Part shown: in pieces, positions 1-64,000 of the stretch
Numbering within the stretch: the first letter of the stretch is position 1
Layout of the letters: every line of letters starts with the position of its first letter
From: Vermamoeba vermiformis
Lineage: Eukaryota
NCBI GenBank assembly: GCA_045837725.1
Contig: JBEWZL010000236.1
Coordinates: forward strand, 1 to 64,000
Length of the DNA: 64,000 bases
Direction of reading: 5' to 3'
Program-made: the position numbers and the translations under genes
Notes under the pieces: generated by a model
The model's database searches: none
Told to the model about the DNA's origin: nothing
What the model saw: the letters and a program-made list of their open reading frames with translations, nothing else

Positions 1-372
1 TTTGATTTTGATTGCCGGTTAGAAAATTTTCGAAATTTATTAATTTCTTAATATTGATAGCTTACCTCTAAGCAAAGTCACAATGCCCAAAATACCATAA
101 ACAGTCTTTTTAGCAGCTCCTTGAATTTCTTCAGTATTGCTGAGGACTAAGCAAGAAAAAGACGTTAGATCATGCAGTATGTCAAATCCACAAGGTAAAT
201 CCATAATGCAACATGGTATGGTTAAATAATACTAAGGACATATTAATATTCGTTATTTACCTGAAATAGCACCACTTCTGCGGTCAATCTGCAATCCACT
301 CTTGTCGTTTGCGATCAAGACGAAGCGGTCTTCAACGCTGACCAATTCAAGGGTGTCGTGAAGGCGAGCCAT
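1..372 (-). CDS. SAC1: SAC1-family phosphoinositide phosphatase, 5' part (continues off the window)
   Basis: ATG at 372. Two spliced exons give MARLHDTLELVSVEDRFVLIANDKSGLQIDRRSGAIS-VLSNTEEIQGAAKKTVYGILGIVTLLR, resembling the Sac1 N-terminus (IDR...IFGILG). The catalytic domain is not in the window. Confidence 0.65.
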
Positions 373-634
373 ATTTATAGTTAATTAATAGTGTGGTCGC
401 AGTCAGAAAGTGCAGATAAAGTTTGCAACAGAAAAACAATTTCGTCTGTCCTTCACTCTACGTACTATCAGGACCATTGACCCCATATGCCAGCCTTAAC
501 CTACCGATCCAATATGATTTTCCCTTTAAATTTGATATTATCTTATAATAAGATACTGCTGAGATTTCCAAAGGATTAAAGAAAAAAAAGTCGTGATTTC
601 ATTTCAGGTCCAGACACTTATTTAAAGCAAAAAC

Positions 635-1049
635 ATGGCCGATAGAGGAACATTGATCAAAAGAGCCATTATTGTATTGGGCTCGCCCATTGCCTTGGGA
701 TACATCCTCATGAAGGCGACATCACGCGACCCTGAAAAAGATCTGGCCGTAAGTAGCTCCAATAAATTTACCAATAATTATTTTCGCCCTAAAATTGCCA
801 TTGGAATAATAGTATGCGTCGATATTATCAAATGGCGATATTTTATGAAAAAATAAATTGCAAAATTTTTTCTTGGCTCTAATGACATGTTTTGGATAGG
901 CTTTGACTCACGAGCAACGTACACAAATAGAAATAAACAGAAAACATAATAGAGAATTATTTGAATCAATGTTAAGCGAGGATGCGAAAAAGAAACTTCA
1001 TGAAAAGCAAAAAAAGCTTCAAGAGAAGCAAGAGGCACGTCGTTACTAA
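635..1049 (+). CDS. Small single-pass membrane protein, Cbp4/UQCC3-like complex III assembly factor (tentative)
   Basis: Two exons (intron about 749-899) give MADRGTLIKRAIIVLGSPIALGYILMKATSRDPEKDLAALTHEQRTQIEINRKHNRELFESMLSEDAKKK...RRY*. It has an N-terminal TM followed by a helical region, as in Cbp4. Confidence 0.5.
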
Positions 1050-1158
1050 CACTTTAAAGCACATAGAGCAAGTTATTCATGTACATAGTTGTTTTATAAA
1101 TTACAATATTGATCCCAACATCCGATCGAGATCTTCAAAAACCCTACAAACCTACAGA

Positions 1159-3136
1159 TTAAGCTCTTGAGCCCGTAGACAGCTTATGCGTCATCGCTCT
1201 ACTCTGTTTCTTTTTGTTCTTCTTGGTGACGAGGAGGGCAATCAGGATCACAGCACCAGCCACGACCACAGCACCCACGACAATCACTGCAATGCTCCAG
1301 TCTGGCAATGAAGGCGCTAATGGACTGTTATTTGCAGATTTGCAGGCAGAATTGTCTTGCACGACGATGATAGAGACGAGACCTGGCTTCGTGTCTTGGC
1401 GTGCGTTCAAAACAACACAATCGGAGACTAGGTGAAGCGCATCCGTTAGAACTGAAAGGTACCACGACCTATATTATATGGAGGATTGATTACTTACCAT
1501 CCCCATCTACAGTGATAGATTTGAAGTCGAGGTTCGAAGTGTCGCACGCAGCGTCGAAGATCAAGAATGATCGTTCAATTTGACCCGATTCAGTCAACGC
1601 GGTGATTTCTTCAGGAGTTAATGTCAAAGATAAAGATGCAGTGCCTATGCAAGTGTTAATTCGACCTTTGAACGCAGCGCAGGTACGATACCGTTGATGT
1701 TCGGACATCCATACACCACAATGACACCGTTGCTCACACTCAAATCACCCGAAATAGTCAAATTGCCGTTCACAATGATGTTGTCTACCGTTATGCCAGG
1801 TGTCAGCACCAAGTCTCCGTCGATCACCCACACGGCTTCATTGTCCGCATTCACTTGGCACTTCGCGTCAGGACGTGGAGCTGGCTGAATACATGGCACA
1901 CCTACGAGACTGACAGTTAGCATTTGACACGTGTCACTCGTGTGCCCTTCACAGACTTACACTGCACAGCTGTGGTAAAGCACTGCGGGTTCGTTGGTAT
2001 GCAGCACAAGTTGGTCGAAGACACGTCGCACTGGTTAGCTCGTTGAAAAGTCACGTTGTAACAGCCAGACAACGGATTGTTGGACACGTTGAATAGGGTC
2101 AAGTACGGCAAGCTTGCTAATCCTGTTGGAATCGTCCCCGTCAACTTGTTGCCGCTGACATCGAGCTCATACAAGTACGTCATGGATGCATATTCAACCG
2201 GAATAGTTCCGGTAAATTGATTGTTCTTCATACGTTGGTAAGATATGTATTGCGAGGCTAATTCTCTCGGGATAGTGCCATTCAATTTGTTGTCGTTGAG
2301 GTGAAATTGAATCAGCAACGGAAGTGACGCTAATTCGGGTGGTATGGTGCCAGTCAAACTATTTCCATATAAGTAAAGAAAGCGTAATTTAGACAGCTGG
2401 CCAAGTTCTTTTGGAATTGTGCCACTAAGCCGGCCTGACACCATAGAAATAGAGCTTAAGTATTGATGACTTCCCAAAGAAGCTGGTATTGTGCCATCTA
2501 CCTGGGTTCCGCTCAACTCCAAGCGAGTCAGATTTGGAAAAGGAGCCAAATCTGGAAATGCGCCGGACAAGTCTGAGTCGGAGATTATCAACTCGGTTAA
2601 TGGTAAGAATACATTGCTTGGTATCACTGGGAGCTGCACGTTCTTGCTAAATAGGACAGTAAGAGAGTAGAAGCGCGGTAGCGAAGCAATCTGCTGGGAG
2701 ATCGGCCGAACGAACGTTACATTCGCGAAAAAAATAGTCCCCAAGTATGGAAAGTCTGCAATCCAATCTCCAATCTCTGCAGACCTCTCAGCCGAACTCA
2801 GCGATCTGTAGTACAGCAAAAATTAGTTTTACGCTCCGAATTACGCTTTATCGATTATTGCCGTCACTATTATTAAGGCATTATATGTACATAAATCTTA
2901 TAAAAATACTGCAGTATTTCCTTTACTTACAAATCTGTAACGTGTTCTACCGTATTTATAAGGTTGCAGGAGATACCTCCCCAAGCGCAAGGATTAGTTC
3001 CAGTCCAGCCAGGATCAGGAGTGATAGACGCTTTAAATAAATTACATGCGTCAATCTCACTTTGCGGCAAGGCGAAGATCGTCGATCGAAGTGCCACAAA
3101 AAGCAGTAAGTAATAGCTATAATCTCTTGCTCTCAT
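1159..3136 (-). CDS. Leucine-rich-repeat receptor-like surface protein (signal peptide, LRRNT, plant-type LRRs, Cys/beta-rich stalk, TM, short basic tail)
   Basis: Signal peptide, WTGTNPCAWGGISC cap, repeated LxxLxLxxNxLxGxIPxxL units, TM WSIAVIVVGAVVVAGAVILIALLV, then TKKNKKK. No kinase domain. Exons join via GT-AG introns. Confidence 0.85.
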
Positions 3137-3499
3137 CGTGCCACATAGTTTATGCTAATAAATAAATGCTTGCGGCTCCAAATTGTTATATTTATCTAGA
3201 GCACGTGCTTTTAGGGAAATTTAGCAAAGCGATAAAAATGTTCGAACGATTACAATTATTTATTTCTCTATTCACAAGACTACATATTTATTTATCGTTG
3301 TTTTAGTTTTTCTCGTTTATTTTGTACGAGATTAACAGCTACAACAATTGCGGGGAGAATCATTTATTAGATTGAACCGCTGTTGCAGTCCCACCGCAAC
3401 GAGAAGTGATAAAATAATTTCAACAATATTATCACAAAATATTAACAATATTACTGTGATAACAATCAGGCCTAAATATAAATTATCACCAAATCCAAA

Positions 3500-6321
3500 A
3501 TGAGTTCTGTTCAGATCCAACCGCCTAGCCCAGCAGGCAGCCCTAAAACTGCAGTAATGGGGCCTAAAATTCCTAAAGGACCAGGAGCACCAAAGAAAGC
3601 CGGTCAAGGTAGACCTCTGCCATCACCTACAAACAATCCACAAACAGTCGGGCCGAAAATACCCGGATCAACACCACCAATTCAAATTCAAGTCCCAGCA
3701 GGCAACCAAAAGACCAATAGTCGAAGTCTTCCTAATAGCCCGCCTACAATTGTCAGTGGAAACGTTGCAAAAATCGAATCTCGATCGGCTGCCGTTAGTC
3801 CCGCTACAAGTCCGCGCAACACCGAACTTTCAGACCCCAGTAGTCCTCGCATGCGTCCCAAGCCACTACCTAAAGCACCGGTACGCAAGACCAATCACGC
3901 AGAGACAGATCTCGAGGCAACTCTAAGTCCACGCAATGGTCCTTCATCCTCGCCTATAACCAACACTAATACGCATGCGAATACACCTCCTATGGCGGTA
4001 TCACCTCCACCTGTTAGAGTCACGCCACCTCAAGACGTAGAAGTTTCAACCTCGCCCAAACCTAACGCATCCGCCATTGCCATGCTGTTAGCCGCAGAAC
4101 AAGTATGATCGCTTTGCAATATAGCATATATATGTTATTGTTTACGGATCTAATGATTTTAATTAGGTAACTGGTGCTAAAATGACCGGCTACAGAACGC
4201 GAATTGTCGATGAATTGCTTAAAAAGAGCAGGAGGTCAATTTATGGTAATTATGATTACTGAAGCATGTGCATATGTTTGAATGATACTAATCTAATTAA
4301 TATAGCCAATGACGAGCTTGTAAAAGGAGATGCGCACGAAGATCAGAAAAAACGATGTCTTACAGTCACTGAAATTATTGAAAGTGAGAAAGCGTTCTTA
4401 AAGAATATGACTTTAGCTATAGAGGTACTATAATATATATCATAATACCTTACTTGCAATACTAATGTACCGTCTTAAATTCTAGCATTATTATAATCCT
4501 TCTAAAAATGGCGAATCTCCGGTGCCTGAAAACAAAGCTAAAATGATGTTTAATAATTTGGAACAAATCATCGAAGTTTCAACGGATCTGCTTCAAACAA
4601 TGTTCGACAAGATCCCGAATGATTTCGATTCTTCAGTAGGCGTCGGAAACATCTTTGTACAGTTCGTAAGTATATATTAATATTATATATGACCTATTTA
4701 TCTCATTTTTAATATATTTAGGTCCCTCGATTCAATGTATTCGATGAATATGCAAAATTACATTATCAAGCTATCAAAACATTCGGTCAATTAGAACGTA
4801 AAAAAGAAGTGGTGCAATATTGGAAAGAATTGCGCGAACGAACAGGAGTCCTTGATATTATGGCACTATTGATTATGCCCGTACAACGATTTTTAAGGCA
4901 TAAATTGTTATTAGAGGCAAGTTTTTGGATCTGTTGCGAACTCGTAACTTTGCAACGATTTCTGACATTTCCTTTTTAGGAATTATTGAAGCGAACACCA
5001 GAAGGCCATCCTGACCATGAGGACGTAGTGAAAGCAATTGGTGCGATCGATCAATTTGCACAGAGTGTCAACGAAAACGTCAAGCGACACACAGCTTTGC
5101 AAAAATATAACGAAATTGAACGCAAGTTCGGATTTCCCAAAGAGGTATGTACTCAATATGACACTATTTTTAGCCCAAGGCACGTGTAACTTAACCTTTT
5201 CTGCTCAGTTGGAGTTGCCCGAAGGTTCCGAAGACATTCGAGTATTTATCAAAGAAGGAACATTGATGAAAGTGTGCCGCAAAGAGCCCAAGCCGAGATA
5301 TTTTGTATTATTTGATGATTTGTTAGTCTACGGCGAGTCTGGTGTCTTGTCTTACAGTCTGCATCGATGTTTGGATCTGTCAAAAACTTCGGTCAAAGAT
5401 GTCGAAGACACCTCAGGTACGTCGATAATATCTCATTGCCTAATTAAGTCCTAATTACCAAATATAGTTATGCAAAACTCTTTCGAGATCTACAGCACGG
5501 GAAAATCGTTCGTGGTGTTTGCAGACAACATTGGAGAGAAGAAAAGTTGGCTCAATTCGTTCAAACAAGTCAAATTGCTCGCTGCAAACGACAATCAAGC
5601 GGCTATTTGGGTCAACGACAAGATGTCAAAGTGTTGTTTGAAGTGCGGCCGTGAGTTCAAAGCACATTTCAGACGCGTAAGTTGTGACCATTGTGCCACT
5701 GAGTCTAGGCAGTATATTAACTCGTCTTCATAGCATCATTGTCGTGCCTGTGGCCTATTAGTCTGCTCCAAGTGCTCGCCTAAAACAGCCATTGTGCCGT
5801 CCGTGTCCGCGACCAGCAAACAGCGCGTGTGCAACAGTTGTTTCGACGACATTGCTAACGGCATCACACCCAAGAAAGGTACGTATTACAAACGAAACTA
5901 TATCAAGACAACGGTCTTATTATTATACTACAGCTTCAGCACATATTCCCGATAATGACCTGAGTTCTGAAGATGATGACTCGTCCTCTGAAGGTGCGTG
6001 AAAAATATCATTTTTTTTTCATCTTTTTTCTGATTGGTCGTCGATCACGTGCTTATTTAATCATATCTAGATGACGCACAAAAGCTGTCGAGATCACAAA
6101 CGAGTCCTTCGTTGAACTCGTCGGGCGGAAGCAACAAGTCCACCAGTGCCTCGCCCGATGTCAATCGTACCTTAAAGTCCCCCGAGACGCACAAAAGAAG
6201 CAACACGACTGTGCCGCCGAGCAATGGAACGAATACAGATAATGTGAAGAAAAAGAACACGTTTGCCAATCTGTTTACGACACTGCGCGGGGCAGGCAAA
6301 AAGAAAGAAGGTGATCAGTAA
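3500..6321 (+). CDS. FGD-like RhoGEF: Pro-rich N-terminus, DH, PH and FYVE domains
   Basis: DH motifs EIIESEKAFLKNM and LIMPVQRFLRHKLLLE; PH motif FIKEGTLMKVCRKEPKPRYFVLFDD; FYVE motif WVND..CLKC..F..FRRHHCRACG..VCSKCS..RVCNSC. Multi-exon. Confidence 0.9.
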
Positions 6322-6444
6322 TAATATTGAATGCTCTTCATTGTATTCTAGCTTATTTTTAACGTTAACGGTGATCTAAAGCAAAATTTAGACCAGATCG
6401 CCTCGATCCACCACACATTTATTTATTTGACTAGCATGTTGGAT

Positions 6445-7650
6445 CTACAACGGATACTTGAGCTCGACGCAATCTCGAACCCAATCGTCGACGCTATATC
6501 GAATAGGAATATCACTGAGGTTTGCTCTATCTTCAATTTGATAAAAGCCTTCGTTTGGAGGTGTCACAAGCGCTGAGAAAATTTGGCCGTTTTCTCGGTA
6601 ATAATAATGTTGGAGTACTAAATTCTGGCTTGGTGCAAAATATCCAATATACTTTGTCTCCGGATACAAGCCACCGGATTTATAATGACAGGCGAGCAAG
6701 CCAGGATATTGATTTGAAAACACAATGGCAAATGTTCCTGCTTTGCGCGTTGACAGTTGATCCCACACTTCTTGTTCGTTGAATTTAAAGAACCTGTAAG
6801 TATAATGGTTAATTTAAAACACAAAATTATACCAAACGTGTTTCGGATTCAGATCTTACTCTTGACCGATTAAAGCCATAGCTTTGCGCAGCTGAGCATA
6901 AGTTTTAAAAACACTAAGAAATTTCTTTTCTTTCGCCGTATCGATGTAGCCATTGTTATCTATAGAACGATTAAAACAAGGATTTAATTGACAACGCACA
7001 AATTCTTACCGAAGAGTAGTTTTTGCAATAATTCTTCCTGCTCGTCATAATATTCGATATCTAAAGCCGTTGTTAAGTCACCAAGAGTGCGCGGGAAAAG
7101 CAGGGCCTGTGGTGCTTGAGTGGCATAGGCAAAAAGAGTGTCTTTGATGTCGGCTTTGTTTTGTCTGAGTTCGTCGTTGCAAATTGGGATCGGAGAGAAT
7201 AAAACACCAGAATAGAATTCGTTCATAAGGTTGATTGTCACAAATAGCTTAAAAGGGTGTTTGCGATCCGGTTTTGGCATTTGAAATTGGATGCCGTTTT
7301 CGGTCCAGTTCCAGGTGCACGTCTGAACTACCTCTGCGGTGAATGAAACTTGTCCGCTAACAGTCCTGCTAATATTCCACAATAAAGGATTGCCAATAAA
7401 ACGGCGTGCATCTCCTAGGATGATTATTTCGCCGGATATTACATTTGCGTTTGGGTCAATAATTATAGCTGACTCTGTCAAGGATGAATTGTTTACAACT
7501 AGCCGACCAATGTGTGAGTCTTCCCTCCTGTAATTAATTTCATAAGATCGGGCGTCAATAAATATAAAACGGGCCGGTTCGTTTAATCTATAATAATTAC
7601 CTTTCATTAAATAAAGAGAGTTGGGATATTTGATTTGGGTTGTGTTCCAT
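6445..7650 (-). CDS. Divergent STAT-like protein (beta-rich domain, helical linker, degenerate SH2)
   Basis: Four exons, ATG at 7650. Spliced C-terminal part reads LQKLLFDNNGYIDTAKEKKFLSVFKTYAQLRKAMALIGQEFFKFNEQEVWDQLSTRKAGTFAIVFSNQYPGLLACHY...LQHYYY, resembling the amoebozoan STAT linker plus SH2. Confidence 0.6.
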
Positions 7651-7919
7651 TGTTGAGAATAGAGTTAATGCGTGGTAATAATGCCGAATATTTTTTTACC
7701 TCGCGGAAAAACTTTATCGACACGTGTCAGAGATTTCGGGCTTTAATTTACGAAGGATTCTATTCTAAGGAGAAGCCACTAACGTTAATATCAACCTGAC
7801 AATACCACCGTGTCTTCTTCAGCTGCTTTGTTCCGTTTTTTGCAATGCGGATCTTCCCGGTGAATTCTTTTTTTCGCTTAACTCAAACCCGCAATATTTT
7901 TTTACATTATTTTACAAGA

Positions 7920-9637
7920 TTAGTGCTCAACCACTACCACTTCAGGCTTCTCGTCGTTATCTTTTTCAACGCTTGCCAGTAACATTTGTTCTTGCAACTT
8001 TACCACTCGCATGAACTCTTCAAGCTTTGCTTTCACTTCATTGGCAGTTTCGGGTCGTTTTGTAACCAATTTCTTCTGGATGCCGCGGGCTTGGGCATCT
8101 CTGGCAGCCATTTGATTTTTATAGTCAATAATATCCAAGCAAAATGCTGCTATTTGTGCATTGCACGTCGTAGATTTAATCTTGGCTTCTGTTAATTTGT
8201 CGTTCAAGTCTTCCAAGCTTTGAATCATTTCTCTGAACATGATCTGCGCACAAACAACCGCAAAACTGTACAAATCGGTAACAAACGAGTACTTGTTATG
8301 CAATTCAACGTCCGATGCAGTCCATATATCCATCACTTTCGCTTTGTAGGCTTCTTCGTCGTCTTTAGGAGAAAAACAGGGCAAGATCGCATCTCGCGAC
8401 ACCAATTTCGCCAATCCAAAATCTGCTAGTTTCAATAGCATCACGTCTTTGTATTTTGCAACATGATGGTCCTTGATGAAGAGAATATTGCGGGGATTGA
8501 TGTCACAATGAATTACGGCTTTGGCGCCGGGAATTTTAAACTGAATAAAGCGCAATGCAGCTGCCAGCTGTTTGATATATGACAATATCTCGCGGTCCGT
8601 TAGTTCTCCGATTCGGTCGGCCAAAGCTTGAAATTGGGTTAAAAAAAAGTTGCACGCGGATCACATCCCAACTTACAACAATCACAAATTTCAGCTTGCA
8701 AACCAGGCACGGTGTCTGAAGTAGCATTGAATTCATATACTTTCAGTATGTTGTGGTGGTTTAATTGCCGCATAATTTTGTATTCTTCGTAGAGATCTGT
8801 AGTGTCAGTTAAGATCTTCTTCAAAGCGTATTTCTTCCCGTCTTTTACTACTTGTCTGACTATTGAATATGATCCACGTCCTTTTATGTCATCGACTTCC
8901 GATTCTACTTCCACTGCTAGGAGTTTTTGTGATTCTTCGGGATCCGAGTTGATTTTTTCTGATTTTTTCGAGTTTCTAGTGCGTTTAACGATCAGATAAA
9001 CAGCAGTAACTGCCAAAGATAGTACTATCACCGCTATAATGAGATACATTGTTATGTCTGTTTCAGATTTTGTGAACGGGCGCTGATTTCCCGACGTGTC
9101 TGCGGTTGGTGTTCGCGCTGTTGGTTGGACTTGAATTGTAGGCGCCTGCACGGATTGAGGCACAGCAATTGGAGGACTCTGCAGTGGCGCGTTGGGCTGG
9201 ATGTACCAGCATCTTTGAATTTTATTTGCTGTGCAGTCGTAATTCTCCGCTCCTTCACAGGAATCAACTACGTCAGCCACGATGACCAAGACGGAGGTGC
9301 AAGCACCATCGCTGTACTGCCACAATATTGAAAAATTTCTTCCGCTTCCGTAGCTGATCAAGGATTCGTTGAAAGATCCCTCCGTTGCAGGACAAGATCT
9401 CGTCGTATAAATTGTTTGATTATTCCTTAGTTGAGGGGCACAGCCAGAACCATAACAGCTTTTAGGGTCGAATACCAACTCGAGAGTAAATTCAAATATA
9501 TCAACCTCGCATTTTTTTTTTGTCCCAAACCGTGTTAGCTGAACTATTCTAATAGTTAGTAACGCAAAATAATATAACTACATACATAAACAATTGGCAC
9601 CAACTATCAGGAAAAGGAGAATTGTGTATTTTAACAT
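7920..9637 (-). CDS. Receptor-like protein kinase (signal peptide, Cys-rich ectodomain, TM, kinase)
   Basis: ATG at 9637 (MLKYTILLFLIVGANC), followed by a phase-1 intron. TM YLIIAVIVLSLAVTAVYLIV. Kinase motifs GRGSYS, YALKK, HCDINPRN, DFG. The two ORFs in the track are joined by an intron at about 8627-8676. Confidence 0.85.
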
Positions 9638-9788
9638 GGCGTGCGTTTCAAGTGTCAAAAAATCTTTGGTGGTCATTATTTAATACAGTTAGCTTCTGAC
9701 GACCATGAAACTCTGTATTCGAATATAATTTCAACACTATATTTTAGAAGCGCTCTTGTAATAATTGCAAAATATTGGATCCTCCGAA

Positions 9789-11545
9789 ATGAAAAGAACA
9801 GCAATTCTCCTTGCCATTTTATCACTTACCGTCAGTGCCAACTGTGAATGTAAGCGCATTATTGTATCAAATTAAAGACTGTCCTTTTTTATGCAGACCG
9901 ACTCACACGGATGGGAACAAAAGAGATGTGCCTGACTGACGTTAATCATATTGTGTTGGAATCGATGCCAGAAAACTGTGTCGAGACAGAATGTCACCTA
10001 AATGGAGCAACATATATGACAACAACGTGCGATGAATCAGTGGGGTCATTCAACGAATCTCTCATCCAATACGGCGCTGGCAAAAACTTCACAATAGGAT
10101 GGTATTACACAGGCCCGACTTGTACCGACGTCAATGCAATTGAAGCGAAGGAAGTTACTTCTTGCGAAGGAGCTGCAAGTTTTGTATGCCAAAACGGCCA
10201 AACTAAATTTTGCTCCTACATCCAACCGCACGCTCCACAGACAGTGCCTCCGATAACCGTAGGGACTCCAGTACCCGTAGTTACACCGCCTATTCATCAA
10301 CAAGACCCTCCTATTGCTCCGTTAACCGAACCATCAGCACCGAGTCCGGTGGAACCTCCAGTAGTTCAACAACAATCCCCAACAGCTGTGCCAAGTGATG
10401 AGCGGCCACTAACGACATTTGAAAAGCTTGTAGTTGGATTCTCGATGGGTGGCTGGGCCGTGGCTGTTCTGTTCGTCATTCTCTACATCTACCAACGTCA
10501 ACAAACCAAATCCCACAACTACGAACCGCTGATTGAAGAACATGATCCAGAGCCACCTAACCAACCAACTGTCATTACCTCCGACAACAAGAATGCATTT
10601 AAACCGATCTTGCAAGAGAATAAGTCGCGGATGCAGAGCATTCCCCCATCCGAGTTAATTATCGACAAAACGAAGAAGCTCGGAGAGGGTCAAGCGTGCA
10701 ACGTGTACCAAGGATTTTGGCGCCAAAAGAAAGTTGCCATTAAAATTCCACGAGACCGCGACGCCGCTAAGCTCATGAAAGAATTGACAGTGTTTAGCGA
10801 AATAGAACCGCATCCAAACATTATCGAAGTCTTTGGATATTTTGAATACGAGGATAGGCTATGCATCGTGTTAGAACTATGTAATTGCCCAAGTAAGTCG
10901 AATTATTATGAGAATTCGGACGCTAACGAGAAACCAGATCTGGAGCAACTAGCCAAGCAAGAGTTGCCTATCAGTGATAAGTTCAATATCGCCATGGGTA
11001 TTGCTGCAGGCATGCTACATCTACATCACGCAAAACGACAAGTTATTCACCGAGATTTAAAGCCCGGCAACATCCTTGTTACGAGATCAGGAACGCATCT
11101 AATTCCAAAAATTGCAGACTTTGATTACTCGAGGTTGTTAGCCTCACCAACAGGCGTTACATACTCCACTCCTACCACCAGCTATGCTGCGCCAGAACAA
11201 TTAGCTGCCTCAGCCACCGCTAGAAAACAGTACAGCGTCAAATCTGACGTTTGGGCTTATGGCGCAACTTTGTTCTATTTATTAACTGGTCAAACTCCTT
11301 TTGCAGTTCAAAACTCGAGTGCTTTGAAAACGCAGCGATTGAACAAGCAAGCTTTGGTCAGATTCGAACTGCTGGATGCTCTTCCAACGGATCCATTCAC
11401 CGCGCTGATGGTAGATATTACACGCAAATGTTTAAATGACGATCCTACTAAGCGACCTGCATTCGACCGCATTGATTCTGAATTTGTAGATTTCTTCAAC
11501 AAGTTTTATCCGCACACCGCTAACAATAACAACGATATTCAATAA
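9789..11545 (+). CDS. Receptor-like TKL-type protein kinase, paralog of the divergent neighbour
   Basis: ATG at 9789 (MKRTAILLAILSLTVSANCE). Cys-rich ectodomain, Pro-rich stalk, TM. Kinase motifs GEGQAC, VAIK, HRDLKPGN, DFD, APE, SDVWAYG. In-frame 45-nt intron at 10893-10937. Confidence 0.9.
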
Positions 11546-11704
11546 AGAATAGCACTATTTTCACGTAAATCTCATCTCTGACAAAGAAATTGTCTCGTAA
11601 TAGCCCAAGCAACAACAATCTCTTCTCGTAGTCGGGTGGGCACGAGTTTTCTTTAATTTCCTGGAATTTGAATTTTGTTACTCGCGCAGGCTGGTTTATT
11701 ATTA

Positions 11705-14700
11705 TTATTTTACAATTTGTGTGAGTGTTTGTTGCTTGTACACGTTAGTTTTGTTTGGCACGACTTCAGTCAGGTCCTTGAGCGGTTCCAACAAGTAACT
11801 AATGACCGGAATAGCGAATGAATTGCCGAGCATTTCTTTGCGCTTCGTGTCCGAGTAATCATTGCACTCTGTGTAGCCCGATGGAAAGCCCAGCAACCGT
11901 TCACATTCGGACACTTTCAACGGCTTCAATTTGCCGTCAGCTCCGAGCACTGGATCGTAACGCGGGTTCTCGAGTCCCCATTCAACGGACTTGTCGGTGA
12001 ACTTCTGCACCGTGTTGTGTGTCGTGATGCAGTTCAGTTTTTCACGAAGAGCAATGCGATCTTGACTGAGGTAGAATTGGGCCTAGTGTTCAAGTTAGCA
12101 CTTTGCACGCGTGTTTGGCAATGTCTAGGACTCACGTATTGTTTCTCGGGATTTGACGCCTGTAACGGTCCCGTGCGCGGAATGTTCGTCCAATAATATC
12201 TGTTTCTGTGCGCACCACTCACTTGTGCCGCGTCAATTTTGACAGGTGACACGCCAAGGCAGTTTGAAATCTCGTCCTTGTCTTGCCGTCGCATGCTCGC
12301 TACATTCTCAAACAAGAAGAACGGAGTCTCGCCAGGATGTGACTCTTTGTACCACTTGAGAATCTTTACGAACTCGTAGAACAATCTACTTTGGCTGCCC
12401 TTCAGACCCTCTCTGCCTTTCTGTGAACAAGACACGTTAGTAAGTAGCACGTGCAAGCTCAACATGACGTCAATCAACGTACCTTCAACACAGACAAGTC
12501 ATTGCACGGACTGCCAGCAACAAACAAAGTGATCTTCGGCAAGCGTTCGACATCTTCCTTCGTGACTGACGTGATGTCCCAATCAGGGCCCACGCGAATG
12601 TACTTCACTGGCGGGCTTTTAGTCTCAGCAGCTCTTGAATGAATGTCAGTCACAGGGTATAACCAAATAAAGGCACCAACCTCTTTCTGATATTCATTTG
12701 CACCACTTGACGGCAATCAGAATCGATCTCGCAGACATAGTATTTTGCTACCTAAAGAGAACAAGCTCGTCAGTCAAAGAGCACTTTAACTATCACTCAG
12801 TACGTACGTTGATGCCGACTTGTTGCAATGCCACTAGTGCTCCACCAATGCCGTCAAAGCCTGAGAAAACATTGATTGGAGAATGGTCGGGCGGGAAGAA
12901 CATTTGACTGCACGTCTCGTAGAATTCTTTAGGACTGCAGCGCTGACTAAGTTCTTTCATGTTGTCAATCGGCTCTTGCGAGAACTGACTTAGCGGTGAG
13001 GAAGGATCGATTACAATCTGCTTCCTTCGTTTCTTTTTGGGTGAGGGATTATGTATAAGGCTGCCCTGTGATGGAGCTGAGGCCTGCAAGAAGGTGAATC
13101 AAATATAACTGGCAAAATATCAACTAGTGTACGTACTTGAGGGTGACTACTCGCAGGAGAGTCAGTGGGCATGGGCACGGGACTAAACTCCTCATCAGAG
13201 TCGAGAGAACTGCTCGAAGAGATTTCAATCATCTCCTGGAACTTTCTTTTCTTAGCGTTGATTGGTGACTTTTCATGAGAGTTGTAGCCAGAGAAGTACG
13301 GCTGCGTCTCTTGTATTTGCATGGGCACTTGTGGCTGGGGTTGCGTGGCAATGTCGAGGTTTCGGATGTGGGCGGGGGTGCTTGGTACCGAAGAGACATC
13401 GATCACTTCAGGCACTTTTGGTTGAGGCGGCATTTGTGATAACTCGGCGTACTGATCGTACAGTTGAGAGAGCACTTCATCAGGCAGCTCATCGACAATG
13501 TATTGAGATGGCACCTCGACTACTTCGTGCTGTGACTGCCACGGTCGAATATCGTCTTTGGACTGGTCCAACTCGCTGAAACTTTGATTAACTTCTGCTT
13601 CTTGTTCGGGCAAATTCTCGTCGTGGTCCTGTTGGTTTTCTTCGACGTAAGCCTCTTCTTGTGCTCGCCTCTGCTGCTGTTGTTGCAAGAGAGGGGTCGG
13701 AAGTATGGCTGCCAGTTGGCTGTCAGTGACTTGCGAGGCATCTGCTTGCGAGGAGAACGACTCTGACGACAAGCGCAACGGATCACTGTGTTCACTGTAC
13801 ATATTATTTACAAATGGATCGTTGGGCAAGTCGCGGAGTGAGCTCTGCAGCGTGGCAAGCAGTGGATTATGCTGTGGCAAGGGAAGAACTTTCTTACGGA
13901 CAGGACTTGGGCTCGTGCCAATGTCCTCCACTTGGAACATTTCCGCGGTTGCCACTGTGTTCGTTAGCTGAAACTTATTGACATAATTATCAAGCAGCTG
14001 ATTCCTGTCTGATTTCTCGGGTGTGTTTTTGTCGAATTGCTGCAGCACTGGCTGGATCTGCTTGTCCTCGGCGTGTCCTTCTCTTGAAGGGTAGTCGTTG
14101 TATTCTTGTTCCGAGTAGTAGCTGACTTCACCTGTCAGAACACTCACGTTGGCGTGGTAGTACCCAGCGGGTTGTGCGGGTAGGATTGGTTGAACCTGTT
14201 CGGTTTCATAATGCTGTGTCTCCGAGTTCGCGTACTCGTCACCAAGGTTCGAGTACTCCTGATACTCCACACTCTCCTCGACAGGTGCTTGATCTTTTTC
14301 GGCTTGAACGACCTCCTGAACTTCTTCATCGTCAACGTCATACACTTGATGTCGCTCAGGGCTATTTCTAGGTGTCGCACTGGCACTGTTAATTTCTTGG
14401 ACTTCTTTTTCATCCTCCGAGTCATCGTCCAACACGACATTCTTCTTGGGCGTTAATTTATTAATGGGCATTGGTGTGTAAGACGTTAGCCGAGGCTCGG
14501 ATTGGGCCTTGTTCTTCAGCCGTAAATCGAACATTTCCTTCGACCTTGGCGCTGAAAAACTACTCGCTTTGATTGGTGTGATGCCAACATGTGATCGCGA
14601 GGCACCACTGAACTTGTAACCTGCGTCTTTCATAGTGTCCAACATAGCAAATGGCGATACTGTCTTTGTTTTGCCTGGTGACGCAGTGGTTGTGACAGTA

Positions 14701-16296
14701 ATGTCTCCAGGACTAGAGCTAGCGACACGTGAAGTATTAGTGTTATTGTTATTGTTGGTGTTCGCGGGTGGGTTATTGCTTTTTTGTGGTGCTGTGTTTG
14801 TGGTTGACGTCGCCACTGTGTTTATCCTCGGTGCCTCTTTTGGCTTGTTGGGACTTTGTAACACTGCCCGTGGTGCGGGTGAATCTGCCGCCTTTCCTTT
14901 TGGCTCGGTGGATGGCTGCAAGGAATGCTTAGCTATCACAGAATTTACAATGTGCGTTGGTACTTTAATCACGGGACTATCAGTTGACGGAGTCAAGGAC
15001 TGTGACTCATTGCTGAGGTTATTGTTGCCGGCTCGTTGTCTGTCTTGATTAAGCTTGTTTTTGATCTCTTGTAACTTCTCTTGTGAAGCACGTCGCTGTG
15101 AGTCACGTGATCTTGTTCTCGGTCTGCGGACCAAGTCCTCGTCTTCGCTCTCGTTACTTGACTCCTTCGAGTTACTACTCTCACTCTCGCTTTCAACTTT
15201 AACTTCTTTCTTTACTTTCCTCTCGTGTTTAACTACCTTCTCGTGGGACTTCTTGACAGCGACACTTTTTGTTGTGCCTTGCTGGTTCGACTTCCTTTTG
15301 GACTCTGTCGATGACCGCCGCTTAGCAGGTGACGGCGGACTGCTGTCATCGATAATATTAAGCTCTGTGTCTTTTTTGGTTTTCAACATGAAATCACGCA
15401 GCTCTATTATCTTCAAGATGTCGTGACCAATTGTAATCTTCATGACTTCACTGAGGAACTTGGCGTCGAGCAAGTGAATAGAGCTCTCGCGTATTTCATG
15501 TTCCACGAAGATATTGACGTACTTTTCAATTTTAGCGGGTGTCCACTCGTCTGGTTGTTGCGAGAAGAAGTGCAGCCAGTACTCCCGCAGCTCGATTGGA
15601 AAATCCTCTTTGACAAACTCTTCCGATTTACGAACAGGATCTTTGTCGCAAAATTTTAATTTCGTTGCTTTGTAGTACTCTTTGAAGTAGTACACATTCG
15701 GATCGCGTTGTTCCTTCGAAGAGAGGGCTTTGTACTTCTGGTACGGCAAGACACGCACTTTGCCGGTGACTAAATGAGCAGGATTTTCGTCCATCATATC
15801 ACTTGGAAATAGCTCCCGGGAACCACATTTACGGTTGATAACTAAAATATTGGATTAGCGATCGAGTATGGCTTCGTATTTGCTTCTTCATCGATGAAAC
15901 TCGCCAAAAACCTCTATGAAAACTTACCGTCTGCAACATCAGTCGGCTTATAGTACCACCGGATGCCGAGCTGCGGCTGATCGAATTTGTCGCGCCAAAT
16001 GGATTCTAGGAAAAACGATAATATTTTAGCATCGCGTAATCGGTAATAATTATTAAAAATATGCTCTAAATTATCTCTACGCATGAAAATAATTTACAGT
16101 ACGATTTATGGATTAAATTATTAATATTAGGTATTTTCTTACTTATTTGACCAATGTACGGAGAGTCATCCTTGCCACTCCACATATAAACTCCATCTTT
16201 TACTGCGTATTCAACGTCATCTAAAACTACACTGTTGTAATAGGTGATCTCGCCGATCTGTTTAATGATCTCTGCAGCACGCCAAACAACATTCAT
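11705..16296 (-). CDS. DNMT3: DNMT3-type C5-cytosine DNA methyltransferase with N-terminal BAH and SAM domains
   Basis: MTase motifs VFSGFDGIGG, EID, GSPCNDLS, SRLFYEF, FLFENVASM, IDAAQVSGAHRNRYYWTNIP, ERLLGFPSGYT and LGNSFAIPVISYLLEPLKD are DNMT3-like. BAH: DGVYM..PYIGQI..IW..IRWYYKP..RELFPSD..ENPAHLVTGKVRVL. SAM: KYVNIFVEHEI..LLD..L..MKITIGHDILKI. The 13084-13136 intron joins the long ORF to the MTase in frame. Confidence 0.9.
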
Positions 16297-16477
16297 TATT
16301 GTCTTATTAACGTATGCCTAACTCCATTATTTATTGTTTTGTATGTAATATGGTATTGCACGCAACGCACAGAATGAAGACTACGCATTTTGATTCGCTC
16401 TATTTTCGCACTCGATCGGCACGTGCCAGCAAGCCTAAATAATACAAAATTCGCTTTATTACGATATACTAGCGTGT

Positions 16478-18301
16478 TTACAATTCCTCCAAAGGAATGT
16501 CACGGCCCTTGTCTTCCTCGGCGTGGGCAGTACGCAACTCCTTGACGCGAACAAGACCCTTGCTCCACTCATCAGGAGCAATCAAGACAGCGCGGTTGGC
16601 ACCAATACGATCAGCGTAGTTGAAGCACCAAGGGATCTTCTTGCCAGGGATCAATTGAACTTCAACGGCACGACCCTTCTCGCGCAACCTGAAGATATGA
16701 ACGTTAGCACAAAGTAACACGCGGCACGGGCAATGCACTTACTTGTTGGCGACTTGGTAAGCATTTACTCGCATAGCCTCGTCATAAGCAATAACAATGT
16801 CATCGATCTCAGGAGGAATTTCAGTGTACAAGCCCTTCTCCTTCAACAACTCGACAATGACGCAGTCACCGAAGCCAAAGCCAGCAGCGGGAATTTCAGT
16901 CTTGGAACCGTACAACGTCAACAAACCGTCGTAACGACCACCTCCGCAAATAGCACGCAATTGGACCTGATTGTGAATGTTAGATAAACGCTCTACTTGC
17001 ATGTGTCAAGCTACTTACAGGAGGCTTGGCAAAAGCTTCAAAGACAATGCCAGTGTAGTAGGCGAGACCACGAACAACGGAGGCATCGAATTGGAGCCAG
17101 TCCTCGAAGCCGTAGGCCTTGGCGTATTTCCACAAGTCACGGAACTCAACCATGACAGGTGAGTCCTTGCCGAGGACCTCTTCCAGTTGGCTCAAGTCCT
17201 TGATAGTGAGAGTTGAGTTGATCTTAGCAATGACATCTTCAGAGAGACCGAGTTCAGCCAACATCTTTTGCACGGCTTCAGCTTCCAATTTGTCGAGCTT
17301 GTCAACGATAACGCAGACAGGGGCGAACTTTTCCTTGGTGACGCCGAGAGGCTCCAAAACATTTTGCAAGACCTTGCGACTGTTAATCTTAATGCCGACA
17401 TCCTTGCTGGTCAAGCCCAATGACTTGAAACAGGTGGTGATAGCTGCGAGCAATTCAACTTCAGCAGTGACTTCCTTGACACCAACAATGTCCATGTTCC
17501 ACTGGTAGTGCTCGCGCTTGCGACCACGAGTGGTGTTTTCGTACCGCCAGCATTGAGGAATGGAGAACCAGCGGATGGGCAACAAAAGGTTGCGACCAGT
17601 CTTCAAAATTAAACGAGCAAGTGTAGGGGTCATTTCAGGACGAAGAGTAACGTTGTATTTGTCCTTGTCCTAGTATTTTGTAAAATTAGTGATAAGAGCT
17701 CTTGTTGTACGAATGAAAAGGTCCTACCTCAAAGTTGTACATTTGTTGAGTGATTTCTTCTCCAGCCTTTCGCTTGTAAAGTTCTTCGAGTTCCAAGATA
17801 GGAGCGTCATATTCCTTAATTGAAGCATTTTAATACCGCGATCCGATCTGCATCAACCGAGTCGACTTACTTGGAAAGCAAAGCGTCTAGCAGCTTCTCT
17901 AAACTTGCCAAACAACCAATTTCGCATTCTCATATCGACGGGGAGGAAATCTCGAGTACCAATGACGGGCTCGGTTTCAATAATACCTAAATAAATGGAT
18001 GTCAGTAACCGAATTTTGCATAAATATTTTCTGCTAATAAAACTTATTAAATATCATATTATTGATATTTATTATGATTTTAGAAGCAAGGAAAAATTAT
18101 GAGCGAATTAATTTTGAATTTTAGGATAAATATTTAAAATTTTCAAAACCGCCGCTGTTTTTAACTCCTTATACCTTTCTTTGCGTTACGACCACGCTTA
18201 GACTCATTAGTATTTTCTCCCTTCTCCTTCTTCTCCTTCTTGGGTTTGTTGTCAACGGGATTAGCTGCCTGATCTACTTTCTTCTGTTCGTTATTTTCCA
18301 T
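16478..18301 (-). CDS. hisS: Histidyl-tRNA synthetase
   Basis: Motifs [57 protein letters not shown] and GFGFGD, plus the anticodon-binding domain. Multi-exon. Confidence 0.95.
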
Positions 18302-18434
18302 GTTTGATTATGTGTCTTTATCCAAACTTAATTATAAAATAATAACGCGACAGCCGGCATAAACGGTTTTTTTTCCCTTTATTTTCGCAGATCCACTTTT
18401 TTTGCTGCCGCACAACAAATGTCCCTTTCGGCTA

Positions 18435-20294
18435 TTATGAAATCTTACGAGAAGTCATAATTAACGCGAGTTCTAGAAGCGCTCTCGTGACCAACAAATG
18501 TCCCTCTGACAGTGGGTGTGCGTCAATTTCATTTTTCAGACCAGCGCCAAATCCACAGACCAGGGTGTCCCTATTGACATCAATATGAGATACAACTATT
18601 ACCAAATCGTAGTTCCCGGTACCTTAATGCCCATTTCAGTGTTGTGTAAGTCTCATCCAGCTCTGCAAATCCTGTGGCACCGCTGTTAAGTGACTCATCA
18701 CCAGCGAGTGCCAACACGAGCGAATTCTTCTCCACATTCATCCAGTCCTCTTTTTTCTCTGGGAATGATTGATCCAAGTCACTGATATTGAACGCCATGT
18801 CGAAGTCAAGTGGTGCAAGGAAAGGATCTTTCGCTGACGGACGATCGGACTGAATTTTTCGTCAGTACTTTAAGTTAACTGAGACGGTCAACAAAGATGA
18901 CTTACAGGAGGCAACAAAACGAAGTTATTTGGATGCGCGTTGCAATGAAATCCTAACAAGTCTTCGTAGGTAGCCCAGCTAATGTTGTTATTGATCATAA
19001 GATGTTGAACCCATCCTGCTTCGTAGCCTAGTCGCCAATATATTTGTGCTAAGAGTGACAATCCTCCGCTAATAATATCGACTCATTAAAATCACTATCG
19101 TGATGCGTACTTTAATCGTACCTTGATGGCAAGTGTTCTTTTATGATTTTACTGTTGTTCTCCCACGACATTTTAAACTGTTCTGGCACTCCCTCCGGCA
19201 CTGCTCCAACATCACTGCCTGTCTCGTGAATCAGCCCGTTGTGCTGCATCAAATTAAGCTTGTTCTCATAGTCTTCAGTCAATAGTGACACCCAAGTCTC
19301 CATCAAAATTCCGTCTTGCGCACGTGTCGATGGAAATTTCGAAATCAGTTCTTCACGATTAATGTTCTTGACTATAGTCGGTAATAACATTTCTAAACCA
19401 ACAATCACGTGGTCTCCTAGCCTTCTGTCGCTGAAGGTTTCAAACAGGCCGCAAAACTTTTTAATTTTTGTGCACGTGTCGCTTGGCAACTTATACTGAT
19501 AAAATCCTGAATTATAATAAGTATATCGCGGTACTATGATATTATATTACCTATGGGTCTGTTTGCGATTGGCTTGTTGTGCTTCACGAGCAATTGTTCG
19601 ACTTGGCCTGTGAAGTACAACTCACGAAAACATGTCTGTTCGAACATCACGCCTCTAACTTCATTAAATTCTCGGCCCTTGTAGCTCCTATTTAAGTAGC
19701 ATATATTAGTTAATGTCGTACTTATTAAGAGGTGAGTCTCGTACGAGTTTTCTAAGGGTCTTCGCTTAATAACAATTCCTTGGCCTAAATTGCCACAGCC
19801 TTTCAATCGATAGTACTTGTCATTAATATGTACAATGGCTGATCTAGCACCACTTTGATAGCCTCGAATGTCCGTCTCTGCTTTTCAAATTAATACACTA
19901 ATTGGAAATTTCAAGTTCAGGAATTCGTACCTGTATCGGTCTTGATCAGAGGATGACGAATAGGTGTCGGTAGATTATCGTCAGATAGTGTAACTCCTTC
20001 TTTAGCGAGGATATCAGGCGCGGGAATGCCCGGGACTGGAGAAGAAAGTACAATTAATTGAAAATCAATGCTAAAATTTTAGAAAAAATCCTGGGATAAT
20101 GGCGTACCAACAAACTCTTTATACTCGTCGCCGAGGTGCTCTTGAGGTAAAAATCTTAATTTTTCTTGCTCCGTGAATGTCTTGCGAATTTCAAACGCAT
20201 CCGTTGAGAATGCCGCTGCTTCGCCTTCGCATTCTCGAAAATATACCATCGAAGCTCCAAAATAGAGCTCTTTATTGACTTTATGTTGTTCCAT
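18435..20294 (-). CDS. Atypical kinase-like (SelO/APH-type) predicted pseudokinase
   Basis: Eight exons splice into one open frame containing SGARSAIV..YYRLKGCG..RGVMFEQTCFREL, DRRLGDH, FHCNAHPNNFVL and LAPLDFDMAF. Stop at 18435. Confidence 0.6.
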
Positions 20295-20401
20295 GTTGAA
20301 AGATTAAACGAGATTAACGGAAGTTCAAAATTTATTTCGCATTTTGAACGCCACATTTCAACAACAGCTCGCTTATAACTTCAACACTTTTAACATACAC
20401 C

Positions 20402-22027
20402 ATGTCAAATAGAGGTAAGCAACTCGCTCATTAAAGGCGTGATGGAATCGAGATCCGATATTTTTCTCATTTCTGAAGACCACCTGACATTTAATTATTA
20501 ATAAGACATCTAAATTACTGGACTATGAAACAATAATTTCTTAGATTTTTTCTAAAAATTGTATTAGGCTGGGGACAACCAAATTCTGGTTCGAGAGGTG
20601 GATGGGGCCGTGGAGGCAGTCAATCCATTCAATATAACACTAAGCCAAAGACTACAAATACCAATGACTCATCGAACACTAATGACACAACCTCGAGCAC
20701 CTCGAATAATAATTATCGTGGCAATAATAGTTCTCGAGGCCGCGGTGGAGGTCGAGGAGGACGAGGACGAGGAAATAACAGCACTAATAGCTATAATAAC
20801 AATAGTAATTATAACAATAACAATAATGCTGGTCGAGGACGAAATAACAATCAGCCTCGTACAACGAAAAAACAAGCAGTTGTGATCGATTACACTCAGC
20901 CTTACAAAGGTAAGCCCCAAAAATATTACTAATACGAGTATATACTGACTTCATTAACAGGACTCGAGAAAATTGTTTCGGGAGGTGAAACAGGAGCGGA
21001 TCGAGCAGGTCTTGAGGCTGGTGTTGAGCTCGGCATCGCTACTGGAGGTAAGAAACAATACAAATATGTATAATTTGGTCGAACTAAACGAATGATCACC
21101 AGGCTTCGCGATGAAAGGCTTCAAAACTGAAGCTGGGAATGATCCGTCTTTGGCAGATCTCGGAATTGAAGAAGAATTCAATATTCATAGCTTCAGCGAT
21201 CTCTCCTCGTTAGTGCGTATTATTAATCCATAATCCGGTCTTCATCCGAGCTCGGTTGCTGACTCTATTTTTAGAATGCTGAATCCGCTGACGCAACACT
21301 AGCCTTCAGACTGCACGACAGTAAAGGCACTGATCGGACCATTGGATACTGCTTCGATCGAGTGTATTCCGAGAATGGCTCGTATCGCATTAGAAGTTCA
21401 GATTGGTGCTACAAGCCAGTGCTGATCATTACTAGTTTGAGTGACAAGGACCAAGAGAAGAACGAAACAGACATTAGGAACTTTGTGATTAGGAATCAAA
21501 TTCGCGTGTTGAACATCGCTGGTCATCGCGAGTCAACTGCTGGCATTGATAACTTCGGTGAAAAAGTTCAACAATTGCTGGTCAGTGCTCTGACACCTGT
21601 CATCAAGCCTAACGTAGAATCGCTGGAAAAACTCAAAGAACAAGGCATTCAAATTGAAAAGGGAGAAAAACCAGCACAAACAAAAGAACACAAGTACGAA
21701 ATTGCAGCTAAATTTAGACCATTTGTAGTCAACTCGAAGAAGACCAAAGACTACGACGTGTATATTGGCAGACCTTCTAAATGGGGCAATCCGTTTGTGA
21801 TTGGCAAGGACGGTGATCGATATGACGTGTGCAAGCAGTTTGAAGAGTGGATCTTGACTCAGCCCAAGATGATTGCTGAGGCCAAACAAGAACTCGCTGG
21901 CAAACGTATTGCGTGCTTTTGTGCGCCACTTCAATGCCACGGCGAGACATTAGCCCGCATTGCTAACTCTGATTATGGCACAGAGGAGAAAAAGCAGACA
22001 AATAACACTAACAAAAATGTAAAATAA
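20402..22027 (+). CDS. RGG/Asn-rich N-terminus + circularly permuted YpsA (SLOG, MoCo-carrier-like) domain + DUF4326 domain
   Basis: Five exons. cpYpsA: KIVSGGETGADRAGLEAGVELGIATGGF..N..ADATLAF..SKGTDRTIGYC..KPVLII..VLNIAGHRES. DUF4326: DVYIGRPSKWGNPF..ELAGKRIACFCAPLQCHGETL. Confidence 0.85.
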
Positions 22028-22050
22028 AATGTGATTTTTAATGTAGTCCT

Positions 22051-23321
22051 CTATTTTTGACCGTACATCTCATCAATGATTTGATCCATTGTTTTTTGTT
22101 CGACGCGAATAGTGCCGTGAATCTCACCAATGATGCGATCCATGTCGTTTTGCAGCACCATGTTGGGACCGGCATTGAACTTATTGTTGCGCACTCGATT
22201 AAGTAAGTCCTCTTCTTCGCCATTCAAGTAGTTGTCTCCGAGGGGCAGCGACGATAAGGTGTGATTAAAACTCAAGTTCTCTTCGATGTACCGCCAATCC
22301 GCTACATCTCGACAGCCAATACTGTTCTTGGACACGTCAAGCACTCTCAACCCAATGTTGTTTCTCATCGCGACTATTAACTCAGTGAAGCCATCAATAG
22401 TGATGTTGTTGCGTTGAAGAGCTAAGTGCAATAGTGTCGTGTTTCGTTTCAAAGCCTCACCTAGCATGTGACAGCCTTTATCACCGAGGTAATTGCCATC
22501 GACCAAGCCCGGCATGCAACCAACTTGTAGCGTCCTTAAGACCGTGTTGTGGCACAATAGATCAGCCAACATTCTCGCACCGCCTGGGTAGATATTGTTC
22601 GAGTTCAAGCTGAGTGACGTCACTGACGGGTGATAGCGCAGAGCTCCACAAAGGTGATCCACTCCGATGTCAGTTACCGCGTTGTTATCGAGATCGATTG
22701 TCCGCAATGAGTTGTTGTGTTTGATCGCCTCGCTCAACACACGTACACCCTCATCGCCAATTTGATCACGTGACAATGAGAGAGACTTGATAGTGCTGCT
22801 GGCCCGCACAAAATCAGCGAGGGTTTGCATAAAGGGCAGTTGTTGCGCTATTGCGCTTATTGAGCCTAAATTTAGGTCTTCAATGGTGTGGCTGGATTTC
22901 AACGCTTCAATAATTGGCAGCATATTGCACGTAGGACTGAATTTTAATTGGAAGTTCAGTATCCTAATCGATCTGTTTTGTCTTAACGCATCCGCCAATA
23001 ATTGAACTTGTTCTTGTTGGTGCAAAAACAAACTGGTGTACGAAGTAATAGACGTGCTTGCTTTTAGGGCATCGGCAAGAACTCGGAACTGATCTACCTC
23101 TTCAGCTCTGCCATAATAAACTGAGTCGAAGTTGATTGTAGCCAAACCGTTGTCGATTAGAAACGGTTGTTTAGCTAACATCGCCTTATGTATTTCTTCC
23201 ACTGATTTTAGAATCTACGAACGAGGCCGGATTAGTATTTTAAGCAAGGTTTCTGATCGCATCCTTGAGGGTTGCGATATTGTTTAGAATAATTTGCTAA
23301 CAAACTTACTGGTAGAGCCAT
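22051..23321 (-). CDS. RI-type (NLRC3/RanGAP-like) leucine-rich-repeat protein
   Basis: Repeats of about 28 aa (LxxLxLxxNxIGDxGxxxLxEALKxN). A 12-nt first exon (MALP) begins at 23321. Confidence 0.85.
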
Positions 23322-23462
23322 GTGTTATACGTGATAAGCAGTTGCCTGAAAATAAATTATTTGTTAGCTTACCGATTTCATTTTGTTTCTGTGAACTGGC
23401 ACGTGGGTAAGCGGATTCACGTGGCTTTAGGCGCTGCGGCCAGTTGACCTAATTATGCTTTA

Positions 23463-24306
23463 TTATTTGGATGAAAGAAGAGCCTTGGCTACATCGCTAA
23501 GTTCCTTATTCGATACTTGATTTCCAAACTTAGCCAAGGCTGCTTTGATCACCTTGCCCAGATCTTTTGGTGCCGTGGCTCCAACCTCGGCAATTATCTT
23601 TTGCAGTTCTGCCTTTAACTCGTCTGTGGATAGCTGCTTAGGCAAGTATTGTTTAATAGCGTTGATTAGTGCTTCTTCTTCAGCTACGAAATCTGCTTTG
23701 TTGTGCGAGGCCATTTCTTTACGAATTTCTTCGCTCTTACCGAGCAAGTCTTTTAATACCTGTACATAGCATAGAAATATCAATATCATCGCAAATAATT
23801 AATTGCAAAGCCAGATCTAGCAAGGTACCTTCATAATTTCATCTCCTTGGATTTCCTTGCCAAACTCTTTATCGGCATATACAATTGCGTTCTTGATAGA
23901 TCTGTAGGCCTGGTTTTAAACATTAAAATGAATCAATCTAACTGAGTTCCGGAGCATACCTCGACTTTATTCTTGTCCTTGGCTTTCATTGCCGCAACTA
24001 AATTCTTTTGAATATCATCTCGAATATTTACATCTGAAAATTATTGTTAAAAGAATCCTAAACGAGATGTTAATGGAAAAATACCTGACGAATAAAATCT
24101 CTTAGAACCAAAAATACTGAAAAATAATCCACTTCGTGCATTGGATGTGCTGACTTGCTTAGTTCCTTTAGCGAGCACAGGGAGATTTTTCTAAAACGTT
24201 GTAATTAAGTTTTGCGGATTGGGGTCTGAAACATCGTGAATTCACTCACTGATACGCCAAAGGCTCTGCTTTTCGTCAACAAAGATGTGCAAATCGTACG
24301 TAGCAT
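23463..24306 (-). CDS. Mitochondrial YqeY/GatB-like protein (AIM41-like)
   Basis: Presequence-like N-terminus, then IRDDIQKNLVAAMKAKDK..YRSIKNAI..EEALINAIKQYLPKQLS..KDLGKVIKA. Confidence 0.85.
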
Positions 24307-24511
24307 CGTTGCGTTATTCAGTGCTTGTATGTTGCTACGACAAATCGGGGTGTCAAAATGAACCCAAAAGAAAACGAAGGGCAACACTGCTGACGATTCA
24401 GCATTACTACCGCACCAGTGCGCCGTTACGCAGGCATTAATAAATTTTAATTTTTTGAAACATAGCAGCTCAGCTGAAAGACGGTTCGGGATTAGGTACG
24501 TCAGGCTCCAT

Positions 24512-26596
24512 TTAAGCTTTATTTGACTTTGAATCGGGAGCTTCTAATGGAATTACAGTGTCTAATTTGCCTTGTCGCTCATCTTCAGTCAATAATTTGC
24601 GCTTGGCTTCTTGCATGCGCTTTTGAGCCATTTCTTCTTGTTGTGCGATCAAATTCGGGTCAGACATCATTTGCTTGAGGGGCGGGTACAACGAGAACGC
24701 AATATCTTGATGTTTTTGTCCTTCAATAGTCAAACCGAGCTCCGTCAATGCAGTGCTCAAGTTCAAATGCGCAGCCCAGTGATTGGGGTCAACAGCGATT
24801 GCTTTCTTGAAGCACGACACTGCCTCGCGCGTCTTGTTGACGTTGGCTAAGCAAATTCCTGGAATAAAATTGTCAGCCTATGCACGCTAGTTGTTGACGA
24901 GTTGTCGTGCTTACCGAGCTGTACATATCCATCAGTCAATGTAGGATCGATTTTAAGTGCCTTAGTTAAATAGCCCATGGCATCCATGTGCTTGTCACCT
25001 TCGTGGTAAATGACGCCAAGTTGATAATAAGCCGTGGCATCGTTCGGTTCAAACTCAATGGCGTCTTTCAGGATTGCAATCGCCTCGTCTGATCTGCCCT
25101 GTCTGTGACGCAAGTTCGCCAGAGCTTTAAACGCGTAGTTGTTGTATTGAAGTTCACCTTGCATTTGAATAATAGTCCGCTTGGCTTTGGGTGCGTTGTA
25201 CGTGCCCGATGCGACCATTGATTCTTTCTTCTTCTTGGCCAGGTCCAATGCCTCGAGGAACAATATTTCAGCGGCCCTTTCATTGCCCTGCTCCAGTTGC
25301 AGCATGCCCACATTGACACGTGCCTCAATCATCTCAGGGTCTTGTTCCAATGCGCGTCTGTACATCATCATGGCTTCTTGCGAGACTTGACGCGGCTGTG
25401 TGGGATCACTACTGGCAGCTGTTAACTGTTCGTAGGCCTCACCAATGAAGACCATCAAACGAGGGTTCTCAGGGAATCGGTCAAGTCCTTGGTTCAACAC
25501 TTCCAAACCTGCTTCTGAATTTCTTGACTTGTTGTTGGCCATCGCGAGATTGACGTAGACATTGACCAAATCATCGGCAGTGAGTCCGTACTTTGATTTC
25601 ATATCTGCATCGGATATTTGTTTATCTTGCGCCAAGACGTTGACGGCGAGTTGATAGTGATAGACTGCATCGCTCCACTTGTGACTGAGCTGATAGAGGT
25701 TGCCGAGGTTGTTGTGTGCTTGCAAGTTGTTGCTGTTGATTGAAATCGCGCGCTCTAATAGTGCCTTGGCCTCGTCATTCTTGTTCAACTGTGCCATCAC
25801 CATGCCCAGCTGGTTGTAGGCTCGATCGTGCTGCGGATCCAACAGGAGTGCTTTCTCTAATGCCTTTTGAGCGGCCTCTAAATCATTGACGGCGTGAAGG
25901 GCGTATCCGAGGGCGAAGTAAGTCTCAGCCAAGTCGCCGTGCACTGAAGTACGGTCGTTCTCGTTGGTGGCATCAATGGCACGACGGTAATACTCAATGC
26001 AGTCCTTGTACTTCTCAATCATCAATAATCCGTCGCCAATTTTCTTCAATGTGTCGATCTTCTCGTTGAGTGGCATTGACTCTTCGGATTTGACGCGTGC
26101 AATGAGTTGTTCGAGGGCAGGACGTGTCAATGAAGTTCTGGAATTGAATGCAGCTGAAGAGAGGTAGCGTGCACAAGAATAGCTTGTAGGTATCTTGTTA
26201 TGTAGAACAATCTGCACTCGATGAGTAACTAGCATTCGGAAACTCAGTTCTTACCTTTTGGGTTGATCCAGATCCGAATCCAGCAAACATTGATTTTCGA
26301 TCCTTCTCTGCGTTAAATATTAGTATATTATATTTGAATATTTTCACGTACGTTTAGAATAGCTACGAAGGCTTTGTAAGGTTACATTGTGGCCGATCGC
26401 ATTCTAAAAATTAACCAGTCATTAGAAGGCGACAGAATATTATGGCAGTCTCTTATAATTTTATATTAATATTTATTCGCCCAATTATAATTAAATATAG
26501 TATTAGCCAAGGCGATCTGGCACTTACCTTCCCCTTTGTGATGTTAGCAGTGACTCGACAAACCGAGCTCAGTAATTTTTTAGAACTATGAAGCAT
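24512..26596 (-). CDS. Multi-TPR protein with presequence-like N-terminus
   Basis: Many 34-aa TPR units (AYNQLGMV..EAKALLERAISIN; AYYQLGVIY..ALKIDP). The 5' exon boundaries are less certain. Confidence 0.82.
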
Positions 26597-26746
26597 GGCT
26601 AATAATATATAATACAGCTAACGCGATCAGCGATTTCTGTCGATCGTTTCTGCCGCGTTGAAAAACTAAACTCACTCGCATTTTTTGCGTGTTTCTTGCC
26701 GTGCAACCGAAGAACAACAGCACACTAGCTTATAAATATAATATCA

Positions 26747-27920
26747 ATGGCCACTACAGTTAATTTGAAGGAATTGACACCGATCGAGTTGGATCGTTTG
26801 TCGATTGAGAAAGGCGAAGTCTTTGCTGAGGAATGGCGAGGAGGCGTATATAAATGTGCTGGTTGTCAAAATACTCTCTACAGGTACGATATGAGCTATT
26901 GCAGACCTCGTGGTGATTTTACAGATTTAATCCAATTTTTCAATAATTATTTTCTCAACTGCTTGTATTTAAAGAGAGATTAGTCGCCATTTAAAATTCA
27001 TAATAATAATTTAGTATAATACAGATCACAAGATAAATTCCGTGCTCGTGGAAGCTGGCCCGCTTTCCGAAAAGCAGCCACGGAGAATGAATCTGTTGAA
27101 ATTCAAGAAGACTTTTCATTCGGTTTACAACGCAAAGAGATTTTGTGCAAGAAGGTATATTAACAGCCAATAATCTATTAAATTTTACAACTTTTCTGAC
27201 AATCTTCTTAGTGCGGCTTGCATGTTGGTCACTTGTTTGCAGACGGCAAAGCTGCCGGTAAGTAATCATTCATATATTATTGATATCTAGACGTGTCCTA
27301 TACACGAGCACCGCTATTAGTACCTCGATGGCTTGTAGTAGTTAGTAACATTATGTGCTCGAACAGGTGACAATCACGCTGAAGCTGGCAACAGACACTG
27401 CGTGCTCTCCATTGTTTTAGAATTCACCGAAGACCCTTCCATCCCCGCCACAGTGCCTCAAACTCTTGAAGGTATGTACACACGTGAAGCACACGTGCCA
27501 CATGCCACGAGTGGATCCTTCAAGTAGATCGAGTCTCGTCGTTTTACTTTATGCTTCCTAATGCTTTCTTCACTCTTGATCCTCATTGAGACGTGACTAT
27601 TAATATGTTCATCCGATCTGCGCCGTACTAATATAATGTTTCATGCAGACAATGTGCGTGACAACTTTGACTCCGAAAGCGAGGGTGAGGAAATTGTTGA
27701 CACCAAGCCCACCACCGCAGAGCCCAAGAAGCCCAGCACCACATCAAGCACAAGCACTAAGCCCAAGACTAAGCGACCAAAGAAACCTCGCGCTGAAAAG
27801 CCTGAGGAAGAAGAGGGCGGATCCATTCTCACCTACGCCACTCCTGTTTTGCTTTTGGCCGCTACTGGTTTGATCGTCTTCTCTGTGTATAAATATGTTT
27901 GGGCCAACAAGAACAAATAA
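26747..27920 (+). CDS. msrB: Methionine-R-sulfoxide reductase MsrB with C-terminal membrane anchor
   Basis: Motifs GVYKCAGC..LY.S.DKF..SWPAF, EILCKKCGLHVGHLFADG and RHCVLS. An acidic/basic linker is followed by TM ILTYATPVLLLAATGLIVFSVY. Confidence 0.85.
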
Positions 27921-28056
27921 GCCCTAAGTACCTCGTTTGTATTCAGTTGCTATAAATTATTGAGCACGAAAAAAACTTTTTGTAACTACAATCAACGCCA
28001 CTGGCATAAGATATCGACGAGTTACCTCTTTTATGTACCGCAGTACTCATGCCTAG

Positions 28057-28142
28057 CACGTGCGTCAGTGGACACGTGGGGGCAATAACTTCCTGGAAAA
28101 GGCAAGGTATTTTTTCCCGGAATCCGTTGAGTTTGACACGTG
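28057..28142. promoter_or_regulatory. Three CACGTG (E-box/G-box) palindromes upstream of UNG
   Basis: CACGTG at 28057, 28073 and 28137, within 175 bp of the UNG ATG. The same hexamer lies upstream of several other genes in the window. Function is inferred. Confidence 0.4.
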
Positions 28143-28229
28143 ATTGCTAAAACAAAAACGGATAAAATCTCCTGTAGCTCGCCAATTTTATCCCAAGCAC
28201 AATCAATATTTTCGTTTTACCCAAAGCGT

Positions 28230-29418
28230 ATGAGCACATCTGGCACTATGCAAAAGACTTTAGATTCCTTCTTTGGTGGAGGCAAGCGAGCTGCGACTGA
28301 AGCTCCTGAAGGGGAGAAAGCTCCCAAAAAACAAAAGACCGACAGTGGCGATAAAACTAAGGCAGCCGTAGACGACAGTGATTTGGATCCTGTTGTCGCC
28401 GAGTATGTGGGCTATCTGCAAGATCCTGGTTGGAAGGAAGCACTTATGCCTGAATTTAAGAAGCCGTATTTTAAACAATTAATCCACTTCATCAAAGGTA
28501 TTATCGCATTTTTTGCTAATTATGAATATTTAAATATTTTTTTTGACCGTTTTTTTGTGATTTCCACTAGGCGAAAGAGATCGAGGCGCTACTGTTTATC
28601 CTCCTACACCTCAAATATTTAATGCATTTAACTACTGCCCTTTGGATAATGTAAAAATCGTCTTGTTCGGTCAAGGTAAGCTGACATTTGATATGCTGAT
28701 CACGCGACGCGAGGCTAACTCCCTTTGTAGACCCATATCACGGTCCTGGTCAGGCGCACGGACTTTCATTCTCTGTTCAACACGGTGTGCCTCCTCCACC
28801 TTCATTGAAGAACATCTACAAGTAAGTTCTGCGGTCAATCTGGTCTCTGAGCATTGATCTTACCTCATTCTAAACAGAGAACTTAAGACCGACATCAAGG
28901 GCTTCAAAGAGCCCAAGCACGGTTACTTGGAGAAGTGGGCTCGCCAAGGTGTGCTGTTGCTCAACGCGGTGCTGACTGTCGAACGAGCCACGCCCAACAG
29001 CCACGCCAAGAAGGGCTGGGAACAGTTCACCGATGCTGCACTCAAGAAGGTTAACACTGATCGCGAGTCAGTCGTATTCTTCTTGTGGGGCAATTATGCG
29101 CAGAAGAAAGAGCCTTTAATCAACAAGGGCAAACATCTCGTGCTCAAATCTGGTCACCCTTCCCCACTCTCGGTCAAACATTTCTTGGGCTGCAAGCACT
29201 TCTCCAAGGCCAACGAATTTTTGCAAAAGAAGGGCTTGGATCCTATTGACTGGCAGTTAGATGTTGAAGACTCAGGAGCTGGTGTAAACGACAGCACAGA
29301 TGTGGAACAAACGCCAAAGAAAAAAGCACCCGCAGCTGCCGCTAAAAAGGCTGCACCGAAGAAGAAGGCAAAGGACGACTCCGAAGAAGCACCTGAAGAA
29401 GAGGAAGACGATGAGTAA
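28230..29418 (+). CDS. UNG: Uracil-DNA glycosylase, family 1, with N-terminal PIP box
   Basis: PIP box QKTLDSFF; motifs [29 protein letters not shown] and HPSPLS. Confidence 0.95.
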
Positions 29419-29683
29419 TTAAAGAGCATGTAATATTGTATTTATAATTTTTGGCGATTAAATAATTATTATTTCTAAGTAGAGCTTGAGATCTGCGCTT
29501 GATCACCGTTTAGGCACATCGTACCTTCGGCGAGCAACGGAATTGTTGTGCCAAATTCTTTTTCCTCAAATTGGCTATCGTTACTCGGAATTATTGTGGC
29601 CCTGGTAGAAAACGACAAGCATAAATAGCTAATTCCTGGGCGGTACTTTGCTACAAACATATCTTAACAATTAACACAACGCA

Positions 29684-31755
29684 ATGGCTGCCTTTGCTAA
29701 ATCAGTATTATTGGCTGAGACCTACGACGAGGAGATGGACCCCACTGGCTGGTGGATCTCGGAAAAGCTGGATGGTGTAAGTTGCTCTTTATCCTTCGAG
29801 CCTTTCCATAAATTAATTTATTATTATCAGGTTAGAGCATATTGGAACGGTTCTAATTTCTATAGCCGTTCAGGAAATATGTTTTACGCGCCCAAGTCTT
29901 TTACAAAAGATCTGCCAAAATGCGCGTTGGACGGTGAATTATGGTACGTAATATATTAATTGGCTCGGGTGGGAATTTGATCGTGGCTAACGAATATTTA
30001 AAACGGATCAGGTGCGGACGCGGTTTATTTCAAAAATGCGTTTCTATCGTCAAAACGAAGAAAAATGTTTCAGAAGAGGACTGGAAATATGTGACTTACC
30101 TCGTATTTGATGCTCCAGACCAACCGGTAATTGAATTTTTACTGATTTTTTTTTTAATCAAAGTAACCGTTACTGGAAATCAATCGTTTAAATTCGTTAT
30201 TTCGTATAAAAATAGTGCTAACTATTTACGATCGTGATGCTAATATGCAATTTTAGGGACCTTACGAAGATCGTGTCAAGTATTTGAAATCCATCATTAA
30301 CCCACAAAAGAAAACTACGTTTGCCGCTGTTGTTGGCATTAAAAAATGCGAGGGACCAGAGCACTTGCAAAAATGTCTTGATGAGGTCATTAAGCTCGGC
30401 GGAGAAGGTTTAATGCTTCGTAAACCTGGCTCCAAGTACGCGCACGGCAGATCCAACACTCTGTTGAAGGCAAGTTCAATTACTATTATCAATTAGGGTA
30501 TATTTACTAATAGACTACAATTAGGTCAAAACTTTCCACGACGAAGAAGCGAAGGTTATTGGCTACGAAAAAGGTGAAGGTCGCTTGGCCGGCATGATGG
30601 GCGCACTCAAATGTGTTTTGTAAGTGGCACACAGGGCTCTTATATAGACACAATACTAATACCCGACAGGACCAATGGTGTCGAGTTCAAGATTGGCACT
30701 GGTTTCAACGACGATCAACGCCGCAAGCCTCCCAAGATTGGTAGCATCGTGACCTTCAAGTACCAAGAACTTTCAAACGATGGCAATCCTAGGTACGTCG
30801 TAGTGTTATTCTATATTGCAGTGGGTATTAATAGCGCGTGTGATAGATTCCCTGCGTATTTGAGAGAGCGTACTGATGTCACTTGGGCTGATGTGCTCGA
30901 GGCCGCGAAGACCAAGCCGCCATTCAGCACCAAGAAGAAGGTCGTGCCTGCCTTGAAGAAACAACACACCATCATGTTTTCGACTGTTCCTTCGTTGGAT
31001 CCCGTAAGTACCTCGCCACTTGAAAGCATGCGCGATGTAACTAACTTGTTGGCCACTAGGAAACTGGAGAAAAAGTCGTGACTGAAGATGATGTTCACGA
31101 TGACGGAGGTAACGACAGCAACGATGAAGCCGATGCAGCCAAGGGCAACACTAAGACAGCCAGCAACGCCAAGCCTGCGTGCAAGTACGGTGCTTCGTGC
31201 TATCAAACTAACGCCGTGCACTTGGCCAACTTCTCGCACCCGCCCAAACCTCAAGCCAGCGCTCCTGCCACACCTAAGGCCGCGAACAACAACAAGAAGA
31301 GTGCTCCCAAGGACGAAGAAGAGAATTCGCAGGGCAGCGGCAACAACACCAACACGCAGAAAACACCGTGCAAGTTCGGTGCAGCGTGCTACCAGACTTC
31401 AGCTTTTCATTTGAGCAAGTACTCGCACCCACCTAAGGGCACACCTGTCGATGAAGGCGAGAAGTTGACGCAAGAAGAGATCAAAGAGTTCAAGGGCCTG
31501 GACGACGAGGACGACAATGCCAGCGCGCAAGAAGAGACCGTGACCATCTCCAAGCGCGAGTACGAAGACCTCAAGTTCCAGTTGCAGGCATCGGAAGAGC
31601 GCGTTGCTAAATTAGAAGAGATCATTAAGACCATTCGAGGCAGTGTCACTGATGTTGACACGAACAAGGGCACATCCGCGGACAAGAAGCGCAAGTTGGA
31701 TCAGTCCGCTGAAATGCCTCCTCAAAAGAAATCGAAGCCTAACAGCATCTTGTAA
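29684..31755 (+). CDS. Minimal ATP-dependent DNA ligase (Chlorella-virus/Lig E-like) with two C-terminal PBZ zinc fingers
   Basis: Motifs WWISEKLDGVRAYWNG, LDGELW, YLVFDAP, GGEGLMLR, GRSNTLLKVK, FKIGTGF and PRFP. Two CxYGxxCYxxxxxHxxxxSHP fingers, a coiled coil and a bipartite NLS follow. Confidence 0.92.
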
Positions 31756-32025
31756 TATATTATATTGTTGATTGGCCATAAATGTATCGTAGATACGATT
31801 TTACCTATCTAGATCTTGTACCCCCTCGCCGTCATGTTTCGGGTATCTAATATCCTACAGAATCTTCATTAGTTTGAGCTGTCAAGATAATTTTTTATTG
31901 ATTTGCAGTGATTCTTCGCGTTATTTCCTCCACAGAAAAAATGTCGCAATGTTTGACACGCATGTCAAGCAACGTGCCGCGCAGTATCTTTATTAAATCA
32001 GTATCTTTTGCAGTAACAACAAGTC

Positions 32026-33303
32026 ATGAAAGTCATCATAGTAAGTGCAGTACTTTTTGTACTCGTGGCTGTTTCAAACGCGTTAACGTAAGTTACAACA
32101 AATCCAGCGCAATTGCGTTGCTTTTTCTTTCAGAGTAATATAAGAAAATCAACTTCGCAATTCTATTATCTTACACCTATTTAATACCTTGCTACGATTT
32201 GTACTAACAAACAAACATGTACAGAGCAACTCAAATAACTCAAGTGGTCAGCGCCCACAACGCGGAAAGAGCGTTAGTTGGCCTCGGACCAGTTACTTAT
32301 AATACATCTATCGAGCGTAAGTACAATTGCTGATTAATTTGGAATTTTTTCGAACCGTAACAATACCAACGAATTGATCCGAAACAGAGACCGCTCAAAG
32401 TTATGTTAATGGCTGCCCTTCTGGTCATAGTGGTACTGCAGATTTAGGCGAGAATATTTATTGGGGCTCTTCTCAAGATCTAACCTCAGCTGTCCAATTA
32501 TGGTCCTCTGGTGAGTGTCAATTCTTTTTATCCTGCGAGCACCATAATTAACCTGGTGGCGACAGAAAAACAATACTGGGACTGCGCGACCAATCAGTGC
32601 TGCAAGAGCGGTCAATGTAGTTGGAGCTATTGTGGCCATTACACGCAAGTTGTCTGGTACTCAAGCACGCAGATCGGTTGCGGTAAGTCCGGCCAGAGCG
32701 AAATTTTTTTTGATGAGGTCAAGCAATAACGCGATTCTTCAGGCATCAAGCTTTGCGGCAGTTCGTACACGGTTATCTGCAACTACTAGTAAGTACCGGA
32801 GTTGTGTTTGGGTTCTCAGGTTCTTATTAACTCTGTGTAGTCGTCCAGGTAATTTCAACTGCAATCCGTTCTGCAACCCGCAAGTGGCTCAATGTCCGAG
32901 TACACCTGTCGCGGCACCCAAAGCTACTCCCGTGGCAGCCCCTGTCTCACCACCACGTGCCACACCTGTTGCGACACCAGTGGCCCCTCCTCGCGCCACA
33001 CCAGTCGCTGCTCCTAAAGCCGTGCCTGTTGCCGCACCTGTCGCACCACCGCGTGCTACACCTGTCGCCTCTCCCAAGTCCGCCCCTGTTGCCACCCCTC
33101 GCGCAGCACCTGTTGCAGTAACTCCCACCGACAGTGGCGCAGTCCCTCAATCCGATGCTCCTGTTGACAGCACTGCCCCTCACAGCACGAGCACTCCTAG
33201 CGCTGGAAAGACGAACGGCCCTCAAGCTGCTGGTTCACTCACCAGTGGCTCGCCGCAACTAGTCAGCAGTGCTGTTGCCATCATACTGTTCGCATTATTG
33301 TAA
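32026..33303 (+). CDS. Secreted CAP/SCP/PR-1 domain protein with Pro/Ala/Thr stalk and GPI-like C-terminal signal
   Basis: Signal peptide; motifs HNAER, GENIYW, CGHYTQVVW and VICNY; hydrophobic C-terminus VSSAVAIILFALL. Confidence 0.9.
32905..33120 (+). repeat. Degenerate coding tandem repeat (PVAxP / PPRATPV units)
   Basis: PVAAPKATPVAAPVSPPRATPVATPVAPPRATPVAAPKAVPVAAPVAPPRATPVASPK; a mucin/AGP-like stalk. Confidence 0.8.
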
Positions 33304-33437
33304 AACATCTGTACATTAAACTTACTGCGATCTCCTCGGTCATTTTGTCCAAAAATGGAAGAAACAATTGCGCGTGGTCGGAGATTTTGTTCGTCCGTTG
33401 ATATACTTACCCAGACGTATACAACACCACAACAAAC

Positions 33438-34526
33438 ATGCTTACTCGTCAATTAGTTAACTTGAGCCGCAAGGGTAGCAGATTCTACTCTACCGGCACC
33501 AATCTCCTCACCAAGCCCTTGACTTTGCGTAATGTGAGCAAAGAAGGCAAGATTACTTCTGACCAACTCTTCAAAGGAAAGAAGGTATGGATACATCATA
33601 GTTGAGAGACGAAAATTATGTAGATATTTGGATGGAGAACTTTTTCTACAAGCAAAGTTTTCAAAATAATTTCTGCTCCAGAAATTACCCTCTTAATTTG
33701 TTAGATACTACGTGGAGCAATTTATAATTCATCACGATTTTTTTCAATTTTTTTCATTTTATTCTAACTTTAATTTACCTTCCCTTTCTATTATCATCCA
33801 TTAATTAACGCTTTTAAGGTTGTTGTTGTTGGTCTCCCCGGAGCCTTCACTCCTGTCTGCACTTCTGGTCACGTAAGTGTCGTTTTCATTCTCTCATGAG
33901 TTGGCTGCGATCCATTTGAGATTCTGTTGAGAGGGAGGATAGGACTATAAGAAAACGGCATAAAAATATTCATATATTTGCGTGTTTAGAACGTATAAAC
34001 GTCTTTTTGACGTCGATCCGTGACACGAGATTTCTTCATTCAGCCTGTACCTAGTAGTATTAATACTGAGATAATATACAGGTCCCCGGATACCTCAAGT
34101 TGGCCAATGAGTTCAAGAACAAGGGCATTGACAAGGTCGCTGTTGTCTCCGTGAATGATCACCACGTCATGAAGGCTTGGGGCGAACAACTCAAAGTGAA
34201 CGACGCTGTAAGTCACGCAATTATATTACTAATATTTAGTTATTATACTAATCGCGTACGCAGCTCGAATTGATCGCTGATCAAGACGGTGCATTCACTC
34301 GTCAAGTCGGTCAAGAAGTGGATCTCACTGAAGCTGGTCTTGGCAAGCGCTCCAAGAGGTACGCCATAATATATTATAGTAGTATGATTGTCATGACTCA
34401 CGAGTACTATCACTCCGCAGATACGCCATGTTGGTCGACAACGGTGTAGTCAAGAAGGTGTTCGTTGAAGAGAGCCCGGGCAAATTGTCTGTTTCCGCTG
34501 CTGAAGAGATGTTGAAGAACCTGTAA
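33438..34526 (+). CDS. PRDX5: Peroxiredoxin-5/type II peroxiredoxin, likely mitochondrial
   Basis: Motifs [40 protein letters not shown] and LGKRSKRYAMLVDNGVVK, with a presequence. Only the peroxidatic Cys is present. Confidence 0.93.
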
Positions 34527-34660
34527 GGTGAACCAATCATTTCGTTTTCTTTAAAATTTAAAAACTAGCCGTTTTTTTTTTGCCGCCTTTTCTTCTTTAT
34601 TCCGAGCTTTTTTTTCATTCCGACTTTCAGAGAGCAACAACAAACACAAACACAACACAA

Positions 34661-35857
34661 ATGGTATGTCGTGCGACCTTACTACTCCAAACCTTCTAAA
34701 GATTTTATAGCCACGCTTTGCTGCGTTGCTCATCGGGGTGTCTGCATTTGACGAACCTGATGTTTTCCCTCCTTTACCTGGCGTTACAAACGACTTAGAA
34801 ATTATGAAAACGTTGGAAGAATACGGATTTGAGGTGCAGTCGTATTTGAATCTACCCAAGAAGCAAATCTTGCAGAAGATCGAAAACTATGACGGAGAAG
34901 TATTGGAAACCTTCGTACTCTACTTTAGTACCCATGGTACATCAAAGGGGAACATGGGGTACTTAATCCCACGAGATGCTCGGGGTGGAAAGAAAAACAA
35001 CGTCGTTCTAGACACCGCCATCTCAGCAACAGAAATCATGGATTCTCTTGCTGGCATTAAAGCAAAGCGAAAGCTTTTGCTTTTGGATACTTGTCATTCT
35101 GGTGGCTTTTTTAAACTCAAGAACATTTCCAAGGCTCCCAACCAACTGGGTAAATCCGGATTAAATTCTTTCATCGAGCGAGCCAGCGAGCAGAATTTCG
35201 GGCAAGGAAGAGGATTGGCCGTAATTTCTGCGGCGCGCAACGGCGAGGCCGCAGTTTGCGAAGACGATGGCAGCGTTTTCACGAAGAGATTCGTCGAGAC
35301 ACTCCGTTCAATTCCAAAAGATCAGATCATGCTCTTCACCCTAGTAAAAAAGCTACAAAAGGCTATGGAGAATGATGCACATATGCCAGTATTTAAGTGC
35401 GACAATGTCACCGAAGTCTACGCTTGGCTAATTGCCCGTAACCCAAACTTTGCTCAAATTACAGTGCAGGAGGAGCATAAGGAAGCAGCAGATGCTACTC
35501 CAACTGCACCAACATTAAAGCGAAAGCGCTCAGAATTTGAAGACAATGAGAAGCCTCCCCACAAAAAGAGCAAAACAGAGGCTGCGTAAGTGAATCCGCT
35601 GGACGAATTATTCTAATTATTTTGATAGTTGCTTGCACAAGAATGCCGTAACTAAGAAGTCTTATACTGAGCGTAATCCAGGAAAATACTTTCGTAAATG
35701 TCCAGATTGCAATCACTTTGAGTGGCGCTGCCCTGAATTGTCTGATAAATCAAAAGATCAGCTTAAGAGCTTGTGCCAAGAGATGAATCTTAAGCGAAGT
35801 GGTACGAAAGCCGAATTGCGCGATCGTATTCTTGTCTCTTACAAAAACGCGATGTAG
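34661..35857 (+). CDS. Caspase-family (peptidase C14, metacaspase/orthocaspase-like) protease fused to a GRF zinc finger and a SAP domain
   Basis: ATG-only first exon. Protease motifs ALLIGV, LPGVTND, YFSTHG and LLLDTCHSG. NLS KRKR-x11-KKSK. A 43-nt GT-AG intron (35586-35628) splices in frame to CLH..NPGKYFRKCPDCNHFEW (GRF) and QLKSLCQEMNLKRSGTKAELRDRI (SAP). Confidence 0.85.
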
Positions 35858-36013
35858 TCTTAAGTGACTACTGCAATTCTGTTGTTTAACAAGATTTTTA
35901 ACTTATATACAACCACGTGTCACCGTGAAATTAATTAAACAAAAAGAGCAGTCGCGGCACTCAGACCCCGATTAAATATGACTGATGTATCTATTCTCAG
36001 AGTGGCTCGTGCA

Positions 36014-37270
36014 TTAATTGAACGCGAGTTCTTCTTCGAGTGCCTTGAAATCAGCCTCTTCTTCAGCTTGTTGCTTTGATCTTTGCGCGGGTTGGGCTTG
36101 AGGCACCTTCAAGTCGGGCACTAGCGCGATGTTATTAGTCATGTAATTCAACGAGCAACACTGGCGAGTACTTACATTGTGCGGCACGAGCGTCCAATTG
36201 CGAGAGCTCGGCATCGAGTTTCTCTTGTTCCAATGCGTCTAACTCAGCATTCAACTCGTCCTGTTGCACAAATACACGTTAGTAACACGCTTTAAAATCG
36301 TGCATCGGATTTTTGAGTTAAATTTATGCTTGGATCGCATGAAAGACGCGATACATTCGAGCATGTAAATTGGTTGAATAATTGTAAGGCTATAGCAGCC
36401 CATAGTGCTACTCAAGTGTATTAATACTAGCACGTACCTCATCGAAATCAGCGCCAAGAGGTTGAGCAATAGCGTTGCCGATCTCGTCAGCAATGTCCAT
36501 TTGTTCGCGAATGTCTTCCATTGTGTCTTCAACATCTTCAATTGTCGTGCGAAGGAATTAAGGAATATAAAGCGGTGGTAATAATAATGAATTAATTAAT
36601 CAGATTAGAAAATTTCAAGATCGCCCTCGAAATTGAAAACAAAAATTAAAATGGCAAGTAAAGATAGTATAAGAAGGATATATTGTTCTGCTAATGTTCT
36701 TCAATGCATTGGCACCAGTCTTCATCGCGTCCAAAGCGGCATAATTCGTGGTTGCATTTTCAATTGTCATAATCTGAACTTCAATGGTCATTCTGGCTCC
36801 TGATAATTTTTCGACTTGTCCTTCGTATATTTTTTTCCTCTTAAGAGCCATCAAAGCCGCTAATAATTGAAAACATGAGTATTAGTCTTGCAACACGGAT
36901 TAACGAGGCACTTCTTAATTTTCCAAAAAACGGTAAGAACAGCGGTTAGTAAATTTATTACAGCCGTAATATTATATACCAGGCCCGAATAATGCATTGT
37001 CGCTATAATGAAGAGAAATCGATGGAAAATTTGCGAAAAATTGAAATTTTGCGAATCAGGACAATTTTAATTTGCTTCCAATATTAAATAATACGTACCT
37101 CGTCGGTTTTTAGACGATGCTAATTTTCTGGCTTGGTCTAATTCTGTAACAATTTTCTTTTCAAGGTATTTTTCTCGTTTTTCAAGCATATCCAACGTTT
37201 CTCGGAGCTTTTGAATGCTCTCCGAGGGAGGAGGAGCTTGCTTAGCTTTACCAAACAATTTGTTCATCAT
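36014..37270 (-). CDS. SNF7: ESCRT-III subunit Snf7/Vps32/CHMP4
   Basis: Motifs MNKLFGK..ESIQKLRETLDMLEKRE, ALMALKRKKIYE, MEDIREQMDIADEIGNAIAQPLG, and acidic C-terminus FKALEEELAFN. Confidence 0.93.
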
Positions 37271-37446
37271 GGGATAATATATATAATTATATACAGCTGT
37301 GTTAGACCTCTGGTGGTCGTTTAATTAAAAAGTTTGAAAAAAACTCTAGCCAAACAACAAACGAAGCACGTCAAAACGAACACAAAAGAAGACTACTAGT
37401 TTATAAGACTAGTTAGAAGCATATTTGCCACTTTTGTATTCTCCAG

Positions 37447-39270
37447 ATGGAAAAGCAGAAGCAAAATCTGGCAGAATCCAATGGCGAAAGGGTGCAATGC
37501 TCAATATGCACAAAGCCATTTGTACGGCCGTCAGAAAAAAAATCGGTGGTTGGTCCTTCGTGTATGCAGTAATTTTAAGTCGGCATTATAATTTACAATT
37601 AATTTTTGCGTCGGATCATGTATTCTTTTGGAAATTTGAACTAACAATGCGCCTAAACGTGCAAAATATTCAAAAATAAATATACTAATGATATATTGCT
37701 TGTTCTATAGCACCCTCGGTCTTGAAAAAGGGCATGAAGAAGTCTGGATCTGAAGCTTTTGTTCTCATTGACACCTCGACGGACCCGCAGAAAATTGACC
37801 TTAAACAATGCTATAAGACAGGTACGAGATATTGTATTGATATTTTTTAGCTAATTAGTTTTCGCAGGTGACTGGCAAGGACACACCAATGCGAAGATCG
37901 AGTTCATTGATCGGCTGGACCACTTAGTCGCAGCAAAACAGACCGAATGCTTATGTCACGATTGTTTGCATTTATTAGTGCACGCACTTGATGCTGAGAG
38001 CGATTATTTGGAGAATCAGATCAGCTCCTATTCAAAGTCCAACCAGATCTTGCAAAATGAAGAGATTATAGATACTGACTTTAGTACTGCCGATGCCTCG
38101 AATGAGGTACTATTATATACTGCCTATTATATCAAAATTTAGCTAATAAGAATTAAATAGTTGGTGGATGCACTCTCGGCAGAGTTGCGCGAATTAATTT
38201 TAGAGCACGAGACCGTGCAGAATCAATTGAACGAAGTAGATGATGAGTCCAATCAACTACAGCTGCAATTAGATGCGTATGTGGCTGCAATACTAATTGA
38301 CTAGGTAATTCTAATGACTTTTTATTGTTGGATGTAGCTATTGGAACGATTACAACGAGATGATGCGCGAGGTCGAAGAATATCAACAAGAGATAGATGG
38401 CCATAGTGTTAAAATAGAAGACATGCAGCAAGAGATCTCGCTGCTCAAGACCAAGCACGTGTACCAAGAAGTATTCAACATCAATCTCGAGGGTCCTATT
38501 GGCTCTATTAATGGCTTTAGAATGGGCAGTCTCACCAAAGAAAAAGTAAGAAATTCTTCGAAAGAAATTGTTCTCTACAACAGAATCGATTTGCTGATCT
38601 ACTTCCAACAGGTTGAGTGGCGAGAAATGAACGCTAGTTTTGGTCGTGCAGCACTGCTGTTGTGGCAGATGATTGAATTCACCAAGAAAACTGACGATCC
38701 AATCGTGTCGCAGTACCGCATCGTGCCGAAAGAGTCATTGTCTTATATTTGGGACAAGCCGAACAACAAAGAATATCCGCTGTAAGTCTATTTCTTGAAT
38801 TAATATGAGTGCTACTATAATGTTAACAACACGTACTTCAGATGCAATGAAGGCGAGTTTTCAGCGTGGTACTTGTTGTCCGACAGCAACTTCGATATTG
38901 CACTCTCGTTGTTGCTGCAGTGCCTGAAGAATGTGAGTGATTGGGCCTCGCGCAACGATCAAGTGAATGTGCCGCACAGGTACGTAGTGATAACCAATCG
39001 GATAATCAGTTCCGTCATCAAGTACTAACGCGTGACTCACAAGGGTGGAAAAAGATAAGATTTATACAATTATTGACGGAAAAGAAGAAGGGCTCTCGAT
39101 AAAATTTAGATCAAATTCGTATGGTAAGTGAATATATAAATCTTTGATTACGTCGGCTAACGGATTTGGTTCCGGCAGAGAAATGGACCGCGGCGTTGAA
39201 ATGCATGCTGGCAAATTTAAAGCACTTATTACTGTGGTTTGAAAAGAAAAACAAAATATCAACATCTTAA
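37447..39270 (+). CDS. ATG6: Beclin/Atg6/Vps30
   Basis: CxxC pairs and a coiled coil, then VYQEVFNI..GPIGSINGFRMG..VEWREMNASFGRAALLL, NFDIAL..LQCL and EKWTAALKCMLANLKHLL (BARA domain). Confidence 0.85.
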
Positions 39271-39949
39271 CTTATGTAAATACTTGTTGCTACCCATGTA
39301 AATAAACGACGGATGTACATAGTTAATTTACTGTGCTTTAAAAATTATTTTGTTGTGTATCTAATACAACAGATATTCTAAAACTGTCATACCGAAAGTC
39401 CGCCAATTTTTAAATAATTATTTGAATTTATTTAATGAAAATTGAAAGTGATGTTCATTATTTTAAATCAGTGGTAAAATATCCAAAGGAGTAATAAGCA
39501 CGGAATTAGTCTTACCTCATATAAATAATAGTGTTCTACGTGTTTGGTACGCTAGCAATCACATCCGCGCTGCGTTTTTAGAGATTGAAGTAAATGCGAT
39601 CAGATCTGAGGTATTATGTTAAGTGGTGGTGCTGCAACGGCAATGGGAGAATAAGAAAGAACACGCCAACGAGGGTACTGATATTACAACATAAAAGGAG
39701 AAACACAAACGGAACGCGAGATGTTTTTCTTCGCTGCTATCTGATTGGTCCAAAATTACGATGCATTTCCATTTTTAGAAGCGAGATTGGAATTTCGTGT
39801 AGAGCCCTGGTTGAGAGAAAGAGTACTTATTAATTTTTAGCTTTTCTTTTTCATTTTTTTCGCCCGAAGCAACAAAACAGGCGGACACAAAACGATCGTC
39901 AAACTGGATCGCTAACGAAATTTCAACTTGTTTATTTATTTGGTATCAC

Positions 39950-41253
39950 ATGGCTTTCTTGGGGTATGACGCGGATTTGTCGATCGGCTTTGGCGGCAAC
40001 AGTCTCGACGCTTGGTCGTTTTCAGGATTAAACGCTAGCGTTGAAATTGTTCCTCCACCGTACATCGATGTCCCTCAGCAAGTACCCCAGGAGTCTTCAG
40101 TCCCATCCTTCGCGGAGCTGAATTCATGGTTGGGCTACGAATCCTTCCTCAACTTGTCCAGTTCAGAAATAAATAATGATAAATTACACGAAACAACATC
40201 ACAACACGAACTGTAGTGTATCGATCCTATTTCCTAGAATTTCTCGATATTTTCTTCTCGCGATCCCGATCCGATCTAACCAATTTTTACTTGTAGAGGC
40301 TCACTCTCTGCCGTAAAAATCGAAGAAAATAACCAAATAATTAGTGAGACTACACAGATGTTATTATGTAACGAGCAACTTCCTCCTGAATCTGACGAGA
40401 TGGATTCTCAGCCTGTCAAGAGTGAGCCCGTTAAAGTCAAGTCAGAAGTACCATCAATCAAGCCTGAGCCGATCTGGCACGGTTACAGCAACAGTAATAG
40501 CATGTTTGCCGAGATGCTTAAAGAGCCGCTGTTTGTCAAAGGCGAATCCAATCCGGCCGTTAAGAGCGAGCAGATGGACCAATGTTCATCGGCCGCTGTT
40601 ACTACTTTCTCGCTCATCGAAGCCCTTAAGAGCTCTGATCCTAGTCTTTGTGACAAATGGAGCCAACAAGCGCAAGATCTTGTCTTTCCTAAGCTGGAGA
40701 TGTCGTTCCCTTCTAGCGATACCAAGTCGGTCTATTCGAACGAAGAAAGTTCGGTAGACACGAAGAAAGGTATTCTCAAAGAAGAGAAGATATCACGCAA
40801 GGATTTCCGCAACACTGTTGGTCGCGAGTTCTACCTCGATCTGATCTCGGGCTCGTTCTGCTACGACGAGTTGATCCAACTCTATCAACAGAAGTACCCT
40901 CAGTACGCGAAGAAGTTTACTAGAAACTTCTGCACTAAACTGCGCACTGGCCGAATCATGAATGAGGTCACGCAGTTAGTGAAACGAAAGGTTAAAAATG
41001 GTGACGAAAAGATGCGCCGGATCTCGGTCAAGTCACCCAAGGGCAAGTACGAGAAAATGACTGAACAATTGGTAAGTACATATGATTTATGCTTGTATGA
41101 CCGTTGAGCTAATCTTTGGTGCAGTTCTGGCAGATCGTCGAGTACGAGCGCCAACACAAAGGCATTAAGCAGTCAGAACTCGAAGCGCACTTCAATGTCA
41201 ACCGCACGACTTTGACGCGCTGGAAGAAAAACAAACTCGATGCAGCTGTTTAA
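39950..41253 (+). CDS. Putative transcription factor with acidic N-terminus and C-terminal helix-turn-helix (CENP-B/psq-like)
   Basis: The last exon reads FWQIVEYERQHKGIKQSELEAHFNVNRTTLTRWKKNK. It is preceded by a basic linker and a second helical module. The first intron donor is uncertain. Confidence 0.55.
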
Positions 41254-41656
41254 TTAAGTTTGAATGGTCGCATTGCGAGGGAGCCGATCAGTAAGATGAC
41301 CGGCTCCTATGTACAAATACCTTGTAAATAAATACCACCAACGAAATAACGCGATTATTTCGTGATTTTGAGACGAAGATATTTGCCCCGATATTCACCG
41401 CGGTAAAGCACGCACTGTGGGAAGATTTTCTTACGATCTGACAGGACCGAACACATGACAAGAGAAACACTGCCTTATGAGGCAAACCCACAAATATGCG
41501 CAATGTTTTTTCTTTTGGTTAACGTCGATGTCTTAATGTAATAAATAACTTGTTTCAAGCGTTGTAATTAACCCGACGATGTCGCTTCGCCGGTGGAAAA
41601 ATATCTAGTGATAATCCGCTTTTTATTTACATTTAGAATACATATTATACTTTTAA

Positions 41657-43156
41657 TTACATAAATGATAACGCGTTGTGACTAAGCAACTCGTCATGAT
41701 ATTCTTGTCCGCTAAACAAATCGAGGTCGATCTGGATCGAGCTAAAATTAGCGCTGTCCGAACTGAGCGACAGATCAGCCGATTGAGAATCAAAGTAAAT
41801 ATCTGGGTTACTCTGACTATCGGAGAGCTCAAGTTCGTGTAACAATTGTTGTGTTGCCGGACTAATGGGCTCAACGAGGGGTTGTGAATCGAAGCTCTCG
41901 TTGGTGTCTTGTGCGTAATGCAGATCTGACTCGCTCGGGAAACTTTGCGATTCCGAGGTGGGTTCCGCGCTTTCGTAAGAAAGACAGGGAGAGGCGCTCT
42001 CTTCCGAATGATAATAGTAGGGGGTTTGTTGGTGGTGCTCCGCGGTCTGAACTTGGTTGCCAGATCCACCCGTGTCAGAGTGAATTAAAAGCTGAATTTG
42101 ATAGATGACTGCTTCTGGAATTGCGCGCTTCGTTTTAGTAGGCTTAGATTGGCCTTCAAGGAGTCCTATTTAATTGAATGGCGTTATTTACTATTGATGC
42201 AATGTATTGCGCCTTAATTTAGAGGCAACATTTAATTTGAGAAAAACGAACCACAATTTGACGCGCAAATAATCTAAAAATATCTTTGCACGCCATACAT
42301 ATAATGGCGCGTTCTAGAAACACTAAAATAATACTTGATCCAATGCTACTGAAACATCTTTAATTTCAATGGCGGTTTTTCGGTTTCATTTTCTTGCGCG
42401 TTTATAGAAAACACAATAATTTCTAAAAATATTGCCGAACATTACGTACCTAATGCTGCTAATGCTTGGGCTTCGTTGTCGACGTCGCACAAGTACTCGA
42501 TCGGAATCTGTATGTTAAATTCTGCGGCCAACTTATTAAGAAAGCCCGAATTATCGAGCAGCAATCTATAGCCTAGTCGCTTGAAGCTAAGGCGGACTTC
42601 GAGGGGCAGTTCTTCGGTCATGAGCTGGCAGCCTTGACGTTGAAATTTTGTGAGGCTGGATCGTACGATCAGTTTTTGTGTTCCCAGATCGCGATTGAAA
42701 GTTTCGAATGATTTTACTTACCGCATCTTAGTGTCATTCTTGAGGTACTGTGCCATCTTCTCGGAGTGTACGCAGAAATAGCCGGCCCCAAAAACAAATC
42801 CGTTCGAGAAGAGATCGAGGATGAATTGACCGGTCAAACGATTGCTGTTGTGCTTGCTGAATACATCAGACGTCGTGTGCTATATAGAAATAATATTAGA
42901 CGTTGCTCGGAGTCAATAGAGGGTCTTGTAAGCGTAATTAAGAACGCGGATCTGACAGATCCCGCCCGATAAGGAAAAAAAATTTAAACCGAGACTTGAA
43001 AACAAAGATGATTTGCAACATAATACGAATAAACACATCGATTTCGAGTATCAATGCTATTTCATAACGGCAATAGGGGCGTACCCAGTCTCGGCGCGGC
43101 TGAATGACCTTTTTGGCCTTAGACGTGGTCTGAGTGGCGGCGGTTTGAGCGTGCAT
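41657..43156 (-). CDS. Hypothetical protein (folded N-terminal half, acidic Ser-rich C-terminus)
   Basis: Four exons with consensus GT-AG sites splice into one open frame: MHAQTAA..PRRDW-HTTSDVF..FGAGYFCVHS..KMR-LTKFQRQGC..ALAALG-LLEGQ..DLFSGQEYHDELLSHNALSFM*. No family recognised. Confidence 0.6.
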
Positions 43157-44517
43157 TGCGAGCAGTGCGAGGGTGTGGAAGCGAATAACTTGCTGCAGCG
43201 CCGCACCGCTATTTATGCATTACTGGCCCCCACTGACAAGCTCGACACTTGCTCATATATGGTCAACGCAACGACTAATTGGCCAATCAGCGCGCAGTAC
43301 GCGGTTGTAGACTGACCAGGGCGCGTCACACGTGGTGTATCACAGACCAATTAGTCAGTTTACAGAACCAAATCGAGAAGTGCAATAGTTATTTTCAGAA
43401 CTCGTCACATAAATTGGGAATATTTTGGAATTATTTCAACTCAAACTGCCGCTGATTGGCGCGTGGAGTTAATACGTGCTCCCATTTATGTGCTTCTAAT
43501 ATGATTTTCCTTATCGGGTGCAATTTAACCTCTGTAATTATTCCGCTTTCGAAGCGGTTTTCGGGCCGTAATTTGATTATGAAAAAACAGAAAAACGCCT
43601 TAATAATATCAGCGAGTTGATCCGCCTTAAATATCTCACATTATTGCCGCAAAAATTCCCAAAAACTGGCCAAAAAACCAGTTCTCGGCTTTGATTCGCC
43701 TGATCGTTCGTCGCACATTGCGCGCGTTATCAATCAGTCCCTATTCTCTTATTTGCCAGAAAACTGCTACGGAGTTAATTAATGCTAAATTTGTCACGTT
43801 GATTGCATACCGGCGAAACTATGCAAAGGAGAAATGCCTCGTGCAATGTAGACTTGAAATTGGAACCGAAATGTGCGCCTATTGACTGCGCGCTAGTAGC
43901 ATAGCGCGATAATATGATAAGAGGTATACCATTCACAATATATTCGCGCGTAATATAAATAAATGGGTCTGAAAATGTCTGACACGTTTGAAAAAGGAAA
44001 TGTTTAAACCGTGTCATTGATTCACGAATTGAAACTGTAAATTAAATTTTTCTGATGCTCGTATTAAACTGGTTCCTATTAGCATATAAAGGGCTTACCT
44101 TATTTCGCAAGCTGGGAGATTTCGCGAGATTTAAAATTCGTCAAATTTAAAGTGCTGAATTACGCTTCAAACTGCGTGCTTTGTGCCGTGCTTTCGAATA
44201 CCGCGCTGTATGAATCACATTGAGCTGCATTAATGCGATTTCACGTTCAATTATGACACGAGCGGGAAAACTTTTGAGCAGATCCACAAATAAATCGCAA
44301 GTTTAGTGTCCGGTGCTCCGATCTCTTCTGCATTGATTCAGAATTTATCTCGTCATTAAATTGCTGCTTATAATCATCAACTATCTGCAATAGTCCCTTG
44401 CCTAATTGAACCAAGGGCGGAGATCTCGTCGGTCTCTCAGCTCTTTTGAAACTCGGACTGTTAATTTACCAATGCTATAATTGTCATATATATCATCATA
44501 TATAGTTGCTGGTGCTA
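43157..44517. promoter_or_regulatory. Unusually long intergenic region with CCAAT and CACGTG motifs upstream of the 41657-43156 gene
   Basis: CCAATCAGC at about 43283, CACGTG at 43329, CCAATTAG at about 43347, CTGATTGGC at about 43452. No credible exons found. Confidence 0.4.
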
Positions 44518-45812
44518 TTATAGCTGTGACTTGCTTCGTTTAGTCCACAAACCGATCCACTCGCGGCCTTGTCTTGCTGTGAAACTTTTTTCAGCTGGTT
44601 TCAATTCTTGACAGACAAAACCGTGCGGTTCTAATAGCTCCCGGTACCTTGTAATTAGGATATTAGGCATATAGATATACTTGGGGCCTATTCGAAATTC
44701 GAACACAATTTCCGATCTGGATGCACAACAAAAAATCGACAAGCAGCAATGCTACTCACAATTCTGGTCTCATCGCAAAGGGTGGACCATGTTCACCTTC
44801 AGACCCGGTCAAGTCTACTGGGAATATTAAAGTCACCAGCAGGCCTGTTTCGGGTTTCAATAGCTTTGACATCTGCTTCGCCCACGGCACTCGCATCTGC
44901 GGCATCATTGCTGCTAAGAACCTTGTCACGATATTAATTATGCTATAATATAGAGGCCGAGAGCTATATTATTCACGTACGTATAATCGTAGATAAAGTC
45001 GAACTGGCCAGGTAGATTTAGTTCGAAAAAGTCAGCTACCATAATCTCCGCTCTGTCAGCTGGTAGTCCTTTTGACTTTAAATACTGCACGAAAATATAA
45101 TTAAGCATATATAATTTTATATACCTGAAATTTTTACCTCGCGGGCCACGCCTGCTGCCGTCTCTGAAAGCTCAATCCCGAGAACCGAACGTGTTGGACT
45201 TGCCAACGTGACTAAATCATATCCCTAGCATATGGCATTAATATATTAACGATGATATGCTACTTTTCGGGTAAGAAGGACTTACAGTGCCACATCCAGG
45301 CACGAGAGCTTTGCCTTCAGGAATTCTATTCTTTTCCAATAATTCTACCAGTGCCGGCGCTGATTTTCCAGCGTCCCAAGGTTTAATACCCTTCTTCCAT
45401 GCCTCTTCCCAGCCTGTAGCAAGGAGATTAGGGCGAAAGACCATTTGTACGGTCAAAAATTGCAGAAGGATTATGCATCCGAAATATAGGAGAGTTTCAT
45501 GCGCAGCAATTTGAATAATATGAATAAGGGTGATCATTAATGTACCCTCGGAGCTACAAGACTCACGGACAATAAATATTAAAGATTAATTTGTTAAAAA
45601 TTAAAAATTAATAACGGCTATTACCTAGCTTATGGTCTTTCTTCACAATTTCTGACAACACATTCCTGGCAGCATGGAGTTTTTCTTCGTTGGATGTCGG
45701 CTTTTTACCGGAATTATGCCTGATCTAAAAACCAAAAGTAGATTAGTTTTCGAAAGCTGATCGTCAAAAGAATTCTATGCTTGGTTACCTGCGTCAGAGT
45801 GATATTTTCCAT
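44518..45812 (-). CDS. SAM-dependent thiol/halide methyltransferase (TPMT/HOL family)
   Basis: Motifs GWEEAW..PWDAGKSAPAL, KALVPGCGTGYD, ADFF, FDFIYDY.FLAAM, GLLVTLIFP, GPPF and RQGREW. Confidence 0.88.
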
Positions 45813-46223
45813 ACTACGGGCCGTATTGTTGCAAATATTTGCCCTTTGAAGAAGGGCTGTGGTCTTTCGAAACAACATTTATTGAAATTGAATGGGATGT
45901 CACTTTTCGAACTCGACTAGTTGGTGTCCATCGAGGGCGATTATGTGTTGCAACGCAAAAATAAACTAAAAAAATGATTTGTGGTAACAAAATCATCCCT
46001 CTCTGTGCAATAAAAGACCGTTAATGGCAAAAGTCATACTCTTGTGATTCATTGTTGAAAATGTTTGAAACACCTCCGGTATCTTCCTCGCTTTCTTGAT
46101 TCTCCGCGCACTATTACTATTATATACATTATCCTTATTTCGATAATACCCTTTGAAGCTCAGTTTATTTTATTTCAAGCATCCAGACGTTTACGCGATC
46201 TGATCGGGATCTGCCCTGCAATT

Positions 46224-48748
46224 TTAATCGCTGGCCGTCGCGGACTCTTCCTTTTTAGCAACATACTTTGTTTTGACTTCATGGTACTTGTCCTTCATAG
46301 AACTATTGCTCTTCCAGTGCGAGGTGAGGGATGAGGGCACGGAATTGTAGTGCTTGGCCAAGTAGAACGAACTGAATTCTTTAGCGCCTGTGACTTCACC
46401 ACGGACCTTGATGAACCAAGGGAACTACATACGAATTAATTAGATGCAAGTTGAATGGGTAATCCCGTTGCAGAAGATCTAAATCTAAAAAAGGCAAAGA
46501 GAACCGAAAATGAAGCAGTGTAATTTCAGTGCAGCAAAGGCACGTACCGACACGACGGGGCCGTCCGACTCGGTGTTCAAAATAGTGAGGCCGACATTGG
46601 GCTCCAAGAACTGGTGCAGTTCAAAATAGGTGTTTTCGTGCAAGAAACAAAACACTTTCTTCTTGACGGCCATGCGGCTTGGATCTGCTTGCTTCAACAG
46701 CGCGACGTATTCTCGGCCCGAAATAGCTCGTTCCAAAATGATTTGTTGGTCGGAACCAGCGGATTCAGTTGCACTTCTGACAGTACTGAGCGTGTAAGTG
46801 TAGATGCCGTTCTGACCACGTCTAAAATTTACAAGATTAGCGTCACGTTAGCATTGAGTCGTGTTTCAAAAGCAATTCTCGTCGAGAGTCCCGAAAAATT
46901 GAAAGTGTCAAAAGTGATGCTTTGGAGGCTTTGTTCCGGCGGCTCCGAAGTTCGCAACGGCGTGGAATTTGATTATTACCTGCGCAAGTATGTGTAACCA
47001 GGCGAGGACTCTTCGGACTTGAGGTAAGTCTGTTCGACTTCGAATCCCTCCATCTTAACGCCCGGCATCTTGCTCAAATCTGCAACGTAGATCTGGTCAA
47101 TACTTGGCTCGCATTGGATGGTACATGTAATGTATACATACCAGCTTCAACTGGGGTAACGACGAACTTGCGTTGATTCTCAACAGGACGCGGGAGACCG
47201 ATCATCTGACAGACAATTTCATTGACACGTGCGATCTTGCCTTTGAAGTCCGTGCTGTTGTCTACAATGCGAATGTGAGGGTGACCGACCCACGCGTTCA
47301 ACACCTAATGTCGCAAATCAAATCAGAACATGTCAGATGGTCGTAGAGGTGCTGTCAATTATACCTTAAAGTCGAGATCCCGAGCCTGTTGAAGATTTTC
47401 CGTGCGTGCAGCATTGTTTTCAGTCGTGTAGAAACTTTCAGCACCAATAGCAGCAGTGACCATATGAATAACGGCGTCATAGCGTCTGTCGGGGGCGTTA
47501 ATTTACATCACGAATCGAATTTGTCATTTCAAATTAAAATCTTGACGGTTTGTTCCGCGTTTGAATAGCGTGATTCGAATCTTTGTCGGGCCGTTACTAA
47601 TTATATTCTCGGCCAATAAATTTTATCTCGTGGTCGTTGACTTACTTATCGCGCAGATCCACCACGTTCCAGCCAAACTCATCCATGACGACTTCCCACG
47701 TGTCACGATCCAAGTAAGCGGAGGTGTCCATGGTACCTCTGTCGCAAATAATAATGCTAGGCACCTTGCTGGACTTAGCTACGGCAAAAAATGCGTCTTC
47801 TAATGCGATTTTAGTCTTCACCAAGTTTCCTTCAAACGAGATGCGCTCAGCTTCGGGCATCAACCACGGACTGAGACCGCCTATGGATATAAATATAAAA
47901 ATTAATTAATGTGCTATGTGAGATGAGTACTGATCGTGTAATTGTGCGCTCATTACACACCTGTAATTAACATTGTGGCTGCTTCTGGTACGCGATACAC
48001 TCTGAAACCAAGACTTTGCAAACTATATTATAATATATTGTTAGTATATGGTGCACATATGATGTATATTATGAAGGCATTACCGGTCGGAAATGTGGGC
48101 CAAGGCAGTAGATTTACCTCCGCAGGGACCACCAGTCAACACAATTCTGCAATGCGTTAATATGTTACAATAGCACCTATATTAATGGCGACTATACCTA
48201 TAAATTGGAGGATCACCGTCACCTGTTCCACGTGTATTGCCGGCTTGAATCCGTCCCTCGGCATGTTTTGCTGATTTTTTGTCCTTCTCTTGCATTTTAA
48301 CGTCATCTCCATATAGAACAAAATCTAAATAATAAAGCATTGTTAATCTCAAGAGTGCACGAGTAAATTGACATCCGATCTAGATGCGATCCGTTTTATA
48401 CCCAGCTCGGTAATAAAATAACACTTTCGTGTCATTAAATTTAAATATCAATGCTCTTACATGCAGCAGGCACTGCAGCGACTGTAGTGAATAACCACAA
48501 ACGATCCTTCTTGAAGACCGTGTTGTGTGTACTGGTGGAAACGTGTCGTTGTTGTTTACCGGTATCTACATAGTTGATGTAACGGTATTAGTTATCATGA
48601 TTGATATGCGGTGATAATTTAATGAATTTAAAGGTGTTTTGCAATGGATCCGTACTTTTCACCGAAGTATTCTTGCCGCTTCGGAAGCTTCGAGCAAATA
48701 ACGATGTAACTCGTTGATGTGACGCATTGTGCACTGATTGTGCGCATC
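46224..48748 (-). CDS. Ttd14-like protein (NadR/AAA_28 P-loop kinase + CYTH domain); 5' end uncertain, possibly extending to ATG at 49270
   Basis: P-loop IVLTGGPCGGKST; motifs VPEAAT, CDRGTMD, RYDAVIHMVTAA and AWVGHPH; CYTH motifs RKFVV, EQTYL, LRRRGQ and ERAISGREY. Confidence 0.88.
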
Positions 48749-49791
48749 CTAAATAGAGAAGGAATTATTAATAATTTACAGCTTGTCGTTTGATAAATTT
48801 CAACTGCCGATCCAAAAAATAAAACTAATTCGGAAATAATCTAAACTATTGAATGGTATTATTCCTCGTTTATCCGACGAAAATTTCATGGTATTTTTAC
48901 GCATTAAAATAAATTAAATGTTTTGGTAACGGTCAGAAAATGATCAGATTCGCTTTCTCTTCGTTGATGCTCGTTATATTCCTGTATATCTTACTATAAA
49001 TACTGTTCCAGGTACGCATGGTCGTATATTATTGATTCTGTGTCGTTCTGGTGTTAATCCGTGCAACAGAAAAATCAACTAGTCCTTTCAGATAACAGCA
49101 AGTTTTTTATTGAACCGTCCAGTACAATATTACTACAATCATATTGCGGGTACTTTACTAGCCGTATTTTACTTACCAATTCGCTTGATCAGATCACGAT
49201 CGCATCCCAGATCGTACGATGAAGGTGCGGTGGGCAATATTGTACTTCTTAGCTTCATATTCGCTATCATATGTGCTTGTCAAATTCTAAAGCTTTGAAA
49301 GCTCTTAGAAAAAGAAGGACACGTTTTGATCGAGTTAGTTTGGTTGTTATTATTTACAATTGAAAATTATCTGTTAATTATGTAATAATATGTTAAGTAT
49401 GGGATCATAGTACCAGATTGTGCAATCTACTGATTTTCATAGCCTTAATTATTAATAAAAATAATTAAGACATACCAATTCAAATATCTGTTCGGTATAA
49501 TCATCTCCCAATAAAAATAATATAATTTAGATAAAAAAAATAAAAAACACAGCTGATCTCCATACGAGCCTCCTCATCCTGGATTTAACCAGTCAGAATC
49601 GCCTTCTAGTCCGCTCATTGAGATATGACTAAGTAGGTCACATTCCCATCAGCCTCGGCTTTTTGTTCAGCTCTGAAGACCAGCTGCGTGGTCTGCACCA
49701 GCAGAAAAAAATTTGCAATTAGATCCAGCGACGTTTTGAACTTTTCTACCTGAGGAATAATACACTTCGTATTAATTAAAATACCAAGTCT

Positions 49792-50041
49792 ATGGAGTCA
49801 ATTAAAGGACTGCCTAAAGCGCCATTGGCTGTATTCATCTTGGTGCCGCTTGGTTTCTTAGTTGGTATCACAGTCCGCGAGTCCTACGCACGAAAACAAG
49901 TAAAATTAATTTATATTGAATTATTTATGTATTAATTAGCGATATTAGACGGAGGCAGAACGGGATGCGCTGATAAAAGAAGTACTACGAGCAGAGATCA
50001 GACAAAAATTAGAAGAGGAGGCAAAAAATGTTAAAAAATAG
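49792..50041 (+). CDS. Small single-TM protein with charged helical tail
   Basis: Two exons give MESIKGLPKAPLAVFILVPLGFLVGITVRESYARKQ-TEAERDALIKEVLRAEIRQKLEEEAKNVKK*. Not in the ORF track. Confidence 0.5.
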
Positions 50042-50148
50042 GCAACAATTACTACAATGTAAATAGTATCCATGTAAAATAATTTGACGTTTCAAGAAAA
50101 TCTAGATCCAGCTCTTTTTAAATAATTTCGATTTTATTCACAAATTTG

Positions 50149-53100
50149 TTATTTCTTTTCGTCTTTTTCAATCTCTGCAAGCACTGACTTAAACAGCTCG
50201 TCAAACCCTCGCTTTTCTTTCAACGCACTGTAAACAGCATGTTAGAACAGTACCCTTGTTAACCTATTACTATGCATACCTTTCAATCTTAGCTTTGTGC
50301 TTGAATGGCACGTAGTCCATAACTCCGTTGCCCTTCTTGTCTTTGACCGTCAGATCCACGCCCTTGGAGACAAACAGCCGCACATTGAGGCCCATCTTGT
50401 GGATGATAATGTCGTTGGCAAATGACGCGTACTGCACTGCGCGGTGAATGGGATACACGCCGTCTGTCGCGTCGTAGAATGCAGGCTCAGCACCCGCCTT
50501 CAACAACAAGGCAGCTTTCTTGGGCGCGAAGATGAGACACGCCTTGGTGAGGCACTGGTTCAATTCTTCAACGGGATAGGTCTTGCTGTCGAGCATGGTC
50601 TTCAATTGCTATACAAACAGCGTCAGTATTGTACGAGCAGTATTGTTATTGGTTAGATTGCAGTAATGTCAACACTTACTGTCGCAGTGCCAGTAGCCAC
50701 ACACGCGAACAGATCGTTGAACACGACACTAGCACCAATCTCAGGGAGTTCACTGCGCGGTGAGAGATCTTCGCGCGGTATGGTGATCTCAGCAATGGGT
50801 GTGGAAGGCTTGTTCGGTGTGCTCATGCTCAAACTGCGCCTGCCACTCGGACTGTTAGTGACTGAGTTGACAGCAGGTATGTCGCTAGTAGTGTTGTTGT
50901 TGTTAAGAATGCTGTTCGTGTTGTTGGTGTTGTTCTTATTGTTCTTGTCGTCCTCTTCCAATTTGGTCACGGTCTGACCAGGGCCGTAGCGCAGAGGTCG
51001 TGGCAGGTCTTGGCTTTCTTCATCGCGTGGCAGTTCAGACGAGAAATAACGACGTCCCTTCATGGGTCTGGGAGGTATGCTCGACATGCCCACAGCTGAG
51101 ATGTATCTGAACGAGGTGTACTGATATTTCTATGATTGGTCAGTTCGAGCAGTACTACTACATCAAATCAACAACATACCTCTTCTTCTTTGTTGTTCTT
51201 GGCCTTTTCAATGTCACTCTTTTGCTTCTCTTCGGTTGCAGCAGTTTCATCGTCAGTGGGCCTAGTCCAGTACACGTACACGAGTGTGTATTGACAATCA
51301 TCCACGTGCTACAAGAGGACATTGTTAGCGAACAGGTACAGGTATTTGACGGACTCACCGTTGTCTTCTTAGAATAATAAATATACGGATTCATGCCCAG
51401 TGCCACAGTGACATTCTCGCACGGGTCATCAACGCTTTGATCGACTTCGTACCACACGTCCGTGAAGTACGCCACTCTGTTCTTATTGAACACATGGAAC
51501 AACACTCGCACCACTGTCGGGGTGCTCTTATCGCTGAGTCTAAACGATAATTCGACCTAAAATCAATGTCAGTAAAATTTAAGTGCATTCAGCATGGGTG
51601 CACGTACAATGCCGATTTCATTCTCTTTGTACTCTGCATTGACCACAATGGACTTGAAATCTTCTTCAACGGGTGATTTGTCAATGTTCTTGGGCAAAAA
51701 CTCTCTGTACAACGAGTTAGTACGAGTGCATGAAGGGTGCTCTACGCGTACCTGAGATTGACCTTCTGACCAGCAGGCACCAAGAGCGGCTCTGAGCGGG
51801 GCATTGGTCTGTCGAGTCCGACAAATGAATAGCGCGGCAAGATGAATGAGTCACTGCCGTCTAATAGAAGTGTTAAAAACAATCATCTAGATGCCGCATA
51901 TTCCACGTACTGATTTTGAGTGCTGAAATCAAAGCTGTGTACTCTTTCTCGTTCTCCACTTCCTTTCGCACGTATTGGTAGGCATTAGCGTGGAAAGCAA
52001 CTCGCTTCAACGGATCTGCTCCCTTCTCGAGCAACAATTTGACGATTGACACTTTTTGATCGAGTGTCAATCCCGTGCTTGTCAAACAATAAGCCAGTGG
52101 TGTCATTGTTGTCTCTTCTCCTTCAAACTCGCAGTTGGCATTGGCGCCGTACTCATCGATCAATTGACGAGCCAAGTCCTGCAAACGCGATCAATAACGC
52201 AGCAAGCACGAGGTACTGAGTAACACTTACTGCTTCTGCGGCCTGTGCACTGTCACAGAGAGCTCTGTTAGGATCAGCATTGAACTTGAGCAATAGCTTC
52301 ACTGCGTCCTTGTTGTTCTTGCGCAGTGCCTCGCTGAGTGGTGATTTATTGTCCCCTGGTCAGCGCGTCAGATCTGACCTTCAAGAGAATATCCAATTAT
52401 ACTTACACATGTCACACGAGAAGAATGTCTTCAGATCTAAATTATCTTTCTTATATTGGTTCAATTGCTTTTCGAGAGGATCTAATTTTCCACTCTCCAA
52501 ACAATCTGCAACTAATTTTGAAAATTGTCGGATTAACTCGCGAAATCGTTCAGAATCACGTGAGAATATTGGTGATTTGAATCTACGACTCATTTTAGGA
52601 CTTAACGCCCAGTTTCTACGTGGACTAGTCGGCTGTAACGAGTTAAGTTAAAACTAGAACACATTACCGCAAATTCTTTAGACGCACCTTAGTGCCATTG
52701 GTAGGGACATTGATAGTATTCGTTTCAGACTGAGCAGCTGTTTCTACGTAGCTGATGGCGAGGTGCAATGAACCACACACTTTGTCGCGTCGTCCTTGGC
52801 GTGGCTGCAAGTCAAACCACTCGTCAATACCTTGACCTGGATTGGTCAATAATCGACGTGCAGGAATGCGCACTTCGCCCATAAAGTCATTGATGAGCAA
52901 GCTATGAATGAATATATATGAGCATATTCATATTCAAAGAAACAAATATTGAGCTTACTCTTTGTCCCAGCAAGTAAACACGAGCATGAAATTATCGGCC
53001 AAATCGATGTCTATTTCAAATACTTCGTCCCATTGCTATTCACAATACATGACATTAGATCGCGTGGTCAAATCGAGTCAAATGTGTTCAAGTTCGCTCG

Positions 53101-53510
53101 AGCGGTATAATTTTGGATTTTTGATCCAGAGATCTAAAGAATTAATCTCGTCTTAAACAGCTAGTACATACCGGATTCAATGTCCTCTTAATAACGTGTG
53201 TTCTAATACCCCTAAGGATGATATTTTCGCGCACAGGACTCTTGCCTGAATCGCTCTTTTTGAATAATTTAACTTTGTTACTTTTCCGCTTTTGAGGGTT
53301 TGCTCCATTTGCCTCGGTGCCAGCATTAGTGTTATTCGCAGTATCAACTACATTTGCATTCGTTCCAGTGCTTGGTATTTGAGGCTCGACGCCTGGGACC
53401 GAATTGGGGATTACAGTTAAAATTCGAACAGAAACGAATGGATCGCTAGTTCCATTTCTGTCTTTTTGGCTCAGCTCTTTGCCTTCAATCACTAAACGCA
53501 TAATTAGCAT
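50149..53510 (-). CDS. C2 domain + ankyrin-repeat protein
   Basis: C2: IEGKELSQKDRNGTSDPFV..RTHVIKRTLNP.W..CWDK..NDFMGEVRI..DEWFDL. Two ankyrin clusters: TPLAYC..LLLEKGADP and LLLKAGA..YPIHRAV..KGVDLTVKDKKG. Confidence 0.8.
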
Positions 53511-54012
53511 ATTTTAAATAATCGATAGAAAATATCGCACAACGGACAAGATTTTTAAAGATATTGGGCGGAAAAGTTCTAGATTCAATTAATAAATTGA
53601 CGAATTAATTATAAACGCAACGCAAACGATGTTGATAAAATTAAATTGTCAAAATTTATACCAATTAATTCAATGATGGTTGAATAAACATACCGCTGAT
53701 AGTTAACCGATGCAGAGCTTGTGTAGTCATTTATAAGTTTAATATCAGTATATCGTTGCTATATAATACAATACTATTAACAGACGCCGTTATATTAGAC
53801 TCTCAACATTGTGTTGCAGTTCGGCGGGCATAAAATGATTGACTGCCGAAAAGCATTGCAAACTCTCTTGAGGAAACAACAACCACCTAATACTATTATA
53901 TGCTCCAAGTTGAGTTGAATTAAGAAGCTAGGAACGGAAAACGGGAACCAAGCGTTTGCGAGCGATATTAGCTTTGATGCGTGCACAAATACGATTTTAA
54001 TTCGCTATTAGC

Positions 54013-54631
54013 TTACAAAAATGCAACAAATAGTGCAAAAAATAATACAGCAAAGCTAATCATAGTTCTTGGGCTGGAGCTGAAGTCCACATCCAAACAG
54101 CTATAATAAATTTCGCCTCCTCCATCAGTCGCGTCAAAAGCCAACTGAATAGTGTATTCGCCCGAATCAATAGCTCCTCCAGCTGTGAATAATGGTGTGA
54201 CTGGTAAATCCCAGACGATATCTTCTTGCAAACCAAATCCAAAAGGCAACGAATTTTGATAAACTGTCAACGACTGAACCAAAGAACCAGTATCTCGTCT
54301 AATAGCACTGACGATATATTTGTTGACGCTAGTCTTATTTTGATGGCTGATCAGCTGACGGACTTGATACCTTGGACTTAAATACAGAATGTCATGGTAA
54401 GTCATTGTATGGACTTGATCGATGGTGAAATTGCCACCACAAGGCCCGTAGGTTCGTCCACATCTAACAATTAATTATTAATAAATAATTACGCGTCCAC
54501 TAATGCAATTACGAATCTGTATCACTGCAAGCTCCGCCTCGTGGTTCAGGGCTCGAAAACCCGGCATGGCACTCGCAAACCGTCGCAATAAATAATAAAT
54601 AAACAAATAACACCAGCAGTGTTCTATACAT
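54013..54631 (-). CDS. Histidine-brace X325/Bim1/LPMO-like copper-binding, GPI-anchored protein
   Basis: Signal peptide ends at VCEC, followed by H-AGFSSPEPRG. Motifs GPCGG, ISHQ, YTIQL and YYSCLDV, with a hydrophobic C-terminus. One intron. Confidence 0.72.
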
Positions 54632-54984
54632 TCTAACGACAAAAATAATGTCCTCCGTGTCAATCTTTGACATCAGGACGCTAAGTACCCAAGGAATAAT
54701 TCGAACAATAAACAAACTGTTTAGAGGGCAATTATTTACAACGATTTATTCCTTCTCGCGGAGCCGAGAAGAGAATGACTATGTACATTATTTACAGTTT
54801 GTTATGCTACAGCTGGCCAAGTAGTATTTTACAGGCATTAGGAGGGGGTGTGGGTATTTCAAATTGACTCCCTACAAGTCAATTGCCACTCGAAGAGACT
54901 CGTCAAAGGACAAACTCCTCGTCTGCGTCTTCCTCCACTAGTTTCATTTGATTCATTGGTATTTACAGTGTCGACTGAATCAAA

Positions 54985-56771
54985 TTACTTGAAGTGAGTG
55001 CGCAAGTGGACTTTCATGTTGCTGCTTTGGGAGAACTGTTTGTCGCAGTGAGTGCAAACATAGGGCTTCTCGCCAGTGTGGACGCGCAAGTGACGGTTAA
55101 GGTTCGAACCGTTTGAGAACGACTTGCCACACTCTTCGTAGGGGCAGACGTAAGGCTTCTTCTTTTGGTGGATGTTCATGTGGTCCTTGAGGGTGTTGCT
55201 GTGAGTGAAGGCTTTGCCACATTCTTCGCACACGAAGGGCTTCTCAGCAGTGTGAGTGCGGAGGTGCTTGTTCATGTTGGAGCTGTCGCTGAAGGTCATG
55301 TCGCACTCGGGGCAGTGGAACACGCCGTCATCGTCCTTAGCCATACGAGTGTCAATGATAGTCACTGACACGGTGAATCCCTTCTTGTTGGAGCGAGGGG
55401 ACTTGGCTTCCTTTTGGCAGCTGGACACGACGCTCTCAGCGCATTCGACGTCTTCGCAGACGGGCTCTTGTTTGATCTTCTTAGGGGCATCGCCTCTAAG
55501 ATCTTCAGCGCTCTTTCGCAAGTAGTTTTTGCGCTTGCGAGTAGCAGGCAATTCAGTTTCCATTTCAGAGCAAGAGCGAGGTGAGCTGTTGCCTGAGCCA
55601 CGAGGAGAGCGGCGATGAATGCCATCTTCGGTATCTGCAGCAGCGGGGCTAGCGGCAGCCAAGTGGCACGCTGAAATGCAAGTGGATTCAAGTTTAACTT
55701 GTTGTTCCATTTGATCAACGTAGAATTTGATCTTTTCGAGAGTCGGTGCTGAGAGCTTGTCCAACTCGAAAGTCCATTCCTCGTGTTCTTGGATCAATAG
55801 ATTTGGTTCTTCTTGCGAAACAATGTTCAAAATGCCGCGCAAGATTGCTTTGTTGCCTAGGCTTGCAATTTTCTTTGCCAAATCGGTTTTATCTTGATAG
55901 CTCATTTCGCTGAATATAAATTGTTAATGTTTGCTTGGAGTGACGTTTGCAAATCCAAACGGATCACACGTCCAGAATTTTCTTGTAATGCGCGCACAGA
56001 ATGAAATTAATGATGACGATGAATATTACGTTCAATTTCCCATCAATCAATGATAATTTGAGGCAAATTAGCAAGATTCGACAAAAGACTTTTACTGCTC
56101 AGGTAGAGCAAACTTGACGTCATGAAGTCAATTTGAATGGCCGGCAATTGAAGATAAATGTGCTCGATGGTGAACTTACCCAGTGAGTTGCATGGCATTT
56201 AATTCGTGACCAGCAGAAGAGATGGGAATTCTAGAATCTGTGGTGAAGATTGTATTTTCGACTTCCATAGTATCGCAGGTAGCTGGGAGATTGGCGTCGA
56301 AGCCTAAAAAGTCAGGGTATTCCATTCCAATAGGGTCCATTGTTGTATCCAGGATTTCTGAAAAAGTGTTCTGTAAGCAAACAGAAAGAGAGACAAGGAA
56401 GCAAAGAGAAGATATGCTTGCGTGGTTAAATCTTTTAATAGTCATGTAAAATGATGTTCATAAAACGGGACAGAAAGTGCACGCCCGCCAAGAAAAAGCT
56501 GCGCGTTTTTTTTGTTGCAGATTCTGATTTGGGAAAAGAATTTCTTGTCTAATTGAATTAGTAACATACCCATAGATTCGCCACGTTGGGAAAAGGCGAA
56601 GGCAACTGGAGGGGCAGTGTACTCGAGGCAAGGCTCGGTAGCCCATACGATAGGTTCGTTCATTAACGAAAGGCGTCTGTTTTCATACTCTTCGCGAGGC
56701 ATGAAGCCACGATCGTAGAGATCCTTCAACATATCCAAATTGTCGGCAGGTGATTGCTTAACTTTACCCAT
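54985..56771 (-). CDS. ET (extra-terminal) domain + four Kruppel-type C2H2 zinc fingers; upstream exon encodes a SHOCT-like motif
   Basis: ET: MSYQDKTDLAKKIASL..LRGILNIVSQEEP..EEWTFELDKLSAPTLEKI. Zinc fingers with HTAEKPF/HTGEKPY linkers. SHOCT-like LDMLKDLYDRGFMPREEYENRR. Confidence 0.85.
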
Positions 56772-57364
56772 GGTGATGTTGTTGTTATTTAGCCAGTTGA
56801 TTATTGAATCAAGGCCTGTAAACGCTCAGTTAGCCAGTGTGATTGACAAACATAGTGTGTGCCGATGGAAGGTTGATTTTGTACTAAAAGCGCTTCGTGG
56901 ATGGTAAGAGAGAAATTTAAATTTACGGAAATTGAGCGCCTTTGTAAATCCGGCATTGTTGTTGCTTGCACTTACGTTGTTTATATTTACAATACAATAC
57001 ACTAAACGAAAGTTTAGATTATTCGTTGCTTACGTGGTTACACGTTCAGTTCGATATTATCTGAAAGGCTAAAACCGGTTTTTATGTTGTCAAGCCAAAA
57101 ATAAATCAGTCACGTGCGTTCTAAAACACGTGGGTACACTTTCCTTTTATGACGAAATTAATAAATTCCAATAATAATCTCCCCAGCCGAGATTCAATAA
57201 AATACGCCCAAAATACCACTATCTTCCTTTTATAGTACAATGCTATTTTTCACCTAATTCTGTTCAATTTCGCAAGCCGGTAATATTGTTTGTTACTGCA
57301 CATCTGTTGTGAAAACAACAAACCCGACTTTTTTTCTTTTTATTTTACCTCCCAGTCGCCACCA

Positions 57365-59312
57365 ATGAACTCTCTGTGTTTATTTACTAGGCGCAGTGCC
57401 ACCTTACGAAGATTATGTGGTACCCACAAGCCTAAACAAACAAGGTTTGATATTTTTTGAATTTAAATCCCGGCTCATCGGTCTCTTCCTTATTTTTTAT
57501 TTCGTATTATAAGCACCGACCTGGTACCGAAATTATACGTCATATTTTCCTACACTCCCCGAAAGTCAGTAGATAATTTTAACTAAAATTGAAAATAAAT
57601 GCTCCTCCCAGTCGGGATAAAATTCCTTTACCCGATAAGTCTACCCAGCTATATACCTCAATTTAGATAAAATCTTTACACGTTGTATTGAAGGGCATAT
57701 TCGACCAAGCCGTCCGTGTTTATCACGATGCCCATGCCCCAAGCGGGCCTTGAAATGATTCATAATAAATGCAATGTCACGCACTGGAACTCAGACGAGC
57801 TCATTACGCGTGCACAACTGCTCTCAAGGTACTTTAGTCACGATTAATTATATGTGATATTAACACCGCTGTTTAGTGTCAAAGGAGTGCAAGGCATTGT
57901 CTGTCGATTGTCTGATCGCATTGACCGCGAGTTACTCGAGGCTGCAGGACCGCAGCTTAAAGTAGTCAGTACGATGTCTGTGGGCTTTGATCATATTGGT
58001 ACGTCAATTTACATCTGTGATTGCTATCTCGTAACAACATGACGCGTAAACATTACAAAATATCTTTTAACGGCCCGATTAAAATTAGCGCTAAATGTGG
58101 CAATCCATTTCAATTACTGCGCTGTGAGCGATCGTGCATTGAACATATGTTACAGTCGTGATGTTTTATCGCTTAGTAACAGAGCAGCGCTGGATTCAAA
58201 TTTGTCCATATTAAGCGCTTGCCTTATAAGGCAAATCAATAAATTTTATTTGTTTGAGGGCAAACACTCCGCTAGTGGCGCCACTACGATCTATTAGAGA
58301 ATACCTTATTAAGATTATGTGTCTGTAGACCTTGCAGCATGTAAAGCCAAGGGTGTGTTAGCGGGAAACACTCCAGGTGTTCTGGATGATACGACCGCGG
58401 ACTTGGTGCTCACTCTGCTCCTAGCCACTGCGCGTCGTGTTCCGGAGGTATGTTATTCATCCATTAATGGATCGATGAGGATTTAACATCCTTCCAGGCC
58501 GTAGATGCGGTTAGAAACAATGAATGGACCGCAAATTGGAGACCGCTCTGGTTGTGCGGTGCGGATGTACACCACTCGACCGTTGGTATCATTGGTCTTG
58601 GTCGCATTGGTAAGCGGAGTATCTGGATTGAGAATCATCTGGCGGGAAATCAATTGACGATTGTATTTTAGGTGCTGCTGTTGCCCGTAGATTGAAAGGC
58701 TTCGGTTGCAAGATCTTATATAGCGGCCGCTCGCCTAAACCAGATGTTGCAGGTCCGTTGGATGCTGAATACGTCCCGTTGAATGAATTGTTGGCCCGCA
58801 GTGATTTTGTAATCCCATTGACACCCTTGAGCGATGTACGTTATATAATTAAGAATATAAGCCTCGTGTTGACTAGGACTAAGACTTGGCACTGCAGGCT
58901 ACACGCGGCATGATAAATAAGGATGCCTTGTCACGCATGAAACCCACGGCAATTTTGATTAATGCTAGTCGTGGTCCTGTGGTGGATCAAGAGGCTCTTG
59001 CTGAAGCATTGAAAAAAGGAACAATTGCAGCGGCAGGTGAGAATTCTGTTTTGGAGCAATAATCCAAAGACCAAAGACTCGATGAGTATACCTTCAAAGA
59101 CTAACGAGTATACAGGCCTTGACGTCACGACACCTGAGCCATTGCCGCGCGACAGTCCTCTCTTCTCACCGGACATTCCTCGCGAAAGACTCGTTATCTT
59201 CCCGCACATTGGCAGCGCTAGTGTCGCGACGCGTACAAAAATGGCAGTGCTCGCTGCTGAGAATTTGGTTGCTGGTGTTGAAGGCCGCCCATTGCCCTAT
59301 CCAATCAAATAA
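57365..59312 (+). CDS. GRHPR: Glyoxylate/hydroxypyruvate reductase (D-2-hydroxyacid dehydrogenase), mitochondrial presequence
   Basis: Motifs [57 protein letters not shown] and FPHIGSAS. Confidence 0.92.
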
Positions 59313-59542
59313 ATGTGACACGCGTGTTTTTGAATGATAGGTGATATATTGGTAGTATTATTACAGGTTTTTGTACAGGTACAAGCAAAAGAAAAGTGAG
59401 TGCGAGGTTCAGTGAACGAGTCATTCAAGAAACTATACATGATTTTTTACATAAGAAGACTCTTCACGCACCTCATTAGGCGTTCGATTTGCAAAATTGC
59501 CTATCCATGAGTGCTGCGTTATAATCCGCGAGAACTTAGTGC

Positions 59543-61792
59543 TTATTGCTGCCGACAGTTGTTGCCGTCATCTTCTTCATTGGTCTGACCGTTGTCGTGG
59601 TGTGCTTCGTAGTTGGCTTGAAAGGCTTGTTCGAAATTGAATCCGACTGGCCTTGTTGAGTACGAAGCCGCGTCGGACATGTAATTGCTATTTGAATTGC
59701 TCGTGCTCGGCGAGTCAGCACTCACGCTGCTGAACGGCGATGGCCGGTGCGGATTTGGCTCCAAGAACGAAGTCGAGGAGATCTGACTAATATTGGCTGG
59801 ATTAGGTTTCGTGTTTTCACTTGCACCAACGCCAAACGGATCAAAGATAGGCGGTGATGTGGCGTATGAAGGGTACTGGGATTGAACTGCATCTGGCTTT
59901 GGTTGCGGTGGCACATCCGTGGGCAAGTCAAACAATTGCACAGGATACACTCGTCCCAGGCCTGTAAAATCATGCAAATGATACGGCCGTGGCAGCAGCA
60001 TCTTCAACTGTTCAGCGACTTGTGGATTGATTTCGTGTGGCTGTGGGAATCTGACCCGGAACTTGACCACCATGTTGCCGCGCTGTGTGTCTTTGAACTT
60101 GGGCATGCCTTCATTCCATATCACTTTGGTATCACCTATGGGTTTGTGCTGTTAGAGACACTGCTGAAGTTGTAATTCCGCGTAGATTTCGCAGACTGAG
60201 AATAACAATTCTGTTGCAGAATAAGTGCAAAGTTAACACTGACCTGGCTTGATAATTTGTCCCGGCAATGAACGGATGAATAAAATGCGTCCGTCCAAGT
60301 GATTGATGACGAACTGAAAGCCAGTGAGTGCTTCAACTAGGGACAGTTCGTGCTCGAGAATCAAATTGCTCTTTTCGCGCTTGAACACGGGATGCTCTTT
60401 CTCTTGCAGCACGATCAGTACGTCGCCAGGAATAACGCCAGGCTGAGAATAAGAGCGGTTAGAATACATTCTAGTTGCGTGGATTTAACGGTTGAAATTA
60501 ACGTCGATGAAATTCAACGCTGAAAATTGTTTCAACGAGCTGCAACCGTCAGATTCTCAAAACGATATTCGTTCGAATTCTCGCTCGAAACTAGAGTCAT
60601 ATCTTAAGCGAGATCGCGGTGTGATATTCGAGCTCTAAATATGGCAAGTGGAGTTACATACTGCTTGATCACCCTCGCCCTTGAATGCAATGCGATGGCC
60701 ATTCCACATGCCAGCCTTGATAATTACTTCCAGCACCTTGCGCTCTTCAACGACCTTGTCGCCGTGACATCGTTTACACCGGTCACGCTCACCAATTACG
60801 TGTCCTAAGTAGCGGAGGTCAGTCACAAGTCATGGGTGAATTATCTCAGTGACGCATAATTCAGAGGTGTCATCAATGCGTACCTGTTCCTTTGCACGTC
60901 GGACATTCCATTTGTAGATCTTGCATCAAACCGAAGGCTAGAGGCTTCGAGATGTGAACGGCTCCCTTGCCGTGACACGCTGCGCATTCTTGGGTTTGGA
61001 TTCCTTCGCGAATTCCCTTTCTGTATTGTAATAAGGTTAAAAATATGCCTTGTGAGTGAATAAACAACGAAGGAGGCTAGTAAGTTGCTTGATTTTACGT
61101 TGTTGCCTATCGGAATTTTAAATTGAAGCTTGTTTGAGCGATTAGACCGGGAATGACACTCAAACGAGCGTTAAATAAATGTTTAATAGCCCGATCAGGT
61201 ATTATATGTCATAATTGTTGCTATTAATAAATGGTCGATTGATTGCACGCAATTAAACAGATCAATTGTGAGGCTTACCCTTCGCAGTGGGGACACAGTA
61301 TATTTTTCTTTAGCTGCAATTTCTTCGAGGCACCGTTGTATAAATCTTCTAGCGTGACTGGCAGTCTGTAAACCAGATCTTGCCCTTTGACCACGCTGTC
61401 ATAATAATACGATTTGTAAAATTCCGGGTGTATGTTTTGCGCTCGCTTGATATTTTCTTCTCCAAACAGATCATATAATTTTCTCTTTGCTTCATCTGTT
61501 AAAATTTCATACGCGTTCTTAATCTCCTTGAACTGTCCCAAAAAAACATTAAAATTAATATTAACTAATAATATTAGAAATAAATGATCTATTAATGAGT
61601 ATTTTAATCGAAATTTGCACGAATAATTCCATATTCGATAAATTTTACCTTTTCGCTGGCAGCAGGATCTCCGTGCGTTCTGTCAGGATGATACTTCATC
61701 GCTAATTTTCTGTAGGCCCTCTTTATTTCTTCCTCGGTGGCCGTGGTAGAAACACCCAATAGGGTGTACAACCTCGTTTCTACTGGATTCAT
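59543..61792 (-). CDS. dnaJ: Class A J-domain protein (Ydj1/DNAJA-like) with CaaX box
   Basis: HPD motif, four CxxCxGxG-type repeats, [21 protein letters not shown], and C-terminal CRQQ. Confidence 0.92.
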
Positions 61793-62037
61793 TTCCTTTC
61801 CGGATCACCTTTGAAAAAGCACCATTCAGTTACACGACCATCAATGGATTGCTGTTGGATAAGAAGAAGAACAACAAGACAAAGTTTTAAAAAAGGCAAT
61901 CAAAGCAACAACAACTCGCGGAGATCTGATTGGAATTTCTGAAAAAATTCAAAAGGCCATCGTACAGCTAACGTTACAACTTTATGGCATGATCTAACTA
62001 GCTTTATATACGTAATGTAATTACACGGTTGTACACT

Positions 62038-62839
62038 TCATTCCAAAGCACTGTCTACTTTGGCAATTACACTCTTCAAAACTTTCCATTGGTCCTTGCT
62101 CAATGCAATACCTAGCGGGCGATTGTTATTAATATATCGCAGAATATAGCTCGCAACACTAGCTACGTACCCTTCTTGCCAGGTTTGCGTTCACCAGACT
62201 CTTTGTCGTTGTAATACTCGCGGATGTTGACGAACACTTGGCCTTTGAACTCACTCACGGAGACTGCTTTGTTCTTGCCCAACTAATAGCAATGATATTA
62301 ATATGTATTGAGCTGCATAGATGCAATTTAAGAATTCCTCGTGACGTCAGCGCCAGCTCATTAGATAATAATTGTAACCAAAATAATTATATTAACTTGA
62401 TGAAATAACTCGATGTTGCCTGCTTTACTTTGGAAATGAGCGTATTGAAGCACTCGGCACGAATGTGAAGGGAAATCTCTGGAGAATAATTCAAAGCACT
62501 TACATCCCAGAACTTCTCGCTACTGTCATCGTCCGATTTTTTGCCGCCCTTGGCCTTCTTCGCGGGCCTCTCTTCAGCCTCATCGTCCTACAAATAGGGT
62601 AATTAGACGCCAATAACTATATAATTAAATTGCATGGCTTATTTGTTACTATTACGGATGATTCCATTGAAGATCAATTTTAGAATATTTTTTAAATTAT
62701 TTGCAGTATAATTGGACGAAGTGTTGATACGTACAGATGCGTCTTTTTTCGAGGAAGACTTCTTTCTCTTCTTAGTTTCCTTCTTCTCCTCTTGTTGTTC
62801 AACCTCTTCCGCGCTCTTATCCTTTTCGCTGTCTGACAT
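62038..62839 (-). CDS. SUB1: Transcriptional coactivator PC4/Sub1
   Basis: [41 protein letters not shown], after a K/S/D-rich N-terminus. Confidence 0.92.
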
Positions 62840-62907
62840 TGTGGCTGTGTTCAAGATGTTGTTGTGGAAATGTAATTATTCTTGTTTGGTTGCAACGGGC
62901 AGCACAG

Positions 62908-63575
62908 ATGGAGGAAAAGAGAAAAGAGCTCGAGCAGCATTTAGAGAATTTAATCGAGACTCTACGGCATTGTATCATTATTGTAGAGCAGTTCAAGCCT
63001 GAGGAAAGTCAATCTGTATTCCATGACAAATTGTAAGAATTAATATTTGCGTGCCAGTAATTATTTTAAATACAAAATAGCACCGCAAAATTATGCACGC
63101 GATGGTCCTAATTAATGAGGAATTTTTAGACAAAATGGAGTTATCAACAAGTTTAAAATATTGGACAAGTTCAGGGACGTCTACGACGTTGAAATACCAC
63201 TTGACGTGCTTGAGTAAGTAATATTCGGTACATTAATAAGCATCTAATGGCCCGCAGTTTGATTGATCAAGGACGCAATCCGGATCTGTATTCCAAAGAG
63301 GCTCTAGAAAAGTGCATCAAAATGAACGAAGTATCCAAAGGCAAGATAGATGCCCTCGAGGTATGTGCTACAACACGAAATAGTAACAGCACGGCAGTTC
63401 ACGGCACACTGTCGTGACAGTTTTTTTGAGATCATTGACCACGAAACTCAATCTTTCTCTTCTATAGAAATTTAGAACAGCACTCGAAACAGAGGTTGAT
63501 AGCGCCTTTCCTGAGTACTTGGCGGAGTACAAACGACTCAAACAGAAAGCTCAATCGGATGGAGCAGAAAATTGA
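62908..63575 (+). CDS. MED10: Mediator subunit 10
   Basis: LEQHLENLIETLR..VEIPLDVLDLIDQGRNPDLYS..KGKIDALEKFR. Four exons. Confidence 0.9.
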
Positions 63576-64000
63576 GATCGAATGAAGTTGCAATGTACAT
63601 AATCGTGTAAATAAGAGTCGACAACTAAACCACTACTTGCTTGTATACTTTTCAATGTTTTCTGCTTGATCTGTGTCCTATAGTGCTGATTTCAAATCGA
63701 TTCTGCTGTTTTGAATATTCAAATACAAATTTATTATCCATAGGCCATAAATACAAACACTTGAGCAGTGTGATATCAATGAGTAGGGTCTAAATAAAAT
63801 TATAGTTAGGCTAAGAATAGCAACGGACAATAATTTTGGCGTGTTCGGACAATTCAGATCTTTCACAGAACCACCGAATTAATTTTCATTATTCACAGAA
63901 AAATAGGTTGCAACGTGTAATTGTCCGTAGCATCGGCGATTTACTTGCACATATAAGGGTAATTTTTCGGTCAATTAATAAATTTGCTGTGGACTAGTTA

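Follow-up and report, generated by a model that had tools for sequence, protein, structure and literature searches.

The DNMT3 enzymes of animals are aimed at their sites by two chromatin modules, PWWP, which responds to H3K36me, and ADD, which responds to unmodified H3K4; the DRM enzymes of plants are guided by small RNAs. A different arrangement is found in DNMT1, CMT (ZMET2) and DIM-2, where BAH and a C5 DNA methyltransferase share one polypeptide, and DIM-2 is described as being stimulated by H3K9me3 via its RFTS and BAH1 domains (PMC13297926). DNMT3-family enzymes are also found in unicellular eukaryotes and algae, including Amoebidium, Acanthamoeba, diatoms and red algae, and the available text of three surveys describes them as lacking identifiable companion or chromatin domains (PMC12344493, PMC11244446, PMC9998398). 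This raises the question of how de novo methylation is aimed outside animals and plants. The gene described here, from a window of 64 kb (the whole stretch of Vermamoeba vermiformis DNA that was analysed), is likewise a DNMT3-family gene of a unicellular eukaryote; it differs from those enzymes in encoding a BAH domain that scores above the Pfam cut-off. Our preferred reading, for which we see a reasonable though not overwhelming case, is that the locus is one intact, expressed nuclear gene for a DNMT3-family C5 methyltransferase targeted by its N-terminal BAH domain and not by PWWP/ADD.

Gene structure and conservation

The gene occupies exactly positions 11705..16296 of the minus strand, in agreement with the earlier note, and runs from an ATG at 16296-16294 to a TAA stop at 11707-11705. 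It has eight exons on this strand (16296-16143, 16005-15928, 15841-13137, 13083-12808, 12751-12681, 12633-12483, 12420-12136 and 12082-11705) and seven introns of 137, 86, 53, 56, 47, 62 and 53 nt in that order, all seven with GT..AG borders. Splicing yields a CDS of 4098 nt that translates into 1365 aa with no internal stop. The intron singled out earlier, 13084-13136, is exact (53 nt, GTACGT...TTGCAG) and must be spliced out, because the frame into the methyltransferase would otherwise be lost. The introns are short and have CTAAC/CTGAC-like branch sites, as read from the sequence.

Residues 1-1365 align with residues 1-1363 of P0137, an orthologue from a related species, at 78.8% identity from end to end, and P0137 matches the splice junctions predicted for the window gene throughout in an intron-free form. 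P0137 and a second protein, P0138, are encoded on transcript-sized contigs of 4203 and 4516 nt, and a further one, P0135 (832 aa), on a contig of 3137 nt. The species of P0137 also has P0126, encoded on a contig of 608 kb, which is 99.5% identical to P0137 and diverges from it exactly at the exon 4/5 junction; P0137 is therefore the spliced product. It could be objected that the gene model is an artefact which joins two genes or transcripts of this organism, one for BAH and the helical module and one for the methyltransferase, since a long biased linker could in principle conceal a gene boundary and the evidence for the spliced form comes from contigs of a relative. We consider this extremely improbable, given that a single open frame passes through all eight exons, that intron-free 1363-aa forms of the relative span both ends on single contigs, that linker and exon 4 constitute a single uninterrupted genomic ORF in the related species (P0123, P0126) and that the order is kept in another locus, L001. 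The claim that BAH and methyltransferase belong to one gene thus stands.

L001 carries the same gene adjoining HisRS, as in the window, and gene order is therefore conserved. Amino-acid identity between the window protein and that of L001 is 76% in BAH, 96% in the helical module, 63.5% in the linker, 84% in the methyltransferase and 95% in the C-terminal tail. Synonymous sites have reached saturation (pS 0.64-0.94; 0.935 in the tail), whereas pN amounts to 0.018 in the helical module, 0.224 in the linker, 0.097 in the methyltransferase and 0.042 in the tail. These comparisons reveal strong purifying selection on BAH and the methyltransferase as well as on the helical module and the tail.

Some DNMT3 members are described as lying within Copia and DIRS retrotransposons (PMC12344493), and some of the long proteins matched in our homology searches bear retroelement-type domains. 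One might accordingly suspect that the methyltransferase belongs to a transposon or integrated virus, like some dinoflagellate and charophyte DNMT3s, and is not a host chromatin gene. Such an origin has very little to recommend it here: only BAH and DNA_methylase are significant in Pfam, with no reverse transcriptase, integrase or capsid domain, the gene has spliceosomal introns, its synteny with HisRS is kept in L001, all its domains are under strong purifying selection, and a scan of viral contigs gave two pattern matches and no relatives. Neighbouring genes in the window include those for LRR, TKL-type kinase and metacaspase proteins. Together with the short introns and their branch sites, these neighbours tentatively suggest an amoebozoan-like protist. 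No match to rRNA, tRNA or other Rfam families was obtained in the 64-kb window.

Catalytic domain

The methyltransferase domain corresponds to residues ~1046-1345 and is encoded by exons 4-8 (11768..12885, minus strand). Within this interval we read motif I (FDGIGG), motif IV (GSPCNDLS, with the Cys codon at 12506-12504), motif VI (ENV, 12309-12301), motif VIII (HRNRYYW, containing RxR), a target recognition (TRD) motif, ITTHNT (12028-12011), and motif X (GNSF). Motifs I, IV, VI, VIII and X are all intact, are arranged in linear, non-permuted order and are conserved in the orthologues; the catalytic PC and ENV reported in the earlier note are therefore present.

When the methyltransferase domain of an orthologue was searched against PDB with phmmer (E <= 0.01), 45 sequences were matched, namely DNMT3A/B/C (29 of 45, 127-164 bits), M.HhaI (10, about 22 bits) and DRM-type enzymes (6, 60-64 bits); no DNMT1, DNMT2 or DNMT5 catalytic domain appeared at this cut-off. 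DNMT3B ranks first (163.7 bits, E 9e-47), and DNMT3A scores about 153-160 bits. The DNMT3B alignment is one stretch (residues 4-279) that continues through the TRD, where ITTRNT of the orthologue faces ITTKSN, whereas the DRM matches are split into two stretches, as expected of a permuted relative. In Pfam, PF00145 reaches 73.7 bits in P0135, and exon 8 of the window gene is enough by itself to pass the threshold (27 bits, cut-off 22). Stand-alone prokaryote-type enzymes score up to 140 bits, with an alignment only outside the TRD, and exon 7 taken by itself shares 50-57% identity with such enzymes of ~290 aa. A prokaryotic or phage origin of the whole catalytic domain was considered and rejected on the PDB scores, the TRD-less alignment of the stand-alone enzymes and the trees.

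In our phylogenetic analysis, for which three DRM-type rows were rearranged to linear order, 15 eukaryotic DNMT3/DRM rows, the window protein among them, form a group apart from the stand-alone enzymes of prokaryote type; support for this split is 98 in a quick tree (25 of 99 stand-alone enzymes used, 16 partial long proteins left out) and 99/98 in a careful tree (13 of 99 used). A constraint uniting the other 13 eukaryotic rows without the window protein and its orthologue gave an AU p of 0.031. The window protein does not branch specifically with insect DNMT3s in either tree. The phylogeny proposed in the earlier note thus groups the enzyme with eukaryotic DNMT3/DRM as against the stand-alone enzymes, in trees without DNMT1, 2, 4, 5 and 6 references in which its position inside the DNMT3/DRM clade is a polytomy. 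With PDB scores of 164 bits for DNMT3B against about 60 for DRM and 22 for M.HhaI, with the motifs intact and with this grouping in the trees, the methyltransferase is of the DNMT3 type.

Compared with animal DNMT3A and DNMT3B, the best PDB matches over the whole domain including the TRD (154-164 bits), the enzyme has the same linear motif order, an identical GSPCNDLS, ENV, RxR and an ITT-x-x-x TRD motif. It also follows the same general plan of an N-terminal chromatin module, a linker and a C-terminal methyltransferase. It differs in motif X, GNSF instead of GRSW, and in a TRD loop longer by about 9-10 residues. The animal enzymes have PWWP and ADD where this protein has BAH and the helical module: a Pfam scan of the window exon pieces and of P0137 gave no match to PWWP or ADD at E <= 1, which bears out the description of a DNMT3 that has BAH in their place.

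The earlier note had also linked the TRD motif ITTHNT to an altered sequence-context preference. The motif is present and is shared with L001, but it is not fixed, being ITTRNT in the close orthologue P0137. Because the two forms alternate among close relatives, an altered context preference, which hinged on the His, is not supported, and the His/Arg difference is more suggestive of variation inside the family than of a trait that characterises it.

CpG observed/expected is 1.09 over the 64-kb window (0.89-1.39 per 2 kb), so that the genes of the window bear no footprint of heavy CpG methylation. This fits targeting elsewhere as well as little or no methylation, and it could be taken to favour a catalytically silent, DNMT3L-like regulator or an RNA-acting enzyme. 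Either is most unlikely, however, as motifs I, IV (PCN), VI (ENV), VIII (RxR) and X are kept and the methyltransferase has so low a pN at saturated synonymous sites.

BAH domain

The BAH domain covers about residues 1-148 and is encoded by exons 1-3 (15630..16296, minus strand). P0137 and the window protein are 87% identical over this region; Pfam BAH (PF01426) scores 58.1 bits in P0137 against a cut-off of 30.8, and the exon-3 part of the window BAH is matched on its own at E 2.3e-4. AlphaFold predicts the fold with block-mean pLDDT of 87-98 for residues 11-140. With this model as query, Foldseek returned 110 matches at E <= 0.001, the best being the BAH of BAHCC1 (E 5.5e-13); the top matches are the BAHs of BAHCC1, PBRM1, ASI1, TNRC18, DNMT1, EBS and ZMET2. 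The N-terminal BAH of the earlier note is thereby confirmed.

Sequence matches in PDB are led by polybromo BAH1 (E 2.8e-10), followed by rice ASI1 (E 6.9e-10); BAHCC1 and EBS rank lower. These four lie between 1e-8 and 1e-10, while ZMET2 is matched at 1e-3 and DNMT1 at 0.04. Five of the nine top BAH relatives scanned are polybromo-type. An origin of this BAH from DNMT1 was rejected, the top BAH relatives with two stretches being polybromo-type. Polybromo BAH1 is not known to read methyl-lysine.

Tyr47 (16158-16156), Trp68 (15958-15956) and Tyr70 (15952-15950) align with the Y...W-x-Y columns of rows that, from their length and motifs, we take to be EBS/SHL-like. In H3K27me3-reading BAHs the cage is reported to consist of one Trp and two Tyr, and in those of the EBS/SHL/AIPP3/BAHCC1 type a His, together with an Asp, is reported to recognise H3 Pro30 and to confer H3K27me3 selectivity (PMC13068663). 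In the corresponding SD-H-x-D column both the window protein and P0137 have SD-M-M-D, with His replaced by Met and Asp kept. The BAH thus shares its fold and its Tyr...Trp-x-Tyr positions with EBS, SHL, AIPP3, BAHCC1 and BAHD1, but differs in having Met for the His that stacks on H3 Pro30; the protein also lacks a PHD finger or coiled coil and has a methyltransferase as its output module. Because the aromatic cage is complete in the alignment, reading of methyl-lysine, as proposed earlier, is plausible; the His that would specify H3K27me3 is Met, and the mark itself is to that extent less defined.

Some BAH domains bind the nucleosome core or partner proteins, or act in cis. The BAH described here might likewise read no methyl mark and instead bind the nucleosome core or a partner, or regulate the catalytic domain in cis by autoinhibition or allostery. 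The closeness in sequence to polybromo BAH1 and rice ASI1, the polybromo-type majority among the relatives scanned and the His to Met replacement all point this way, as does the reported recognition by ASI1, a BAH protein, of a motif of the protein SUVH6 (PMC9910501). However, aromatic residues occupy each of the three cage positions, just as they do in reader BAHs, whereas the first is His in the one polybromo BAH1 alignment examined. Among structures, BAHCC1 bound to H3K27me3 matches best, with TNRC18 bound to H3K9me3 also near the top. We therefore regard a non-reading BAH as unlikely, although it is the one alternative to be taken seriously, and retain methyl-lysine reading as the preferred interpretation.

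Helical module, linker and C-terminal tail

BAH is followed by a helical module of ~85-87 aa (residues 150-236; 15366..15626, minus strand), which is better conserved than any other part of the protein (96% identity to L001 against 63% for the linker) and which the earlier note had called SAM-like. This assignment could not be confirmed. SAM_2 (PF07647; E 0.039, 14.6 bits) and SAM_1 (PF00536; E 0.074, 13.9 bits) are the only Pfam families at E <= 10 when the 87-aa piece is scanned alone, and both fall below their cut-offs of 20.5 and 23; neither is found when the whole of exon 3 or P0137 is scanned. AlphaFold proposes three helices at low confidence (block-mean pLDDT 49-72; in a separate run mean pLDDT 59 and pTM 0.39), a model not certain enough to be set beside the compact five-helix bundle of SAM domains. 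Searches for relatives gave chance-level matches in PDB (phmmer, best E 0.11), none outside the family among 1.84 billion representatives and no usable match in the Atlas feature search. Prediction of a two-copy complex returned no answer (score 0.00, mark 0.32), which speaks neither for nor against binding. The module is possibly a divergent SAM domain, to judge from the sub-threshold matches; as the most conserved part of the protein, with no detectable relative, it calls for an explanation of its own.

The linker (residues ~245-1045; 12886..15341, minus strand, including intron 3 at 13136-13084) is compositionally biased, with basic KKRK/KKKRRK stretches, and Pfam finds nothing significant in it, all entries being at chance level (E 0.07 or higher). 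Among five relatives 43% of its columns are invariant, and islands in which no more than one position in 12 varies occur at residues 356-367, 485-496, 537-551, 750-798 and 941-956. The earlier description of a low-complexity linker of ~850 aa is thus to be corrected: the linker measures about 800 aa and, beside its biased sequence, includes five nearly invariant blocks.

The last 20 aa (11708..11767, minus strand) form a conserved tail that ends in QQTLTQIVK, nine residues identical in P0137 and L001. The earlier note saw in QQTLTQIV (11734-11711) a weak resemblance to a PIP box, the consensus of which is Q-x-x-[ILM]-x-x-[FY]-[FY]. Gln and Leu are in place and the tail is strongly conserved (95% identity to L001), but Ile-Val replaces the aromatic pair and the consensus is not matched. 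The PIP motif given for DNMT1, QTTITSHF, has Q, T, [I/L] and T in common with the tail (PMC13645674).

Implications for the targeting of DNA methylation

On domain content, the combination of BAH and DNMT3 is a new architecture of a known enzyme family, the function of which we infer: the pairing is absent from published surveys as far as their available text goes, and our sequence searches found no BAH-DNMT3 proteins beyond this one and its orthologues. With DNMT1, CMT (ZMET2) and DIM-2 the protein shares the presence of BAH and a C5 DNA methyltransferase in one polypeptide, and the BAHs of DNMT1 and ZMET2 match structurally; it differs in that the catalytic domain is of another family, DNMT3-type, and in having a single N-terminal BAH with no RFTS, CXXC or chromodomain.

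Under our preferred reading, BAH would bind a methylated histone lysine through the Tyr47/Trp68/Tyr70 cage; without the His that specifies H3K27me3, that mark would have no advantage in likelihood over H3K9me or H4K20me. The flexible linker of ~800 aa would tether the catalytic domain to chromatin so marked, where it would methylate DNA de novo. The helical module beside BAH may provide a surface for protein-protein interaction, be it self-association or contact with a fixed partner, and the linker islands and the QQTLTQIVK tail may serve as further docking motifs. A more elaborate version, in which the mark read by BAH is a heterochromatic methyl-lysine, SAM-like head-to-tail polymerisation of the helical module lets copies of the enzyme coat a domain, and the tail docks on PCNA, strikes us as improbable. 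If true, it would mean that a DNMT3-family enzyme both establishes and propagates 5mC at marked chromatin, and that a protist arrived independently at a logic like that of DNMT1/CMT, with a de novo enzyme as its basis.

A cage-bearing BAH on a DNMT3 would be an independent solution to the targeting of de novo methylation, in which a type of reader otherwise of the DNMT1/CMT/DIM-2 lineage is joined to another methyltransferase family. For unicellular eukaryotes, the protein offers a concrete candidate for a link between histone marks and de novo DNA methylation.

Gene structure and orthologues

The BAH-DNMT3 methyltransferase gene lies on the minus strand at 11705-16296; the ends proposed in the earlier note are those of its ATG (16296-16294) and its TAA stop (11707-11705). 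Its eight exons (16296-16143, 16005-15928, 15841-13137, 13083-12808, 12751-12681, 12633-12483, 12420-12136 and 12082-11705, all on the minus strand) are separated by seven introns of 137, 86, 53, 56, 47, 62 and 53 nt, all of which are GT..AG. Scripted splicing and translation yielded a CDS of 4098 nt encoding 1365 aa with no internal stops. The intron previously placed at 13084-13136 (intron 3) is exact; it is 53 nt long, and the frame is kept only when it is removed. In the species represented by the genomic-ORF proteins P0123 and P0126 this intron is absent, the linker and exon 4 forming one uninterrupted genomic ORF, which implies that it was gained or lost within the family.

When the start of exon 3 was used as query in a homology search, four ORF-level proteins of close relatives were identified among 647 candidates. 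One 90% cluster of relatives comprises two intron-free orthologues of 1363 aa, P0137 and P0138, on contigs of 4203 and 4516 nt, and a shorter form of 832 aa, P0135, whose contig measures 3137 nt. The spliced window model (1-1365) is 78.8% identical to P0137, with every junction spanned. P0126, from a 608-kb contig, shares 99.5% identity with residues 93-1071 of P0137 and parts from it precisely where exon 4 meets exon 5, implying that the genome of that species has an intron there and that P0137 is the spliced product. Furthermore, the metagenome contig L001 carries the whole methyltransferase gene, with its parts in the same order as in the window. The end-to-end match, the P0126 junction and the L001 gene order all favour the earlier claim of one gene; judged from these sequences, the BAH part and the methyltransferase very likely form a single gene. 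Directly upstream, on the same strand, is a histidyl-tRNA synthetase gene (16439-17669, minus strand), whose stop is about 180 nt from the methyltransferase ATG. It is also found upstream in L001 (2299-2967, plus strand), with 95.5% identity over 223 aa.

Catalytic domain

Pfam DNA_methylase is matched by exon pieces of the window and, with 73.7 bits, by the C-terminal part of the orthologue. Searching PDB sequences with the orthologue catalytic domain returned 45 sequences at E <= 0.01, of which 29 are DNMT3A/3B/3C (127-164 bits; top match DNMT3B, E 9e-47), six are DRM-type (60-64 bits) and 10 are M.HhaI (about 22 bits). DRM is matched in two stretches each time, as expected of a permuted relative, whereas the alignment with DNMT3B is unbroken from motif I to motif X. 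GSPCNDLS is identical between DNMT3B and the orthologue, and FDGIGG, ENV and HRNRYYW are present in the aligned domain; by contrast, motif X reads GNSF here and GRSW in DNMT3B. This ranking, together with the continuous alignment, upholds the assignment of the domain to the DNMT3 type. In the target-recognition region (TRD), the orthologue has ITTRNT opposite ITTKSN of DNMT3B. It had been proposed that ITTHNT, found in the window and L001, might alter the sequence-context preference. However, the P0137 lineage has Arg at the position of the His, DNMT3B has Lys and DNMT3A, as quoted in the earlier note, has Arg. Since His, Arg and Lys already vary at this position, the His of the window is ordinary variation, and the proposed change of preference is not supported.

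In maximum-likelihood trees (a quick one of 40 rows and a careful one of 28, neither with DNMT1, 2, 4, 5 or 6 rows), the window protein and its orthologue belong to a group of 15 eukaryotic DNMT3/DRM rows, which is split from ~290-aa stand-alone C5 methyltransferases of prokaryote/phage type with support of 98 (quick) and 99/98 (careful). Constraining the other 13 eukaryotic rows together, with the window pair outside, gave an AU p of 0.031. Inside the DNMT3/DRM clade, the pair sits in a polytomy. Exon 7 (12136-12420), which holds motifs IV-VIII, shares 50-57% identity with a large set of the stand-alone enzymes (P0001-P0120), which are metagenomic; the exon 7 search gave 125 matches among 212 candidates. 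Against the whole domain these enzymes score up to 140 bits, aligned only outside the TRD, and one enzyme of this type is fused to phage-type DUF1351. Among non-eukaryotic proteins, the stand-alone enzymes are close relatives of the DNMT3/DRM core.

BAH domain and helical module

P0137 matches Pfam BAH with 58.1 bits (cut-off 30.8), and AlphaFold2 with a 38-sequence alignment gave residues 11-140 a block-mean pLDDT of 87-98. The top Foldseek matches are the BAHCC1 BAH with H3K27me3, PBRM1 BAH1 and the rice ASI1 BAH, further top matches being the TNRC18 BAH with H3K9me3, DNMT1, EBS and ZMET2. The presence of a BAH domain, as claimed earlier, is thus confirmed by score, confident fold and structural matches. 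By sequence the matches rank polybromo, ASI1, BAHCC1, EBS, TNRC18, SHL, RSC2, AIPP3, ZMET2 and DNMT1. HMMER with the first 243 residues against 1.84 billion representatives gave 198 matches at E <= 0.001. Nine top non-family BAH matches were scanned: five are polybromo-type, one has BAHs only (two), and the others are BAH-SET, BAH-ADD-SNF2 and ORC1-like, one each. Judged from this ranking and these nine matches, the domain is not a copy of a DNMT1 BAH. Tyr47, Trp68 and Tyr70 align with the Y...W-x-Y cage of rows judged EBS/SHL-like, and in the SD-H-x-D motif the window BAH has Met in place of His. According to an excerpt of PMC13068663, this His and the neighbouring Asp select H3K27me3 via H3 Pro30. 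We conclude that the BAH domain is predicted to be fitted for methyl-lysine binding, the candidate marks being H3K9me, H3K27me and H4K20me.

Residues 150-236 are helical and had been described as a SAM-like domain. With this 87-aa piece, just two Pfam families were found at E <= 10, SAM_2 (0.039) and SAM_1 (0.074), both scoring below the Pfam cut-off, and there was no SAM match when exon pieces or P0137 were scanned at full length. PDB sequences gave chance-level matches only, the Atlas gave nothing usable, and AlphaFold confidence for the module was low in both runs. A SAM domain was therefore not confirmed; a divergent SAM-like fold is moderately likely. Among the 150 matches listed in the HMMER search of 1.84 billion representatives, P0122 alone covers the query past residue 160, so the module has no detectable relatives outside this narrow family. 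Between the window and L001, amino-acid identity is 96% in the helical module (pN 0.018); it is 84%, 76% and 63.5% in the methyltransferase, BAH and linker, respectively, with saturated synonymous sites (pS 0.64-0.94). No other part of the protein is as constrained as the helical module.

Linker and C-terminal tail

The linker (~245-1040), previously described as low-complexity, is indeed compositionally biased, yet it contains five near-invariant blocks, in which no more than one position in 12 varies. One, at 750-798 (exon 3), comprises 49 nearly invariant residues. Another, at 941-956 (exon 3), is basic plus acidic/Ser, with KKRK, a hydrophobic stretch and a Ser/acidic stretch, and may represent a nuclear localisation signal with a SUMO-interaction-like motif after it. 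Over the last 20 residues, identity to L001 is 95%, and the three species (window, P0137 and L001) share the final QQTLTQIVK unchanged. The suggested resemblance of this tail to a PIP box holds for the Gln and the Leu, but not for the aromatic pair, the site of which is occupied by Ile-Val. QQTLTQIV matches the DNMT1 motif, quoted as QTTITSHF in an excerpt of PMC13645674, at four of eight positions. We regard the putative PIP box as a lead only.

Genomic neighbourhood

An ORF at 21275-22027 (plus strand), about 5 kb away from the methyltransferase gene, encodes DUF4326 (PF14216, E 5e-24) together with a YpsA SLOG domain that is circularly permuted. Fusions of DUF4326 to DNMT3-like methyltransferases occur in three long proteins, P0145, P0150 and P0154, the latter two carrying the name Prorocentrum cordatum; its proximity here may be coincidence. 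Other neighbouring ORFs (9854-11545, 34711-35589, plus strand; 8639-9577, 1917-2822, 22051-23214, 54985-55923, minus strand) include a protein kinase with a Pro-rich N-terminal part, a second kinase fragment, LRR proteins, a metacaspase and a BET plus C2H2 zinc-finger protein. The Pro-rich kinase, which we read as receptor-like, is convergent with the methyltransferase gene, their stops lying about 160 nt apart. GC content is about 43% and introns are short. Over 1-64000, CpG observed/expected is 1.09 (0.89-1.39 per 2 kb), GpC 1.22 and TpA 0.75. CpG depletion was found nowhere in this gene-rich 64 kb, implying that the window genes carry no deamination footprint.

Distribution and novelty of the architecture

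Of 30 long proteins (749-2386 aa) with a match to the catalytic domain, none has BAH and three have PWWP and ADD. Conversely, the catalytic domain was absent from all 149 nearest BAH relatives at E <= 10. Outside the family, the nearest relative by catalytic domain is P0139 (805 aa; 37% identity, 167 bits). This protein, which comes from a metagenome or Logan source, lacks PWWP, shows a sub-threshold ADD_DNMT3 match in a Cys-rich region, and is possibly a non-animal ADD-bearing DNMT3. The BAH-DNMT3 family comprises at least five closely related lineages (window and P0121; P0122; P0123/P0137; P0124; L001). BAH-DNMT3 was not found in the literature searched, where supplements of surveys might hold an exception. 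Excerpts of PMC12344493, PMC11244446 and PMC9998398 describe protist and algal DNMT3s without companion or chromatin domains, and according to an excerpt of PMC13297926 fungi are not known to have a canonical DNMT3. Overall, the gene is conserved and real, and its parts very probably make up a single gene. The product, a DNMT3-family methyltransferase, carries a cage-bearing BAH at its N-terminus and an ultra-conserved helical module that is unexplained; this domain architecture is new for a known enzyme family. Such domain content and constraint suggest that the enzyme may carry out mark-guided de novo methylation.

Follow-up and report, generated by a model that had tools for sequence, protein, structure and literature searches.

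Kinase-fold proteins without the catalytic Asp have repeatedly proved to do new chemistry, and the passages of PMC10870513 dealing with such proteins give AMPylation by SelO, glutamylation by SidJ and RNA transfer by NiRAN as precedents. According to the part of PMC3281104 concerned with microcin maturation, MchC is a remote SelO relative that belongs to a distant subfamily with a variable HGx catalytic motif, and the MceI/MceJ complex modifies the C-terminus of a peptide. A further point of reference, which can serve for a 'works like' comparison only, is type II CBASS, a system made up of a CD-NTase, the E1-E2 protein Cap2 and the JAB protein Cap3. As laid out in the relevant sections of PMC10097602, Cap2 conjugates cGAS-like enzymes and Cap3 releases them. 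The 1,583 cGAS proteins from operons with Cap2 and Cap3 show conservation of Gly or Ala as their final residue; no such conservation holds in operons without Cap2 and Cap3 or with an E2-less Cap2, and changing the terminal Gly to Ser abolished conjugation (PMC10097602).

The gene presented here is a member of an undescribed, Pfam-less family of the PKL fold. No description of this family was found in full-text searches of the literature, a coverage that extends neither to the KINtaro table (PMC10870513) nor to the supplements of a 2026 bioRxiv PKL survey. New here are fusions of family members with ThiF, a bacterial locus that combines the family with E1-like and JAB proteins, and a free C-terminus of fixed length.

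Structure and expression of the gene

The locus resides on the minus strand at positions 20294 to 18435 of the window, i.e. the whole 64,000-nucleotide stretch of Vermamoeba vermiformis DNA that was analysed, and consists of eight exons and seven introns encoding a product of 491 aa. The reading frame of the spliced gene amounts to 1476 nt with one stop, which is terminal, and all seven introns are bordered by GT..AG and are 44 to 72 nt in length. The start codon ATG is located at 20294-20292 and the stop codon TAA at 18437-18435, limits that agree exactly with those of the hidden eight-exon gene put forward in the original prediction. Its features are as follows:

20108..20294, minus strand: exon 1, residues 1-62 plus 1 base; the N-terminus matches homologues from residue 1
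20108, minus strand: edge of exon 1, where 10 raw X10 RNA reads stop and run on as exon-2-like loose ends
20107-20036, minus strand: intron 1, GT..AG
19931..20035, minus strand: exon 2, residues 63-97; a piece of X1 contig spans 19931-20036
19930-19881, minus strand: intron 2, GT..AG
19745..19880, minus strand: exon 3, residues 98-142; the X1 contig begins the exon at 19877 (NAGNAG acceptor, 3 nt downstream)
19854-19840, minus strand: SGARS in exon 3, residues 107-111, position of the Gly-rich loop
19809-19792, minus strand: RLKGCG in exon 3, residues 122-127, with K124 as the beta3 Lys
19744-19688, minus strand: intron 3, GT..AG
19551..19687, minus strand: exon 4, residues 143-188; at 19550/19551, loose ends of RNA agree with exon 5
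19656-19651, minus strand: RG in exon 4
19626-19621, minus strand: RE in exon 4, residues 164-165, with E165 as the alphaC Glu
19550-19507, minus strand: intron 4, GT..AG
19122..19506, minus strand: exon 5, residues 189-316; a piece of X1 contig spans 19122-19507
19429-19409, minus strand: DRRLGDH in exon 5, DRRLG being residues 215-219
19121-19069, minus strand: intron 5, GT..AG
18906..19068, minus strand: exon 6, residues 317-371; an X1 contig joins 19068 to 19122 and 18849 to 18906
18947-18924, minus strand: HCNAHPNN in exon 6, residues 358-365, catalytic-loop motif with Asn360 at the position of the HRD Asp
18905-18850, minus strand: intron 6, GT..AG
18623..18849, minus strand: exon 7, residues 372-446, holds invariant E411; a piece of X1 contig spans 18622-18849
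18810-18799, minus strand: LDFD in exon 7, residues 385-388, DFG position
18622-18571, minus strand: intron 7, GT..AG
18435..18570, minus strand: exon 8, residues 447-491 and TAA; RNA reads over 18371-18512
18473-18438, minus strand: conserved C-terminal helix and 6-residue tail ending in Ser in exon 8; fragment P0001 shares this C-terminus

Many homologues of about 480-500 aa align with the spliced protein end to end, from residue 1-9 through 491. Fragment P0001, which like P0002 was found with exon 5 as the query, is 86% identical over residues 228-491, joints 5 to 7 included, and joints 1, 4 and 7 sit within motifs that align with homologues without indels. The protein carries no N-terminal extension ahead of the conserved core and is probably cytosolic.

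No RNA runs with the exact sequence of the window are listed, and the RNA evidence consists of sequences of close relatives. The kind of the X1 run is recorded merely as 'RNA?', a guess, and its contigs carry 1-16 other letters per aligned piece. These contigs skip introns 5 and 6 (53 and 56 nt) exactly and also lack intron 7 (52 nt) and intron 4 (net 44 nt); skipping of intron 3 is visible as a loose end, that of intron 2 occurs with a 3-nt shift at the NAGNAG acceptor, and the contig falls 1 nt short of the gene model at joint 1. All of the 40 best-supported differences to the relatives fall into model exons; 35 are synonymous, and 34 affect the third codon position. The joints are confirmed by these spliced sequences, the gene is expressed, and there is hardly any doubt that it is real and that its product belongs to the PKL fold.

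Active site, fold and nearest relatives

A search yielded 147 relatives at E<=0.001; upon clustering at 50% the family counts 1299 representatives at E<=1e-3, 851 at 1e-10 and 397 at 1e-30. Members occur widely across eukaryotes, in protists, rotifers and one sponge, and almost never in prokaryotes, and the viral contigs scanned contain no relative. No Pfam or NCBIfam model matches the family, the Pfam models of the kinase clan (eukaryotic protein kinase, APH, choline kinase) match none of 81 members at E<=10, and sequence searches of the PDB with P0002 and with the family profile A1 returned noise only (E 0.39-0.45 for A1). When six exon-level ORFs were compared with Pfam, XylR_N appeared as the sole match (E 0.16) and was discarded as due to chance.

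All motifs that the original prediction had named, SGARS, RLKGCG, RE, DRRLG, HCNAHPNN and LDFD, are present in the spliced protein. Their conservation among homologues, on which that prediction had been made to depend, is nearly complete in the 121 aligned family sequences that underlie the residue counts of this paragraph, the family signature consisting of SGxRS, RLKGCG, RE, HCNxHxNN and DFD. Residues K124, G125, C126 and G127 are each found in 112 sequences, the remaining nine having gaps; H358 and N365 occur in 120, N364, D386 and D388 in 119. The catalytic Asp of the HRD or HxD motif is absent. In its place, as had been recognized for this one gene, there is Asn360, which is shared by 120 of the 121 sequences (one gap) and corresponds to invariant N350 in homologue P0004; not a single member has Asp at this position, distant eukaryotes included. 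The set predicted to bind nucleotide and metal, beta3 Lys124, alphaC Glu165, catalytic-loop Asn365 and Asp386 at the DFG position, is near-invariant. At an overall identity of about 30%, the predicted active site is lined by some 20 polar residues that show no variation, among them both metal ligands, His358, His362, Asn364, Asp353, Asp388 and Glu411.

This conservation pattern points at an active enzyme rather than a dead scaffold, and judging from these residues we consider it likely that members of the family are catalytically active. The term 'pseudokinase' in the original prediction is apt with regard to the missing Asp only. A catalytically dead pseudokinase acting as a nucleotide-binding switch or scaffold would agree with the loss of the canonical Asp, and many pseudokinases retain nucleotide binding; however, about 20 invariant polar active-site residues exceed the usual needs of a binding scaffold. 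Since, in addition, the other Asp-less members of the fold named in the pertinent passages of PMC10870513 all turned out to be enzymes, we regard this possibility as very unlikely.

For homologue P0004, which is 37.5% identical and stands in for the window's protein, AlphaFold yielded a model with pLDDT 95.4 and pTM 0.94. Gly-rich loop, beta3 Lys, alphaC Glu, catalytic loop and DFG position follow each other in canonical order in its strands and helices, an order that fits the previous assignment of HCNAHPNN to the catalytic loop and of LDFD to the DFG position. When the model was compared with 48,161 chains by VIA-align, 180 chains reached Z>=8 (best Z 13.0), and 47 of the 50 matches listed were protein-kinase-like, the other three being NIS synthetases. 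The kinase-like fold expected beforehand is therefore borne out for this homologue. Foldseek, also proposed as a check, gave no row in the PDB at E<=0.001; its weak top rows are kinase-like (aminoglycoside and choline kinases, WaaP, Bud32).

Several proteins share the top of the structural comparison. A first look with VIA-align gave Bub1 (Z 13.0, 4.4 A, 239 residues aligned), BubR1 (Z 12.7), Bud32 (Z 12.2, 3.1 A, 186 aligned) and SelO 6eac (Z 11.9, 4.6 A, 251 aligned), while in a second look YdiU 6lna_B came first (Z 12.8 over 246 aligned residues, spanning model residues 2-447, at a high rmsd of 4.5 A), with PRPK (Z 12.7, 3.4 A, 195 aligned) and BubR1 (Z 12.6) within 1 Z unit. Bud32/PRPK (KEOPS) and Bub1/BubR1 (BubR1 at Z 12.6-12.7) are thus tied top neighbours, but they match the core only, from about model residue 61-87, leave the family's N-terminal extension unmatched and have neither a sequence nor an ESM-feature relation to the family. 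They also retain the catalytic Asp. YdiU/SelO chains align over 243-256 residues (Z 11.4-12.8), and SelO-family chains alone do so from model residue 2. The NIS synthetases of the IucA/IucC family (SbnC, IucA, AsbB), whose adenylation of carboxylates involves no catalytic Asp base, give the longest non-SelO alignments among the matches listed (249-266 residues, Z 9.6-10.0); their Z values lie below those of kinases and SelO, a sequence relation is absent and their domain make-up is different.

In the ESM Atlas, PF02696/MchC clusters account for six of the 30 nearest clusters overall and, when named clusters alone are taken, for 25 of the nearest 30 (score 0.94, 184-189 of 256 features in common). 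Sequence comparison tells another story: the Pfam SelO model PF02696 matches none of 81 members at E<=10, and hhalign assigned profile A1 a probability of 0.1% against E. coli SelO, 0.2% against a SelO profile of 17 sequences and 1% against MchC from E. coli CFT073. That SelO profile is shallow, being composed of proteins from E. coli, Citrobacter, Salmonella and Kosakonia and 13 plasmid-borne genes, so that a deep profile comparison could still differ; all relatives found in a word-index search with E. coli SelO were >=79% identical to it and hence too close for a profile. Taken by lobe, the hhalign values are insignificant (E 0.17 for the N-lobe only, 0.35 for the C-lobe only), although the N-lobe and catalytic-loop paths are colinear between the family and SelO. 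The best N-lobe path aligns the very motifs that had been paired with SelO in the original prediction. As structure (tied) and ESM features point to SelO, and Pfam and hhalign do not, the designation 'SelO-like' is plausible but unproven. With this reserve, SelO/MchC probably constitutes the closest known branch.

The likeness to SelO/YdiU consists in a Gly-rich loop with Arg, a beta3 Lys followed by G-x-G, an R/G...RE stretch at alphaC and a catalytic loop of eight residues that starts with His, ends with Asn and lacks the HRD Asp. By motif alignment, Asn364 of the family is the equivalent of Asp246 in the ..TDN sequence of E. coli SelO, a residue to which Sreelatha et al. in 2018 reportedly ascribed a catalytic role. 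Other features set the two apart. DFD takes the DFG position in the family and DYG in SelO, long inserts are present between beta3 and alphaC and ahead of alphaE, and the C-terminal domain of SelO (about 150 residues) with its Cys/Sec end is missing. Also unlike SelO, the family protein has no mitochondrial presequence and is linked to ThiF/E1. The nearest named ESM-Atlas cluster is that of MchC/MceJ from microcin maturation (189 of 256 features). MceIJ depends on ATP, and its C-terminal carboxylate theme fits the family's E1 link; MchC differs in being bacterial and in having an acyltransferase of the HlyC type instead of ThiF as its partner.

An ordinary though atypical phosphotransferase also has to be considered, either a small-molecule or protein kinase with another base (His362, Asp388) or a low-activity kinase resembling receptors of the HRN type. 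To our knowledge, the recurrent E1 fusion described below is without parallel among ordinary kinases, and it is held against this option together with the persistence of Asn360 over very distant eukaryotes and with the finding that, among named proteins, SelO/MchC and not phosphotransferases come closest in structure and learned features. On the other hand, the Lys/Glu/Asn/Asp set for predicted ATP-Mg binding is complete and the top weak Foldseek rows are of the kinase kind. ErbB3, in which Asn replaces Asp, is moreover cited in a passage of PMC3281104 as a low-activity kinase with residual activity, and Asn at the HRD position alone therefore does not exclude phosphotransfer. On balance, we hold a phosphotransferase to be unlikely.

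The link to ThiF/E1 and the free C-terminus

An N-terminal ThiF/E1 domain was detected by local HMM in 20 of 211 family proteins; Pfam finds ThiF in 13 of 30 long forms. The fused domains retain their nucleotide-binding motifs. On a tree of 187 rows the fused state requires six changes, at least four of which are forced by well-supported branches, compared with a mean of 19.2 in shuffled data, and none of 500 shuffles was as low as six. The model of the ThiF-kinase-fold fusion P0077 is of moderate confidence (pLDDT 73.2, pTM 0.63) and therefore permits no statement on the relative placement of the two domains; a complex prediction for its two halves scored 0.00, with the alignment unused, and gave no verdict.

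In bacteria, locus L019 encodes an E1-like protein, a 142-aa ORF, a JAB-kinase-fold fusion, a membrane ORF and a VWA protein. Its JAB domain matches Rpn11 (4.7e-9), its E1 matches MoeB, PaaA and MccB, and PADLOC models match only these two parts, and weakly. Going by an HxN...C motif alone, the 142-aa ORF may be a candidate E2; none of the searches, one against the PDB included, lent support to this. A second bacterial locus, L020, features a neighbouring Peptidase_C78 match below the Pfam cut-off. Among 80 metagenome loci, queries from L019 and L020 revealed no JAB, E2, VWA or C78 neighbour, and ThiF was encountered solely in two more fusions (L044 and L095). For most of the 12 loci with the highest gene density, Pfam analysis of 69 ORFs revealed ordinary eukaryotic neighbours; L041 gave no informative match. 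An unlinked ThiF gene at L046 and a rhodanese gene at L065, both nearby, are taken as chance.

The window's protein stands alone, without a ThiF fusion, and tblastn with ThiF domains gave nothing below E 0.28 in the 64 kb. The divergent neighbour of its gene is a SLOG + DUF4326 gene that does not lie beside family members elsewhere. For the family as a whole, we have good reason to expect functional coupling to an E1-like enzyme; for the stand-alone copy in the window we lean only slightly towards it.

Alanine is the last residue in 131 of the 211 proteins, followed by Gly (29), Ser (10), Thr (10) and Cys (6), such that 160 end in Ala or Gly. The free C-terminus is fixed in length: just two of the 211 extend more than 30 aa past the domain, while large extensions, 27 in number, occur exclusively at the N-terminus. 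It is conceivable that the kinase-fold enzyme is itself conjugated, in that a ThiF/E1-like enzyme, fused or separate depending on lineage, adenylates the tail, which then either becomes joined to a target or is thiocarboxylated, the kinase-fold domain serving as regulated catalytic cargo. The constant, nearly extension-free end with its Ala/Gly preference, the N-terminal position of every domain fusion and the pairing of an E1 with a JAB-kinase-fold fusion in L019 speak for this idea, with the Gly/Ala end of cGAS in Cap2+Cap3 operons as described in PMC10097602 as a precedent. However, in the P0004 model the tail comes after a helix (last block at pLDDT 88) and may merely pack on the body, ThiF fusions are confined to 20 of 211 proteins and the operon to one bacterial case, and none of Ubl, E2 and E3 is confirmed. 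In addition, a terminal Ser is present in the window's protein as well as in the two bacterial members, and a change from Gly to Ser put an end to conjugation of cGAS in the experiments reported in PMC10097602. We therefore rate conjugation of the enzyme as rather improbable.

In the more specific form of this idea the family would be the equivalent, throughout eukaryotes and on a kinase fold, of bacterial 'cGASylation'. The SelO-like enzyme itself would act as the ubiquitin-like moiety, and its conserved C-terminal tail would be adenylated by an E1-type ThiF domain, be it fused or separate. With its tail adenylated, the enzyme would be tethered or primed and would go on to make or transfer a nucleotide-derived group; in the ancestral bacterial form, represented by L019, reversal would fall to a JAB peptidase. 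The analogy with CBASS would extend to a nucleotide-using enzyme, a conserved small C-terminal residue and an association with E1-like and JAB proteins. It ends where the CD-NTase has a Pol-beta nucleotidyltransferase fold and the mainly eukaryotic family a kinase fold, where E1 is fused in cis, and where the search confirmed no E2 and an effector is not known. This proposal is to be seen as distinctly improbable.

Proposed activity and its significance

The explanation that we prefer is an active, non-canonical nucleotide-dependent transferase of the SelO/MchC branch that works with E1-like enzymes; taken as a whole, its chances appear evenly balanced. The protein would be an ATP/Mg-dependent enzyme and not a dead scaffold, with SelO/YdiU-MchC as the nearest branch of its fold. 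Transfer would be non-canonical, either nucleotidyl transfer of the AMPylation type or carboxylate activation instead of Asp-catalysed phosphotransfer, and the enzyme would share its pathway with an E1-like activator of C-terminal carboxylates. Chemistry other than phosphotransfer, already suggested in the original prediction, is in our opinion somewhat favoured.

With 1299 representatives the family is large, and sequence searches connect it to nothing in Pfam, NCBIfam or the PDB; its active-site signature of HCNxHxNN, DFD and KGCG is unusual and strictly conserved. The missing catalytic Asp in combination with the recurrent E1/ThiF fusion is a pointer to unexplored protein chemistry, and the repeated tie to E1 leads to a concrete and testable pathway hypothesis, namely that a C-terminal carboxylate is activated or modified. 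If the chemistry is new, one more reaction would be added to those of the kinase fold, and a ubiquitin-like regulatory step common to many protists, rotifers and sponges could come to light as well. If a relation of the 'cGASylation' kind were true, it would imply a new mode of enzyme regulation in eukaryotes together with new kinase-fold chemistry.

Gene structure, transcripts and neighbourhood

Eight exons at 18435..20294 had originally been predicted to form a hidden gene, and our model, in which splicing, homologues and RNA of relatives agree, has identical limits. Each exon is an open frame with GT..AG at its joint or joints:

20294-20108, minus strand, exon 1 (one joint)
20035-19931, minus strand, exon 2 (two joints)
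19880-19745, minus strand, exon 3 (two joints)
19687-19551, minus strand, exon 4 (two joints)
19506-19122, minus strand, exon 5, the largest (two joints)
19068-18906, minus strand, exon 6 (two joints)
18849-18623, minus strand, exon 7 (two joints)
18570-18435, minus strand, exon 8 (one joint)

Joined, they give a 1476-nt frame with a single stop at its end, and all seven introns (44-72 nt) are GT..AG. Exon 5 alone as query retrieved two database proteins among 101 candidates, namely P0001, a 264-aa fragment that is 86% identical to residues 228-491 of the spliced product and unbroken over joints 5, 6 and 7, and P0002, a full-length relative of 541 aa. Many homologues of ~480-500 aa align with the spliced product over its entire length, starting at the first residues and reaching 491, and joints 1, 4 and 7 interrupt conserved motifs without insertion or deletion relative to the homologues. 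Intron 3 is open and in frame; its retention would add 19 residues at a site that is already shorter in 94 of 115 homologues, and it is therefore treated as an intron.

RNA evidence was drawn from a related organism (three raw RNA-seq runs) and from one contig set, X1, whose kind is recorded as 'RNA?', a guess, and whose aligned pieces differ from the window at 1 to 16 letters each; the exact window sequence is absent from the RNA runs examined. Contigs of X1 skip introns 5 (joint 19068-19122, 53 nt), 6 (18849-18906, 56 nt) and 7 (18569-18622, 52 nt) as well as intron 4 (19507-19556, 48 nt skipped with four letters between, net 44). For intron 3, a loose end at 19744 runs on into exon-4 sequence in RNA of relatives. 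The acceptor of intron 2 (19878-19882, minus strand) is a NAGNAG site at which X1 skips 53 rather than 50 nt, such that the relative's splicing takes the AG 3 nt downstream and one Ala codon is lost. At joint 1 (20036-20113, minus strand) the X1 contig, with a depth of 4.1, is 1 nt short of the model (76 nt skipped, three letters between), which we attribute either to an error in the contig or to divergence of the relative. Ten reads of the raw RNA run X10 break off precisely at 20108, with exon-2-like letters beyond, and support the exon 1 donor site. Of the best-supported differences between relatives and window, all 40 lie in exons, 34 of them at codon position 3 and 35 synonymous, which points at purifying selection on the protein. 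The gene model is confirmed.

The window is eukaryotic, its other ORFs encoding LRR, PH, protein-kinase, HisRS, TPR, UDG, PBZ-finger, caspase and C2H2/BET domains, and neither tRNA genes nor Rfam families were found in it. Further features noted in the window are:

20402-22027, plus strand, divergent neighbour with its start codon ~107 bp from that of the kinase-fold gene; RGG/Asn-rich region, circularly permuted YpsA SLOG (2.2e-6) and DUF4326 (5e-24), in this order
18161-18307, minus strand, small Lys-rich ORF just downstream of the gene's stop; 48 aa as listed, 46 aa from its ATG
7923-11542, 28858-31752 and 34711-35586, three protein-kinase ORFs, a UDG-family ORF, DNA-ligase OB followed by PBZ zinc fingers, and a caspase-domain ORF

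The first intron of the divergent neighbour (about 20415-20567) is spliced out in an X1 contig. Its pairing with the kinase-fold gene is absent from 80 metagenome loci of the family.

A kinase-like fold with Asn at the catalytic position

A search with P0002 retrieved 147 relatives at E<=0.001 (120 listed), and A1, a profile built from 81 relatives, retrieved 1299 cluster representatives among 1.84 billion at this threshold, 851 at 1e-10 and 397 at 1e-30. Named members among the 120 listed come from Thecamonas, Amorphochlora, Balamuthia, Physarum, Pelomyxa, Reticulomyxa, Paramoeba, Anaeramoeba, diatoms, dinoflagellates, bdelloid rotifers and the sponge Oopsacas and are annotated as 'hypothetical' or with a transferred MOCS3 name. 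Prokaryotes are almost devoid of the family (two loci in a set of 185,579 species, one genome apiece), and the viral contigs scanned yielded no member. No Pfam or NCBIfam model matches the family, nor does any PDB sequence.

Every motif named in the original prediction occurs in the window protein, and in an alignment of 121 rows these motifs are nearly invariant. This applies to the Gly-rich loop (S107 in 106, G108 in 109, R110 in 110 and S111 in 109 rows, with 11 gaps), R122 (111 rows) and the adjoining K124, G125, C126 and G127 (112 each, nine gaps), R154 and G155 (115), E165 (112) and R217 (120). In the C-lobe, W348, D353, H358 and N360 are each found in 120 rows, H362 and N364 in 119, N365 in 120, D386 and D388 in 119, E411 in 118 and D448 in 116. 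The window protein keeps all of these residues and differs from the consensus solely at I133, S214, I223 and A349.

The fold was modelled with profile A1 on the homologue P0004 (477 aa, 37.5% identical over a full-length alignment), giving a pLDDT of 95.4 and a pTM of 0.94. Foldseek returned no match at E<=0.001 with this model, its weak rows being aminoglycoside and choline kinases, WaaP, Bud32, PAK1 and YdiU/SelO. VIA-align, run on 48,161 representative chains, found 180 at Z>=8, and the best 50 of these comprise 47 kinase-like proteins and three NIS synthetases. Bub1 ranked first (Z 13.0, 4.4 A, 239 residues aligned), followed by BubR1 (12.7) and Bud32 (12.2, 3.1 A, 186 aligned); SelO from P. 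syringae (11.9, 4.6 A, 251 aligned) and WaaP (11.3) were also among the top rows. In the P0004 model, SGxRS is placed between strands one and two of the N-lobe, the Lys at the end of the third strand and RE inside the long helix that follows, while HCNxHxNN is located between two short strands after the long C-lobe helix and DFD after the next strand pair. Structural neighbours and motif placement thus support the predicted kinase-like fold and, with N360 in 120 of 121 rows, Asn at the position of the catalytic Asp.

The proposed resemblance to SelO fared less evenly, as structural rank, ESM-Atlas features and colinear motifs speak for it and hhalign probabilities and the PF02696 search against it. 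When the 999 best Foldseek chains were re-ranked, E. coli YdiU with AMPNPP came first (Z 12.8, 4.5 A, 246 aligned), tied with PRPK (12.7), BubR1 (12.6) and Bud32 (12.2). The alignment starts at model residue 2 and reaches ~447 for each of the seven SelO-family entries; for the minimal kinases it starts at ~61-87. The 30 nearest ESM-Atlas clusters consist of 24 unnamed ones (three shown, all eukaryotic) and six termed 'MchC protein', with PF02696 on 35% of members; among named clusters only, PF02696 appears in 25 of 30, at scores of 0.94 with 184-189 of 256 features in common. MchC is described as a remote SelO subfamily in the available part of PMC3281104. Confined to N-lobe and catalytic region, hhalign found a colinear path pairing the Arg of the Gly-rich loop, L-K-G-x-G, R/G...RE and the catalytic loops of the family with those of E. 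coli SelO, albeit without significance (E 0.17 and 0.35). Full-length probabilities were 0.1-0.2% against SelO, for which the profile was shallow (17 sequences, Neff 3.8), and 1% against MchC; a large search with SelO returned near-identical enterobacterial proteins only. PF02696 matched no family member tested, even at E<=10, and the family is not placed under it. SelO/MchC is nevertheless probably the closest known branch. In comparison with SelO, the family has Asn instead of the Asp of ..TDN, DFD in place of DYG and two long inserts, and lacks the C-terminal domain.

Association with E1-like enzymes and the C-terminal tail

A precomputed ThiF domain is present in 12 of the 120 listed relatives. 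Scanning the 30 longest forms revealed 13 with N-terminal ThiF, two with rhomboid, one each with ADH, acylphosphatase and MYND, and 12 with nothing. A local ThiF HMM identified 20 fusions among 211 family proteins, making up 20 of the 27 with an N-terminal extension >150 aa. The fused parts are generic MoeB/ThiF-type adenylation domains without an NCBIfam equivalog match at cut-off, and their nucleotide-binding motifs are invariant. In a FastTree phylogeny of 187 kinase-fold domains the fused state requires six changes, at least four forced by well-supported branches, compared with a mean of 19.2 for shuffled states (0 of 500 as low as six). The association has thus been gained or lost repeatedly and is no accident of a single lineage.

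Both prokaryotic loci point the same way. L019 (1-7551), a 7.5-kb contig from an Aminicenantes MAG, carries tightly packed genes on the same strand:

E1-like protein, 612 aa, ThiF 1.1e-29, weak PADLOC 'E1-E2', matches to MoeB, PaaA and MccB
ORF, 142 aa, HxN...C motif
JAB/JAMM-kinase-fold fusion, 669 aa, JAB in the N-terminal 150 residues, then the kinase-fold domain with all motifs
Membrane ORF
VWA protein

Uba1 matches the first protein at residues 10-81 and 329-416, and it possibly contains two ThiF-like repeats. On its motif, the 142-aa ORF is read as putatively E2-like. The JAB part matches the PADLOC JAB model (7.9e-5) and Rpn11 (4.7e-9) and has an intact metal motif. The set resembles an undescribed operon for a ubiquitination-like process or for defence. 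The second locus, L020, lies among ordinary bacterial genes on a contig of a Cellvibrionales MAG:

3136-5680, family member, membrane-anchored by N-terminal membrane segments and broken by 10 N in the record, and the next gene, a 225-aa ORF with a sub-threshold match to Peptidase_C78 (UFM1-protease family, E 1.4e-4)

The 80 metagenome loci contributed two further ThiF fusions and no additional operons; the gene-dense ones stem mostly from intron-poor eukaryotes. One of these gene-dense loci, L041, had no informative matches. On its 67% GC contig, a 1367-aa ORF (10816-14916) that combines an ADP-ribosyltransferase domain with a neurotransmitter-gated-channel membrane region lies ~6 kb from a family member without the usual C-terminal end.

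Large additions to the kinase-fold domain are all N-terminal in the 211 proteins; only two extend >30 residues past the domain, and both look like bad gene ends. In the family proteins a conserved helix is followed by six more residues up to the end, the final one being Ala in 131, Gly in 29, Ser and Thr in 10 each and Cys in six of the 211, usually preceded by Ile/Val. It is Ser in the window protein, its 86% relative and both bacterial members. Within the family (P0002-P0212), a subgroup to which the intron-poor eukaryotic contigs L046, L049 and L065 belong ends in Tyr (for example ...TKY, ...TAY, ...TSY) instead of Ala/Gly. A fixed, free and small C-terminal residue beside an E1 resembles type II CBASS, where, according to the accessible sections of PMC10097602, 1,583 cGAS-like enzymes of Cap2+Cap3 operons end in Gly/Ala, Cap2 (E1-E2) conjugates the enzyme via this residue and Cap3 (JAB) releases it. 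By analogy, the family enzyme could itself be conjugated through its last residue by the E1-like enzyme. This is the most daring interpretation; we consider it unlikely and keep it as a rival, because the tail, modelled with fair confidence, may simply pack on the body and because Ser is not tolerated at the cGAS C-terminus (PMC10097602, same sections). The link would also fit a kinase-fold domain that modifies a C-terminal carboxylate activated by the E1, a reading that MceI/MceJ, which act on the microcin C-terminus (PMC3281104, available part), would match.

Novelty and proposed reaction

A full-text literature search found neither the family nor the kinase-fold/E1 pairing described, and a kinase-like partner of this kind is absent from the available part of a survey of prokaryotic E1/JAB neighbourhoods published in 2006. 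The KINtaro table and the supplements of a 2026 bioRxiv PKL survey, which lay outside this search, may already list the family; KINtaro, as far as the accessible text of PMC10870513 goes, reports 32 PKL families unknown to Pfam. We rate this as a new family of the kinase-like fold that is unusual in both active site and partner.

From the conserved residues, ATP-Mg would be bound via Lys124, Glu165, Asn365 and Asp386. The catalytic loop of the window protein contains no acidic residue, and Asp-assisted phosphotransfer to a hydroxyl group is thus most likely not performed. Numerous invariant residues, mainly Arg, His, Asn and Asp, surround the site (for example R110, R154, R217, H358, H362, N364, D353, D388 and E411) and argue for a real enzyme. 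The reading we favour is that it catalyzes SelO-type nucleotidyl transfer or activates a carboxylate, and that this reaction would take place within a pathway shared with an E1-like adenylyltransferase.

Follow-up and report, generated by a model that had tools for sequence, protein, structure and literature searches.

Here we describe a gene of Vermamoeba vermiformis in which a caspase-family (C14) cysteine protease is followed, in one predicted reading frame, by a basic linker resembling a nuclear localisation signal (NLS), a probable GRF-like zinc ribbon and a SAP domain. The gene lies at positions 34661-35857, on the + strand, of the 64,000-nt stretch of DNA that we analysed (the window), and is a genuine eukaryotic gene that codes for a protein; its predicted introns are short and of the GT-AG type. 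Because two metagenomic homologues, P0013 and P0028, carry all of the modules in a single unbroken frame, the fusion of the C14 domain with finger and SAP is, as far as these sequences tell, a conserved protein and not the chance adjacency of two open reading frames (ORFs). Its catalytic domain is, by sequence comparison, a descendant of bacterial 'caspase family' proteases.

The combination of protease, linker, finger and SAP is rare and apparently undescribed. In a literature search that covered papers apart from their supplements, we found none among the papers listed that joins a caspase-family domain with GRF or SAP. The first-pass annotation of this DNA had known of no description either, and in the collections searched the architecture proved neither common nor annotated. 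We tentatively propose that the protein is a nuclear protease, held on DNA and activated by crowding there, with a role in conflict or stress.

Gene structure and RNA from relatives

The gene has three exons, whose 1107 joined nucleotides (a multiple of 3, with 0 internal stops) specify 368 codons. Exon 1 consists of the ATG alone (34661-34663, + strand), with A at -3 and G at +4, and is directly followed by GTATGT, the donor of a predicted 47-nt intron that ends in TAG (34664-34710, +). Exon 2 (P0001; 34711-35585, +) holds the entire C14 protease domain together with the linker, so that the catalytic core is intronless, as had been noted before. A second predicted intron, of 43 nt (35586-35628, +), runs from GTAAGT to TAG, with a CTAAT branch site at 35613-35617, 12 nt ahead of the closing TAG. 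It leads into exon 3 (P0002; 35629-35857, +), which encodes the finger and the SAP domain and closes with the stop codon TAG at 35855-35857.

The first-pass annotation had placed the apparent stop of the first ORF inside a splice donor and had joined two ORFs in frame by a 43-nt intron with a CTAAT site. Indeed, the TAA at 35587-35589 falls within the GTAAGT of 35586-35591, and the predicted 1107-nt frame stays open across the join. The ORF starts given there, 34726 and 35633, lie a few bases off the exon borders at 34711 and 35629, a shift that leaves the structure unaffected.

The first in-frame ATG of exon 2 is Met32, and a start at this codon would cost the fold its first strand. Because no ATG precedes Met32 and homologues begin with M-x(5-7)-ALLLG, which corresponds to M-PRFAALLIG of the window protein, the one-codon first exon is the best predicted start. 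Both proposed introns fit the signals of neighbouring introns whose joints are seen in RNA (n = 7). Six of these are GT-AG introns with the donor GTAAGT or GTACGT, the branch site CTAAT or CTAAC and the end YAG; the shortest RNA-verified neighbour measures 55 nt, against 47 and 43 nt for introns 1 and 2. The splice model is supported by this local likeness of splice signals and, above all, by the homologues P0013 and P0028, which have the domains in the same order within a single frame and so back the join across intron 2.

We compared positions 33300-37300 with three RNA-seq runs (from one organism) and with spliced contigs (X1), all from relatives of the source organism. The flanks of these relatives diverge by about 1-5%, with many fixed differences in the RNA-seq runs and 13 differing letters out of 1088 in X1. 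On either side, RNA of the relatives covers the Redoxin and Snf7 genes and shows them spliced, with depths reaching about 100x. Over the gene itself, RNA depth was zero in all nine bins of 34640-35845 in each of the relatives' four runs, with no junction reads, and no indexed run with RNA over 34400-36000 was listed. Zero depth in relatives may reflect absence of the gene, its silence or a divergence above 10%, and it carries no information on expression in the source organism. Leftward, the likeness between the relatives' reads or contigs and the window ends at 35904, where the loose ends of X7, X8 and X1 continue in letters that differ from the window but agree among the three. A 20-mer from these loose ends has no counterpart in the window even with 3 mismatches allowed, which speaks against a simple joining of the flanks inside those 30 letters. 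As a lead only, the gene may be accessory or lineage-specific.

Protease, linker and tail

In exon 2, Pfam recognised Peptidase_C14 (PF00656) with an E-value of 4.7e-22 and 79.2 bits, well above the cut-off of 21.4; the match extends over residues 4-234 (34720-35412) and profile positions 3-229 of 233. The dyad that had been called intact is present in full, along with the LPGVTND motif of the same ORF. The catalytic His codon (H75, in STHG) lies at 34933-34935 and the catalytic Cys codon (C128, in DTCHSG) at 35092-35094, both on the + strand; both residues are nearly invariant in an alignment of 69 sequences. D126 is invariant throughout that alignment, and among six aligned family members D, C and H are all invariant.

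LPGVTND had been taken as metacaspase-like. The motif is common to C14 proteases in general and gives no ground for metacaspase membership. Only the Met stands ahead of exon 2, whose C14 match begins at residue 4 and comprises 231 contiguous residues; the protein thus has neither the N-terminal prodomain of a type I metacaspase nor the long p20-p10 linker of type II. The PDB includes metacaspase and paracaspase structures, and a phmmer search with P0001 against all PDB chains (E up to 10) matched none of them, returning 'ancestral caspase-6' (E 0.04), 'ancestral effector caspase-3/6/7' (E 0.7) and an unrelated carbamoyltransferase. PADLOC matched its generic 'caspase' model alone (E 5.1e-8). 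In having a C14 domain but no recognisable prodomain of the metacaspase type and no long linker, the protein resembles the metacaspase-like proteases and orthocaspases (MEROPS C14B). According to excerpts of a 2017 review (PMC5756287), extra C-terminal domains occur only in orthocaspases, and eukaryotic metacaspase-like proteases consist of p20 only. In contrast to the latter as described in those excerpts, the window protein adds two C-terminal domains, and its family is an exception to the excerpted statement that such eukaryotic proteases have no extra domains.

Between protease and tail lies a bipartite basic stretch, KRKR-x11-KKSK (35518-35574, +). A bipartite nuclear signal has a consensus form, and the stretch is NLS-like. 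All six aligned family members have a counterpart at the same place, a basic, then an acidic, then a basic part, and such conservation is in keeping with a functional nuclear signal of the bipartite kind. The bipartite NLS proposed earlier thus stands as an NLS-like linker separating the modules, while nuclear import itself is what we infer from it.

The earlier assignment of the tail to a GRF finger and a SAP domain holds firmly for the SAP domain. This domain (35738-35833, +) matches PF02037 with an E-value of 2.1e-8 and 34 bits, against a cut-off of 23.9. A model of the tail, built with two relatives as the alignment, reached a pLDDT of 89.3 and a pTM of 0.73 and predicts three strands followed by a helix-extended-helix unit, with helices at H42-51 and H60-74. 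For the helical part, Foldseek returned the SAP domains of DEK, MKL1, Hcc-1 and 3'hExo (rmsd 0.7-2.4 over 35-41 columns) at a probability of 0.97-1.0, yet with E-values of at least 0.28 throughout. VIA-align likewise found the SAP domains of MKL1, Hcc-1, SLX4, PIAS1, Ku70 and FAN1, with a best Z of 5.4 and another of 5.2. SAP matches filled the fold-search lists for the tail model, and the finger was unplaced there.

For the finger (35630-35725, +), the CHCC set is present, in the pattern C-x-H...NPGKYF..C-x2-C..FEW, but the GRF profile stays below threshold: in exon 3, Zn_ribbon_GRF (PF06839) scored an E-value of 0.16 and 12.5 bits, under its cut-off of 25.9. Fingers at the same place in the homologues scored 16.7 bits and E 0.0064 with PF23549 (P0013) and 15.2 bits and E 0.023 with PF06839 (P0028), and a second PF23549 match among homologue fingers had an E-value of 0.017; GRF profile scores are thus sub-threshold in all three proteins. 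Fourteen tail positions are invariant across the window protein, P0013 and P0028, including the first Cys, N-P-G, the Phe and C-x2-C. The core motif reads NPGKYF in the window protein, NPGRYF in P0028, which has the eponymous G-R-Y-F, and NPGMRF in P0013, where G-M replaces the G-R pair. In a language-model atlas the nearest named clusters were GRF; their values of 0.85 and 0.84 fall short of the 0.9 mark and make this a lead only. Modelled alone, the finger reached a low-confidence pLDDT of 63.9. Searches of the PDB yielded no GRF chain, the tail profile giving weak SAP matches and chance rows and the finger alone 0 matches.

With the Zf-GRF proteins APE2, NEIL3 and TOP3A the putative finger appears to share CHCC ligands, N-P-G-[KR]-x-F, a trailing F-x-W, three predicted strands and a position C-terminal to an enzyme. 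It differs from them in its second knuckle, which is C-x2-C and not the longer Pfam loop (28 residues on 34 profile positions), in its sub-threshold scores and in being joined to a protease, where those proteins have a nuclease, glycosylase or topoisomerase. We regard it as a probable GRF-like CHCC zinc ribbon, a view favoured by the ligand pattern, the NPGKYF motif, the weak profile matches that P0013 and P0028 gave independently at this place and the atlas neighbours.

SAP domains bind DNA or chromatin, and the titles of the matched structures agree. The Zf-GRF of APE2 binds single-stranded and not double-stranded DNA, requires its G-R pair for this and also contacts PCNA, according to excerpts of PMC5861430. 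Because domains of both kinds, SAP and GRF, can contact proteins as well, DNA binding by the predicted tail is not guaranteed.

A small family of bacterial ancestry

HMMER, run exhaustively over 1.84 billion representatives, gave 5047 matches at E <= 1e-3, 46 at <= 1e-10 and 0 at <= 1e-30. The best of them, P0012, P0013, P0014/P0163, P0015/P0164 and P0028, show 29-38% identity over the matched stretches and sit on JGI/IMG contigs of 1.3-3 kb. The metagenomic proteins P0013 and P0028 show the protease, the basic linker, the finger and a SAP-like helix pair; their identity to exon 2 is 32% and 27%, respectively, in alignment A2, and 37% and 29% over the phmmer stretches. In P0012, a complete ORF of 514 codons in L001, the linker is long and K/S/E-rich, the C-x-H...C-x2-C finger is kept in the form C-C-H...C-x2-C, and a SAP domain is absent.

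The finger motif occurred in two of the 150 matches listed, and a tail profile run against longer proteins matched P0013 and P0028 among 1067 candidates. The finger-SAP tail is thus common to two further proteins only, among the collections searched. Word-index searches gave nine matches from 1371 candidates with exon 2, three of them with organism names, all bacterial, and four from 7182 with a family profile; no named eukaryotic relative emerged from such searches with exon 2, the family profile or the tail profile. A metagenome scan kept 80 loci, of which the contig of P0012 alone held a family member, and tblastn found no paralogue in the 64,000-nt window. The family therefore appears tiny, nearly absent from about 15 billion proteins. 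A giant-virus origin, which we also considered, is unsupported by the viral-contig collection scanned, where 39 pattern matches contained 0 relatives.

The bacterial look of the catalytic core, remarked on from the sequence in the first place, was borne out by the searches. The best NCBIfam model was NF047832, 'caspase, EACC1-associated type' (E 6e-20, positions 2-208 of 211), with 71.6 bits against a cut-off of 140, and all named nearest relatives are bacterial. Among 30 proteins looked up, a minority carried names and these were never eukaryotic; outside the family the names were Pseudomonas, Caldilineaceae, Sorangium, Crocosphaera, Campylobacterota, Rectinemataceae and Methylocella. A quick maximum-likelihood tree of 69 rows was built from the window protein, its family and hand-picked listed matches of up to about 520 residues, leaving aside longer multidomain matches and any canonical metacaspase outgroup. 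In this tree, a comparison that the first-pass annotation had called for, the family (eight rows and the fragment P0060) forms one clade among bacterial caspase-family proteins, with an SH-aLRT of 97. Its sister is a group of four rows (support 88), one cluster of which is named as a Campylobacterota MAG protein.

The closest catalytic relatives outside the family are caspases of bacterial conflict systems (NF047832), which are joined there to an immune adaptor or sensor (TIR, EAD1 or EACC1-linked). With these the window protein shares the His-Cys dyad, D-x-C-H-S-G, P-x-F-x-C and a C-terminal accessory module. It differs from them in lacking EACC1, TIR, EAD1 and a sensor NTPase, and in being encoded by a eukaryotic gene with introns, an NLS-like linker, a finger and SAP module and housekeeping neighbours. 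In the bacterial relatives the protease is followed by TIR (P0035), EAD1 (P0006), DUF4384 (P0128) or nothing. Because such modules stand C-terminally there, the eukaryotic family has the appearance of a caspase from a bacterial conflict system in which an NLS and finger-SAP took the place of the C-terminal module. EACC1-linked caspase-like proteases are activated by fused sensors and serve antiphage defence, according to excerpts of a preprint (bioRxiv 2025.11.14.688446).

The gene has a GC content of 0.448, a GC3 of 0.466 and a codon-use correlation of 0.49, values that fall inside the spread seen in 16 other long ORFs from the window. This native composition, together with the introns, excludes a recent transfer or contaminant, and any transfer must therefore be old.

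Proposed role, alternatives and neighbourhood

Our leading reading, a nuclear C14 protease held on DNA and activated by crowding there in conflict or stress, is put forward at somewhat less than even odds. The basic linker would bring the protein into the nucleus, where finger and SAP would hold the protease on DNA, the GRF-type module preferring single strands and the SAP domain duplex or chromatin. Crowding on DNA would then activate or focus an Arg/Lys-cutting protease of the D-x-C-H-S-G type, and DNA-bound proteins would be cleaved. Specificity for basic residues is expected from the D-x-CHSG motif. Orthocaspases cleave after basic residues, as stated in excerpts of PMC6426788. Because the gene is rare and fast-evolving, has a defence-type ancestry and gave no RNA signal in close relatives, where it may be silent or missing, a role triggered by conflict or stress would be likelier than housekeeping repair. 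Candidate triggers would be foreign or abnormal DNA and mobile elements, and cell death might be an outcome. Gene structure, domain content, family and ancestry come directly out of the analysis; that the introns are spliced in vivo and that the protein enters the nucleus and binds DNA is what we infer in this proposal, as are the mode of activation, the class of substrate and the role. If the protease is indeed activated by DNA, it would offer a simple one-protein model of proximity-driven caspase activation and might be a cysteine-protease counterpart of DNA-dependent metalloproteases.

Repair is the alternative that survives best, and we consider it fairly unlikely. In SPRTN and Wss1, which act in the nucleus, the protease is coupled to regions that bind DNA, and SPRTN depends on two such regions. 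By analogy, the finger on single-stranded and the SAP domain on double-stranded DNA would sense fork or lesion junctions and license the degradation of trapped proteins in DNA-protein crosslinks. The conserved NLS-like linker agrees with this, as do the match of the modelled SAP fold to those of SLX4, FAN1 and Ku70 and the occurrence of GRF fingers in APE2, NEIL3 and TOP3 (excerpts of PMC5861430 and PMC9561275). The likeness proposed is one of function only: SPRTN and Wss1 are SprT zinc metalloproteases (HExxH), whereas the window protein is a cysteine protease of C14, unrelated in class and fold, and Pfam found no SprT match (E up to 1) or other repair-protease likeness in either exon. Furthermore, core repair factors are usually widespread, in contrast to the scarcity of this family; the gene is uncovered by the RNA of close relatives; its ancestry lies among defence-type bacterial caspases; and a literature search found no paper linking GRF zinc finger, SprT and DNA-protein crosslink.

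The conflict protease that we prefer has a bolder version, which we rate as rather unlikely. Here a captured prokaryotic defence-type caspase would have become a single-chain nuclear sensor-executioner for abnormal or foreign DNA, activated by clustering with neither adaptor nor NTPase. It would detect viral or transposon replication intermediates, or damage, and would destroy DNA-bound proteins of invader or host or kill the cell. Caspase-family proteases are normally activated by adaptor platforms: death folds, STAND NTPases, calcium or partner sensors. In either version, coupling a caspase-family protease straight to a nuclear signal and to modules that bind DNA would be a new form of control, and the protein would be a further case of a eukaryote reusing part of a bacterial immune system.

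Quite unlikely, in our estimate, is a constitutive, chromatin-anchored processing protease that trims nuclear proteins such as histones or cohesin-like targets and has no DNA switch. The intact dyad and the conserved linker would suit such an enzyme, as would the resemblance of the modelled SAP to the nucleosome-bound SAP of DEK; a family so rare and patchy, and a gene with zero RNA depth in relatives, fit it poorly. Least probable is a product without the tail, ending at the TAA of a retained intron 2 as C14 plus a basic tail, or a silent or decaying strain-specific relic: the missing junction RNA in relatives' runs, two introns below the shortest verified length nearby and the abrupt divergence of relatives at 35904 speak for it, but the stop-free spliced frame, splice signals canonical for the genome, intact catalytic residues, an exon 3 that retains all 14 invariant positions of the P0013 and P0028 tails and two distant homologues whose single frame holds the domains in identical order speak against it.

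The neighbouring genes, Redoxin, Snf7 and APG6, are housekeeping genes, among which no linked EACC1 effector or sensor and no partner gene is evident. A search for mobile-element borders gave one weak AT-rich inverted pair (34547-34564 and 35895-35912, 78% complementary), which we judged to be chance. Rfam returned 0 matches for the whole window. A U12-type intron adjoins the gene.

Genes flanking the protease gene

The protease gene (34661-35857, + strand) is surrounded by ordinary eukaryotic genes. Upstream lies a Redoxin/peroxiredoxin-type gene (33434-34527, + strand), whose stop codon precedes the protease gene by 134 nt in window coordinates. On the other side, a Snf7 (ESCRT-III) gene (35904-37324, - strand) is convergent with the protease gene, the two being separated by a stop-to-stop gap of 156 nt, and an APG6/Beclin BARA-domain gene follows at 38318-38785 (+ strand).

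The Snf7 gene: a U12-type intron and a divergent 3' UTR

The window sequence at 36547-36681 (- strand) displays an AT-AC intron of the U12 type within the Snf7 gene, with the 5' end ATATCCTT and the branch TTCCTTAAT. Three RNA runs contained the joint 36546/36682, thus confirming this intron. Because a U12-type AT-AC intron is RNA-confirmed in the Snf7 gene, the minor spliceosome is present in the organism.

When the relatives' sequences were compared with the window, the Snf7 3' UTR proved to differ at 35904 and at 35952-36014. The related organism's reads show a patchwork there, in which 35904-35952 is similar to the window and both flanks are unlike it. Spliced contigs of a closer relative match the window as far as 35904 and then carry the same unlike letters as those reads. 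This pattern may represent an indel or a presence/absence boundary adjoining the protease gene.

A sister sub-clade of the protease family

Three proteins (P0012, P0163, and P0164) form a sister sub-clade of the family with a long K/S/E-rich linker of approximately 200 residues. In P0012 (contig L001, 1-1586), the finger is degenerate (C-C-H...C-x2-C), and SAP is absent.

Other features of the window

Two long ORFs on the - strand, 22057-23214 and 24853-26250, show LRR_6 plus many TPR matches; repeat proteins of the LRR/TPR type are in some cases part of sensing systems. At 32600-33400, GC content locally reaches 0.53-0.60 with negative GC skew, the window mean being 0.425.
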